A DNA stretch of 56,008 bases, the filler included, from Jimgerdemannia flammicorona (lineage: Eukaryota), in assembly GCA_003990765.1 (NCBI GenBank). It is 3 parts of 3 records of this genome, joined end to end, with 100 filler letters (N's around TTAATTAATTAA, not from the genome) between each part and the next. Parts side by side here need not be neighbours in the genome. Positions count along the whole stretch, not along the records: positions 1 to 18,604 come from RBNJ01002164.1; 2 more parts are not named here. The stretch is one strand, 5' to 3'. The position numbers and the translations under genes were made by a program. Below are positions 1 to 56,008 of this stretch, in pieces. The notes beneath the pieces are model-generated. The model ran no database searches. It was not told the origin of the DNA and saw only the letters and a list, made by a program, of their open reading frames with translations. Numbering within the stretch: the stretch's first letter is position 1; every line of letters starts with the position of its first letter.

Positions 1-2213
1 TTTTTTTTTTTTTTTTTTTTTTTTTTTATAGTCACTTGGACTCCTTTTCTTAATTAATACCCATCTATCCTATATAATGATAGTGGTCCCACCCCCTATC
101 CAATCCCCCTAGGGGGGCTCTCCCTCTCTACCTCTTCTCTATAAAAGACCACTCTGTCAAATACTATCTCCACCCTCCCACCACTCTGCTCATAGATCCA
201 TACCACCAAACTGTGATGTCATCTCCCCTGAGGACCCCAACCCACCCACCATCCAGTCAGCAGATCTCCCAACAGCTCCTCCCACCTTAATACCTTCTCT
301 CACAGCCCCAACTACTGTCTCTCCTCAAATACAAAAAGCCAATGTCCTGCCAGTCCCACCCATACTGCTAACACCCACCCTACAGTGAGCCAACTATCAC
401 CCACCCCACCCATAAGCCAAGATCTTAAGTCCTCCCAGCGACCCCCCACCCCCACCAGCTAATGTCCCACACCCAGTCTATCCCCTATTTCAGCCCAAAA
501 TCCTCCCAGAACCTCACACTCTCCCAGCCAATGCTCTGGCATCTATACATGACCCCCAGCTTGCCCAACATTGTAACACTTCTTATAGTCGAATTGTCCA
601 CCATCTACCAAATGCCCTGTGCAGAAATTCAGCATGACATTTCTTCATAATATTCTCCACCATACCACCCAGAACTTGGAAGGAAGCCACCTCCATACCT
701 CTGCACTCCAAGACCAGATACCTGCCCAGTCCTACTCCTTGCCAATTCCTACTGCCTGCCAGCCACCTGGCCAAAGATCCTGGCCAAGCCCCTACTGACA
801 CTCTACTCCCTCCCCAATATCGAACACAGCCAGTAGAGTACCCCCCAGGAGCAGTCTATCTCAGTGCCACATATTAGGCCCCCACACTGCCTCCCCCTCA
901 TTATCCTGCCAGCGCAGGCCAATTCGGTGTGCTCTATCAGCCACTCCCCACCAAAAGCCCTTGAACCACAGCTTCCGAATTCCATTCAGCCCCACCAAGG
1001 AGAGCAGATCACTAGAGGACCCTTGAGGGGATGTTCGCATCTCCCAAACCTTCTGCAGCAGAGGCACCCAATCTCTGCCCTGCAATTCCACAGCTCTCTT
1101 CAACCACCAGGCTTGCAAGCAGTGCAGCCTCTTAGGGAAATCCACCAGGCTAAGACCTCCCCTGACTACCGGTTTCGCAAGAGTATCCCAACTGACCTGG
1201 GACCTCCTCCCTGCCCAAATCCAATCCCTAGCCACCTTCATCAGCTTCTTCACCACTCACGCTGGAAAGTCGAGGTAATATGCTACATACCACAGCTTTG
1301 GGAATCAATATATATTCAGGATGGACACCTGTCCTGCTAGAGAGATATGGCAGCCTCCCCAACTTCGAAGGGTCTCCCCCCAACTATTCACCCTGTTCTC
1401 CCACCACACTCGTGGCAAGACAGAACTATATATAGAGAGGAAAATGCCCAGATACCACACCACCTCACTAGTAGGGACAATTGTTCCAATGACATCCCCA
1501 CCCACTAGCCTATTCCCTAGCACCATCATCTCACACTTATGCCAGTTGAGCTTTGCCCCTGAGTGAGCCTCATACCATTTCACAGTCTCCTGAAGTACCT
1601 TGACATCTGCTACAGACCCAAGTCCAACCACCATATCATCAGTGAAGGCCCCCACCTTCCACACTATACTATATATAGAGAGCCCTGCTACCTTCTGGCA
1701 AATTCAATCCATCAACAGCTCTAGTGAAAGGGCATAGAGAATAGAAGACAGAGGGTCCCCCTGAGGAACTCCCCTTTCCAAAGAAAATGCCCTCCCACAG
1801 TGACCATTACACATCAGAGCTGCCTGACTACTTTCCAGCAGACTCAACATAGAGGCCCTAAATCTTGAGGGAATACCAATTCGGTCCAATACCTTGCCCA
1901 GCCACACCTACCATATATGGTCATAGGCCTTCTCCTGGTCCAAAAAGACCAACCTTCCATCCAGTCCACAGGCCCGGGCCTCTTCAATGATACCATGAAC
2001 CCATGCAGTCCTATCTCTTATTAGCCTACCCCCAACAAAGCCCCACTGCTCCTCCCCTAGCACCTGTTGGGCAACTTTCTGCAGTCTCACAACAATCACC
2101 TTAGTCACCATCTTCCTGTCCATATCCAGAAGCATGATCAGCCTCCAGTTCTTCTAATCTTCCCTCCTTCCCTTGTCTTTGTACAATAAGGCCACCAGCC
2201 CCAGATCCTGCTC
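1..2213 (-). mobile_element. 5'-truncated L1/Tx1-type LINE (RT and C-terminal part of ORF2, 3' UTR, poly(A) tail), decayed
   Basis: Poly(T) at 1-27. Minus-strand ORFs carry LDQEKAYD, GVPQGDPLS, AFTDD and GGLSLVD motifs. Collinear with the full-length copy at 31446-37307. Confidence 0.93.
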
Positions 2214-3054
2214 TCTATGATCTTGTTGTACCACTGCTCATCTGTGAGCTTGGGTGTCTTGTTCTTGTTTTTGTTCACTGAGTATATAAAGATCTCTGTA
2301 TTCTCTTCATCTCCTTTCTCTATGTCTGGTAGAACTCCTTTGTGGACATTGATAGAGACTCATACCTTTCTTCCTCTATAGTTGATCTGCATCTTCTGGG
2401 CATTGAGGTCAATGATGGCCTTGGCCTTGTGAAGTCATTGATTGCCAATGAGGATGTCATAGTTGGTGGTGTTTGTAACAATCACATCTACTGGGATAGT
2501 AGCTCCTCTTATCTTGATGGAGACTTCTCAGATTTTACCAAGAGGGGTAGCTCATGTACTATCTGCTGTGACATAGACTATCTTGGTAGACTCTTCAATA
2601 TCCCAATCTAGGTAGTCAATTGCCTTCTTGCTCATAAGGTATTCTCCAGCACTGGTATCAATGATGGCATCAAAGATATAGTCTTCAATCTGACATAGGA
2701 TATAGGCTGATGTCTTGTGCTAGTCTTTAGATTCTTCACCTGAGTTTTTGGATTCTTCCTGTACATTATGAGCTTCTACAATCTTGTACTCTTGATTCTT
2801 GGCAGTAATTGTAAGTCCTACTCTCAACTGCTGTCTGAAGGCAGGGACTTCAGCTAGTTGTCCAAAAGTGGCATTGACCTTCTGTTTCTTGAGGTCCTTA
2901 TAGATATCATACTGGTGGATCTTGGTCTTGTGCAGCTTCTGTTTCTTCTTGCTTTTACTTTCTCCTGAGACTGGAGTAGTACCTTCAATAATTTGGCAGG
3001 CAGCTTCATCTAACTCCATGTCTTGATCAATCTCCTCTGGTTGAGTCTTGCTTT

Positions 3055-4230
3055 TGTTTTACGGACTCTATATCCTGCAGATTTTTATTAGAAGGGAACC
3101 TAGACTATATAGGCCAAAACCCTCTCCCACCACCCATCAAGCACTGCCCCCCCATTAATCTAGGCTAGCTATTGTCCAGCAGCTCAACCATATCAGGTGC
3201 AGCAGGGCAAAGTAGCCCATACCTCATTTTGTACACCATGCTCTCCCTACCACCAGGGGAAACCCAGCCATATGCCAATGACTGAAAGCACATACCCGAG
3301 AACCCAATGTATGTACAAGGCTATGCCTGAGCTGAATAGAATAGCCCCTGCCACCCCAAAGAGAATGACAGGCAAAGAAAAAACCCTCATCAAAGCACAA
3401 TATGGTGGGTAGGGCCTGGTTCTCCCAGTTGAGGTGAGTAGAGGACTTACACATAAGGCGGGAGGAGACCCCCCAATACCCCACTACTCAAGCCTATAGA
3501 CCTTGATCATATTGTCATGTCAGCTCCCAGTTCTAGTTGAGTGCAGCCAAGATGTCTGAAATGGGTAGCCTTGGGCCCCCCGACCCCCCCTGATGACCGG
3601 GGCCCAACCCCACGAATCGCCAAAAGAAGCTGAGAGTGATACCTACTACCTAACCACACCACACCAATCAAAAGGCCCCACCGAAGCAGCACCCGCCCCA
3701 GCCCTGACGACTGCCCCCAGCCTGGCACCCTACTGGTTCACTATAATTGTCCTTCCTCCTATCTGTGATGGCCATCTCCCCCTCCATCCTGATATCACCT
3801 GAAAAACAGTCACCTATGCCAGAACCATGCTTGCTGGGAAGCTCGCCAAAGCCAGAGGGCCCCACTACAGGCACCGAGGACCTGCAGGTAACCTATACTG
3901 AGCACTTGATGTCCAAGGTCAGCTGACTCCCTACATAGCCCAAGACATACTGAGACAACTCCTTGTTGGTGATGGCAAAAGGAAAAAGGCGCTGCACCAA
4001 AACAGGTACACCTCAGATGTAGCTGAAGGCACCAGAATCTATAAAAAGTAGAGGAAGCACCGATCTGACACTGATAAAGGGGCAACTCAACACCATTGCC
4101 CTCCTCCCACCATACCCCTACAGGCATAGCAAACCAACCCGAGGTAGAGGGGGTAATATTAGGGGAAAGGGAACTCAGAAGGTTGCCTACCAAACCTTGT
4201 GACCAGTAAGATAGTGGAGAAAGGTGTATG
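3055..4230 (-). mobile_element. Element X copy 1: non-autonomous poly(A) retroposon (~1.15 kb)
   Basis: Homologous to four other copies in the window. Flanked by a 16-bp TSD GGTTGAGTCTTGCTTT (3039-3054 and 4231-4246). Confidence 0.9.
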
Positions 4231-5371
4231 GGTTGAGTCTTGCTTTGAATAGTGACAGCTGGAGTCTTCTTTAGTCTTCTAACTGGCTTGCTGTTGCTCT
4301 TCTTGTCATAGGGCTTGGACCAGGTTCTGGTATCTTTAGTAGTGGAGTAGAATTTGAGCTTCTCATAGTATTCTTCATCATCAGTGTCACCAATCTCCTT
4401 GATGGCTACTATATTGGTTTGTTCTCTGGTTCTGCTAGCATTGCTTAGTTGAGTCTTGTGTCTTGTTTCAGTCATGCAATTCTTTGCATAGTGGCCTTCT
4501 TCTCTATATCTGAAGTATGTAATATTGTATTCTTCTATAGCAGCTGCAAATCTCTGCACTGGTCTCCTGTTGGCACTTCAGACTTCTCTAACAACATCAC
4601 CAAGGTGTGTAGTTACCGCTTAGTGAGTTCTTCCACTAGGTCAGCTTTGGCTGCTTTGAGGATAGGTGGGGTTGATTGTCAGTTTATAACTATAGTGGAT
4701 ATAATACTAGTTGGCTTTGATGGCTCCATCTTGATGCCAGTTATTTTCTCTATTGAGTGTTCAGCAGAGTGTCTGGTAGTTCAATATCTCTATACAAAGA
4801 CCACTTTCTGATCAAGGGTCAGTGCAGCTGGGGTAGACTAGATTGCTAGGGCAATTTCAGAGTGAACTCCTTTGAGGAAGATTGAATCTGCTATTTGTTC
4901 CTTGAGGCAGTTATCATAGCCAGCCAAGACAATCTGATGGCAGATTCAGATATAGAATAAGTTGGGATCTTCACTAAGTCTCTGGCAGATAGTATTGAGT
5001 TGATCCTTGAGAGCTTGCTTGATCTCTTCAGTATAGTATGTTGTTCTGAGAAAGGCCTTCATGTTGGCAAGTTTGGCTGCACCATTATTAGCAATAGTGG
5101 CTGCATTGAACTTATCTCTGGCAGGTCCTCTGAGGCTAACTGGTAAAAGGGCCAATTGTGCATCCACACCAAGGGCTCGTACAGCAGTGAATTGTTCAAA
5201 GTCTTCAATAAAGGTCAGGATTGACTCTTCAGTAGTATATCCATAGAATGTGGGGGGATATATTTTTATCTTGTCTTGATTTCTTGCAGGGGTGACTCTT
5301 GTAGTTAGAGTAGTTGTTGTGGGAGTTGTTCATTTTTCAGCTTGAAAGTAAGGGATTTATCTTGAATCACT

Positions 5372-5386
5372 AGCCAATGGGCACCA
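5372..5386 (-). promoter_or_regulatory. Primer binding site of Gypsy family Z (TGGTGCCCATTGGCT)
   Basis: TGG-starting motif 3 nt after the LTR's CA end. Nearly identical motif at ~38301-38315. Primer tRNA not identified. Confidence 0.75.
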
Positions 5387-5389
5387 AGT

Positions 5390-6920
5390 TGTCACATAGT
5401 AATTGCTGAGTCCTTCAAATATGCCAGATTCTCTTCAAGGTGTATCTCTTAGACTAACTCAAGTTTGTTATAAGTAAGTTCTTATTGAAGTGCCTTCCTA
5501 AGGTCTTATAGTCCTCAAACTTCTTATCTTTAACTATCTTATTATCTCTTAGATTACTTGCAAGGAAGTGTGTATATTGCACTGAGAAGACTGACTTTAT
5601 TTCAGAGGAAATAAGAGAGATATTTATATAAAATATAATTCAATGGTTGCTAAGATATAAAGCTAAATATAAATTCTAATAACTAAAATAAAATACCAGG
5701 ATAAGAAAAACTGGGTTGGTACTGATGATTGTATAGGTTCAGGATGCTGGTATAATTTGATGTCATATCAGAATGCCAGTGCTGGCATTATTCAGTATTA
5801 CCAAGAGACTTAGAGCAGAATATTCAGAACTATGAGAACTTCATCATCAGAGGTCAGAATGTCTTTAAAGGAGATGAGGTCTGTGAATTCATCATAAGAT
5901 CATGCATTTCACATACTTTGTGTGCTTTGTTACATATCTCACATACTTCATATACTTTGTCATGTGTCTTGTATATGTTGTGCAGAATGATGTCATCACC
6001 GATGATGTCATCATATTTGGTAGTGGGAAGGAGGTCTAGAGCTCTCCAGTTTATAAGGTTCTCTACTACAAAATAGGGAACAAATGTGGGATCTTGGAAA
6101 GGTCTAACCTGGATGCTTGGGCCTTGGAATACTGAGATCAATCCTTGCAGGAATTGGTCTGAGTTGTTCTGAAAGATGGAGTACCAGAAGTCTTCTACTT
6201 CATCACTATTGAGAGTGATAGTAGACTGGGCTTCTATAGCCACCCTGGCTTCTAGTGTATTGATATGGCAGGATGACAGGTCTCTGAAGTCTGAGACTCT
6301 AATATACTTCAAGTTAGGGATTGATCATGGTGCATGCCTGAAGATCTGATGGATCTTCTTAGCTATCCTTACCTTACATATATCCATGGGAGTAGCATCT
6401 TATAGTTCTTGAGGGCTGGCCTGTGGGAACTCCTGGTAGAGAAGGGTTTCTATTTTGTATTCCTATCACATTTGGAGATATTCAGTAGTAATGGTAATTC
6501 TTGTTTCCATTTTGCAATGGTAGAGGATATAGTGATAAGGATCACCAGTATCCAGGTTGACACTAGGAGTCCTTCTTGAGTGAGTCCTCATAGCTTTTCT
6601 GATGTCTTGAAATATCCTCTCTTTGACTAAAATACCTTAGTAGTTCCTTGATCTTGAGGTTTGGTGAGCAGCAGACATTTCATTTGTGGTAAGTCTTTAA
6701 GCTATTTTAGGATTGGTAGGTCTTATTGGTTGCTACTACTGCAGTTCCTTGATCCTTCTTTTATATTCCTCAGAATGCTTATACTATAGTCACAATAACT
6801 CATAGTTGGTCATCATTGCTTATCTCATATGCTGTATGATCTTCTTGTACTCTGATCTGGTGGCTTACAAGGAAAGACTATCTCCTGTACTAATGTTATC
6901 ATTCTGGGGTCACCATTACA
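5390..6920 (-). repeat. 5' LTR of Gypsy family Z (1531 bp) containing a U3 ORF
   Basis: Minus strand runs TGTAA...TGACA and is followed by a PBS and gag. TATA-like TATAAATA at ~5621-5628 and AATAAA at ~5596-5601. Second copy at 38319-39851. Confidence 0.88.
5854..6678 (-). pseudogene. LTR(U3)-encoded hypothetical protein, family Z (~275 codons, premature stops)
   Basis: ATG at 6678 is in frame with track ORF 5854-6312. TATAAAAG lies ~80 nt upstream. Internal stops are TAA/TGA/TAG, explicable by single C>T changes. Homologous reading in copy 2 (~38832-39610). Confidence 0.72.
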
Positions 6921-7119
6921 ATATATATTATTAAATTACTTATATTATGACTAGTATATAATAAGCAGTACCAGCAAGCTCAATATATATATAGTAAGTA
7001 TATATTGATAAGTAGTGCATGTCTGACTAAGCTTTTATTAATATATCATCAATGAGAATTAATTACTTACATTATAGCTAGTATATATAGTAAGCTCAAT
7101 ATATATATAGTAAGTATAT

Positions 7120-10100
7120 ATAGTTAATATTTACATTATATAAACTTTGAAACATACTGTTAAATTATTTATTGAAAAAAGTTACTAAAGATATAATAAT
7201 AAATAAGTGAGTTGAAATATATACTAAGTTAGAGAGATCTAGAGCCTTTAACTAGAAATATGTCAGAAGAGGGTATAGACTAAAGATGGGGACTTTGAGA
7301 GGTTCTGGAGGTCAGGATAAGCCAAGCAGTAGTAGCTAGTCTAGTATAAAAGCAGGAGAGCAGAGGGGGCTGAGTTTGGCAGACAAGGTGAAGCTGGGAG
7401 GATGACCTATTGAAGCTGGTGAGAGATGAGAGAGCAGTAAGAGAAAGTTGAAGGAAGTGAGGGCTGGAGGGTCAGTATCTCAAATGACAGATAGAAGGAC
7501 TGGTAGAGCAGTAGCTAGGGGAAGTAGTGGAACTGCTAATCAGAGAGTAACTGGGAATCTGAAAAAAAATCCAGATGTGACTGTTGATGGTGGGACTGGA
7601 TCACAGAGGCTGAGGAGGACTGGAGATCTGGCTGATGGTGTAATGGAGCTAATAGTAGCTCTATTGCTCAAGAAATTGATTTTAGAGTTTGTAATCATAT
7701 TATACTTCAGAGGATTGACAGTTATGGCAAAGATAATTTTGGGTCTGATTTTGAAACAAATGGCTAGAGCTACTTCAGTGAAGTTCCTGAAAGGATTGGA
7801 GAGAGTTAAGATGGGCTTTGAGGATACTAGACTCCTGAAGGAGGTAATAAAGATAGGGTTGACTGTAGGAGAGATAGTGATTTTTATAGTATACTATTTG
7901 AGATAGAACTCAAAGGTGGTTTAGCTCCTGGTGAAAGAAGTACCCATAGTGATGGCAGTTGAGATAAGGAGAAGAGTTGAGGAGATTATGACTGAGTATG
8001 ATGAGGTAGTGGATATTGGGTTTTAGGTCTGGAAGGGGACTTCTTTTAGGATAGAGAATGTGGATATTTATCTCAGACTGACAGAGAAGAAGACTACTGG
8101 AAACCTATGAGATTGACCATTAGTGATGATGTGGGGAGTCTTTATCTGCAAGATAACAAGAGTAAAGGAGAGTATAAAAGAGAAAGAGGATCTGGTGGAG
8201 GCACTGAAGAAGCTCAGCAGAATGGTAGAGCAGTGGGTCAAGATATTACAGTACTATATAGAATTGACATGCTTGGAGATAGTGGATGGAAAGCATGTTT
8301 GGGTGGACAAGAGTATGTGGGAGAGGACTCAGAGGTATAAGAGACAGAAGGAGCTGTTGATAAGTCTGAAGGAGAAGAAGAAGGAGAAGACAAGCTTAGA
8401 AGAGAAGACTGGGGGAGCTAAGAAAAGCATCTGAGTAGGGGTAGAGGTTGAGAGGGTACCAAAGTATATGAGTAGAAGCTAGGAGAAGAGAGATTAGACT
8501 CTCTATGATGATAGCATACTAGAGGTATAGGAGGAGATAAGAATATAAGAAGAAAGGATCAGGGCATCCATCTAATGGCTGATAAGAATATGGAGATAGT
8601 GGGGACTCACTATGTTAGATTTAGAGTATCTGAGATAGTAAGTGGGGGGTAGGTGGTTGATGTTGGAGAGGAGGAGCTGGTGGATGTCTCTGAGGAGGAA
8701 TGGAATATGTCTGCAAGTGCTGGGACAGATACTGTGATGCTTGAGGCTGGCCAACTGGTAACTCCTGAGGGCAAGAAGATTGAAGACTTGTAGTGGATAT
8801 ACTATGCAATGAACAACTTGGTGGCAGAGAAATTGGACAATATGGACCTATGAATTATCAGTGAGAAGTACTGGATAGAAATTATATAGAGAGAGAGGAT
8901 TGTGGAGGCCCTGGCAAAGAAAGTGCTAGCAGTATATCTAGATAAGGAGGGCTATAAGGTGGATATTGTAAGGAAAGCAGAGATTATAGTAGCAGCTAGA
9001 GAGTGTATAGGCTTTTGATGAGAATAGAGATATAGATTGGAAATTTGGTAAGGAGTTTGCTTAGAGTACCAGGAGAAGTTAGAGTTGAAGAATGATACAG
9101 CATTGGATGAGCTATTGGTTGGACTAAAAACCAAGCAGGTTGAGGAGGCTGAGGCTACTGCTGAGTATAGATTGAATCTGGCTGAAGAGAGAGTAGATAT
9201 AGAGTTGTAAAGAGGATGTATCTATATCAATATTATTCTCTATGAACAGTACAACTAATATTTTCCCATTGAATGTAAATGGCCTAAGGGGTTCTGGAAG
9301 ATATCATAACATTTTTACTTAGTTGAAGAGATTAGAGGCTGATCTCTTTCTGCTGTAGGTTGTACAATATGAAGAGGACTTTGAGCAATAGGAGTGGATG
9401 AGAGAATGGGGTGAGAATGTAGTCTGAAATAGCAAGGTTGAAATTCTGGTGCAGAGAGAGTGAGAAGAAATATATAACAGCAGAATCTGGGGAGATTATA
9501 AGAATAGTGTCAACTAGGGTAAGAGTTAATTATGGTTGGAACTTGCTACTACTTAGCAGTTAAGAGAGAGTATGTAGAGTGGATTAATAGTCTTTTGGAT
9601 AGTAAAGTGATTGTAGAGACAGAAGTAGAGGTGCTGGGGAGGGACTTTAATATAATTTGCTTGGTACAGTTGAACAGAACTGATAGAAGGAGAAATATAT
9701 AGAGTAAGAGTGATAGCCTGGAGAGTTGAAAGGAGGTGGAGTGGCTTAGTTCTCTAGTGGATACCAGTTAAGCAATGTGGAGAGATAAGAGGGTCTATAC
9801 TCACTGAGTAGGGAGCCTGGGAACTAAAATTGACTAGATGCTGATAGCTGATTACTGGGGTCTGGATGTCTAGAAGTCTCTGGAGGTTGAGTGGTATCTA
9901 TGGTCAGACTATTGAGACTTGTTAGGGTATGATCAGTTTGGGGGAAGTGGGGATGAGCCTGGACATTGGTATCTCAATTTCTCTTTATTAGCTGAGAAGA
10001 GATTGTAGGATACTTGGACTATGGACATTAGGCAGAAAGTGGAGGATTGAGTCCAGGAGAGGGCCCCAGTGAGTATTTATTGAGTAAGGTTAAAGGAGGC

Positions 10101-12850
10101 TACTAAGGTTTATTGGAGTAAGACTAGAAGAGTAGCTAGAAGACAAAGGAGGAGAAGGGTGACCTGGGCCTCTATTAAATTGGCCTGACTACAGGAGAAT
10201 TGGACAGATCTTTTGGACTTGGATGGGGTTGAGGACTGGAGGTTGAGACAAGCAAAGCTAGAGGTTGCTGAGTTGCAGATATAGGTGTGAGGAATAGCTG
10301 TATAACTATGATAGTAGGGACTGAAGAAAGGGAAGAGGCCCTCTAAGTATCTCTTAAGAATTCTTCAGACAAGGTAAGTGAGGCAGAGGTAGGAAGGGGT
10401 GCTGGATTCTGATGGACTACTGGTGCATGGCTCACAAGATATTTTGGGCTCACTGAAGAAAAGATAGAGTAGTTTGTGGAGTGAGGAGAGTGGGACTGAT
10501 GCTACTACTATTGAATATGCTTTGGAGGACTGGCACTCACTATAAGTAGATGAGATGAGCAGATTGGTATTGCTGATTCAAGAGGAAGAGATTTATTAAG
10601 TTCTTACTGTAACTATACTAGATACTGTGTCAGAAGAGAATGGACTACTCTAGGACTTTTAGAAGAAGATAGTGGAAATCTCTGGAGTGCTGGAAGAGAT
10701 GATGATACTGTGTGACTTAGTATTATAGTCAGAGAAGTGGGTGGGGAAATAGGATCTGAGACTGGTGGTACTGTTGTTTAAGGATAAGGATAGGAAGAGA
10801 ACTGGAAGAACTGGTGACCTATTATGCTTCTAGATATAGATGGAAAATTGGTCACTAAGGTAGTTGTTGCAAGACTGTAGAAGGTAGTCCAGCAAGTCTT
10901 GGGGGAGAAGCAATGAGGCTTTATAGGAGACTAGCTCATTAGGGATAGTACAGCTTGGGTCTATGGTTTGAAGGAGCTCAAACATATAGACTGAATGAAA
11001 GATTGGTCTTTCTGGATTAGGAGAAGGTTTATAACCATATCAGATATATCTAATTGATAAAGGTACTAGATAGGATTGGAGTCCTTCAGCAGTTCTGGGT
11101 GTCTATAATCAGTCTACTAGAAGGGAGTAGAGCTGTACTTATGTGCAATGACCACTAGGGGGTAGTATTCTCTCTGGGTAGAGGTATTCTCCATATTTTA
11201 TATACTCTGTTCTTAGAGCTATTGATGGATAGGATTTAGAGAAAGATAATAAGACTGTCAGTATTTAGAATTGCCTGGAAGATTGGGGCCTTTGCAGATA
11301 ATATAGTAGTTGGTCTAGACTTTATTGCAAATGTTAGGGTATTTTAAGAAATAGTAGAGTGGTATAAGGTGTACTCTAGAGCTAAACTCAACTGATATAA
11401 GTATAAAACAATGGTGTTGGGCAATGGTCTGGTGGAAGGGGATGTCATTGGAACAATTGTTCTAGCTGGAGATACTGTATAGTACTTGTACATCTATCTT
11501 TTAGTCTATAGGTTAGTTCTATCTCAAACTTAGTGAGAGCAGAGAGTGGCTATTTGGAGAGAGGCTCTGTGGAGCTAGGGTGGCTACTACATCTCTTTAA
11601 CAGATCATGTTTCAATCTTGAATGTCTACTGGCTGTCAGAGCTGTGATATTTAGTATATTATTTAGACTTTTTGGCCTAGGTAGTGAAGAGGCTATTGAA
11701 GCTAGTCAAGAATTAGATCTGGGCTAGTAGATGGAGTCAAATTAGCTGGGAAATTCTATCATTACCAGTAGATATAGGAGGACTTAGGCTGGTTGACTTC
11801 TCAAAAAGACTATATTGTCTATGAGCTTGGTGGCTGAAGAGAGTAGTAGAACTGAGGGGTAATAGCTAGGTCTCTCTGATGAAAAAGGTCTGAAAGATGA
11901 GGTTCTTACCAAGAGGCTCTACAGGGAATCTTCTGTCTCTAGTTGGGCTTCAGAACAGTAGACATATGTGATTTAAGGGCTTCTGGTAGAGAGTAGTTAA
12001 TGGGGTACACCATATTGATCTTTACTAGTAGAAAGTAGAGAGAGAGATACTGTGGAGCCCAGTAATGTGGAGATAAGATCAAGTGCTGTTGGAGGGTACT
12101 TCACTAATTGACTTTAATATTGAAGATGGAGTTGAGTGCCAGAGAGGGTTAGGATAGAATATATGGCCTAGGGGCTAACAGATAGCAAGAATTAGAGAGA
12201 GGTGGAACTGGAATAGAGTCTGGGTCTGAAGTGCTGAGGTCTGACAATGACTGTTACTTAAGTTCTGAGTAGTTTGGTGATACTTGCTGAGGCAGAATAT
12301 TATGCTCAACTTTTATATAGGTTATTTTATAGAGAGTGGCCAATTTAATTGTAAGGAGTGTTATAATATTGTACAGGAAGGATAATATATACAGATACTG
12401 AAATATTGACTGGAGGAGTGTGAAGTACTCAGAGACTTTTGGTTAGCAGTTAGAGATAGGTTAGATGTTGTGAGGGGGGGGAAATGGGGAGAGGGACTGA
12501 TGAGAGGACTTGAGAGATAGATTAGTGGGGGGGGTTAGAACTGAGTGACTCACTATTGGTTAGGTTATAGCTATTTGAGTAGAGTTGACAAGACATTGGC
12601 TATATGTTTTTGAAGAAGAGAGATGAGTGGGTTTAGAGGAGTGGCTGGTGAGATAGAAAGGATTGATGGAGAAGATTTGTGAATAGAGTAGAGAGAGAGT
12701 AATAGTAGTTAATGGTAAGGTGACTTTTAAGTATAAGAGAGTGAGGGAGAGCCCCTCTAGGGGGATTGGGTAGTGAGATGGGGTACTGTAATTATATTAA
12801 TAGACTAGTAATAAATGGCAAAGTCCATAAGACTATATAAAAAAAAAAAA
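7120..12850 (+). mobile_element. Near full-length L1/Tx1-type LINE, heavily decayed
   Basis: ORF1 remnant (GNLKKNPDVTVDG...). ORF2 starts ATGAACAGTACAAC at 9242 with APE and RT motifs. AATAAA and poly(A) at ~12838-12850. 5' boundary approximate. Confidence 0.92.
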
Positions 12851-13894
12851 TAATAAGTATATAGTAAGCTCAGTATATGTATGGTGAGCATATATTGATA
12901 AATAGTACATATCTGGCCAAACTTGCTTGCATCTACTTATCAATATAAAAGCACTCCTCTCATCTTTTTTTCTTTTCCATTCTTATACTTACTTATACTT
13001 ATACAATCATTACTATATTACTATATTATACTTATACTTATTACTCATACTCATGCTCATTGCTTGTGCTCATACTCATGCTCATTACTCACTACTATAA
13101 TGTGTAAGCCAAAATGTTAAAATCCACTTAATTCATCTATCTATCCATACTTACTATCTAATAATACAATATCTAATTAAGCTCAAGATATGCCCTCTAC
13201 AATCTACTATATCAAACTTTTTGGGAAACATAAAGTCAAACCCAAAGATATATATTCTGATCAAGAGAGAATAATTAAGCTTAAGCTTCTTAGATATATA
13301 ATTATTATTAATATGTAACCAAATAAAAAGAAACAAGAAGATATTCTCAAGAAGATATCTAAATATATAAATTTTAACTTAGAAGTGATAATTGTAAAAT
13401 ACAGCAAAGTATATATTGAATTACTACTATATATTTACCTCTTTCTTATTTTATCTAATTATCTTTCATTTATATATTGTAGTTTGATCAAGCAATATGA
13501 GGAAATAGGTTTTTGAAGCTATCAAATCCAATTTTCTCTCCAAATTCACTTCTATTCTTTTGAACATTTTTAACCTCAACAAGGATCATCAATTTAGACA
13601 ATTAATACTTGACTCTGACAAAATATTTATAGTCTATGAAAAATGTAATCCTAAGTTTGGTCTTTTGATAGATCCAATTAATAGAATATTTAACCTCAAT
13701 ACTACTCAATAAGTAAAGTTCAAGAAGTATATAGTTAATCAGATCTGTGTAAGCCCTACTTTTAAAGAAATAATTTGAATTATCTTTATGCACTATAACT
13801 ATAGATTGTATTATAGATTAAAGATGCTACAAAGTTTAGCTCAAATATATTAACTAAAGATATTAGATAGAAGAATAATAGCTTTTGCTATTAC

Positions 13895-15364
13895 TATAAG
13901 AGGGTTACTTTTTAGAGTAACTATTACATAGTTCTGGAAGAGTTTTCTGGAAGTTCTGGATATTCTGGAAGACTGTTTTCTTGTGGTTAAGATCAATTTC
14001 ATATGGAGTACATCCTTTATGCTTATTGATTTCAAGATCAGGTTGACATCTTAACCAAAGTCCTTTTTTGGACTAGTTCTGGATATTCAGGATTTTCCAT
14101 ATTTCAGAAAGTTCAAGAAACTAAGACCAGCTTAATTGAATTGGTGTATTGCTGCAGACAATACCCAATTAGGAAATTTTGTGATAGGGTTAGGAGTGAG
14201 ACCTAATAGAGAGCAGATTTACTTAAGAGTAGTTTATGAATTATTAAATAGGTTTATTTACTATTCATAATATTGCTATACTAGGAGTAGTTGTATGAAG
14301 GAATATTGTGGAAAGTGCTTAAGAGTTGTGTTTGGATTGTTCAGGTCTGAGATTCTGAGGTCTGGGGGAGGGAGTATTTATACTAGTGAGGGGCTATCTG
14401 GACTATACTAAATATGGATGTAGTACTAAGTGCCTTGCTGAGTCGAAATGTAGTCACATAGTATAAGTGTGATCTGACATGTCAAGAGATCATCTGACTG
14501 CTGAGTCAGTTCACAGTCATATCATACAAGACTAATCTAACTATACTATAGCTACTAAGTCTGGTTAGTCTTTGATGACATCACTATTGATAACATCATT
14601 GCTAGCAAAGTCTGAGTAGTTTCTGACTTCTGATATTATTAGTTTTCAAGATGTTATTACTTCTATCTCTTGCAAGATTAAGACTGTCCTTAGTAGCAGT
14701 AGTTGTATAAAGATAACAGGTCTTGGTTCTCTTTTTTTTTGGTCTTCTGGCACATTTGCGAGGACTGGCCATCCTTGTCTAGGGTGAGAGCTCCCAATGT
14801 CACAGCTGGGGGTTTGAACCTCTCAGAAATGATATTTTCTATAATCTGAGGCAATTTCTAGTAGTAATATCTGTCACATAGATGGCTTGAGATTGGTTTT
14901 GATGATGTCAGCTTTCTTGAGTTCAGATGAAGCATCTGTCACTCTCCAACAGAGGTGACACAGATAGAGTGAACAGAGTTGTTCAAATGTATTTTACTTC
15001 TACTAAGTAATGAGGTCTTGTATAGTTGTGATGTATCTTAGTCTTGAGTTGATAAGTACAGTTTGTGAACCTTTTGATGGGTGAGATAGGGTTCTTCTTG
15101 TCTTGATTCAATTTTAGTACTTTTGGTTTCTTTTTGTAATAGTACAGTACACCAAACTAGTTATAGCAGTTCAGAGTCAGTCTTATGATTATAGTACTTC
15201 TTCTAGTATTCTTGTATCTTAGTGGTAGGTTCTTGTACTTGCTGGCATATTTCATGTAACCAGATGATCTCTTCAGTAACTTGTTTTGTAGTCTTGCATA
15301 TAGTTTTCAAATTAGTTCTGAGGATGACATACAATTTTGGTGGCTTAGAGGTTGTGCACTTACA
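13895..15364 (-). repeat. 3' LTR (1470 bp); R/U5 shared with family Y LTRs, U3 different
   Basis: Terminal inverted repeat T(G>A)TAAG...CTTACA directly after the PPT. 13895-~14600 aligns with 26890, 28488 and 54127; 14600-15364 does not. Confidence 0.82.
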
Positions 15365-16319
15365 ACTCTCCCCTTCTTAGCTTTCAATGTCCTTGTCAGG
15401 GCCTTCTAATTTGTTCTAGTGTTGTTGTACTATTTGAATGATTCTTGTGGCTGTGTTTGTTGAGAATTTGTTCAACTTTGTATTCTTCTTGGTCATTGAT
15501 AATAACAGATACAGGTGGTTCTGTAGTTTGGTTCAGAATTGTATCTCAGAGTTTCTGGAGTAATGGTCTAACATGACTGTCAACTTTGGAAAAGTCTTCT
15601 TCAGAGTTCTTGGGTTCTTCTTTAGATGGGTGGATAGAGATAGTAAAGAGAGGGCATTTCTTGGCTAATTTCTTGAGTTATAGCTTATTGATGTGGGTGA
15701 TCTTTGGTCCAGAGTCACTAGAGTTGAGTGAGTTCTTTTCATCTTGTAGTTTGAAGTTGTGGTGTCCTTTCTTGATGGTCAGAGAATGGTTTACCCAATC
15801 AATCATAAGGTTTTCTTGTTTTAACCATGGAGTTTCAAGGATGATTTCATTATCCAGGAGTGGTACGATCTGGAGGGTAATATGTACTCAGTAGTCACCA
15901 ATTCAGAAGGACAGATTGTGGACTTCCTTGCTAATAACATAAGAGGTTTCATCAGCTGTGGCAACTGCTTGAGTTTATTGTACTGGTGAGGTGAAGACCT
16001 TGAGTCTATTGGCTGTTTCTTCATTGATGAAGTTGCCTGAAGCACCACTGTCTATCATGATCTTGACAGGTGCTCAGTTGACAAAAGCTTGAAGTGTAAG
16101 CAGTTTGTCTAATCCAATAGTGGTGATTTCAGTTGTAGGAGCTTTTCTTCTGTTGTTTCTTCTTTAAGCTAATTCATTGACACAAGAGAAGTAATCATCA
16201 ATCATTCAGGAAGAGTACATTCTAATATCATGGGGACATTGGCCACTTGATACATATCTGTCTTCAATTTTCTTATAGAATTATTCTTCTTTGTTCATAG
16301 TAGGTTGGGCTAGGGCCTT

Positions 16320-16730
16320 GTTTGATGAACCAAATTCTTTGGATCCTTAGATGGTAGGTAGTAGTTCAGGGACTTCCTTGACTGTCAGAGTTGACTTGAT
16401 TTTTTCAAATAGTATCTGGGCAATACAGAATCCAATGGGAATCTTAAAGGGTATCCAACTATGGTTTTGGATCAGAACAATGATTTTTCCTATATAATCT
16501 TTATCAATGACTTCTCCTTCTACTGAGAGTCCTTTCAATGCTAGGCTGCTGCAACAACATATTCTTCCAATATATCCTTCAGGAATTTGGATACTAATTC
16601 CTGTATAGACTTGCTTGACTTCTTGGTTGGAAACTGTAGCTTCTTTGGCTGCATATAGGTCATATCTAGCTGTTTTTTGACTTCCTTTGGTTGGGGCCTT
16701 GGCAGTTTGCCTTAACTTGACAAAGTCTAG
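16320..16730 (-). pseudogene. dut: Retrotransposon-encoded trimeric-type dUTPase domain
   Basis: FVKL..TAKAPTKGS..TARYDLYAA...TGISIQIPEGYIGRI...SSLALKGLSVEGEVIDKDYIGKI...IAQILFEKI...GSKEFGSS matches the five conserved dUTPase motifs in decayed form. Confidence 0.92.
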
Positions 16731-18604
16731 TATTCTGGTGGTCAGGTTGTTGAGGTAGTGCAGAGTGATAACAGTTGCTTGTGTTGCTGTTCAGGGTTTT
16801 CAGTTAGGGCAGGCACTGGCCATATGTCCTGTCTTTTGGCAATAGAAGTATACTCTGCTTCTTTGAAGTTCATTCCTTTCTCCTTCGGTTAGTTTCTTGA
16901 AGGTACTTGGCTGGGTGAGTTCATGATTTCTGAGTGTCCACAAAGTGGATGTTGAGGGAGCTTGGGATGCTTCATGCTTGGGTTCTTCTTTCTTGGTCCA
17001 AGTCTTTTCCTTGTTGTTGAATTATCTTTGGGGCAGAATTAGTCCAGCTGTTAGGATTTGCTTAACCATAGTCTTGATTCTTACTAGGCACTATTGTTGG
17101 TGATCACAACCAACTGGGTGGCCTTGTTCTCAGATTTTTCTAGTAAGCCATTCAGGTAGTGCATCAAATAAATGGTCTGCTCTTGTACTATTTTGTACTT
17201 CATCATTGACAATATATCCTAGGCCAACAGTATTCAGGAGTGACTCGAGTTTTATATAGAAGGTTTCAAATTCTTCTTTACTATATATATCAAATTTGAG
17301 GTTGCAGAGTTTTACTCAAGATTCAGTAATCATGGTTTCACTGCGGTATTGAGCAATTATGAGTTGTTTGAGTCTAGGGGCTGCAGGATGGGCTCTATAT
17401 CCTGGGGTATTATTTGCTATATTCTGAACAACTACTGCAGATTGGGTATCCCATGTAAGGGGTTTTTCAGGAAGGGTTCACCACCATTCTTCAGTGGGTC
17501 CTCAGAAAAATATAACAACTCAGTGGACATAGGCTATAGTAGTAGCAAAGAGTTGTTCCAGAGTGTGGTCTTAATTATTTGTTAGAATGCAGTCAGCAAC
17601 TTGCTCATTGGTCCATTGATTGGCTTCAAAGTTAGTGTCAACTACACTAATGAAGCTTTGGACTTCTTGTGCAGTACCATTGAAGGTAGGTAGGCTCAGA
17701 TTTTTGATAGGTCAGGTCTGTTCAGCTAAGGCAGTAATAGTTGCTACCATTATTGCTACTTGGGCTATGAGGTCTAGAATCTGTTGGTTTGCCATATTGT
17801 TTGCTGGAGGCAGTTGGACTACTAGTAGTGGTATTACTGGTACTACTTGAGGTACTGGTGCAGAGTGTGATGGGGTTCTTTGGGTCTGTGTAAGTTGCTG
17901 GAGTAGTAGTTGTGAGTCTGGAGTAAGGGTTTAATAGATAGCTATCTGTTGCTATATTGGTGTATTTTGTCCTGATAGAGGGGTATCTCTTTCAGTGGTG
18001 TATCTGGGATTGAGTTCACTGAGATACTCCTCCTCTTCTTCAGTTTGGTCTCTCTGTAATTGGATTTGCTCAGTATCAAAGTAGACAGAATCAGTTGTAT
18101 ATCTGATTTCAGATAGACTTAATTCAAAGTCAAGTTCTAGTTTGGTGTTGGTTTCAGGTTCAGGTAGGGCTGTAGCAGGACCTGCTTCTAGTTCGGGGTC
18201 AGGTAGTTAATGAAGGGTTTCTCTTGCTTCTTCTTTAAGAATATGACAGGCCTTGCTGTTCTGGAATTGGTAGTATAATGTGGTCTTGGTTCTGGTATGG
18301 TGAAAGTCAGTAGAGTTGAGCCACTTAGCTATAGAGGCTTGGACTTCATGAGGAACTAAGGCTAGAAAGACTGCTGCTGGTTGTCCTAGGTCACTCAGAT
18401 TTGTAGAGCTGACAAAACTCTTGTTGAGAAGGGTAAAGAAGACTTCTATAAGACCCTCTTCATCTTGACTTGCTGGGTGTAGAGCAAGGAGTTTGATGAA
18501 TAGGGTTTTGCCTATTTGCTAATTTAACTAGAGTATTTCTTTCTTTGAATGAAGTTTGTCCCACTTGTTGCAGGTGTGGAGGTCAAATTGTTCTTTTTTT
18601 TTTT

Positions 18605-18704
18605 NNNNNNNNNNNNNNNNNNNNNNNNNNNNNNNNNNNNNNNNNNNNTTAATTAATTAANNNNNNNNNNNNNNNNNNNNNNNNNNNNNNNNNNNNNNNN
18701 NNNN
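18605..18704. other. Scaffold gap (N44-TTAATTAATTAA-N44 linker)
   Basis: Run of N containing a six-frame stop linker; identical structure at 37308-37407. Confidence 0.97.
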
Positions 18705-21700
18705 TTTATAGTCTCTTGGACTCCTGCTTTTATTAATATATTTGTCTATCTAATATATATTACACTGAGCCCACTTCTATCCAATCCCCCTAGGGACTCC
18801 TCTCTCCCCCACACTCTCTCTATTAAAGACCACTAGGTCATTAATCATCTCTACCTGCCCACTACTCTATTCATAAATTTCTTTTACCAGATAGCAGTGA
18901 TGCCCACTCTGGGGACCCTATCCAACCCACCACCCTGTTAGCAAATCTCCCACCAATCCCTCTCATCTCAATAACCTCTCCTACAAATCCAGCTGTTATC
19001 TCTCCTCAAAAACAAAGAGCCAATGTCCAGCCAGCCCTACCTATACAGCTAAAACCCACCCTACAGTGAGCTATTCATTGCCCACACCTCCCACCAACCT
19101 AGTTCTCAAATCTTTCCAGTGATCTCTCTCCCCATCTGGTCTCCTCTTCATATGCAGCCAGTCCCCTATTGCTATCCAAAAATCCCCCAGAATCTCACAC
19201 TCTCCCAGCCAATGTCCTGGAGTCTGCACAAATCTCCAACTTATCTTATATTGTAGTACTCCTCACATTCCAGTAGTCCACCATCTGCCAGATATCCAGT
19301 ACAGAAATTCAACATGATATTCCTCTATAGCATCTATCACCATACTATCCAGAACTTGGAAGGAAGCAACTTTTGCACTTCAGCACTCTATGCCCAGACT
19401 TCTGCCCAATCCCACTCCTCACCAACTCTCACTGCTTACCAACTTCTAGACCAAAGATCCTGACCAAGTCCCTGCTGATACTCTACTCCATCCTCAATAT
19501 CAAACTCAATAAGTAGAGTACCCCCCAAAAGCAGTTTATTCCATCTCTATATAGCTGGTTCCCACAGCATCTCCTCTTTATTGCTATGTTAGCACAAGTC
19601 TATGTGATGTGCTCCATCTACTACCTCCCACCAGAAGCCTTTATATCTTAGCTGATGACTTCCACCCAGGCCCACCTGGGATAGCAAATCCCCCAAGAAC
19701 CCTCTTGGGGAGAATATCATCTCCCACACCTTCTGTATCAGCAGCACTCATTTCCCTCCCCTCAGTTCCACAGCCCACTTCAACCACCAAGCTCTCAGAC
19801 AGTACAGCCTCTTAGGAAAATCCATCCGTTCTAGCCCCTCTCAAACTACTAGCATTGAAAGAGTATCCCAACTGATCTGGGACTGCCTTCCAGCCCAAAT
19901 CCAATCCCTAGTCAGTTTCATCAGTCTCTTCACCACCCAAGCAGAGAAGTCTAAGTGATAGGCTATATATCACAACTTAGAGAACCAGTAGACATTCAGA
20001 ATTAATACCCAGTCTGCCAAAGAGATATATTGACCTCCTCAGCCTCTAAGAGCCTCCCCCCAGATGGCCACCCTTCTCTCCTACCACACCTATGACAAGA
20101 CAGATCCATATACTGAAAGAAAGATACCAGATATCTCACTACTTCTCCTATAGAGACAATTGTTCCAATGACATACCCTCCCACTAACCCATTTCTCAAC
20201 ACTATTGTCTCACACTTATGCTAGTTGAGTTTTGCTCTAGAGTATGTCTCATACCATTCTACTGTCTCCTTAAGGGCCTCAACATCTGCCACTGATCCAA
20301 GTCCAACTACCATATCATCTGCAAAGGCCCCCACCTTCTACACCACACTATAAATAGAGAGCCCTGTCACCTTTTGTCAAATTCTACATATCCATCAAAG
20401 GTTCTAGTAAAAGAGTATATAGAATAGAAGACAGTGGATCCTGCTGAGGAACTCCTCTCTCCAAGGGAAATGCCAGACCTCAGTGACCATTATACATCAG
20501 TGCTACTCTACTGCCCTCCAACAGATTCAATATAGAAGCTCAAAATATTGGGAGAACTCCTATTATGTCCAGCACCTTGCCCAACCACACTCACCAGACC
20601 CAGTCATAGGCCTTCTCCTAGTCCAAAAAGACCAGTCTCCCATCCAATCTACTAGCCTATGCCCCTTCAATGATACCATAAACCCAGGCCATCTCATCTC
20701 TGATATGTAAGTCTACCTCCAACAAAACTCCACTGCTTCTCACCCAATACCTGTTGGGCAACCTTCTGTAATTTTGCTATAATCATCTTAATAACCATCT
20801 TCCTGTCTATATCTAGAAGCATAATTGGTCTCCAGTTCTTCCAATTCTCCCTTCTCCCCTTATCCTTATACAACAGGGCCACCAGCCCTAGATCCTGCTC
20901 TCCCACCCACTGGCTATTCAAAAGAACAATGTCACAGAGGGCTGCCATCTCTCTTAATACTCCCAGGACTCTCACTATCTTCTTCCAAAAGTCCCAAGAT
21001 AGTCCATCCTCTCCTGGTACTATTATAAGCTTAGTTGCTACAAAGACTCTCTGGATCTTTTCCTCTTGGACTGGTAGGACCAAATCCCCCAGGCCCTCCA
21101 CTTGTAGTGACTCTCAAGTCTCCAGAGCATCTCCAATTGCCTCAGCATCAGCACTCCCTTCCTTCTCACTCTACAGACCCCTCCACCACTCCTTCAGCAA
21201 CCCCAAGATCTGTTGTATGCTATAAACTATTTCCCCCTCTGTATCAAGGACTCCATCCCATTGATGTTATACCATTCTAGCCTAGAGGAGCCTTGACAAA
21301 TACCTAGTGGGCCTCTCCCCCTCCTCAAGCCCCTACTATCTCAACCAGGCTGCTATTCCTTTCATCTACATCTCCTCTTTCTCTCTTAACACCTATTGCA
21401 ACTCCACTACTTCCTGCTTTGCCCACACTAACCTCCAATCATCCACCTCTCCAGAATTTATCAAATTAGCTCATTCCATCTGCAATCTGACCAATCTATG
21501 GGAAGCACACCTCACTCTCTTTCTTCTCTACCACCCAGCATCCCTACTAGCTCCTCCCCAGTAAACCCTCACAACCTCTTTCAACTTCATCTACTAGACA
21601 TCTACTGGCAAACCCTCATATATCCAGCTAGCAATCTTCCCCTGAATGTCCTCTGCCCAAGAGTCCTACAATACCTTCTCAGTCAGCAGAAAGGAGTTAA

Positions 21701-24333
21701 GGTACCAATGTCCAGGTCCATCTCCACTTCTCCCAAACTGCCCCTGCCCTAACAATCTCCAGTAATCCAACCATGGGCACCACTCCACCTCCAGAGTCCT
21801 TCAAACATCTATGCCCCAGCATTCAGCCATCAGTATCTAGTTGATCCTTATACCTAGTCTATTCACTCAGTGTGTGTAAATCCTCTTTTCTCCCCACTGT
21901 GTTCTGCCCATATCCCCTAAGGAGCTAAGGTTCTCCACCTTCTCTCAAGCATCCAGGCTGCCACTCCTTCTGCCAGCACTCCTCTCTCCATCAGTTCTAT
22001 CTAACTGAAGATCCTGCACCATATTGTAGTTACTCCCCAGAATATTCACCCCATTCACTAGTTCACTCCACTTGATCCACATTATCTTCACAATATATAT
22101 CCTACAGTAGAAAGAGATTAGTCTCCAATCTCATAAGCTAAGTGAAAATGTTCTTATACTGCCCAGAGCCCCATAAATCATTCACATTCAGAGAAAAAAT
22201 GTTAGTTGTACTGTTCATTGGAAATAATGTTTAGAAGTACTGCTCATCCTCTATAAATCCACATTCATTCCCTCTCTTGCTACATCCAAGTTATGTTCAG
22301 CAGCTACTTCCTTCTCTGCAGCCATCTTTACCTCCAATCTAACCAGAAGTTCAGCCATCTCCCCATTCTCCTTCTCCTTTAACTCCTCCCAATACTCCAG
22401 GCAGACCTCCTGCCAGAGCTGCAATCCATAACACTCCACCCAATAGTGTGCAGCCCACTCACCAGCAACAATCACCAGCTCAGCCTCTCTCTTCTTATCA
22501 ACCTCATACCTCTCCTTCTCTAGGAAAATCACAAGTACCTCTGCCATCAGTGCCTCCACCACCTCATTACTATGCAGAATCTATGCCCAATACTCCTCAC
22601 TCATTACCCTCAGGTCTACTTCTCCCAACTCTTCAGCTGTGAAGTTATTTATCATCTGGCTCATCCACAGTAGGCTTCCCACCTCCTTCCCTCCTGGAGA
22701 CACTGGTCTTCCTACACTCAACATCATATATCTGCTCCTGCACTTACAGTCTCATCTCACTCCTCCTCTGTCATATCTACTAGCTCATTCTTACCAACCA
22801 CCACCACCTGACCTCCTTTTGCTACATCTGGAACTCCAAAATATATCTGCTGCCTGGCTCCTCACAGCAGGACCTTGCCTAACAAGAGGGGGAGTGCTAT
22901 CCAAGTTCTGTTCTCAGACTTCAAATGTACTATCTGTATATAGGTCATTGTGTGGTGGCTTCCCGGCCCTATCCCAACCCTCCTCAGTATTCCCTCCCCT
23001 CTTATTGGCCCAGATACTTGCTTCAGTGTCCCCAGACTTCTCAATGCCACCTACATTCTTCTTTGCTCTTCTTTTCAGACTCACCAACAACTCTCTCTAC
23101 CTCTTGTACCTCTGAGGTCTCTCCCACTGTCTCTTGTCAGTACAGAGATGTTTCCTATCTATAATCTCTAAATGTATTGACTCAACATATATCTTCCAGG
23201 CCTTTGTCCTCTGCTTGACTGCTCCACTCATCTCTTCCAGAGTCTCCAACAGATTCTACTCCTTCTTCTCACTCTCCTTCACCCTTGATACCTTATAGAA
23301 AAAGACCCCCTACATCAGTATAGAAGGCTAGTTGCTTGTCTTTCCAGTAGCCTCTCTCCCAGCCAGTCAAATTCTGACATCAATGTCTCCTATCCTGAAG
23401 GTGGATCTCTCCTACATCTGGAACCCAATATCAACCACATCACTATACTCTGCTATCACCTCCTCAATTTTCTTCCTATTTTCAACCTTCATCATGGTAA
23501 GTACCCTCTTTATCAGTAGCTGAACTACTCTGGGGTCCCACCTCAGACAGTGCACCATTGGGACCACCACTTCTCCTATAGTCACTCTCATCTTCAACAC
23601 TTCTTCCATTGGGCCTATCTTCTTAAAGCCCACCTCAACCCCCTCCAGACTCTTCAGGAACTTCACCAAGACAGCCCCAGCCACCTGTTTAGAGATAAGT
23701 CCCAGAATCATCCTCACTATCACCACCAAGCCCTGGAAACACAAGGTTACAGTGAACTCTGAGATCAACTTCTTGAGCAATGGTGCCACTGTCAACCCCA
23801 TCATATCATCAGCTAGATTACCTTTCCTCTTTGGGCCCAACAGCTCAGCCCTGCTATCAGCAGTCATATCTGGATTTTTTTCCAGATTCCCAGTCATGCC
23901 ACCATTAGCAGTCTCTCCCCTACTCCCAGCATCTGCTTCACCAGCCCTTCCTCTCACTGGTAGAGGAGCTACACTTCCTGCTTCTCCTTTCTTCTGCTTT
24001 TCCTTCCCCTCTACCTGCCTACTATGAGCTCCAACAGGCCATCCTCTAGTCTTCAGCATATCAGCAAAGCTCCTCCCTCTCTGCCCTCCTGCCCCTCCTT
24101 TAGTGCTGCTATTACTGCCTGAACTATTCTACCCACTCAGACTACTAAAAGACCCCATCTCTAGTCCATACCCTCATCCAATATATTATCAGTCAAAGGC
24201 TCCAGGTCTACCTGACCTAGTACACATATTGGCTTACTTGTTAGTTATAATGACCTTAGTGTCTTTCTCTAATAAATAGTTCAAAAGTATATTTTGAAGT
24301 TTGTATTATATGATTAGTAGTGGAGAGAAATAT
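18705..24333 (-). mobile_element. Near full-length L1/Tx1-type LINE, decayed
   Basis: 3' end ...GACTATAAA abuts the gap. RT motif NWRPIMLLD, ORF2 ATG at 22218, ORF1 remnants 22251-24059, 5' tip TTTCTCTCCACTAC at ~24330. Confidence 0.92.
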
Positions 24334-26889
24334 GGTTGGGGTATTTGACTACAAATTTTCTAGGTATAAATATAAAATAATATTTATTAGAGTCTGAAAT
24401 ATTATAGAAGTATTAGTTAAGCCAAAGAGCATAACTATGAACTTGAAATATCTATAGTAAGTTCAGTAGGCTATTTTCTTTCATAGCAATTTACCAGTAG
24501 TTATTTTATAAATCAAAAGAGCTTATAAATTGTAGATTAGTAAGTTTGTCAAAAATTTCATTAATTTAGAATAGCAGATAACAATTCTTAATAGTCTGTT
24601 TATTGAGGTCTCAGTAATCAATATATATTTAGAGATCTCCTCCTTTCTTGATAATAAAGAGAACTGATATACTATATAGTATAACATGCCTGACTCAATG
24701 AAGGCAAATTACAAGGTTGGGGGTTGATGTAGTTTGGCTTGAGCCCCCAGTTACTTTGTCAAAAAGTAACAAAATATTCTAAGATTCCTGAAGTCCTTGG
24801 TGTTTAGTGGTATAATAGTCAAAAGCTAGATATCTGCAAGCAATTTCCTTATTGGGATGGTTCTCTGGGTGTAGTAGTGATTTGTATGTCTTTCCTTCTT
24901 GAGTCAACTAGGAATTAGTAGAATTTTATATGTAGCATGACAATCTCTCTATGTAATGGTCTGATGATTTTAGCAGTTCTTCTTCTTGGGTGGCAATCTC
25001 CAATTTCTGCATGATGATCTCTGTGTAGCATAAATGGATTTCTTATGTGATATGATCTGGCAATCTGGTGGATAACTTGATTTGGTGGGAATTCTCCTAA
25101 ATCAGTGGGATTCTTGAATATTACAGAGAATTGTACTGATAGCAGATAACTTGATAACTTGGGCTTACTGGGAATAAATAACTCAGATGTCGCAGATTCT
25201 TTCTGAATCAGCAGACTTCTGGAAATGTGGATAACTCGAAAACAGCAGATGATGTGGATTCTCCTGAATCAGCAGGCTTCTGGGAAATAACTCAGATGGT
25301 GCGGATTCTTCCTGAATCAGCAGCTTCAACTGGAAATGTACTGGTGGCTTCTTGGAAAGGGTCTCTTAGCAAAGTTACATCAAAGACTGGCTTCATTTAT
25401 GCAAACAGATCACTGCAAAGTTACATCAGAAACTGGCTTAAGCAAGGCAGCTTTCTCTTAGATGGAAATATTCAGGCTTATCTGGTAAGTGAACTAATAA
25501 TTCCAAAGGTAGTGAAGTTCTTCACTCGAACTTAGTAGTAAAATCTTCAAGCTTTATATCAGAAAGTGGACCAGAGTGGGGAAATAAGCTTACAATCTCC
25601 TAGCAGTAGCTGTAGAGTTCCTCTTGAAATATGGTAGGCAGACTTATCTTTTGCTTCAATTTCAGACTCTTCTCTTCTAGCTTAGTCTGGCAAGTATACC
25701 AATAGTGTGGCTTATTCCTTAAGCAGCAGGTTCTTCAGACTTAGTCTGGCTAGCATACCAATTAATAGCACAGCTTATTCCTTAAGCAGCAGGTTCTTCA
25801 GACTTAGTCTGGCAAGCATACCAATCTTTTGTATCGGAAAGTAGACCAGAGTGGAAAAGGAATGCTATTGCTTTAGATTCAATTTTGGACTGAGGTTTAT
25901 TCACTCTTATCTCTAGTATAATTTATATATTATGGTTGCTATCTAGTTGCTATGTTGCTAATTATAGATTACTATCTATGGCAAGTGTGCAGGTTTTGCA
26001 TGAGTGTGTAGGTCTTACACAGGTATGTAGGTCTTACACAGATATATAGGTCTTACACAAGTCTACCTTATCCAGTAGTCTGGTTATTTATGTAGCTTTC
26101 TGCAGAAATAGTTGCTGGTTACTATGCTATATGTTCATATCATCTGGCTAAGTTATAATTTAGGTAGTACATTCTGGTTTGTTACAATAGTAATATATTA
26201 GATTTAATGAATCCTTGTCCTAGGAGTTCATTAATTTCTTTCTTAAGTATGTTGATTTCTCTAGAATATATATGGTAGATTGACTTAAAAGTTGGCTTAG
26301 TATCTAGTATGGTCTTGATTTTATGGTCAACTATATATTTGAGTAGTAGCCCTTTAGGAAGTTCTTTAGAAATATATCTCAAAATTTCTAAACTAGATGT
26401 TTGACATAACTGTTAACTTTGGAAAAGTCTTCTTTGAGGTTTTTAGGTTCTCTTTTAAATAAATATATCAAGATATAGCAAAGAGAGGGCACTTCTTTGC
26501 TAATTTCTTAAGTTATAATTTATTAATACAAATGATTGTTAGATAAGGATTATTAGAGCTAAATAGATCTCTTTTATCTTATAGTTTAAAATTGTAGTAA
26601 TTTTTATTAATGGTTATAGAATAGTTTACTCAATCTATCTTGAAGTTTTTTTGTTTTAACTATAGTATTCTAAGAATGATCTTGTTATCTGAAAGTAGTA
26701 TGATTCAGAAGGTAATATATACTTAATAGTCACTAATTCTAAAGAGTAAATTGCAGATTTTCTTACCAATAATGTATGAGGTTCCATCAGTAGTAGTAAC
26801 TGTTTGAGTTCTTGGATTTATTGTACTAAAGAGATCAGAACTTTAAGTCTGTTGACTGTTTCCTTATTGATAAAATTGTCAGAGATATC
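24334..26889 (-). pseudogene. Ty3/Gypsy pol fragment (protease C-terminal half to RT), split by a solo LTR
   Basis: DHKIKTI...EINELLGQGFIKS (26187-26382) continues as SVLFIIKKGGDL..IDY.DLNKQT...VMLFGLTN (~24400-24679). 26400-26889 aligns with the protease region at 15580-16040. Confidence 0.82.
24680..26186. repeat. Solo LTR (1507 bp) with 4-bp TSD ATAG
   Basis: T(G>A)TAACA...TGTTACA termini, ATAG at 24676-24679 and 26187-26190, and it precisely interrupts the RT coding sequence. Contains internal tandem repeats (GAATCAGCAG; CTTAGTCTGGC units). Confidence 0.8.
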
Positions 26890-28487
26890 TGTAAGAGGGT
26901 TACTTTATTAGAGTATCATTATATAGTTCTGGAAAGATTTTCTGGAAGTTCTGGATGTTCTGAAAGACTATTTTCTTTAAGATCAAGATCAATTTCATAT
27001 AGAGTATATTCTCTATACTTATTGATTTCAAGATTAGGTTGATGTCTCAACCAAAGTCTCTTTTTGAATTATTCTGGATGTTCAGAATTTCCTGTATTTT
27101 AGAAAGTTCAAGAAATAAAGACCAGCTTAGTTAAATTGATATATTGCTGTAGATAACACTTAATTAGGAAATTTTGGGATTTAGTTAAGAGTGAGATCTA
27201 ATGGAGTACAGATTTACTTAAGAGTGGTTTGTAGATTTTTAAATAGGTTTATTCACTATTTATGATATTACTATACTAGGAGTAGTGTGTGAAGAGATAT
27301 TTATATTGAGAAGTATTCTTGACTTGTTTGTCTATATTTTTCTATCTGTTCTGTCTAAGTTTCTAAGGTCTGAGAGAATTGGTATTTATACTAATGAGAG
27401 GCTATCTAGACTATACTGAATATGGATATAGTACTTTGTACTTTGATGAGTCAGAATACAGTCATATAGTATAAGTGTGAACTGAGATATCAAGAGATTA
27501 TCTGACTGATAAGTCAGTATGCAATTATATAGTATAAGGCTAATTTAACTATACTAATAACAACTAAGCTATCTATAGATTTAGACACAATCTGGATATT
27601 ATTTAATGAGGTTACTATCAATGATATTATCTCTGATGAAGTAGTTGTCTAAGAAGAGTGATTCTTGAATTATATCTTTTTGTTTATTTATGTAGTAGTA
27701 GGTTGAAACTATATTGCTATCTCACAAGATAGCATTATCTATCTTATATGCTGGATAGGATATTGGTGGGCAAAGAAAGGATATATTATCTTCACTTTTA
27801 TCAGATTTGCTATCAGTTTACCTTTGGTAGATTATGATACTATGTGTTACAGAGTTGTAGTATACTAGTGGCTGTAGTTCATTTTATTCATACTCAGGAG
27901 GTAGAATTGTTGGTTTGATCTCAAGAGTTGTTTAGAGATATAGGTTATGTTCTTTATTCTCTTCATTATAGTTGAAGTAATTAGATATAAATATAGGTTA
28001 GTACTCATACTAGTGGTCATTATCTCAATAGGTCTCATAAGCAGTTATGAACTATTGTAAGTTCATTGATAAGATTGGCAGAGTGATCAGAATTGGTAGA
28101 GATTCTTGGCTAGAGGTCATGTGAGCATCAGAGAGATCATTATCTTCTGCTTCATAATTATTGAACTGGATTATATCATAGATATTCTTCATGGTATATT
28201 CAACTTAGGACATTTGTAAGATATAATCATCAGAGTACAGAAAGAGTCTATCTGTAGTTTGGGCATACTCAATATACTTATAGTTGAGTTCTTATATAAT
28301 ATTTTCAATTTAGCTATAGGACAGAATGACAACTATTTCAGTGATAGTATCTCAGAGGTGGAGAATAAAGTACTGTACTTATAGAAGAGTTCTCAGTACT
28401 TGTAAGTAATGAGTTTCTAGTGTTAAAACATTTCAGTAATATTAGCATCATAGTAATGGCTAACTATATCTTCTAAGAGATAACTAA
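26890..28487 (-). repeat. Family Y LTR, partial and heavily decayed; interrupted by another family Y LTR
   Basis: Begins TGTAAGAGGGTTAC on + and is collinear with 54127-55715. Confidence 0.85.
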
Positions 28488-31437
28488 TGTAAGAGAGTTG
28501 CTTTTTATGGTAACTGTTATATAGTTCTGAAAGGGTTTTCTGGAAGTTCTGGATATTCTGGAAGACTGTTTTCTTCTGGTTAAGATTAATTTCGTATATA
28601 GTATGTCCTCTATACTTATTGATTTCAAGATTGGGTTGACGTCTCAACCAAAGTCTTTTTTTGGACTAGTTCTGGATGTTCAGGATTTTCTATATTTCAG
28701 GAAGTTCAAGAAACTAAGACCAGCTTAGTTGAATTAGTATATTGCTGCAGACAATACCCAATTAGGAAATTTCATGATGAGGTTAGGAGTGGGACCTAAC
28801 AGGGAGCAGATTTACTTAAGAGTGGTTTGTGGGTTATTAAATAGATTTATTTGCTATTCATGATATTGCTATACTAGGAGTAGTTGTGTGAAGAGATATT
28901 GTGGGAAAGTGCTCAGGAGTTGTGTTTGGATTGTTCTGGTATATTTGAGTCTGAGATTCTGAGGTTGTATTTATACTAGTGAGGGGCTATCTGGACTATG
29001 CTAGATATAGATGTAGCACTTAGTGCCTTGCTGAGTCAGAATGCAGTCACATAGTACAGGTGTAATCTGATATATCAAGAGATTGTCTGACTGCTGAGTT
29101 AGTTCACAGTCATATTGTACAAGGCTAATCTAACTATACTATGACTGCTAAGCTATTTATAGGTTTAGATGCTGTCTGGGTAGTCTTTGATGACATCACC
29201 ATTGATTGCATCATCTCTGATGAAGTAGTCATCTAGAAAGAGTAGTTCGTAGATTACTTCTTCTTATTTTTTTTTTTTTTTTTTTTTTTTTTAACAGACT
29301 CAAGTTCTGCAGATTTTTATTGGAAGGGAACCTAGACAATATAGGCCAAAACCCTCCCCCACCACCCATCAAGTACTGCTCCCCCATTAATCTAGGCTAA
29401 CTATTGTCCAGCAGCTCGACCATGCCAGGCGCAGCAGGGCCTATATTGGCCCACACCTCATTCTATGCACCATACTCTCCCTACCACCAGGGGAAACCCA
29501 GCCATATATCAATGACCAAAAGCACATGCCTGAGAACCCAACATATGTACAAGGCCATACCTGAGCTAAATAGAATAGCTCCTACCACCCTAAAGAGAAT
29601 GATAGATAAAGAAAAACCCTCATCAAAGCACAACATGGTGGGTAGGGCCTGGTTCTCTCAGTCGAGATGAGTAAAGGACTTACATGTGACGTGGGAGGAG
29701 ACCCCCAATACCCCACTACTCATGCCTGCAGGCCTTGATCACATTACCATATCAGCTCCCAGTTCCAGTTGAGTGCAGCCAAGATGCTTGAAATGGGTAG
29801 CCTCGGGCCCCCCGACCCCTCCTGGCAACTGGGGCCCAACCCTGCTGACTGCCAAAAGAAGCCGAGAGTGACACCTACTACCTAACCATACCACACTAAT
29901 CAAAAGGCCCCACCAAAGCAGCACCTGCCCCAGCCCTGATGTCTGCCCCCAGCCTGGCACCCTACTGGTTCACCGTTATTGTCCTTCCTCCTATCTGTGA
30001 TGGCCATCTCCCCTCCCATCCTGACAACACCCAAAAAGCAGTCACCTACACCAGAACCGTGCTCGCCAGGAAGCTCGCCAAAGTCAGAGGGCCCCACCAC
30101 AGGTACCGAGGATCTGCAGATAACCTATACTGAGTACTTGATGCCCAAGGTTAGCCAACTCTCTACATAGCCCAAGATACACTGAGACAGCACCTTGTTG
30201 GCGATGGTAAAAGGAAGAAGGCACTGCACCAAAATGGATGTACTCCAGATTTAGCTGAAGGCATCAGAAACTGTGAAAAAGTGGAGAAGACACCAATCTG
30301 ACACTAATAAAGAGGTAACTTGTCACCATTGCCTCCCTCCCACTGCCCTGCAACAGGTACAGCAAACCAACCCAAGGTAGAGGGGGTAATAATTGTGGAA
30401 AGTGAACTCAGAAGATTGCCTACCAAACCATTGTGACTAGTAAGGTAGCGGAGAAAGGGGATGGATTACTTCTCCTTGTTCCTAAGGTAATAATACATTG
30501 GAACTTCATCACCATCCCACAGAATCACATCATCTGTCTCATATACTGGATAAGGTGTTGGTGGGCAAAGGAGTGATGTATCATCTTCACTTTCATTGAA
30601 TTCGCTGTCTGCATACCTTCTATAGGTTATAGCACTATGAGTTGCAGGGTTGTAGTAAGCTGGCAGCTGTGGTTCATGTTGCTCATACTTGGGTGGCAGA
30701 GTTGTTGGTTTGATCTTGAGGGTTATCTGAAGATACAGGTTGTATTCTCCAGTCTCTTCATTGTAGTTGAAGTAATCAGGGGTAAATGCGGGTTAGTATT
30801 CATACCAGTGGTCATTGTCCCAATAAGTCTCGTATGTGGTTATGAACTGTTGTAAGTTCATCAGTAAGGTTAGTGGTGTGATCAGGGTTGGCAGGGATCC
30901 TTGGCTTGAGGTCATGTTAGCATCAGAGGGATCATTGTCTTCTGCTTCATCGTCATCGAATCAGATTATATTGTAGATATCCTTCATGGCGTATCTGACT
31001 TGAGGCATTTGTAGGATATGGTTGTTGGGATGTGGGAAGGTTCTGTCTGTGGTCTCAACATACTCAAGGTACTTGTGATTGAGTTCTTGTATCATGTCAT
31101 TGATTTGGCCATAGGACAGAGTAGTAACCATTTTGGCAGTAGTAACTCAGAAGCAGGGAATAACAGTGCTATACTCATAGAAGAGTTCTTGATGTTTACA
31201 GGCAATGAGTTTCTGGTGTTGAGACATCTGAGTGATGTCTATATTGTAGTGGTGTTCGACCATATCTTCTAGGAGGCAGCCAATCTGATAGTAGCTTGAG
31301 ATTTGTCCAATTCGGTGGGTCTCGCTAAGCATGTTCAGGGCATTCCATCAGGCTTCCACAAAGTAGAGAGGTGCTAAGCTATGGATATTCATGAGGGGCA
31401 GAGGGGGTGTGGCTTGGTTGACAATGGTATTCCAAAT
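28488..31437 (-). repeat. Family Y LTR with U3 ORF remnant, interrupted by element X and then by a LINE
   Basis: TGTAAG terminus at 28488. Collinear with 54127-55866 once 29269-30463 is removed. Confidence 0.87.
29269..30463 (-). mobile_element. Element X copy 2
   Basis: Poly(T) at 29267-29292. ~17-bp TSD GATTACTTCTYCTTRTT (29252-29268 and 30464-30480). The uninterrupted site is visible at ~54893-54908. Confidence 0.9.
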
Positions 31438-31526
31438 AACTAAGGCACCTTTCTCTGGTAACATTCAGGTTACACAATCTTTGGCAACACTTTCGACACA
31501 GTTTCTGGAGACAAGCTACTAGTTTC

Positions 31527-33557
31527 ATGGCAACCAACAAGCATCCTGAGGTGCGTACTGGGCAGGGTGGCCCTGGAGCATTCAAATGGCAGCAAGTGGG
31601 GAGAGGCCCTGGCTTGGGGGGAAGCATGAGGGGCCTGCTGGTGGGAGGACGTGGTGGAGGAGGGAGCAGAGCTAGAGATCAAGGAACCGGTAGGGCGAGC
31701 TTTGTGGAGAAGATGAAGGGGAGTCAGCAGGGGGCCGGACTGGAGAGCTGGCTGAGGGGGGGGAAGGTGCTAGTGAGGGCTTCTAGGCAGCAACCTCATG
31801 GGGGTGCCTCTCTGGAGGGCCATAGGGGTGGAGCTGGGGGGGTAGCAGCTGGGGCGGGGACTGCTGATGGAGGTGTGATGGGCAATCTGGAAAAAAATCT
31901 AGATGGGACTGCTGATGGTGAGCTGAGCAGTGAGAAGGGCATGAGGCCCGGGGACCTAGCAGATGGTGTAACGGGACTGGCAGTGGTGCCATTACTCAAG
32001 AAGGTGATCTCGGAATTTGCAGTCATGATGTGTTTCCGAGGCTTAGCAGTGACGACGAAAATGGTGCTGGGGCTCATCACTAAGCAGGTGGTAGGAGCTG
32101 CATCTGTGAAGTTCTTGAAAGGACTGGAGGGAGTGGAGGTTGGTTTTGAGGAGGTGGCGCCACTGGAGGAGGCACTGAAGGTTGGATTGGTGGTTGGGGA
32201 GGTGTGTGTTCTGATGGCACGTTGCCTGAAGTGGGATCCCAGGGTGGTCCAGCTGCTGGTGAAAGGAGTGCCGACAGTGACGGCAATGGAGACAAGAAAG
32301 AGAGTTGAGGATTTCATGGTGGAGTATGGAGAGGTGGTGGATATCAGATTCAGGATCTGGGAAGGGACCTCGCTCAGGACGGGCGACATGGATGTGAGGA
32401 TTCGGCTGGCTGGGAAGGAAGCTACTGGGAAGGCAAGGGACTGGCCTTCAGCGATAGTCTGGGGAGTGATCCTGTGCAAGGTGACAAGGGTGAAGGGTAG
32501 TGAGGAGGAGGAGGAGGATCTATTGGAAGTGCTAGAAGAGCTGAGTGGTGCTGTAGAGAGGTGAGCGAAGGCTTGGGAGGCTTTTGTGAAGGCGACGCAT
32601 TTGGAGATAGTGGATGAAAAGTGGATTCGAGTGACTAAGGAGCAGTGGGAAAGGGCTCAAGGGCATAAGAGACAGAAGAAGCTGCTGGCCAAGCTGGATA
32701 ATGGGCCACTGGGGGATGCGAGCAAGATGAAGGGTGCAGGGGGAGCCAAAGTGAGTGTCTGGACTGGCGAGGGGGAGGGGAAGGACAAGAAAGAGGCAGG
32801 GGAGGATAAGGCAAAGCATAGTAAGGACCCATATGCTGATGGTACGCTGGAGGTTTGGGAGGAGGACTGGGAGGGCTCCCCTACCCCTACCCCTCTTATC
32901 AGACGTGGCCTGGCTTCCCGAAACAGGGTGGTGGAAGATGTGCCAATGCAAGGGGCCCAGAGGGTGCAATTCAGAGTTCCAGAGGTGGCATATGGGGGAC
33001 AGGTGGTGGCGGCTGGCGAGGAGGAACTAGTGGATGTCCTGGAGGTATGGGATGAGTCTGCAAGCACTGGAGCTGACACCACAATGTTGGATGGAGGGAG
33101 GCCGGCAACTCCAGGAGAGAAAGAGGTGGGGAACTTACTTTGAATGTGCTGGATGATGAACAATCTGGTGGCGGAAGAGCTGGGGGAGGTGGACTTGTGA
33201 GTGATGAGTGATGAGCATTGGGCAGGGATACTGTAGGGGGATGGAGTAATGAAGGCACTGAAGGCGGAAATTCTTGCGGTGTACCTGGAGGAGGAAGGGT
33301 ATGAGGTGGATAAGGAAAGGGAGGTGGAGATGGCGGTCGTTGCTGGAGAGAGGGCTGAATACTGCTGGAACAAGCATCATGGACTGCAACTCTAGCAGGA
33401 GGCTTGCATAGAATACCGAGAGGAGTTCGAGGAGAAGGCCGATGGAGAGATGAATGAACTGCTGACTGGATTGGAGGCTCAGAGGGCAGAAGAGGAGGAG
33501 GTGGCTGCAGAACATAATCTGGACACAGTGCAGGTGGAGATGAGCATGGAGCAGTAG
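31527..33557 (+). pseudogene. LINE ORF1 (RRM-like nucleic-acid chaperone, ~676 codons, 5 premature stops)
   Basis: One reading frame from ATG 31527 to TAG 33555. RRM-like VQLLVKGVP...EYGEVVDI...RTGDMDVRI. Terminal stop position is conserved in the copies at 9208 and 22251. Confidence 0.85.
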
Positions 33558-33587
33558 AGATTGATTGACAGCATAACATCTTCTAAT

Positions 33588-36500
33588 ATGAACAGTACAA
33601 CCAACATTTTCTCTTTAAACGTGAATGGGTTAAGGGGCGCTACTCGACGTAGGAACATTTTTACTTGGATGAAGGGATTGGAGGCCGATCTCTTCCTCTT
33701 GCAGGATGTCCGGTGTGAAGATGATTCTGATAGGATAGAATGGACAAAGGAATGGGGAGGTGTGGCAATTTGGAAGGGCAAGGTTGGGATTTTGGTTCAG
33801 AAAGGCAGAGGGGAGATATAGGAGGTGAGGAGCTGGGGGGAGAGGCCGGTCTGGGGTGAGTGGATTCGGGCAGGCTGGGAGCCAGTTATAGTTGGCTCCT
33901 GCTATTGCTCTGTGGTATGGGGTGAGAGAGTAGATTGGGTGAAAGGCTTACAGAAGAGTGGGATACTTGCAGAGACAGGAGTGGATATACTTGGGGGAGA
34001 TTTCAATATGGTTCGGGACATACTGATGGATAGGACAGACAGAGGACAAGGTGCTGAGAGCAGGAGTGGAGGACTGGTGGCATGGGAGGAAGTAGAACGA
34101 CTAAGTGCACTAGTAGATGCTGGCAGGGAGTGCTGGGGGAATAGAAGGGTTTATACACATTGGGCAGGGGGTCTGGGGACAAGAATCGACTGGGTTTTGA
34201 TGGCCAGCTGCTGGGACCTTAATGTTTGGAAGTCATTGGAGGTAGAATGGTGTCCATGGTCGGATCACTGGAGGCTTTTGGGACAGGGGTGCTTTGGGGG
34301 AAGTGGGGATGGGCCTGGACATTGGTGCCTCAATTCCTCTTTGTTAGATGACAAGATCCGGTGGGATGAGTGGGCTAAAGACATTCAGCTGAGGGTAGAG
34401 AACTGGCGGCAAGAAGGGGCCTCAGTTGGGACTTGGTGGATGAGGATGAAGGAGATGGCCAAGATTTACTGGAGTGAGGTGGGCAAGGAGGCAGGGAAGC
34501 AGCGAAGGCGAAGAGTGTGGTGGGCTTCTACTAGATTGACGAGGCTTCTGGAGGAGTGGGCAAGGCTGAAGATGTTGGAGGAAGAAGATGATTGGAGGTC
34601 AATGAGGGTGAAAATGGAGGTTGGGGAACTTCGATAGGTGCTGCGGGAAGAGGAAGAGGCAAGGGTCCATTGCTTGGCAGCACAGCTTCGCTGGCAGGAT
34701 CTAGAGGAAGGAGAAAGGCCTTCCAAGTACCTTACAAGGGCCCTTAGGGTGAGGCAGGTACAGCAATGGTGGGAAGGGGTGCTGGACTCAGATGGTAGAC
34801 TGTTGCATGGTGTGCAGGACATTCTTGGATCGCTGAAGGAGAGATGGAGTGGATTGTGGAGTGAGGAAGAGGGTGGGGCAGATGCCGCTACCATTGAACA
34901 AGCATTGGAGGATTGGCACCCACCTCAAGTCGAGGGGCTAGGTGACCTGGTGATGCCTGTTCAGGAGGATGAGATCCACCAGGTTCTTGCCACGACAACG
35001 CCAGATACGGTACCTGGGGAGGATGGTCTGTCCTGGGACGTTTGGAAGTGAATGGTTGGAGTCCCAGGGGTAATGGGAGAGATGATGACATTGTGCGACC
35101 TAATTCTACAGACTGGGAGATGGGTGGGGGAGCAGGACCTTGGGCTGGTGATGCTGCTTTATAAAAACAAAGAAAGGCGGGAGGATTGGAAGAACTGGCG
35201 ACTGATAATGTTGCTAGATATGGACAGAAAGTTGGTGACTAAGGTGGTGGTGGCAAGACTACAGAAGGTGGCCCAGCAAGTCATGGGGGTTGAGCAGAGG
35301 GGATTTGTGAGTGGTTGGCTCATCAGGGATGGCACTGCCTGGGTACATGGCATTATCGAAGGGGCAAGAGCCTGTGGACTGGATGGGCGTCTAGTATTCT
35401 TGGACCAGGAGAAGGTGTATGACTGGGTGCGAAGAGTCTGGCTGGTGAAAGTTTTGGATAGAATGGGGGTTCCACACCAATTCCGGTCAGCAATGGTCAG
35501 CCTACTGGAAGGGAGTAGGGCAGCTCTCACATATAATGGACATAGAGGGGTAGCATTCCCCTTGGGTAGGGGGGTGCCCCAGGGGGATCCACTGTTCTCC
35601 ATTTTGTATGCTCTCTCCCTGGAACCCCTGATGGACAGAATTCGGAGGAGGATAGCAGGGCTCTCTGTCTTTGGTATTGGATGGAAAGTTGGGGCCTTTG
35701 CAGATGACATGGTGGTGGGTTTGGGGTCGATTGCTGATGTGGAAGAGCTCAAGAAGACTGTCGAGTGGTATGAGGAGAACTCTGGAGCTAAGCTGAATTG
35801 GCATAAGTGTGAAACAGTGGTGCTAGGCAATGGTCTGGTGGGAGGAGAAGTGATAGGAACAATCGTCCCCACTGGTGAAGCGGTGTGATATTTAGGCATA
35901 TATTTGTCAGTCTATGGGTCAGTTCTGCCCAGGCTTTGGTGGGAGCAGAGGATTGGAATCTGGGAGGAGGCCCTGTGGAGTTGGGGGGGAAGACAATTTT
36001 CTCTGGTAGGGCAGGTCTCGATTTTGAATGTCTACTGGCTGCCAAAGCTATGGTACCTGGCATATCATCTGGACTTCCCAGCCTGGGTGGTGAAGAGATT
36101 GATGAAGTCGGTGAAGGGATGGATTTGGGCTGGCAGGCAGAGTCAGATTGGCTGGGAGACCTTGTCCCTACAAGTGGCATGAGGTGGTCTTGGGCTGGTT
36201 GATTTTCCAAAACGGTTACACTGCTTGAGAGCATGGTGGCTAAAGAGGGCAGTGGAATTGAGAGGAGGTGGGTGGGTTCTCCTGCTACAGAAGATCTGGG
36301 AGAGGTGGTCATCACCAAGGGGCTCAACCAGTGATCTCCTCTCATTGGTTGGACTTCAGAATACTGAACAACTGCAATATAAAGGATTTTGGTGGGGGAT
36401 TGTGGAAGGGGTGCACCACATTGGTATTCATTGGCGGGGGAATGAAGGAGAGGAGGACTGGAACCCAGCTATGTGGAGATGGGATCATATACTGCTGGGT

Positions 36501-37244
36501 AGCACTCCTTTAATTGAGTTCGACATTGGGGATGGAATGGAATACCAAAGGGGACCAGGCCAGGATCTGTGGCCTAGCGGGTGGCAAGGAGTTGGAATTG
36601 GCGAAGAGTGGAATTGGTATGGTGTTTGGACCTGGAGTGCTGCAGTGAGAAAGTGGATGCCACCAAAGTACTGGGTGGTCTGGTGGCGCATACTGCAGAG
36701 GAATGTTATGCTCAACTTTCGCTCAGGGCACCTTGTCGTAGGGGGTTGCTTCAACTGTGATGAGTGCCATAATGTAGGGCAGAAGGGGGGTTATGTACAG
36801 ATGCCTGAACATTGGCTAGGAGAGTGTGAGGTGTTGGGGGATTTTTGGCGGACAATTGGGGAACATTTGGGGGTACAGCATCGGGGAGATGAAGTACAGG
36901 GGAGGTGGGAGAACTTGAGGGATAGATTGGTAAGAGAGATGGGGAAGGAGTGGCTTACTTTGGGTTGGGCTTTGGCTATTTGAGTGGGGCTGGCCAGTCA
37001 TTGGCTATTTGTTTTTGAGGATGGGAGGAGACAGGGCTTGGGAGACTGGTTGTTGTGGTGGCATAGACTTATGGAAGACACTTTAACAGGCTGGTGGCTG
37101 GGTTGGGGGCTGCAGGGTGGTCAGAGGCACCGCTTAGTGGAGAAAATTTGTGGGCAGAGTGGGGGGAGAGTTAGAGTAGTTGGTGAAAGGGTGATTTTTA
37201 TTCGTGAGGAGGTGGGGAGGGGCCCCCCTATGGGGATTGGGTAG
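33588..37244 (+). pseudogene. LINE ORF2: APE endonuclease, reverse transcriptase and C-terminal Zn-binding region (6 premature stops)
   Basis: SLNVNGL, GGDFN, RIDW and SDH (APE); QRGFV, LDQEK.YD, GVPQGDPL and AFADD (RT); CDEC...EHWLGEC. All track segments lie in the same frame. Confidence 0.95.
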
Positions 37245-37307
37245 TGGGTAGTGATGTTGTATACTTATTCATAGACTGGTAATAAAGGCAGAGTCCAAGT
37301 GACTATA

Positions 37308-37407
37308 NNNNNNNNNNNNNNNNNNNNNNNNNNNNNNNNNNNNNNNNNNNNTTAATTAATTAANNNNNNNNNNNNNNNNNNNNNNNNNNNNNNNNNNNNN
37401 NNNNNNN
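37308..37407. other. Scaffold gap (N44-TTAATTAATTAA-N44 linker)
   Basis: Run of N containing an artificial linker. Confidence 0.97.
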
Positions 37408-38195
37408 ACCGAGCCATAGGGACCACAACCCCGCCAACCATCACCCCCTTTTCCATGGCTGCCAACAAGGCATCTTCCTCCTCGAACCCCACTTCAACCC
37501 CTTCCTTCCCCCTCAAAAACTTCACCGACGCTGCTCCCCTAGCCTCCTGCGCCACCAGCCCCAAAATCATCCTTGACGTCACTGCTAAGCCCCAGAAGCA
37601 CATTGTGACTGCAAATTCGGACCTCGACTTCTTGAGTAACGGGGCTGACACTATGCCCATCACCCCATCCGCCAGGTCCCTGGGCCTCGTGCCCACTCCA
37701 AGTCCCGAATTGCCAACTGCTGTCACATCTGGATTTTTTGCCAGATCCCCAGTCACAGCCCCATCAACCGTCACATCTCCAGCCCCTACTCCGGCCTCTT
37801 CCCTACCACCAGAAGTACCCTGGGGTGCACCTCCTTGACCCCCGGTAGTAGCCATCGACGCCTTCCCCAGGCCCAGCCAACTATCCAGCCCAGAAGCCAT
37901 TGCCCCCATCCTGACCTTGTCAGCAAAGGTCGTCCTCTCCCCTCCTCTCTGCCTCAGACCTCCCCTCCCTCTGCCACTGGGGCCCTGGCTAGCCATCGAG
38001 GCCCCTGGCATCCCCAAACCATCTCCCCTCCTCCCCACCTGCTGCCAGCCAAAGGCGCCGCCACCCCCCTGGCCAGTACGCTCATCAGATCGATCGTTGC
38101 CGTCTATGTTGTTAGTCATTGGACACCAAAAACATTGTAGAAAGTGTTGTCTGAGTCTTGTGTAACCTGAATGTTACTGGAGAAAGATGCGCAGA
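37408..38195 (-). mobile_element. 5' part of an L1/Tx1-type LINE (5' UTR and open ORF1 N-terminus); relatively young subfamily
   Basis: ORF from 38119 is open to the gap and homologous to ORF1 at 31527. It retains many CpGs. 5' UTR CATCTTTCTCCAGTAACATTCAGG. Confidence 0.9.
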
Positions 38196-38200
38196 AGACC

Positions 38201-39851
38201 TGTCTTGAATTCTTACAAGAGTGACTCTTGTAGTCAAGGTAGTTATTGTGGTGATTGTTTGTTTTTCAGCTTGAAAGTGAGGGATTTGTCTTGAATCACC
38301 AGCCAATAGGCACCAAGTTGTTATGTAGTGATCACTGAGTCCTTCAAATATGCCAGATTCTCTTCAAGGTATATCTCTTAGACTAACTCAAGTTTGTTTT
38401 AAGCAAGTTCTTATTGGAGTACCTTTCCAAGGTCTTATAGTCCTCAAACTCCTTATCTTTAAACTGTCTTGTTATCTCTTAGATTGCTTGCAAGGAAGTG
38501 TATATATTGTATTGAGAGGAACTGACTTTATTTCAGTAGAAATAAGAGGGATATTTATACAAAATATAATTCAATGGTTGCTAAGATATGAAGCTAAATA
38601 TAAATTCCAATAACTAAAATAAAATACTAGGATAGGAAAAACTGCTAAGTTCCAGGGTTGGCACTGTTGGTTGTATAGGTTCAGAATACTAGTATAATTG
38701 CAGTAGTACAGAAAAATAGTACTGGAATAATTCAGTGTCACATCAGAATACCAGTATTGGTATAATTCAGTATCACTAAAGAACTTTAGAGTAGAATGTT
38801 CAAGACTATAGGAGCTTCATCCTCATCAGAGGTCAGGATGTCTTCAAAGGAGATGAGGTCTATAAATTCATCATAATTACATAGGTCACATATTTCATAT
38901 ATATCATACAGGATGACATCATCACCAATGACATCATCACATTTGGCAGTGATGAGAGCAAGGAGGTCTGGGGCTCTCCATTCTATGAGGTTCTCTTCTA
39001 CAAAATAGAGGACAAATGTGGGGTCTTAGAGAGGTCTAACCTAGATACTTGGGTCTTTGAATACTGAGATCAATCCTTACAGGAATTGGTCTGGGTTGTC
39101 CTGGAGGTTGGGATACCAGAAGTCTACTACTTCATTACTATTGAGGATGATAGTAGGCTGGGCTTCTGTAGCCACCCTGGCTTCTAGTGCATTAATACAG
39201 TAGGCTGATAGATCTCTAAAGTCTGAGACTCTGATATACTCCAAGTTGGGGATCGATTATGGTACATGTCTGAAGATCTGATGGATCTTCTTAGCTGTTC
39301 TTGTTTCATATATATTCATGGGAGTGGCATCTTGTAGCTCTTGAGTACTGGCCTATGGGAACTCCTGATAGAGGAGGTTTCTTATTTCATACTCCTGCTA
39401 TATTTAGAGGCATTTGGTAGCAATAGTGATCCTTGTTTCCATTTTATGGTAGTAGAGGATAAAATGATAAGGGTCATCAGTACCCAGGTTAACACTAGGA
39501 GTCCTTCTTGAGCAGGTCCTCATAGCTCTTCTGATGTCTTAGAACATTCTTTCTTTGACTGAGGTACCTTAGTGGTTCCTTGACCTTAAGGTTTGGTAAG
39601 TAGCAGGCATTTCATTTATAGTAAGTCTTTGAGCTATTTTGGGATTAGTGGGTCTTGTTGGTTGCTGCTACTGTGGTACTTAATCCTTCTTTTATATTCC
39701 TCAAGATATCTATACTGTGGTCACAATGACTCACAGTTGGTCATTATTGCTCATCTTGGATGCCATATAATCTTCTTGTACTCTGATCTGGTGGCTTGTA
39801 AGGAAAGACTGTCTCCTATACTGATGTCATCATTCTGGGATCACTGTTACA
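38201..39851 (-). mobile_element. Gypsy family Z copy 2: 5' LTR (38319-39851) with U3 ORF, PBS and start of gag
   Basis: Collinear with 5272-6920. TGTAAC start at 39851. PBS TGGTGCCTATTGGCT. Confidence 0.9.
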
Positions 39852-42800
39852 CTATGTATATTATAGCAGAATAGTATTGCTGAATAATTTAACTATATAG
39901 TCTTAAAAATAGTATATATGATAATTAATATGACTATATTATTATATTCTTATTGAGCCAAAGTCATCAATATAGTCGTATATATATATAACTAATATAT
40001 ATTTTGAGTATTGAACAAGAAATCTGACAATGATAATAAGTAATTCAGAAATAATCATAATATTACTTCTAAAGAGTTATAAAGTAGAACAAAGTCTGAT
40101 ATATATATTATATTTATATATATTTGGATATAATATATATATTCTTAATAAAAGTAATACTAATTAGTATAAGTTTGAGCTAAAAATCAGTAAGTATATA
40201 TTTCTTGGATATTTCAGTAAAGTGTATTAATACTGAGATCTATGTAAACATTATATAATAATCTCATATATAAATATAGAGCTATATATTCACTAGTTAC
40301 AAGAGCATAAACAGAATAATAACCTCATATATAAACTATATAAAGGATTATATAGCATCAAGCAAGTAGTCTATTTGTAAAATAGAAAAATCAATAAATA
40401 TCTTTTTGATAATAGTTTTATATATTGTAAAGTAAATAACTATATATATTTAATACTATACTAATAGAGTAGTATTCATAGGCATATGGATAGATAAATT
40501 ATTATCATTATAATAAAAAATAAACTTAATAGAGTTAAAGAAGCTCTATATAAGGAATTCAAGATAACTAATATAGGTGATATATCCTTTCTTTTGGGGA
40601 TATCTATTATATATAATAGAAGCATATATATCATATATCTCTCATAGTAAACTTATATCTATGGCATCTTTAAATACATAATTCAATATGAGTGAATGCA
40701 AGTTAGTAAATACCCTTATAAAAACTTTAATAAAGTTAAGAAAGGCCAATATTATACTAGAGAAAAATATGATAATATTCCTTATTAATAAGTAGTTAGT
40801 TCTCTCATATATCTCATACTAGAAACAAGGTCTGATATTTTATATACTATAAATAAGATAGTATAGTACTCATTATACTATGTATAATAATTTATATTAG
40901 AGTACTATTAAGAGAATATTTATATATATTAAAAAAATGGCTTACTATATATTCACCCTTGATAGTTTGAGCAAAAGTAATAATAATAATAATAATAATA
41001 AGAACAGTATATAACTATCTGATATATGTGATGCTGATTGGACTAGAGACTTAAATCTACAACTGGATACTTCTCTTAGTTAAATAATAAAGAAGTTATT
41101 TTATATCTTTCTCCCCTACCTTACCAGTCACAATGGTTTGGTAGGCAACCTTCTAAGTCTACTTTCCATAATTATTACACTCTCTACCTCTGGTTGGTTT
41201 GCTGTATCTGTTGCAGGGCAGTAGGAGGAAGGCAATGGTGATGAGTTGCCCCTTTATCAGTATTAGATCAGTGTCTTCTCTACTTTTTCACAGTTTCTAG
41301 TACCTTTGGCTACATCTGGAGTATATCCATTTTGGTATGGTACCCTCTTCCTTTTGCTGTCATCAACAAGGTATTGTCTTGATATATCTCAGGCTGTGTA
41401 GGGAGTCAGCTGACCTTGGACATCAAGTGCTCAGTATAGGTTACCTGTAGGTCCTTAGTGTCTATGATGGGGCCCTCTGGCTTTGGTGAGCTTCCTGGCA
41501 AGTATGGTTCTGGTATAGGTGACTGCTTTTCGGGTGTTGTCAGGATGGGAGGAGAGATGGCCATCACAGATAGGAGGAAGGGTGATAATGGTGAACCAGT
41601 AGGGTACCAGGCTGGAGGCAGTCATCAGGGCTGGAGTGGGTGCTGCTTCGGTGGGGCCTTTTGATTGGTGCAGCATAGTTAGGTGGTAGGTATCACTCTC
41701 AGCTTCTTTTGGCAGATTGGCAGGTTAGGCCCTGGTCATCAGGGGGGGTCGGGGGGCCTGAGGCTACCCATTTCAGGCATCTTAGCTATACTCAACTGGA
41801 ACCAAGAGATGATATGGCAATGTGATCAAGGCCCACAGGCTTGAGTAGTGGGGTATTGGGGGTCTCCTTTCACCTCACATATAAGTCTTTTACTTACCTC
41901 AACTGAGAGAACCAGGCCCTACCCACTGTGTTGTACTTTGATGAGGGTTTTTCTTTATCTGTCATTCTCTTTGGAGTGGCAGAGGCTATTCTATTTGGCT
42001 CAGATGTGGCCTTATACATATGTTGGGTTCTCAGATATGTGCTTTCAGTTATTGGCATATGGCTGGGTTTCCCCTGATGGTAGAGAGAGCATGGTATACA
42101 GAATGAGGTGCAGGCCAATATTGGCCCTGCTGCACCTGGCATGCTCAAGCTGCTGGATAATAGCTAGCCTAGATTAATGGGGGGATAGTGCTTGATGGGT
42201 AGTGGGGGAGGGTTTTGGCCTATATAGTTTAGGTTCCCTTCCAATAAAAATTCGCGGGACTTGAGTCTGTTAAAACAAAAAAAAAAAAAAAAAAAAAAAA
42301 GCAATATATATCATCTATATATACAGAGTAGCAAGTATTATCTACAGTAATAAAGAAAGCTATTTGACTATATCAGCTACTAAAAGAACTTAGATTTAAT
42401 TAGAAATAGTACTTATGCTCATCTATCAGAATAACTAGTCTATGATTACTATAGTAAAGAACTATATTCATTATAATAAAACTAAATATATTGATATATA
42501 ATATTATTACATAAGGGAATATATGGAGAATAGAACTATATATTTAAAATATATCTCTATAAATTATATATATAATTGTAGATTTAATTATTAAAACTCT
42601 TTTAGGATTAAAATTTAAGTCATATATTGATGAAATGAGTTGTATATATAATAAACTATATACTAGTAATAGATAATTATAAGATATTTTTGTAATATTG
42701 GAAAGAAAGTAGAAAAACAATATAATATATCTTTCTATATCTCTTACTTCAAGTATTATGTTATAGTTATTCGCTAGTTCTTCTTTTCCTTCTTCTATAT

Positions 42801-43150
42801 TTGAGATTTTCTACTATCAGAACCTATTTATATTTGTTATTTTTACTATAGTTTCTTATGTTTTAAGTATAGTTAAATAGTATTCTTTTAGTATATTTGC
42901 AGTTATTTTGTAGTTATTACTTAGTTATATTATATTCTTATATATTATCTCATTGAGTGGAAGTATGAAATTTCCATTATTTTGATATCTCAATAATGTG
43001 ATTTATATATATATATATAACTATGTCATCTTTAAGTTATATCACTTGATATATAAATATATACTATTTAAAATAATAAATAATACTTCTTTCTTCTCTC
43101 TACTCTATATTCTAACTAAGATATAATAAATTCTAATTTAATCAAATTAG
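39852..43150 (+). mobile_element. Extremely decayed Ty1/Copia element (IN-RT-RNase H-PPT), interrupted by element X
   Basis: Remnants of IFLGY (~40197), KLYKGLYSIKQ (~40332), CDADW (~41028), AI.LYQLLKEL and KTKYIDI (42355-42500). PPT TTGAGTGGAAG at ~42953. IN-before-RT order. Right boundary approximate. Confidence 0.75.
41105..42300 (+). mobile_element. Element X copy 3 (sense on +)
   Basis: Reverse complement of the other copies. AATAAA at 42243 and poly(A) to 42300. No clear TSD. Confidence 0.9.
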
Positions 43151-43569
43151 AGCAAATTTTAAATAAATTTAAATTGAAGTGAGATTTAATTTAATTTAAT
43201 TTAAAAGATATAATTTAAGATACTGTATTAATTTTTTATTTTTTATTAAAACTAAAATTCTAATATATTATAACAAGTACATAAATACTATAGTATAGTC
43301 AGATAATATACAAAATACTCAAATAGTTATTCAGTATTATTATACTTGTACTACATATCTACTTTAAATAACTAATATACTAAAATAGAATAAATTCTAT
43401 TCTTATCTATAAATATATTCTTACATATAAATACTATTACTATTTATAAACTCTATTTCTACTTGTGAACAGTAGATTACTCATTTCTAAATTAGTTTTA
43501 TTTTGGATTTTATAATTAATTACATAGCAATCAGCTAGTAACTATATCTTTATAAAATATACTAGTAAT

Positions 43570-43890
43570 ATGTAAGAGTAAATAAACCTCAGTCTGAAAA
43601 GTCAAAGAAAAGTAAAAGTCAATTATCTATCAAGAAGTTGTGAACTTTCTTTTCCGCTCTAGTCTACTTTTTGGTATAAAGAAGAGAAGATTTAATTTTG
43701 TAGACTTGCTAGACTAAGTTAGAAAACTTATATATTTTTAATCTACTTATCAGACAAGTCTAAAAGAACTTAACTACTATTTAAGATAATATCAGATTCT
43801 TTCAAAACTCAACAAAGCTAGTCTAATAGATATATCTTTATAATAAATCTAATTATATTAATAAATTAGTTACTGATATAACTTTACTAA
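43570..43890 (+). repeat. Decayed fragment related to the solo LTR at 24680-26186
   Basis: AATAAACCTCAGTC, CTTTTCC.CTCT.GTCTACTTT and ACTTGC.AGACTAAG match the reverse complement of ~25680-25905. Confidence 0.55.
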
Positions 43891-43894
43891 GTTA

Positions 43895-46800
43895 ACTTCT
43901 GCCTCCTTCTACTATGTCTGTGCCACTTTTGTAGCCTTCACCTCCTCTCACCTTGTAGACACTGCCCTCTTCTGTAGTGCTATCCAAGATATTCCCTCTA
44001 TCACCATTAACATTGATGCTGTTTGTCACTTTCTCCTTGCCAGCACCTCTTTTGTTGCTTGTCTTCATAAGCTGGAAACATTACATACTGCTGCCACTGC
44101 TCATGCCACTACTACTGCTCCCCTGTCTACCTCTCACAAGGTTTTGGTCTCCAAGACTATTTGTGCTGAGACTCATGCTGCCATCCATACCAAGGTCCAT
44201 TCCTTTGCTACTGCTACTACCAAGGCCCCTGCCAAGACTCTCACTAAGTCCAACCAGACTTCATCAGCCTCTTCTCAGTCCCCCTCTCCTGCCAAGACTT
44301 CCTCCTCCATTCCCTCTGCTCTCAAGCATGGCTGCCAACTTGGTTCACACTCTGTCAGGGCCTGGCCTTATGCTGTCTGCTCTGGTTGCCTCCACTGTGC
44401 CTACTGGTACCTGGCCAAGTCTATGTACCTACTAGTGTCTCTTGTACTGCTGCCCTTTGGCTGCTTGCTCTCTCTCTGCCTCCGCTACCAGTTCCTCCTC
44501 TACCTCCTCTATCCATGCTCCTGAATATAAGGGCTGCATGAAAGCCTGTGGCCACAAGGTCTGGCATTCTAATGAGGTGTGCTCATATTCATCGGATTTG
44601 CCATCTTCAAAAAAAAGTCAGAGGGAAGGAAAAGACCTCTCTCTCTTAAACTTCCCCTCAGTATAGTTCTCCTCTGGTGTCTCTGTTTCTTCTCAGATGC
44701 TATTGTCACTTCTGATATACTCTGAGTAGTTCCTCATATTGTCCTCCCTTTGTCTTTCCCAGTTGCTTGTCCTGAATTTTCAGATTTATTCTTCTCTTAG
44801 AACACTTTTGTCTCTTTCTTTTTCTTCAGCTAACTACTCTCTTTCTCTCCTTCAAGTCTTTGCCTTATCTTTGGGTCCTCGCTTTGTTTTTCCTATAACT
44901 CCCTCACAATTCTCCTTTATTGATCCAGCTCATCTTACTTATTTTCATTGTACTCTTGAGCTTACCATCTTCTTTGAGGATTATAGTGAGATGCTTTCTT
45001 ACTATTTTGTTCCTATTAATTGGGTCCTACCTCCCAATATCTCTTCACACTATATATTCCTTGACATAGCTTACTCACTGTCTATTCCTAGACATGCTCA
45101 CTCTTGCTTGGTTTTGGACCATATCATGCATACTGTACTTAAATTAGTCAAGTAATTGCCTTTGTATTTGCTCACAGTCACTAATAAGAATCAGAGTTTT
45201 GCACTTATTCCTAAGTTGCTCTACCTTGATGGCCTTTCTGCCCTCCTTTAAGCCATAGCTTACAAGCCTAGTGCTCTTAGATTAGTTGAGGTTCTCACTC
45301 TTCTTTAAGTTTCTCTGGCTCATGCCAGGTTGCTTTTAGATTTCCCTTTTATGAACACCATTTTTAACTTCTTTCAGGACTCTTTGTCCTCACTAGACAA
45401 TTGTCTTCCAGTTTTCTATACTCTTCCTAAAGTCCACAAGCCTACTTTGGCCTAGTATCCTATTACAGCTACTTTTAGCTCTTCTACCTCTGAGATTTCA
45501 AAGTGGTTATCCTGCTTCTTCCTCTCTTAGATGACTCTTCTTCAATACTATCTTGGGCCTAAGTATACTATTTTTCATGACACTCAGGAGCTCACCCTTC
45601 TCTATTCTACTATTATGTCTGTTCACTGTTTTTCCCATTTGGTCTCTGGTGACTTCTCTTCTTTCTATACTACTATTTGTTTTGATGAAATTGATGATTA
45701 TCTTCACTTCTTGGGTTCTATTGTTTTCCCTTTGGATTCCTCAGTTTCACTAGCTTCTATCATTGAGCTTATGCTCCTCATCTGCAGCTCCAACTATTTC
45801 AAGTTGGCTCTTGGCTCCTTTCACCAGACTTCAGATATTACCATAGGAACAAATTGTGCCCCCACTCTTGCCAATCTTATTGGCCTGGCTCATGAACTTT
45901 ATGTGATATGTGATTCTTCTTCACCTCTTTCAATTGCATTCCAAGCTGGGGATATCTTCTTTCACTGATACATTGATAACTTCATTGTCCTTACTATTGC
46001 TGGTGTTGATATTCCTAGTGTGTTCTACAGTATCTATCCTCTCCACCATTCTATTACTTGGGTGTGCAGTACAACCAGTATTCCCTTTTTAGACCTTTCC
46101 ATTTCTCTTTCTCCCCTCTGAAGTATTGTTTATTCTCATTTTCCCCATTTGCAATAGTTCTCTGACTTTCTTTCCAATCATCCTCATTGCACTCTTCTTA
46201 AATGTATTTAAGATGAGATTTGTCATCTTGCATTATACTGCTCCCATCATTCTGATTGGGTGTCTGCTGTTCAGGTTCTTGGTAACTTTATGATCCATCA
46301 TCATATCTACTCAATTTCTATCATTTGTGATCTGCTTGCTTCTGTTGAATGGTCTATTGTTCTCTCTTCCCTCCTCTCTCTCCTTTACCCCCCCTCCCTT
46401 CTCTCCCTCCCCCCTTACCCTCTCTGTACCCACTCTTCATTCCCTCTCCTGATTCTTATTATACCATTTGATCATGCTCACTGGGTCACTCAATACTCTG
46501 ACACCATCCTGTACTCTTGTTTTTCACACTATAGACTTTTGTCTCTTCCTCAATGCCCTCTGATTGCTCATTTATATCTTTCTTCTGTTTCTTCTTTAAT
46601 CCATTACTCTTGTTTTGTGTTTTCATCACCTTCTGATACCTCTGGCTCTGCTGGAGAGGATTAAAAAACATCCTTGCCCCCTCTGGGGTCTTGTGCTCAC
46701 TTCAGGGGCTCAGCCTTACTCTGCTCCCCTCTGCAGCCTTCAGTCCCTTGCTTTGCTTGGGCTCACTGTGGCTTGCTCTATTTCAACCTCACCCCTAACT

Positions 46801-47185
46801 TATACTCACTCCTCTGGAGTCTGCAGATGTTTTTTAATCTTGATTTGGATTTGTTTTGTTTATATTTGTTTGTGATTTTTATCCTGTAACTGAGATTGGC
46901 TCTCTCTTTATCTCTACTTATCTCTGGCAGTTATGTGGTTCCTAATTCAGTTTGCCCTAAGTTGTAGTATATTTCCCCTTTTGGGATTTCATATTTTATA
47001 TATAAGGACTGTGTTTTTATATGGCAATAAATGGCTGATGTATTTGCAGTTATATTCTTTATTTATCCCCCTTATATATGCTCTTCCACATATCTTCTAT
47101 TCACTTTGACACTGGCTCTGGATTCATTTCCCTGACTTCTGCTGGGCCCTTCTCCTCTACAACTCTATATTTATTAATAAAAAAA
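43895..47185 (+). mobile_element. Penelope-like retroelement without recognisable GIY-YIG endonuclease (Coprina/Athena-like), decayed; upstream ORF1 plus RT
   Basis: FYTLPKVHKP (~45414), SGDFSSFYTTI, NYF...QTSDITIGTNCAPTLANL, (R)YIDN and IPFLDLSI are PLE-type RT motifs. The ORF ends at 46664, followed by a 3' UTR and an A-rich end. Boundaries approximate. Confidence 0.82.
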
Positions 47186-47499
47186 TTTCTTTAAATAAAA
47201 ATTATATATTATTATTTTTTGCAGATAAATTTACCTATATTATAGCTTAAGAATTAACTAATAGAATATATATTTTTGTGGGCAAATTTGTCTGCAAATA
47301 TTTTACTATATATTTATTATAAATTTTTAATAAAAATTCTTTTTCTAAAAATTAATTTTTTAATATTTTTATATATTTTTTTGATCACATATTTATTAAT
47401 AAAAATATAAATATATATATTTTTTGTATAAATAATTTTTTTTTTAAATTAAAATTATATATATATATATATTTTTTTATAGTGCTTTATATTCTAAAA

Positions 47500-48400
47500 G
47501 TCAAGAAGATATATATTTATTAATTTTTACTTCTACAAAGTAGCTGCTTGCTTGATGCTATATAGTCCTTTATATAGTTTATATATTAGATTTTTTTTAA
47601 CTATTATTTACTTCATAGCCTTGTAACTAATAAATATATAATTATATATTTATATTATTATTGAATAGTGCTCCTAATAAATCAATTTAATCTGGATTGG
47701 ATTTGGATTGATTTGGATTGAATCCCATCCAGATGGATTTGAATCAACCATTGATTTGATTTCCAAATTAGACAATTAAATGTTTACATCAATAACTTGA
47801 TGAATAATCATCTAAATTTGATGATCTTAGAGTCATTTAAAAGCCCTTAATAAGGCCTATCTAATGATACCAAGAACATTGGAATCGGATTATGCGTTGC
47901 TGAGTTATTAAGGAAACCATCTGAATTGCCAATTTTGGAAATTATTTGATTTGCTGATTTTGGAAATTTCATCTAATAGAATGTTTTCCTTAATATCTTG
48001 GCAATGCGTAATCCAATTTTAATATTCTTGGTATCATTAGAAAGACCTTATTAAGGACTTTCAAATGATACCAGAATTATCAAATTTAGATAATTATTTA
48101 TTGAGTTATTGATATAAATATTTAATTGTCTAATTTGGAAATAAAAACAATGGTTGATTCGAATCCATCTGGATGGGATTCGAATCCCATCCAAGTTGAT
48201 TCAGGTGGGATTCGAATTACATCTGAATCCCATCTGGATTAACTCATTCAGAGTACTATTATTGAGAAATACTATCTTTATATATATCTAATAGATCTCC
48301 AAATCATATATAATATTGATTGCAAAAAGTATTCCAAGTAAAGTAAGCTTAAATATAAAAGAAAATATCTCATTATTATCTATATATATTATAATTCTAT
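47500..48400 (-). mobile_element. Decayed Copia pol fragment hosting a MITE
   Basis: 47545-47585 is the reverse complement of the Copia KLYKGLYSIKQ region at ~40330-40370. The part right of the MITE is only weakly recognisable. Confidence 0.5.
47666..48258. mobile_element. hAT-type MITE (593 bp) with a long internal inverted repeat
   Basis: TIR TAGTGCTC/GAGTACTA and 8-bp TSD TTATTGA(A/G) at 47658-47665 and 48259-48266. ~200-bp inverted arms at 47720-47917 and 47984-48181. Confidence 0.8.
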
Positions 48401-48555
48401 AAATAATGCTTAGCAATAAAATAAGCTTTAAATTTTTTTTTTTTTTTCACTTTTTTTTTTCGAGTAGCATCGTAAACTGTCGTTTTGCCTTTCTTGTTAT
48501 TGTCGGATCGCTAATAAAAATAACAACCATGTTAACCTCCTTCCTCTACTTTCAG

Positions 48556-51192
48556 AAACAAACTGGCTGGGTGATGAAGCCCATGTTCATGGTTCGTCTT
48601 AACGCCAAGCCGTTCTATCGCGAAAACTACGACGCTCTAGTGGTCCGCCTATCTAGCCTGTATGATCGGGTGCGCTTGAGAGGCAAAGCGCACGGCGGAG
48701 ACGCGTCCGCAGGCGGGAAGCAGGCTGCATTTGTGAGGCAGACTACCAAGTATTGGTGAGTGGAGGAACGGTGTTTTGTTGCCAATTGGGGAAACCGGAA
48801 CGTTGCGTTCCTCATGTGTGGAATGCTCGGTTGATGCGGGAGTGATAGGAAGCCAAAAGATTGAATGGAATACAGATTGATTTGCAAAACGCAACAAATT
48901 GAGCAAGCGTAAATTGAAATATCGGCGACATTCTCGGATCACCATCATTTCATTTGACTCACACCTACATGCCACCTTGTCCCTCATCCTGATCGCACCC
49001 AGGGTTCATGCCGACAACATCACGGAGCTCAAACTTATCATCCTCAAGCATCTGCCTGTGCTGGTCTTCAACCCGAACAAGCAGTTTGACGCGCAGGACT
49101 CGGCCATCACCAGTATCTACTTCGACAACGACGACTTCCAATTGTATCTAGGCAGGCTAGAGAAGAGTGAGGGGGCTGAGGCGATTAGGCTGAGGTGAGG
49201 AGGCGGGTCTCAGAAAAGCAAATTGGCGCGGTTCAGAGAAAGCGATTAGAACGCTCAAGAAGAGGGTGGTTACATTTTCGAGGATAGTTGCTGCCTTTAT
49301 ACGGGGAGGGATTGTTTCCCCTACACGAACTGGGAAACTCATATTCCCGTTTCCGAAACCTAACCCTTATTTGTGGATCCTTTACGCTACTTATCAGATG
49401 GTACGGCGGTATGAGCAATAACGAGATCTTTGTGGAGCGCAAGACACACCGCGAGGACTGGACCGGCGAGAAATCGGTGAAGGCACGGTTTCCACTAAAG
49501 GAAAAGTACGTCAACCCCTTCCTCCGCGGGGAGTACACGATGGAGCCCGCGTTCCAGAAGATGCGCGAGGCAGGAAAGAAGTCGGAGAAAGAAATTGAAC
49601 AGCTCGAGCAGCTGGCACAGGAGGTGCAGTATTCTATGATAACGAGAGAATTGAAGCCGGGTAGGTAGTTTGGGAAGGGATTTCCCGGTAATGTATATTG
49701 AGAATGTGGTAGAGTCTCCACACGGGATGTGGAAATTGTGGCGATAGGGTAGATGTTTGTTTACTGGTAGCGCACGATATTTACCACGGTGTTTGACTTA
49801 CTTTAATCGTTGTTTGCTCTCGTACCCAATTATTCCTACTCCTAGTCGTCCGCTCCTTCTATAACCGCACCGCCTTTCAACTCCCTGGCGACGCGCGCGT
49901 CCGCATCAGTCTCGACACGGAGCTCTCCATGATTCGAGAAGACAACTATGACGGCAGGGAACGATCCGGTGACAACTGGCGCCGGATGGACATTGGGATT
50001 GACTACCCGTTCTCGCAGCTGCCCGATTCCGACATTTGTAGGTTTCCTTACGCCGTACTCGAGGTGAAGCTGCAGACCCAATTTGGTCAGGAACCACCGG
50101 AATGGGTGACAGAGTTAATCCATAGCCATTTGGTGAGCTTTTTTTTTTTTTTTGATATATCGTCTGATTATGTTTTCTGTCCTCGCAAATGAACCAAAAC
50201 TCACATTTGGCACCATAGGTCGAAGCCGTTCCCAAGTTCTCCAAGTTCATACATGGCGTCTCCACACTCCTCGAAAATCGCGTACAACTTCTCCCTTTCT
50301 GGCTCCCCCAGATGGACATCGACATCCGGAAACCGCCCACCACTTCCTTTGGCCTTGGCCGCCCTAGAGATGGCGGCAACACTTCCATCGCCGCTGCTCC
50401 GTATGGTTCTAACTCGTCAGACAGTAGCAAAGTCGGTGGCAGTAGCCGTGGCTCGGAACCGGACATTCAGGTTGTGATCGACCAACGATCCTCCGACGAA
50501 AGGGCTCCTCTGCTGGGAGCGACTGGCACGAACGGGAACGGTCCCACGCTTATTGAGGAGGGCGGTATTATGAAGCAGCTCTCTCCAGCAGGTCTGCGCA
50601 ACCTTTTCCACAAGTCCAAGTCCGCCTTCACACGCCGTCCTGCCAATTACTCCTCTATCTCACCTGGCGGCGGCCAGGGCAACGGAACGGCCAAGTCCGT
50701 GCCGGAGCATCCTCTCCCACCAGGAAAACGCATCGCCCTCCCTGTGCGCGTGGAGCCCAAGGTCTTTTTCGCCAACGAACGCACTTTCCTCTCTTGGCTA
50801 CAGTTTTCCGTCATACTCGGAGGTCTTGCTGTGGGACTGCTTAATTTTGGCGATCAGATCGGCCGCATCTCCGCCGCAATGTTCACTTTCGTGTCCATGA
50901 GCGTGATGGGCTATGCATTGTATACATTCCATTGGCGGGCTGATCACATAAGGAGGAGAGATGCTGGACCATACGATGATCGCTTTGGACCAACCGCATT
51001 GTGCACGTTTTTGATATTGGTCGTTTTGATCAATTTCTATCGTAAGTAATCGAGATCGGAAATTCGGAAATTCGTTATCGTTTGGAGTTATTCGATGTGT
51101 CGAACACTGGTGGGAATCTCTATTGACCTGATTTGCTTTGTTTTTACTCCCTAGTGCGCCTTTCACACCCCAAGAATCCTTCGAACATTTGA
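48556..51192 (+). CDS. VTC4: Vacuolar transporter chaperone 4 (polyphosphate polymerase), 5'-partial; join(48556..48755,49003..49194,49398..49660,49846..50132,50219..51041,51155..51192), 600 aa
   Basis: [104 protein letters not shown] and three TM helices match fungal Vtc4. All five introns are GT-AG, phases are compatible, and there are no internal stops. Confidence 0.96.
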
Positions 51193-51517
51193 AATCCTTG
51201 TGCATAGGAACGGGTGGATACGCAAAGCGGAGGTCAAAAGATCCCCAGTAAATTAACATTCATCGAATGTGTACAGTTTGCAGCACATCAATAGTGCAGC
51301 TCTCTTTTCTCTTGCTTTCGTGTATGTTAGTTTGGCGTGATCGGAAAATTAAAGCGCGGGGCCAGTGATACCCTGCCGAAGCTACGCAGTGGCATCAATT
51401 GTTTGTAATTAATGCTTTCGGTTAATCTTACATCATAAAAGTGTCCCACCGCAATGAAAGGGGATAATAGCACCTTCAAAAAAGTAAAGGCAGTCCTTGA
51501 TCGAAAATGACAATGGT

Positions 51518-51519
<2 letters not shown>

Positions 51520-51552
<33 letters not shown>

Positions 51553-51704
51553 GGACTCAAAGTCTCGCGGATTTTTATTGGAAGGAAACCTAGACTATAT
51601 AGGCCAAAACCCTCCCCCATTACTCACTAAGCACTACACTCCCATTAAACCTAGACTAGCTATTGTTCAACAGCTCAACCATGTCAGGTGTAGCAGGGCA
51701 AAGT
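51520..51704 (-). mobile_element. Element X copy 4, only the 3' ~155 bp plus poly(A)
   Basis: Poly(T) at 51520-51549 followed by the same 3' sequence as the other copies. Confidence 0.85.
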
Positions 51705-51845
51705 TATTTGCACTAGTTTGTCCATTTTGTCTGTAAGGCTCTTGGCAGTAGGGACTTGTATTTTAACTGCTTTTCTTAAAAAGAAATTTACAGGGGTCTC
51801 AGGATCTTGACTATGAAGTAACCAGAAAGGGGAAAGACTGGACAG

Positions 51846-51884
<39 letters not shown>

Positions 51885-53135
51885 GACTCAATGTCCTGTG
51901 GAATTTTATTGGAAGGGAACCTAGACTGTATAGGTCAAAACCCTCTCCCACCACCCACCAAGCACTGCCTTCCCATTAACCTAGGCTAGCTATTGTCCAG
52001 CAGCTTGACCATGCTAGGTGCAGCAGAGCCAATAGAGGCCCACACCTCATTCTGTGTACTATACTCTCCCTACCACCAGAGGAAACCCAGCCATATACCA
52101 ATGACTGAAAGCATATGCCTGAGAACCCAATGTATATACAAGGCCATGCCCGAGCCAAATAGAATAGCCCCTGCCACCCCAAAGAGAGTAACAGACAGAA
52201 AAAAAAACCCTCATCAAAGCACAATATAGTGGGTAGGGCCTGGTTCTCCCAGTCAAGATAAGTAAAGGACTTATATATAAGGCAGGAGGAGACTCCCAAT
52301 ATCCCACTACTCAAGCCTGTAGGCCTCGATCATGTTGCCATGTCAGCTCCTGGTTTCAGTTGAGTGCAGCCAAGATGCCTGAAATAGATAGCCTCAGGCC
52401 CTCTGACCCCTCCTGATGACTGGGGCCTAATCTGCCTGACCGCCAAAAGAAGCCGAGAGTGACACCTATCACCTAACTACACTGCACCAATCAAAAGGCC
52501 CCACTGAAGCAGCACCTGCTCCAGCCCTGACAGCTGCCCCCAGCCTGGCACCCTACTGGTCCACCATAATCGCCCTTCCTTCTATCTGTAATGGCCATCT
52601 CCCCTCCCATCTTGACAATACCCAAAAAGCAGTCACCTATGTCAGAACTGTACTCGCTGGGAAGCTCACCAAAGCCAGAGGGCCCCACTATAGGTACCAA
52701 AGACCTGCAGGTAATCTATACTGAGCACTTGATGCCCAAGGTCAGCTGACTCCCTATGTAGCCTGAGACATACTGAGACAGCACCTTGTTGGTAATGATA
52801 AAAGGAAGAAGGTACTGCACTAAAACAGATGTACTCCAGATACAGCTGAAGGTATCAGAAACTATGAAAAAGTAGAGAAGACACCGATCAGACACCAATA
52901 AAGGGGTAACTCAACATCATTACCCTCCTCCCACCATGCTCATGCAGGTACAGCAAACCAACCCAAGGTAGAGGGGGTAATAATAGGAGAAAGGGAACTT
53001 GGAAGGTTGCCTACCAAACCTTATAACCGGTAAGATAGCAGAGAAAGTGATTGGACAGCATTGTTGTATACAAACTCTGTATAAGTCAGATAGTAGTCCC
53101 AATCATCTTGCTCATAAAAAACATAGTTTCTAAGT
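51705..53135 (-). pseudogene. Gypsy integrase fragment interrupted by element X
   Basis: With X removed it reads LRNYVFYEQDDWDYYLTYTEFVYNNAVQS then (frameshift) PFWLLHSQDPETP, typical of the end of the Gypsy integrase core. Confidence 0.72.
51850..53051 (-). mobile_element. Element X copy 5
   Basis: Poly(T) at 51848-51880 and 11-bp TSD TGGACAGCATT (51839-51849 and 53052-53062). Confidence 0.92.
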
Positions 53136-53140
53136 CTGGT

Positions 53141-54126
53141 ATCTTTCTCAGCTACCATTCATATTATACACACTTTTACAACATACTTTCAAATTGTTTA
53201 TTGGAGAAAGGTACTAAGGCAATGGCAAACAGTAAGTAATCTGGGGTGTATACTGGGCAGGGCAGCTCTAGTATGTTCAACTGGCAGTAAGTGGAGAGAG
53301 GTCCTGGCCTGGGGGGGGGCATGAGGGGGCTGTTGGCAGGAGGATATAGAGGGAGAGGAGGCAGCAGTGGAGGACAGAGGTCTGGGAGAGCGAGCTTATG
53401 GAGATGGTGAAGGAGAGGCAGCAGACATCTGGGTTAGAGGGATGGCTGAGGAAAGGCAAGGAGATGGAGAAAACAATAGTTTGTAGAGGAGTAGCCCTTG
53501 GTGGTGAGGGCAGTAGAGCTGGAAGAGTAGTGGCTGGAGGGAGTATGACAGCTGATAGCAATAGGACTACCAATCTGGAAAAAAATCCAAATATGACTGC
53601 TGATAGTATGACTGAGTGACTGGGGATTAGAAGACAAGGTGATTTGGCAGATGGTGTGACAGGCCTGGTGGTAGCTTTATTACTTAAGAAATCGATCTCA
53701 GCATTTGCAGTGACATTGTACTTCTGGATCTAGCAGTGATAGTGAAAATGGTACTGGGGCTTATTACTAAATAGGTAGCTGGAGCAGTATTCATAAAGTT
53801 CCTGAAAATATTAGAGGGAGTGGAGGTGGGCTTTGAGGAGACTGAGCCTTTGGAGAAAGTACTGAAGGTTGGATTGATAGTTGGGGAGGTGTGTGTTTCG
53901 ATGGCATGCTGTCTGAAATGGGACCCCAGGGTGGTCCAACTGCTAGTAAAAGGAGTGCCCACAGTGATGGCAGTAGAGATAAGAAGGAGAGTTGAGGAGG
54001 TCATGGTGGAGTATAGAGAGGTGGTAGATATCAGATTCAGAGTCTAGGAAGGGACCTCACTCAGGACTAGAGATGTGGATGTGAGGATTCAGCTAGCAGG
54101 AAAAGAAGCTACCAGGAAGGCAAGGG
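53141..54126 (+). mobile_element. 5' part of an L1/Tx1-type LINE (5' UTR and ORF1), interrupted by a family Y LTR
   Basis: Collinear with 31446-32439. ORF1 ATG at 53222. Confidence 0.9.
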
Positions 54127-56008
54127 TGTAAGAGGGTTACTTTTTACGGTGACTGTTATGTAGTTCTGGAAGGGTTTTCTGGATATTCTGGATGTTCTAG
54201 AAGACCGTTTTCTTATGGTCAAGATTAATTTCATATGGAGTACATCCTCTATGCTTATTGATTTCAAGATTGGGTTGACGTCTCAACCAAAGCCCTTTTC
54301 TGGACTCGTTCTGGATGTTCAGGATTTTCTGTATTTTAGAAAGTTCAAGAAACTAAGACCAGCTTAGTTGAATTGGCGTATCGCTGCAGACAATACCCAA
54401 TTAGGAAATTTCGTGATGTGGTTAGGAGTGGGACCTAACAAGGAGCAGATTTACTTAAGAGTGGTTTGTGGGTTATTAAATAGATTTATTCGCTATTCAT
54501 GATATTGCTATACTAGGAGTAGTTGTGTGAAGGGATATTGTGGGGAAGTGCTCAGGAGTTGTGTTCGGATTGTTCAAGTCTGAGATTCTGAGGTCTGGGG
54601 GAGGCGGTATTTATACTAGTGAGGGGCTATCTGGACTAGGCTAGATATGGATGTAGCACTAAGTGCTTTGCTGAGTCGGAATGCAGTCACATAGTACAAG
54701 TGTGATCTGACATGTCAAGAGATCGTCTGGCTGCTGAGTCAGTTCACAGTCACGTCATATAAGGCTAATCTATCTATACTATAACTGCTAGACTATTTAT
54801 AGGTTTAGGCACTATCTGGGTAGTCTTCGATGACATTACCATTGATTGCATCATCTTTGATGAAGTAGTTGTCTAGGAAGAGTGGTTCGCGAATTACTTC
54901 TCCTTATTGGCTGAGGTAGTAATACATTGGGACTTCATCTCCATCCCACAGGATAGCATTGTCTGTTTCGTATGCTGGATAAGGTGTTGGTGGGTGAAGG
55001 ATGGGTGTATTGTCTTTGCTTTCATCAGATTCACTATCTGTGTACCTTCTATAGGTTACAGCACTATGAGTTGTGGGGTTATAGTATGCTGGTGGCTGTG
55101 GTTCATGTCACTCATACTTGGGTGGTGGAGTGGTTGGTTTGATCTCGAGGGTTGTCTGAAGGTACAGGTTGTGTTCTCCAGTCTCTTCATTGTAGTTGAA
55201 GTAGTCAGGGGTGAACGCGGGTTGGTATTCGTGCCAGTGGTCATTGTCCCAATAAGTCTCATATGCTGTTATGAACTGTTGTAAGTTCATCGGCAAGGTT
55301 GGCAGAGTGATCAGGGTTGGCAGAGATCCTTGGCTAGAGGTCATGTCGGCATCAGAGGGATCATTGTCTTCTGCTTCATCTTCATCAAAGTAGATTATAT
55401 CGTAGACGTCCTTCATGGTATATCCAACTTGAGGCATTTGCAGGATGTGGTCATCAGGGTGCAGGAAGGTTCTGTCTGTGGTTTCGACATACTCGAGGTA
55501 CTTGTGGTTGAGTTCTTGTATCATGTCATCGATTTGGCCGTAGGACAGGGTGGCAACCATTTCGCTGGTAGTGACTCGGAGGCAGGGAATAAAGATATTG
55601 TACTCATAGAAGAGTTCTCAATGTTTGCAGGTGATGAGCTTCTGGTGTTGAGACATCTGGGTAATGTCTGTATCATGGTGGTGTTCGACCATGTCTTCTA
55701 GGAGGCGGCCAATCTGGTAGTAGCTTGAGATTTGTCTGATTCGGTGGGCCTTGCTAAGCATGTTCAGGGCATTTCATCGGGCTTCCACGAAGTAGAGGGG
55801 GGCCAGGCTATGGATATTCATGAGGGGCAGAGGGGGTGTAGCTTGGTTGACAATGGCATTCCAAATGTCAGCATGGATGCGGTTGTAGATCTCAGTGGTC
55901 ATGTTTGTGTGTTTGGAAGTTGTGGTTGTTGTTTGTTTTGGTTCTCTGATTCGATGCGTCTCGGTGCTCAGTATATATGCATTTGGTCCTGATTGGTAAG
56001 GTTCCGTT
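54127..56008 (-). repeat. Family Y LTR (>1.88 kb, runs off the window), best-preserved copy
   Basis: Ends ...CCTCTTACA on the minus strand. TATAAATA at ~54608-54615 and AATAAA at ~54485-54490. Same terminal ~700 bp as the PPT-defined LTR at 13895-15364. Confidence 0.83.
54904..55902 (-). pseudogene. LTR(U3)-encoded hypothetical protein, family Y (~333 codons, three TGA stops)
   Basis: ATG at 55902 (MTTEIYNRIHADIWNAIV...) is in frame with track ORF 55108-55560. TATATA lies ~70 nt upstream. The stop at 55108 is CAA in the copy at ~30680. Acidic, Pro-rich C-terminal half. Confidence 0.75.

Follow-up and report, generated by a model that had tools for sequence, protein, structure and literature searches.

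An LTR Retrotransposon of Jimgerdemannia flammicorona Whose LTR Bears a Probable Selected Orphan Gene, Present as Two Dead Copies

An LTR retrotransposon in the genome of Jimgerdemannia flammicorona (assembly GCA_003990765.1) appears to carry a selected orphan gene inside its LTR, and the sequence analyzed here contains this gene as two dead copies. This sequence, hereafter the window, is a stretch of 56,008 nucleotides, filler included, joined from three parts of the assembly. LTR-internal genes are a hallmark of complex retroviruses, and the layout is otherwise known mainly from that group.

Results

The initial annotation of the window had described a 1531-bp segment with TG...CA ends as the 5′ LTR of a gypsy element, with a primer binding site (PBS) and gag directly behind it, and had reported a second copy of the same layout at 38319–39851. 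Both descriptions held, with the elements placed on the minus strand: a PBS-like TGG, gag and a protease region follow the first segment, and the second copy keeps both TATAAA motifs, the AATAAA, the ATG and the reading frame. The two copies, A and B, and their downstream sites are as follows.

6920 to 5390, minus strand: LTR copy A (5′ LTR, 1531 bp), recognized by its TG...CA ends and its similarity to copy B
39851 to 38319, minus strand: LTR copy B (5′ LTR, 1533 bp), recognized by its match to copy A
5389 to 5272, minus strand: leader common to copies A and B, extending 118 bp beyond the LTR in the A–B alignment
5386 to 5374, minus strand: PBS-like sequence TGGTGCCCATTGG, 3 nt past the end of LTR A
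38315 to 38303, minus strand: PBS-like sequence TGGTGCCTATTGG after LTR B, followed by the 118-bp leader

Read on the minus strand, LTR A opens with TGTAATGG and closes with GTGACA. The terminal inverted repeat is short and of the TG...CA type (TGTAATGG...ATGTGACA in A and TGTAACAG...ACATAACA in B). Similarity between the copies sets in at about 6920–6931; their outer flanks are unrelated and the 5′ terminus is common to both. Over ungapped columns A and B are 84.8% identical (1362 matches, 221 transitions, 23 transversions). Within the window the segment occurs as A and B only, with no third copy, 3′ LTR or solo LTR. Both are 5′ LTRs of elements truncated by LINE insertions or by the edge of the window; the element of copy B stops at 38200, next to the 5′ portion of another LINE.

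Behind LTR A, the remains of a gag–protease region could be followed by alignment to two polyprotein relatives, P0013 and P0014.

5329 to 4284, minus strand: decayed gag, collinear with residues 7–335 of P0013
4517 to 4476, minus strand: CCHC relic within gag, with the degenerate knuckle YFRYREEGHYAKNC
2917 to 2267, minus strand: aspartic protease region, 46% identical to P0013 and 35% identical to P0014
2668 to 2639, minus strand: protease motif AIIDTSAG (D-T-S-G) in the translation

The alignment to P0013 is collinear over three blocks (5254 to 4769, 4604 to 4284, and 2917 to 2267). The Pfam family gag-asp_proteas gave a match with an E-value of 0.0046, too weak to pass the Pfam cut-off. At 3052–4234 the gag region is broken up by a poly(A) retroposon (1.18 kb) that is flanked by a 16-bp target duplication. 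A LINE severs the element at 2215, downstream of the protease; families for APE endonuclease and RT are found in a fuller copy of this LINE. The window opens with the poly(A) tail of the LINE at 2215. P0013 contains zf-CCHC, RVP_2 and dUTPase domains in the order CCHC-PR-dUTPase, and P0014 has the order PR-dUTPase-RT-RT_RNaseH; no integrase was seen in either relative. Since P0014 has no integrase between PR and RT, a copia order is excluded, and the domain orders of both relatives indicate that the lineage has a gypsy-type order with a dUTPase. The element itself appears to be gypsy-like, a class read from its polyprotein relatives, as its own RT lies outside the window. A dUTPase between PR and RT is described, in a passage of PMC2864245, for fungal gypsy elements such as PosPlaTy3-5.

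Indirect evidence, namely the logic of reverse transcription and contigs of related copies, suggests that the whole 1531-bp segment is terminally repeated. The TG...CA ends, the PBS-like site next to the LTR end, and a 5′ terminus common to two insertions whose outer flanks differ point the same way. In a reverse-transcribed copy, only U3-R-U5 stands between the 5′ end of the element and the PBS. Contigs from four other sequencing runs were compared with the window at a likeness of at least 80% (1565, 29, 30 and 164 contigs). Each of nine sequencing runs contains at most 12% of the sampled words, and the four compared runs represent related copies, not this locus. Given the many matching contigs in these four runs, the family is repeated elsewhere. 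One contig (X9, record 27) spans 5325–5512 and joins the LTR end to PBS/gag in a related copy. Contigs of related copies from X2 and X7 leave the likeness to the window at 5389/5390 and at 5406: record 11 of X2 continues with 39 unrelated letters beyond the LTR end, and X7 provides two loose ends (255 letters). In the related copies of other runs, the LTR end is found beside PBS/gag and also beside unrelated DNA.

These junctions bear on the alternative that the segment is not wholly a terminal repeat, so that the gene would lie in a non-repeated 5′ leader, or beside a short repeat only, as an ordinary upstream ORF. The lack of a 3′ or solo LTR in the window would suit this idea, as would the fact that the putative PBS has no matched tRNA; no tRNA gene was found within the window, and the PBS-like sites remain putative. 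However, nothing but U3-R-U5 can precede the PBS in a retrotransposed copy, the segment has TG...CA ends, and the end at 5390 joins unrelated DNA as well as PBS/gag in contigs of the other runs. The relatives of the protein described below all come from contigs of at most 1.6 kb, which fits an LTR-sized repeat unit, a point that is only suggestive. We consider the leader alternative very improbable.

Three side observations came from the same contigs. Summed contig depth is higher over the LTR parts than over gag, and contigs cannot rank the parts of the gene. Three contigs from X7, a run that is RNA by guess, end near 6708–6715; contig ends cannot mark transcript ends. Another X7 contig joins 6636 to 5577 via 36 other letters and may represent an LTR variant that does not contain the gene, a lead only, at a depth of 2.4.

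The LTR-borne frame is sense-oriented and lies wholly within the LTR, 242 nt from the LTR start and 420 nt from the LTR end, with a gene length of about 275–290 codons.

6678 to 5810, minus strand: decayed ORF of copy A, with its ATG at 6678–6676, five in-frame stops and then a frameshift
39610 to 38786, minus strand: decayed ORF of copy B, with its ATG at 39610, 275 codons in one frame, nine internal stops and no frameshift

The initial annotation had called the frame of about 275 codons from the ATG at 6678 a complete gene. Start and frame are indeed present in both copies, but "complete" is wrong given the interruptions in A and in B. The internal stops of copy A fall at codons 14, 71, 72, 93 and 118. 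Copy A also has 53 extra nucleotides relative to B around 5977–5897, which shift the frame, so that the conserved C-terminus lies in another frame than the ending LKTF-stop to which the protein of copy A had been followed; that ending is not borne out. The conserved tail of A consists of DLISFKDIL (5881 to 5855) and LNILL (5827 to 5813) before a stop at 5812–5810, and copy B retains it as DLISFEDIL...LNILL-stop.

Two comparisons establish that this frame is more than chance. The frame from 6678 to 5854 contains 6 stops, compared with 16.5 ± 3.9 in 5000 shuffles, and the fraction of shuffles with six or fewer stops was 0.0012. Codon differences between A and B in the true frame divide into 39 synonymous and 62 nonsynonymous changes; the shifted frames give 21:77 and 11:84. 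The coding bias of the A–B differences is confined to the true frame, as is the depletion of stops.

We then searched for relatives of the encoded protein. The X-read translation search matched 5 of 112 candidate proteins with E-values from 1e-94 to 1e-30, and a profile search across the full set of 1.84 billion representatives returned five clusters at E ≤ 0.001. Pooling both searches gave nine uninterrupted relatives of 138–342 amino acids with 28–80% identity to P0004 (P0003–P0008, 62–80%; P0009, 47%; P0010, 41%; P0011, 28%). No relatives were found among 86 pattern matches in viral contigs or among 132 pattern matches in genome contigs searched with alignment A2. A metagenome locus (L001) with 30% identity over 78 residues was discarded as spurious, because there is no ORF at the match and the neighboring ORFs are unrelated.

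The starts of P0004, P0009 and P0010 coincide with the position of the ATG at 6678. Wherever a window copy has a stop, the relatives have Q or W. The C-terminal motifs (D/N)LI(S/T)F and LN(F/I)(L/T)(L/I) recur as far as P0010; start, core and C-terminal motifs are all retained down to 41% identity, and P0011 (28%) retains the core alone. The relatives are gene calls; because such calls list open copies only, a selection effect accounts in part for the close relatives being intact. Open frames over a wide divergence, and the conservation of columns with W, G, P and F, point to purifying selection in active lineages, and nine uninterrupted relatives with the same start and C-terminal motifs argue for a real, selected gene family. 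These sequence comparisons support the view that the frame in the window descends from a real protein-coding gene of a small orphan family, which would be under selection in active relatives.

An origin of the frame as a captured fragment of a host gene with no role in the element, or as an artefact of gene prediction, is very improbable in light of these relatives. LTRs do pick up foreign sequence, and the protein has no recognizable domain. On the other hand, only five clusters were found among the 1.84 billion representatives, none longer than 342 amino acids or with other domains, so that no host parent gene was found, and all relatives lie on short contigs typical of repeats. The retention of start, core and C-terminal motifs over the identities given above speaks against capture and artefact alike, and the coding bias between A and B in this very frame speaks against an artefact.

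That the stops are of the transition type, noted earlier for the translated parts of the second copy, applies to every internal stop of both copies: by comparison with the Q or W residues of intact relatives, each is a C>T or G>A change, either CAA/CAG>TAA/TAG or TGG>TGA/TAG/TAA. Most substitutions that separate A from B fall in CpA/TpG context, and the observed/expected ratio of CpG is 0.02 in both copies. Per bin, this ratio is near 0 in transposon bins and 0.9–1.1 in the host-gene bins at 48–52 kb; the host gene at this place encodes VTC and DUF202 domains. Both the CpG pattern and the VTC gene suggest that the host is probably a fungus. At 125 of the 206 places listed for related contigs of X1, the window has A/T where the contig has G/C, which fits a decayed window copy. 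Both window copies are pseudogenes: C>T/G>A hypermutation at CpA and CpG sites inactivated them, and in copy A the frameshift contributed as well.

Domain and structure searches placed the protein in no known family. Pfam returned no family for the window frame or for P0004, and NCBIfam gave no match for the family. The sole Pfam match among nine scanned rows (ATG5_HBR, E 0.088, in two of the nine) was taken as noise. The fold check that the initial annotation had proposed gave neither a structure match nor a confident fold: a PDB profile search had no matches, AlphaFold2 reached pLDDT values of 33.9 with a 6-row alignment and 49.2 with nine rows, and Foldseek found nothing at E ≤ 0.001 (top PDB match, E 0.71). 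The ESM Atlas gave no lead, the Atlas model having a pLDDT of 0.35. A diverged gag could be ruled out, as hhalign of the family against the gag-PR-dUTPase protein P0013 returned a probability of 0.15%.

Net charge ranges from −8 to −27 across the relatives, with 11–22 D/E residues within the final 70. The maximal hydropathy over 19 residues is at most 1.05 in eight of nine relatives, and there is no conserved hydrophobic 19-mer. The low-confidence AlphaFold2 model has helices at about residues 18–185 and an unstructured tail. Close members have a basic N-terminus (P0004: 10 R/K in the first 45 residues); an arginine-rich N-terminus as an RNA-binding or nuclear signal of the family was rejected, since it is absent from P0009–P0011. 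A clathrin-box-like LISFE occurs in three of eight scanned relatives. Judged from its sequence, the product would be soluble and strongly acidic. The N-terminal two-thirds are conserved and predicted to be mostly helical; the acidic tail is predicted to be disordered and contains the two short conserved motifs.

The signals around the frame had been described as a TATA box and the ATG, followed by a second TATA and an AATAAA near the 3′ end of the LTR. This arrangement was confirmed, and it is conserved in both copies.

6765 to 6758, minus strand: TATAAAAG with the upstream TATAAA, located 87 nt ahead of the ATG; copy B retains the TATAAA at 39696
5628 to 5623, minus strand: second TATAAA, kept in copy B at 38559
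5601 to 5596, minus strand: sole AATAAA of the LTR, kept in copy B at 38532

The block 5714–5428, which includes both late signals, is the best-conserved part of the LTR, with 92–95% identity between A and B compared with 82–85% elsewhere. That a real, selected gene lies inside the LTR and is dead in this window seems to us probable.

As to expression, each LTR may be a self-contained unit. The TATAAAAG at 6765 would start an LTR-only mRNA of about 1.1 kb, to be translated from the ATG at 6678 and ending at the single AATAAA (5601), which would serve as a shared poly(A) signal. The second TATAAA (5628), 27 nt before the AATAAA, would drive transcription of the genomic RNA, which would place the gene within U3 and leave a very short R. 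On balance we lean slightly toward a placement of the gene in U3, an arrangement that would match that of MMTV.

The same signals can be read in another way: R would be very long (about 1.15 kb) and would contain the gene, which would be the first cistron of the genomic RNA and would also be expressed from short, LTR-only transcripts that end in the 5′ LTR. One promoter (TATAAAAG at 6765) and one poly(A) signal (TATATAA...AATAAA, 5630–5596) would be the simplest reading of the conserved signals. In terms of fungal poly(A) signals, the TATATA-type element and the AATAAA behind it resemble an efficiency element and a positioning element, and the TATAAA–AATAAA pair could be a fungal-type polyadenylation element and not a promoter. 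Against this reading, R would have the unusual length of more than 1 kb, and most genomic RNA would be truncated if the 5′ LTR had an efficient poly(A) site. Moreover, the high conservation of the block with the second TATAAA (92–95% against 82–85%) is as expected for a core promoter plus R plus U5. We regard the long R as possible, if somewhat doubtful.

Discussion

One of the closest parallels to this layout is the sag gene of MMTV, a superantigen gene in the U3 of a betaretroviral LTR that is more than 1.3 kb long. Like sag, the frame described here is in sense orientation, of similar length, and whole within a long LTR, upstream of the poly(A) signal and the putative core promoter. Since it lies wholly inside the LTR, it would be copied with each LTR, as is sag. 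Betaretroviruses have a dUTPase adjacent to the protease, and the polyprotein relatives of the present element likewise carry a dUTPase beside the protease. Unlike sag, the family has neither Pfam similarity nor a conserved transmembrane-like segment, and its setting is also different: a fungus-like genome instead of a vertebrate host, a retrotransposon in which no env was seen, and a U3 placement that is putative.

The nef gene of HIV and SIV is a 3′ ORF that starts upstream of the LTR and overlaps U3. The present frame resembles nef as an accessory gene in LTR sequence, with acidic and leucine-type short motifs in a flexible region. In contrast to nef, it lies wholly inside the LTR, no homology was found, and the likeness in motifs is weak (LISFE in three of eight). 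No homology to Sag or Nef was detected by Pfam, by the PDB profile search (0 matches) or by Foldseek (none at E ≤ 0.001).

Extra genes as such are described for other retrotransposons. The fungal gypsy element Boty/BcGypsy1 has an extra gene, brtn, which the title of Zhao et al. 2011, a paper cited in PMC8365987, gives as antisense, and a figure legend in PMC2864245 marks an "add. ORF" of unknown function in fungal chromoviruses. As far as these passages go, the LTR-borne gene is like both in being an extra gene in a fungal Ty3/gypsy element, and unlike brtn in being sense; the passages on brtn and on the "add. ORF" (PMC8365987, PMC2864245) place no ORF inside an LTR. Passages on LTR elements of bdelloid rotifers (PMC5408684) describe accessory frames added to gag-pol, and Athila is presented in a passage of PMC2864245 as a gag-pol element with an added env-like ORF. 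As described there, these ORFs are internal, placed either ahead of gag or in the interval from pol to the 3′ LTR, whereas the gene in the present element lies within the LTR and has no sequence relation to them. Searches of the open-access full-text literature turned up no fungal retrotransposon with a conserved, selected gene contained entirely in its LTR; what they returned were papers on MMTV and unrelated senses of "LTR ORF".

The role of the protein can be approached by analogy. Acidic activation domains and the accessory genes of retroviruses are the models that we have in mind, and because the protein has an acidic, hydrophobic-studded tail and is encoded in an LTR, a trans-acting regulator or an anti-silencing factor comes to mind. 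Our tentative guess, to which we attach rather low confidence, is that the protein may be a nuclear regulator that raises expression of its own element or counters host silencing.

A more far-reaching proposal, which we put forward as unlikely, is that a fungal gypsy-like lineage evolved a retrovirus-style complex LTR independently, such that each LTR, solo LTRs included, would be an autonomous unit of promoter, gene and poly(A) signal for an orphan acidic protein that acts in trans. This protein might, for example, switch on the LTRs of the family or blunt host defenses such as C>T hypermutation, methylation or RNAi. Should this be true, it would be the first case of a sag/nef-like U3 gene in an element other than a retrovirus, and the element would be a source of dispersed stand-alone genes.

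With five clusters among 1.84 billion representatives the family is an orphan, so that any function found for it would be new. If the layout of a gene inside the LTR holds, the dose of this gene doubles with each insertion and the gene outlives its element in solo LTRs, which would make this family a testable case for the gain of regulatory or counter-defense proteins by retroelements.

Insertions and Neighboring Sequences

Both LTR elements of the window, element A (a decayed gypsy-like retrotransposon on the minus strand) and the truncated element that starts with LTR copy B, are cut by a LINE, each by one copy. Several copies of this LINE with a mutual identity of 64–74% are found in the window, and the fullest of them contains an APE endonuclease and a reverse transcriptase. 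The LINE sense strands are characterized by very strong GC skew (about ±0.5).

LINE copies in the window
1–2215, minus strand, LINE copy
about 7200–12900, plus strand, LINE copy
18705–20902, minus strand, LINE copy
31440–37249, plus strand, LINE copy
37408–38200, minus strand, LINE copy

LINE copies also meet at the two filler joins (18605–18704 and 37308–37407), each of which consists of a pair of 44-N runs around 12 bases.

We also identified a 1.18-kb retroposon that occurs four times in the window, with 84–86% identity to the copy within gag of element A as the reference. All four copies carry a poly(A) run at the end of the sense strand and are flanked by target duplications. This retroposon is a SINE-like or LINE-mobilized element.

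Copies of the 1.18-kb retroposon
3052–4234, copy in gag of element A, 16-bp target duplication GGTTGAGTCTTGCTTT
29285–30467, copy
51873–53047, copy
41107–42280, inverted copy

An open frame of 147 amino acids at 16323–16790 (minus strand) encodes a dUTPase domain (Pfam E-value 2e-26) with 34% identity to the dUTPase of the related gypsy-like polyproteins P0013 and P0014. The adjoining frames gave no matches to Pfam. This frame probably represents what is left of a second LTR element with a dUTPase.

VTC and DUF202 domains were found in a fragmented host gene at 48881–51046 (plus strand), which resembles a vacuolar transporter chaperone/polyphosphate polymerase and the pieces of which are likely separated by introns. 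Within the window, only the part that holds this gene shows normal CpG content (observed/expected 0.9–1.1). The AT-rich DNA immediately upstream contains an inverted repeat (47720–47920 and 47981–48181) with 201-nt arms that are 86% complementary and separated by a 60-nt spacer.

Possible LTR Variants in Related Copies

Sequencing runs of other origin contain related copies that may differ in LTR structure. In one contig from run X7 (another organism; depth 2.4), window position 6636 is joined to 5577 by way of 36 other letters. This contig would represent an LTR variant in which both the AATAAA and the second TATAAA are missing, together with nearly all of the gene. Some contigs from runs X2 and X9 show similarity to the PBS-like site, the leader and gag and extend about 10 nt into the LTR (to 5399), beyond which they switch to a different, CpG-containing sequence. 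This switch indicates that a related internal region is paired either with another type of LTR or with an unmutated, strongly diverged one.

Follow-up and report, generated by a model that had tools for sequence, protein, structure and literature searches.

Introduction

Extra open reading frames (ORFs) are a known component of LTR retrotransposons, most of them without an assigned function, but to our knowledge an ORF inside the LTR itself has hardly been described outside retroviruses. The superantigen gene (sag) of MMTV, which encodes a type II membrane glycoprotein, is an ORF lying wholly within the U3 of the retroviral LTR; spumavirus tas/bel and lentivirus nef are 3' accessory genes that extend into U3, and in foamy viruses the accessory genes are served by an internal promoter and include one for an acidic transactivator. 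Among retrotransposons, additional ORFs (aORFs) have been treated in a plant review (PMC7264820), have been recorded from plants, fungi, and animals (PMC12786077), and appear as "add. ORF" in a figure legend of a fungal chromovirus survey (PMC2864245), statements that draw on parts of these three sources. The passages of the survey devoted to dUTPase-bearing fungal chromoviruses (Postia, Phanerochaete, and Tuber) place the dUTPase at either terminus of Pol or between its protease and RT, and make no mention of an ORF at the LTR (PMC2864245). A phrase search of the literature for an ORF within a retrotransposon LTR returned none, related phrases leading, among the papers listed, to retroviral, miRNA, and unrelated titles, which is a weak basis for novelty.

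The locus considered here lies at the end of a window, by which is meant the whole stretch of 56,008 nucleotides (filler included) analysed from Jimgerdemannia flammicorona (GCA_003990765.1). Two repeat families in this window, Y and Z, carry an ORF at or near an LTR, and a copy of the former, Y3 (starting at 54127), is on balance best regarded, with modest confidence, as a decayed copy of an accessory gene ("additional ORF") that belongs to a Ty3/gypsy-like LTR retrotransposon family; the acidic product of this gene, of ~365 residues, would have a distant relative in Z, and the position of the gene adjoins the LTR promoter. Like the aORFs in the portions of the literature cited above, the Y and Z genes would be extra ORFs beside a Ty3/gypsy-type gag-pol, upstream of gag in Z and, if the Y LTR is short, downstream of pol in Y. 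Unlike them, the Z ORF sits inside the LTR, upstream of a PBS-like site, and the plant review has no occurrence of "within", "inside", or "in the LTR" (PMC7264820); a further difference is that the Y/Z protein matches no Pfam family.

Table 1. Features of the Y and Z families, in coordinates of the window
Feature	Position	Strand	Details
TATA-like box upstream of Y3 ATG	55966..55978	-	ATATATAC; consensus match only; CA-rich leader follows
Y ORF, copy Y3	54805..55902	-	ATG 55902-55900 to TAA 54807-54805; intact homologue P0005; codon-position bias
Putative polypurine tract and putative start (5') of a short Y LTR	54915..54947	-	GGGATGGAGATGAAG at 54947-54933, then TGTATTAC at 54926; inside the ORF
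Y3 non-coding 3' part	54127..54804	-	TATAAATA 54615-54608; AATAAA 54489-54484; end ...CTCTTACA at 54127
Copy Y2	28488..31437	-	LINE at 31440 cuts the ORF 36 bp past the ATG
Copy Y1	26890..28483	-	5'-truncated inside the ORF at ...IGRLLED...
G-B terminal repeat	13895..14754	-	89% identity to last ~700 bp of Y3; last ~35-40 ORF codons only
Z1 LTR	5390..6920	-	1,531 bp, TGTAAT...GTGACA; TATAAAA 6765; Z ORF, ATG 6678 to TAA 5810; TATATAAATA 5630; AATAAA 5599
PBS-like site of Z1	5373..5386	-	TGGTGCCCATTGGC; 3 nt past Z1 LTR end; gag ATG 5333
Z1 internal region	2230..5333	-	gag-like; degenerate CCHC knuckle; W insertion 3052-4234; aspartic protease within 2230-3049
Z2 LTR and ORF	38319..39851	-	ORF 39610-38786; 15 stops in 341 codons read

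Host Elements and the Z Family

The elements that house these ORFs have the look of Ty3/gypsy-like LTR retrotransposons, protease and CCHC being recognised by profile and the remainder by eye. Pfam gave an RVP_2 match at 15500-16130 (E 7.4e-10) and zf-CCHC matches in the host elements (E 5e-4 to 5e-3), and returned no RT, integrase, or chromodomain from 24300-26900 and 15200-15520; motifs of these three were recognised by eye only, those of RT being visible in 24300-26900. A dUTPase (E 2.1e-26), the domain shared by the chromoviruses in the survey passages noted above (PMC2864245), is present in G-B, an element with an internal deletion (gag-CCHC-dUTPase-protease-...), where it follows the CCHC knuckle and precedes the protease.

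The placement of the Z ORF wholly in a 1.5-kb LTR, within what would be its U3, holds well on sequence features. Both Z copies have an abrupt start at TGTAA, beyond which the upstream flanks are AT-rich and unrelated, and LTR-type termini (TG...CA), a PBS-like TGG, and a downstream gag are present in Z1 and conserved in Z2. The LTR closes with ACA, after which come ACT and TGGTGCC, with gag 50 bp further on; this PBS-like motif was found at the two Z copies only, the second instance (38302-38318) following the Z2 LTR and leading into the first gag codons before a LINE cuts in at ~38200. A tRNA scan of the window yielded 0 genes to pair with the site. The Z1 ORF contains stops and one frameshift, and the gag and CCHC of the Z1 internal region, which a LINE cuts at ~2215, were judged by eye only; the protease region matched gag-asp_proteas (E 2.4e-7) and RVP_2 (E 1.3e-5) in Pfam. 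Z1 and Z2 are both 5' ends, running into the PBS-like site and gag, and the window contains neither a Z 3' end nor a two-LTR element of either family, the LTR boundaries resting on no repeat pair. A candidate in which Z2, the LINEs, and Y2 formed a single interrupted element was ruled out, as its two ends belong to different families.

With the gene inside the LTR, every LTR copy would carry it. In this respect the Z ORF is akin to MMTV sag, likewise a protein ORF in U3, which means that each of the two LTRs holds it and that the genomic RNA carries it at the 3' end. The two differ in that neither Y nor Z has any sequence relation to sag, in that the Y and Z proteins are acidic with no evident membrane segment, and in that the host is a retrotransposon rather than a retrovirus.

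Coding History of the Y and Z ORFs

Y3 is a pseudogene copy of the accessory gene, since its ORF of 365 codons holds four in-frame stops (TGA, TGA, TGA, and TAA). An earlier note on this DNA had drawn the ORF at 54904..55980; the peptides that it quoted were all found, on the minus strand, but 54904 is a premature TAA, past which Y1 and the intact homologue P0005 stay open for 32 codons more, as far as the TAA that closes the ORF in Table 1. Upstream of the ORF, ATATATA occupies 55978-55972, the distance from box end to ATG is 64 bp, and the window stops 106 bp upstream of the ATG. The layout that had been proposed for the Y copies (TATA, ATG, ORF, then LTR TATA and poly(A) signal) is borne out by Y3, where the signals follow the same order as in Z (TATAAAA, ATG, stop, second TATA-like box, AATAAA), but the upstream TATA and the ATG are visible in Y3 alone; all promoter boxes, in Y and Z alike, are consensus matches only.

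Behind the mutated copies, the Y ORF was a real coding gene, as its codon-position bias and an intact homologue, P0005, show. Y3 and Y2 differ at 43, 18, and 74 sites of the first, second, and third codon positions, respectively (~324 sites each), compared with 21, 20, and 29 by the same count in the non-coding part, the ORF bias having a chi-square of ~35 (2 d.f.); between Z1 and Z2 the corresponding differences are 44, 31, and 52, a weak bias. P0005, which is intact and comes from another sample, shows 65% identity over 62% of the Y query and has the same ...YPDS end. The Z profile search brought in seven homologues, which share 58-100% identity with P0006, the lead sequence of that search, and the three that are full-length are 67-74% identical to Z1. 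The codon-position bias between copies, together with the intact homologues elsewhere, agrees with the earlier note in indicating that both ORFs are real retroelement genes, and selection acted on the Y protein during the spread of the family. The search profile built from the Y alignment comprised 254 C-terminal positions only, the N-terminal domain not being covered; three of its four matches (P0009-P0011) were repeat proteins and were dropped, P0005 alone being real. Two smaller predictions also held: the G reconstructed in Z "EYEIGNLL" is present in three intact homologues, and the tails are acidic, with a pI of 4.05-4.64 and C-terminal halves that are net negative.

Relationship Between the Y and Z Proteins

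The two families had been described as lacking DNA similarity while encoding proteins that align by eye. The former is correct, blastn finding none; as to the latter, hhalign and HMMER reach the same alignment unaided, but it is weak, and BLASTP of Y against Z gave nothing significant (best E 0.46 and 0.68). Protein homology above chance is weakly indicated. Profile-profile comparison of Y with Z in hhalign returned E 0.03-0.08 and a probability of 0.7-1.6%, yet over the same colinear 105-108 columns. When the Z HMM was used to search the window, divided into 560 six-frame chunks, Y3 was the top non-self match (E 0.0041; next E 0.94), with HMM positions 7-141 aligned to Y3 residues 29-161, and the score was reached by 1 of 5,000 whole-ORF Y shuffles and by 0 of 10,000 shuffles of the first 175 residues, shuffling being a permissive control where the sequence is helical and biased in composition. 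The Y HMM gave no significant match to Z (E 2.3 and 6), and Smith-Waterman scores for four Y/Z pairs were reached by 1, 33, 177, and 318 per 1,000 shuffles. A colinear stretch of ~105-135 residues, N-terminal, recurs across methods.

We consider it somewhat unlikely that the ORFs are unrelated, an extra ORF near U3 having been gained twice and the alignment reflecting shared composition and helical periodicity. Such a double gain fits the BLASTP null, the low hhalign probability, the failure of the Y HMM to recover Z, the two of the four Smith-Waterman pairs that do no better than shuffles, and the C-terminal two thirds of both proteins, which are without any alignment; it fits less readily the Z HMM, which places Y above all other non-self chunks and whose score beats nearly all shuffles, the agreement of three methods on one colinear alignment that starts near both N-termini, and the likeness of position and flanking signals in the two families.

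Position of the Y ORF Relative to the Y LTR

Copies of the Y repeat begin at 26890, 28488, and 54127 (plus-strand numbering), and a fourth, partial copy forms the terminal repeat of G-B. The terminus ...CTCTTACA is common to all four, with four different flanks beyond it, and the ORF and terminal region are contiguous in all three ORF-bearing copies. Y1, which is without approximately the first 60 ORF codons, begins straight after the Y2 end and adjoins the catalytic motif of a retroviral-type protease, and Y2 is interrupted at 29261-30465 by a 1.2-kb retroposon with poly(A), W, flanked by a target duplication of 14-15 bp. Next to Y3, at 53143-54126, lies part of an interrupted LINE. The Y2-Y1 pair was also considered as a 2-LTR-circle junction, which was ruled out, the start of Y1 being mid-ORF.

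One fixed 3' end combined with variable 5' ends, two copies lying head to tail, and the lack of both PBS and gag after any Y copy could be taken to place the Y repeat outside LTR retrotransposons altogether, as a separate mobile unit (e.g., of a 5'-truncated non-LTR type) or as a host gene captured beside gypsy fragments. This origin is very improbable: the Y 3' end has no poly(A) or simple-repeat tail and finishes in an LTR-like TACA, an element with gag, CCHC, dUTPase, and retroviral protease ends with the same terminal 700-860 bp, the variable 5' ends all have a visible cause, either a subsequent insertion (that of the LINE at 31440, or of Y2 into Y1) or the point where the window stops, and the head-to-tail pair is consistent with nested insertion of LTR elements.

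For a Y repeat belonging to an LTR retrotransposon, the evidence tips slightly towards an LTR of only ~800 bp, in which case most of the ORF would be internal and its end would reach into U3. Comparison of Y with its ORF-less relative G-B places the end of homology at a TGT ~120 bp before the ORF stop (14754 in G-B, 54926 in Y3), preceded in each by a purine-rich tract, the gap from the candidate Y polypurine tract to the TGT being 6 nt; an LTR starting there would have the termini TGTA...TACA. In purine/pyrimidine-coded alignment the homology between G-B and Y3 reaches 14739 and 54905, respectively (score matched by 4 of 300 shuffles), and by the same coding no homology is found between G-B 14760-15300 and any of the ORF region of Y3 (score attained by all of 300 shuffles); the G-B upstream region likewise shows no similarity to the Y ORF under plain or purine/pyrimidine scoring. 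Colinearity of G-B and Y further upstream, seen in MAFFT and by-eye block matches, was dropped as unsupported. The 3' CA of the Y LTR is fixed by four copies, and no 5' end is visible within the window. The claim that the ORFs are LTR-borne applies well to Z, where the ORF precedes a PBS-like TGG and then gag; for Y it is doubtful, as the homology break at a TGT inside the ORF fits an LTR of ~800 bp.

G-B also bears on a competing reading, possible though on the doubtful side, in which a single long LTR, of ~2 kb or more, makes up the Y repeat, with the whole ORF in U3 as in Z, and the G-B repeat is a deletion derivative. The 450-540 bp of G-B above the break resemble no part of Y3, including the 106 bp upstream of the ATG, and this lack of similarity argues against a deletion derivative, which should keep the 5' end of the LTR. 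The break, moreover, coincides with the TGT that follows the purine-rich tract and yields TGTA...TACA, and for a long Y LTR the window shows no 5' end. A long LTR would nevertheless agree with the like order of signals in Y and Z, with the weak homology to a Z protein whose ORF precedes the PBS-like site, with the contiguity of ORF and terminal region in every ORF-bearing Y copy, and with the sequence of Y1, which at the candidate start of the short LTR has CCT rather than TGT and hence no TG.

A short LTR would put the Y gene after pol and ahead of the 3' LTR, with U3 overlapped by the last ~40 codons of the gene and by the polypurine tract. The Y and Z arrangements can then be homologous, because they would differ only in the position of the polypurine tract. 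So placed, the Y ORF would resemble tas/bel and nef in its position downstream of pol, reaching over the polypurine tract into the beginning of U3, and in having a TATA-like box of its own and a product with an acidic C-terminal half. Unlike those viruses, Y has no env gene; the likeness seen is one of layout, and transactivation by the Y product is a conjecture.

Proposed Role and Significance

In both families the gene order would be TATA-like box, ATG, and ORF, followed by LTR TATA, AATAAA, and U5, and transcription would probably start from the gene's own upstream TATA and use the poly(A) signal of the LTR. The product may be a regulator of the element's own expression, or of its silencing by the host, a guess from composition that envisages an N-terminal part that is helical (and in Z bears an Arg-rich patch) followed by a C-terminal half of acidic, hydrophobic-acidic character. 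As far as the sequence can tell, there is at this position a real, selected, and previously undescribed gene. A bolder proposal, which we hold to be unlikely, is that a self-contained cassette of promoter, ORF, and LTR terminator sits in or across the U3 of fungal-type chromoviruses, is copied with each LTR, and is kept in solo LTRs, its product being a new family of acidic regulators that drive their own LTR or blunt host silencing, a counterpart of sag, nef, and tas diverged beyond BLAST recognition.

Should diverged elements indeed have kept one such family, a role in the element life cycle would be implied, and thousands of LTRs and solo LTRs would become potential protein-coding units that are masked or annotated as "hypothetical protein". 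It would also illustrate how a 3' accessory gene can become part of the LTR when the polypurine tract moves.

Structure Prediction and Occurrence Elsewhere

Searches for a known domain or fold were negative within their scope: six proteins compared with Pfam-A had no match above the curated threshold or with E < 0.001 (the sole matches having E 0.026-0.11), the PDB gave 0 matches at E up to 10, and AlphaFold2 on the Z alignment (8 sequences) gave no confident fold (mean pLDDT 35.8). The Z query reached a best score of 0.83 in the Atlas, the Atlas's own model having a pLDDT of 0.35. Related loci were found at 0 of 339 Y and 0 of 243 Z pattern stretches in JGI metagenome contigs, and at 0 of 134 and 0 of 125, respectively, in IMG/VR. 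As a separate observation, and with no RNA among the matches listed, parts of the stretch occur in at least 20 sequencing-run rows, the best share being 0.33, in a coded organism and in soil metagenomes.

Coding Capacity of the Two Repeat Families

The minus-strand ORF of the Y retrotransposon repeats is, or once was, a gene. Differences between the ORFs of Y3 (the copy under review) and Y2 fall at 43, 18, and 74 sites in codon positions 1, 2, and 3, versus 21, 20, and 29 by the same count in the non-coding tail, and a search of 5.8 billion proteins returned a sole Y match among 453 candidates, namely P0005, which is intact at 247 aa and 65% identical across 62% of the Y query. Self-comparison of the window confirmed the repeat starts that an earlier note had named at 26890 (Y1), 28488 (Y2), and 54127 (Y3; plus-strand coordinates) and turned up one more at 13895, incomplete, making four copies in all; the Y peptides quoted in that note were all found in the minus-strand ORF. 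The ORF limit it had set at 54904 is instead a premature TAA, as Y1 and the intact homologue read 32 codons further, to a common C-terminal end (...YPDS). Four in-frame stops interrupt the Y3 ORF.

The suggested layout of TATA box, ATG, ORF, second TATA box, and poly(A) signal recurs in the same order in the second family, Z, although among Y copies the ATG and upstream box survive only in Y3; a LINE cuts Y2 36 bp after the ATG, and ~60 codons are missing from the Y1 ORF. Y1 begins mid-ORF, directly after the TACA of Y2, and lies flush against a protease DSG motif. This start, together with the absence of a poly(A) tail from the Y copies, speaks against the 5' truncations having arisen in a LINE-like way, and the tandem and truncated copies fit the pattern expected downstream of nested LTR-element insertions.

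Single-sequence and profile searches yielded seven Z homologues (58-100% identity to the profile lead, P0006), one labelled 'hypothetical protein' by its source and three full-length, with 67-74% identity to window copy Z1; the G previously reconstructed in EYEIGNLL is present in Z homologues. Both window copies, Z1 and Z2, are heavily decayed (12 and 15 stops per 341 codons), and their codon-position differences (44/31/52) show a weak bias.

Probable Relationship Between the Y and Z Proteins

The N-terminal ~105-135 residues of the Y and Z proteins are probably truly homologous, judging from profile comparisons; the remainder gave no alignment. When a Z-family HMM (8 sequences, filters off) was used to search the window as 560 six-frame chunks, the Y3 ORF was the top match after Z itself (E 0.0041; next E 0.94), its residues 29-161 aligning to model positions 7-141, and this score was equalled by 1 of 5,000 shuffles of the whole Y ORF and by 0 of 10,000 of its first 175 residues. 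Profile-profile comparison (E 0.082 and 0.032; 105-108 columns, 19-21% identity) recovered exactly the alignment proposed earlier, extended N-terminally, but the probability was only 0.7-1.6%, with very shallow profiles, and BLASTP of Y against Z found no match (best E 0.46 and 0.68). The reverse search, with a Y HMM of two sequences in this region, gave colinear but non-significant alignments to Z (E 2.3 and 6), and Smith-Waterman pairs were mixed (1, 33, 177, and 318 per 1,000 shuffles reaching the score).

Placement of the ORFs Relative to the LTRs

The claim that these ORFs lie in the U3 of an LTR fares better for Z than for Y. The 5' ends of Z1 and Z2 are sharp, with TGTAA(T/C) at 6920 and 39851 and unrelated AT-rich DNA before each; GTGACA follows 1,531 bp after the 5' end, then ACT, then TGGTGCCCATTGGC, a PBS-like motif that occurs within the window at both Z copies only. 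The gag ATG lies 50 bp past this site, and the sequence beyond it holds a gag-like region, then a degenerate knuckle and a protease. Because the Z ORF comes after the 5' end, before the PBS-like site, and ahead of a TATA/AATAAA pair, it would sit in U3 and is thus probably LTR-borne. By eye, no TGG-type site was seen between the Z 5' end and the ATG, other than one right where the LTR begins; the window holds no 3' LTR of Z, and a tRNA scan of the window gave 0 genes to pair with the PBS-like motif.

In Y, one 3' terminus is common to four copies, each with a different flank. One of the four closes G-B, an internally deleted gypsy-like element with gag, CCHC, dUTPase, protease, and then, by eye, a pol C-terminal motif; hence the shared terminus belongs to an LTR element. 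Over ~660 bp the G-B terminal repeat matches Y3 at 89% identity, and of the ORF it retains just the final ~35-40 codons. With the alignment coded as purines and pyrimidines, which removes the dominant transitions, homology reaches 14739 in G-B and 54905 in Y3 (4/300 shuffles equal the score), and G-B 14760-15300 shows no homology anywhere in the Y3 ORF region or the 106 bp that precede its ATG (300/300 shuffles equal the score). In both G-B and Y3, a purine-rich tract precedes the break, where the sequence is CAA(A)-TGT. Such a break slightly favors a Y LTR of 800 bp, ending TGTA...TACA, in which case the ORF would be a 3' accessory gene running across the polypurine tract into the beginning of U3. 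The 6-nt gap from tract to TGT in Y3 and the CCT at the TGT position in Y1 both count against the short LTR, and the G-B repeat may instead be a deletion derivative of a long Y LTR, a reading only slightly less probable. Neither the short nor the long LTR need conflict with homology to Z, because a polypurine tract shifted upstream of a 3' gene would bring that gene into U3 and so into both LTRs.

The closest analogues of the Y and Z arrangement are retroviral: MMTV sag lies entirely within U3, and nef and foamy-virus bel/tas are 3' genes that extend into it. Literature phrase searches found no relevant paper on LTR-located ORFs in retrotransposons. Additional ORFs are described in LTR retrotransposons of plants, fungi, and animals (PMC12786077; PMC7264820), and one is mentioned in a figure legend (PMC2864245); the phrases 'in the LTR', 'inside the LTR', and 'within the LTR' are absent from the plant review (PMC7264820).

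Protein Properties and Possible Role

Six proteins matched no Pfam family, a PDB sequence search gave no match, and an Atlas search found no neighbour at or above 0.9 (best score 0.83); the stored ESM model of the Z-type homologue P0007 has a pLDDT of 0.35. AlphaFold2 on eight Z sequences predicted helices across the first ~185 residues (mean pLDDT 35.8). The proteins are acidic (pI 4.05-4.64), and the acidic tails reported for both were borne out, the C-terminal halves being strongly negative with hydrophobic-acidic motifs, and the first 60 residues of Z are Arg-rich and net positive. Because of this charge composition and the position beside the LTR promoter, the product, which would be expressed from its own TATA box with the LTR poly(A) signal, might regulate the element's own transcription or host silencing, a role proposed with low confidence.

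Surrounding Mobile Elements and Host Gene

The window, of which 99 ORFs were run against Pfam, is packed with the remains of mobile elements nested in one another, in a eukaryotic and probably fungal genome.

Features of the Y and Z ORFs and of the surrounding sequence
Feature	Position	Strand	Basis or remark
Y3 ORF	ATG 55902 to TAA 54807-54805	-	Translation; comparison with Y1 and P0005
ATATATA box	ends 64 bp upstream of Y3 ATG	-	Consensus match
Candidate polypurine tract of Y3, GGGATGGAGATGAAG	54947-54933	-	Purine-rich; TGT at 54926
TATAAATA	54615	-	3' of Y3 ORF
AATAAA	54489	-	3' of Y3 ORF
Y3 repeat terminus, ...CTCTTACA	54127	-	End of repeat
Z1 ORF	6678-5810	-	
dUTPase	16350-16790	-	Pfam E 2.1e-26; inside G-B, between CCHC knuckle and protease
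Retroviral-type protease	15500-16130	-	RVP_2 E 7.4e-10
Retroviral-type protease	within 2230-3049	-	gag-asp_proteas E 2.4e-7
LINE-type endonuclease and reverse transcriptase	33822-35885		Pfam, RVT_1 E 4.5e-25
LINE copies	25-2215; 7135-12680; 18705-24309; 31440-37307	-; +; -; +	
LINE fragments	37477-38190; 53143-54126	-; +	
W repeat	3052-4234; 29261-30465; 51849-53055	+	
W repeat	41107-42300	inverted	
W repeat, partial	near 51542-51701		
Inverted repeat, 201 nt	47720-47920 and 47981-48181		86% complementary, 60-nt spacer; just upstream of VTC-domain gene
VTC/DUF202 host gene (vacuolar transporter chaperone type)	48881-51046	+	Pfam

CCHC knuckles lie near both protease regions. G-B (about 18600-13895) has lost its RT-to-integrase part; at 17900-18600 (minus strand) it holds a nearly open frame that includes an acidic segment (…DQTEEEEEYLSEL…) and continues in frame into gag, with ~230 codons before the capsid-like part; the N run at 18605 cuts it, and six-frame window searches with the Y and Z profiles gave no hit to it. 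Chromoviruses carrying dUTPase have been reported from fungi (PMC2864245).

At least four diverged LINE copies (64-74% identity, GC 46-54%, strong strand GC skew) carry endonuclease and reverse transcriptase, and two LINE 3' ends meet the filler joins exactly (paired 44-N runs, 18605-18704 and 37308-37407). W, a 1.2-kb repeat with 84-86% identity among copies, a poly(A) run at its end, 11-15 bp target duplications, and no conserved coding frame, resembles a LINE-mobilised, non-autonomous poly(A) retroposon; its insertions interrupt the Y2 ORF, an integrase, and a gag.

Transitions (C/T, G/A) make up 80-91% of differences between repeat copies in all families (e.g., 54127-55866 versus 28488-31437), and premature stops are mostly TGA, TAA, and TAG from CGA, CAA, CAG, and TGG; together these read as a RIP-like or methyl-cytosine deamination signature. 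In several stretches (26-28 kb, 40-48 kb), GC content has dropped to 25-32%. The VTC/DUF202 gene is the window's one clear cellular gene; it probably has introns, as it is split among several frames, and the neighbouring inverted repeat could be a hairpin or MITE-like element. JGI metagenome contigs and IMG/VR yielded no related locus for Y or Z. Parts of the stretch also occur in soil metagenomes and in a coded organism, according to a sequencing-run search.
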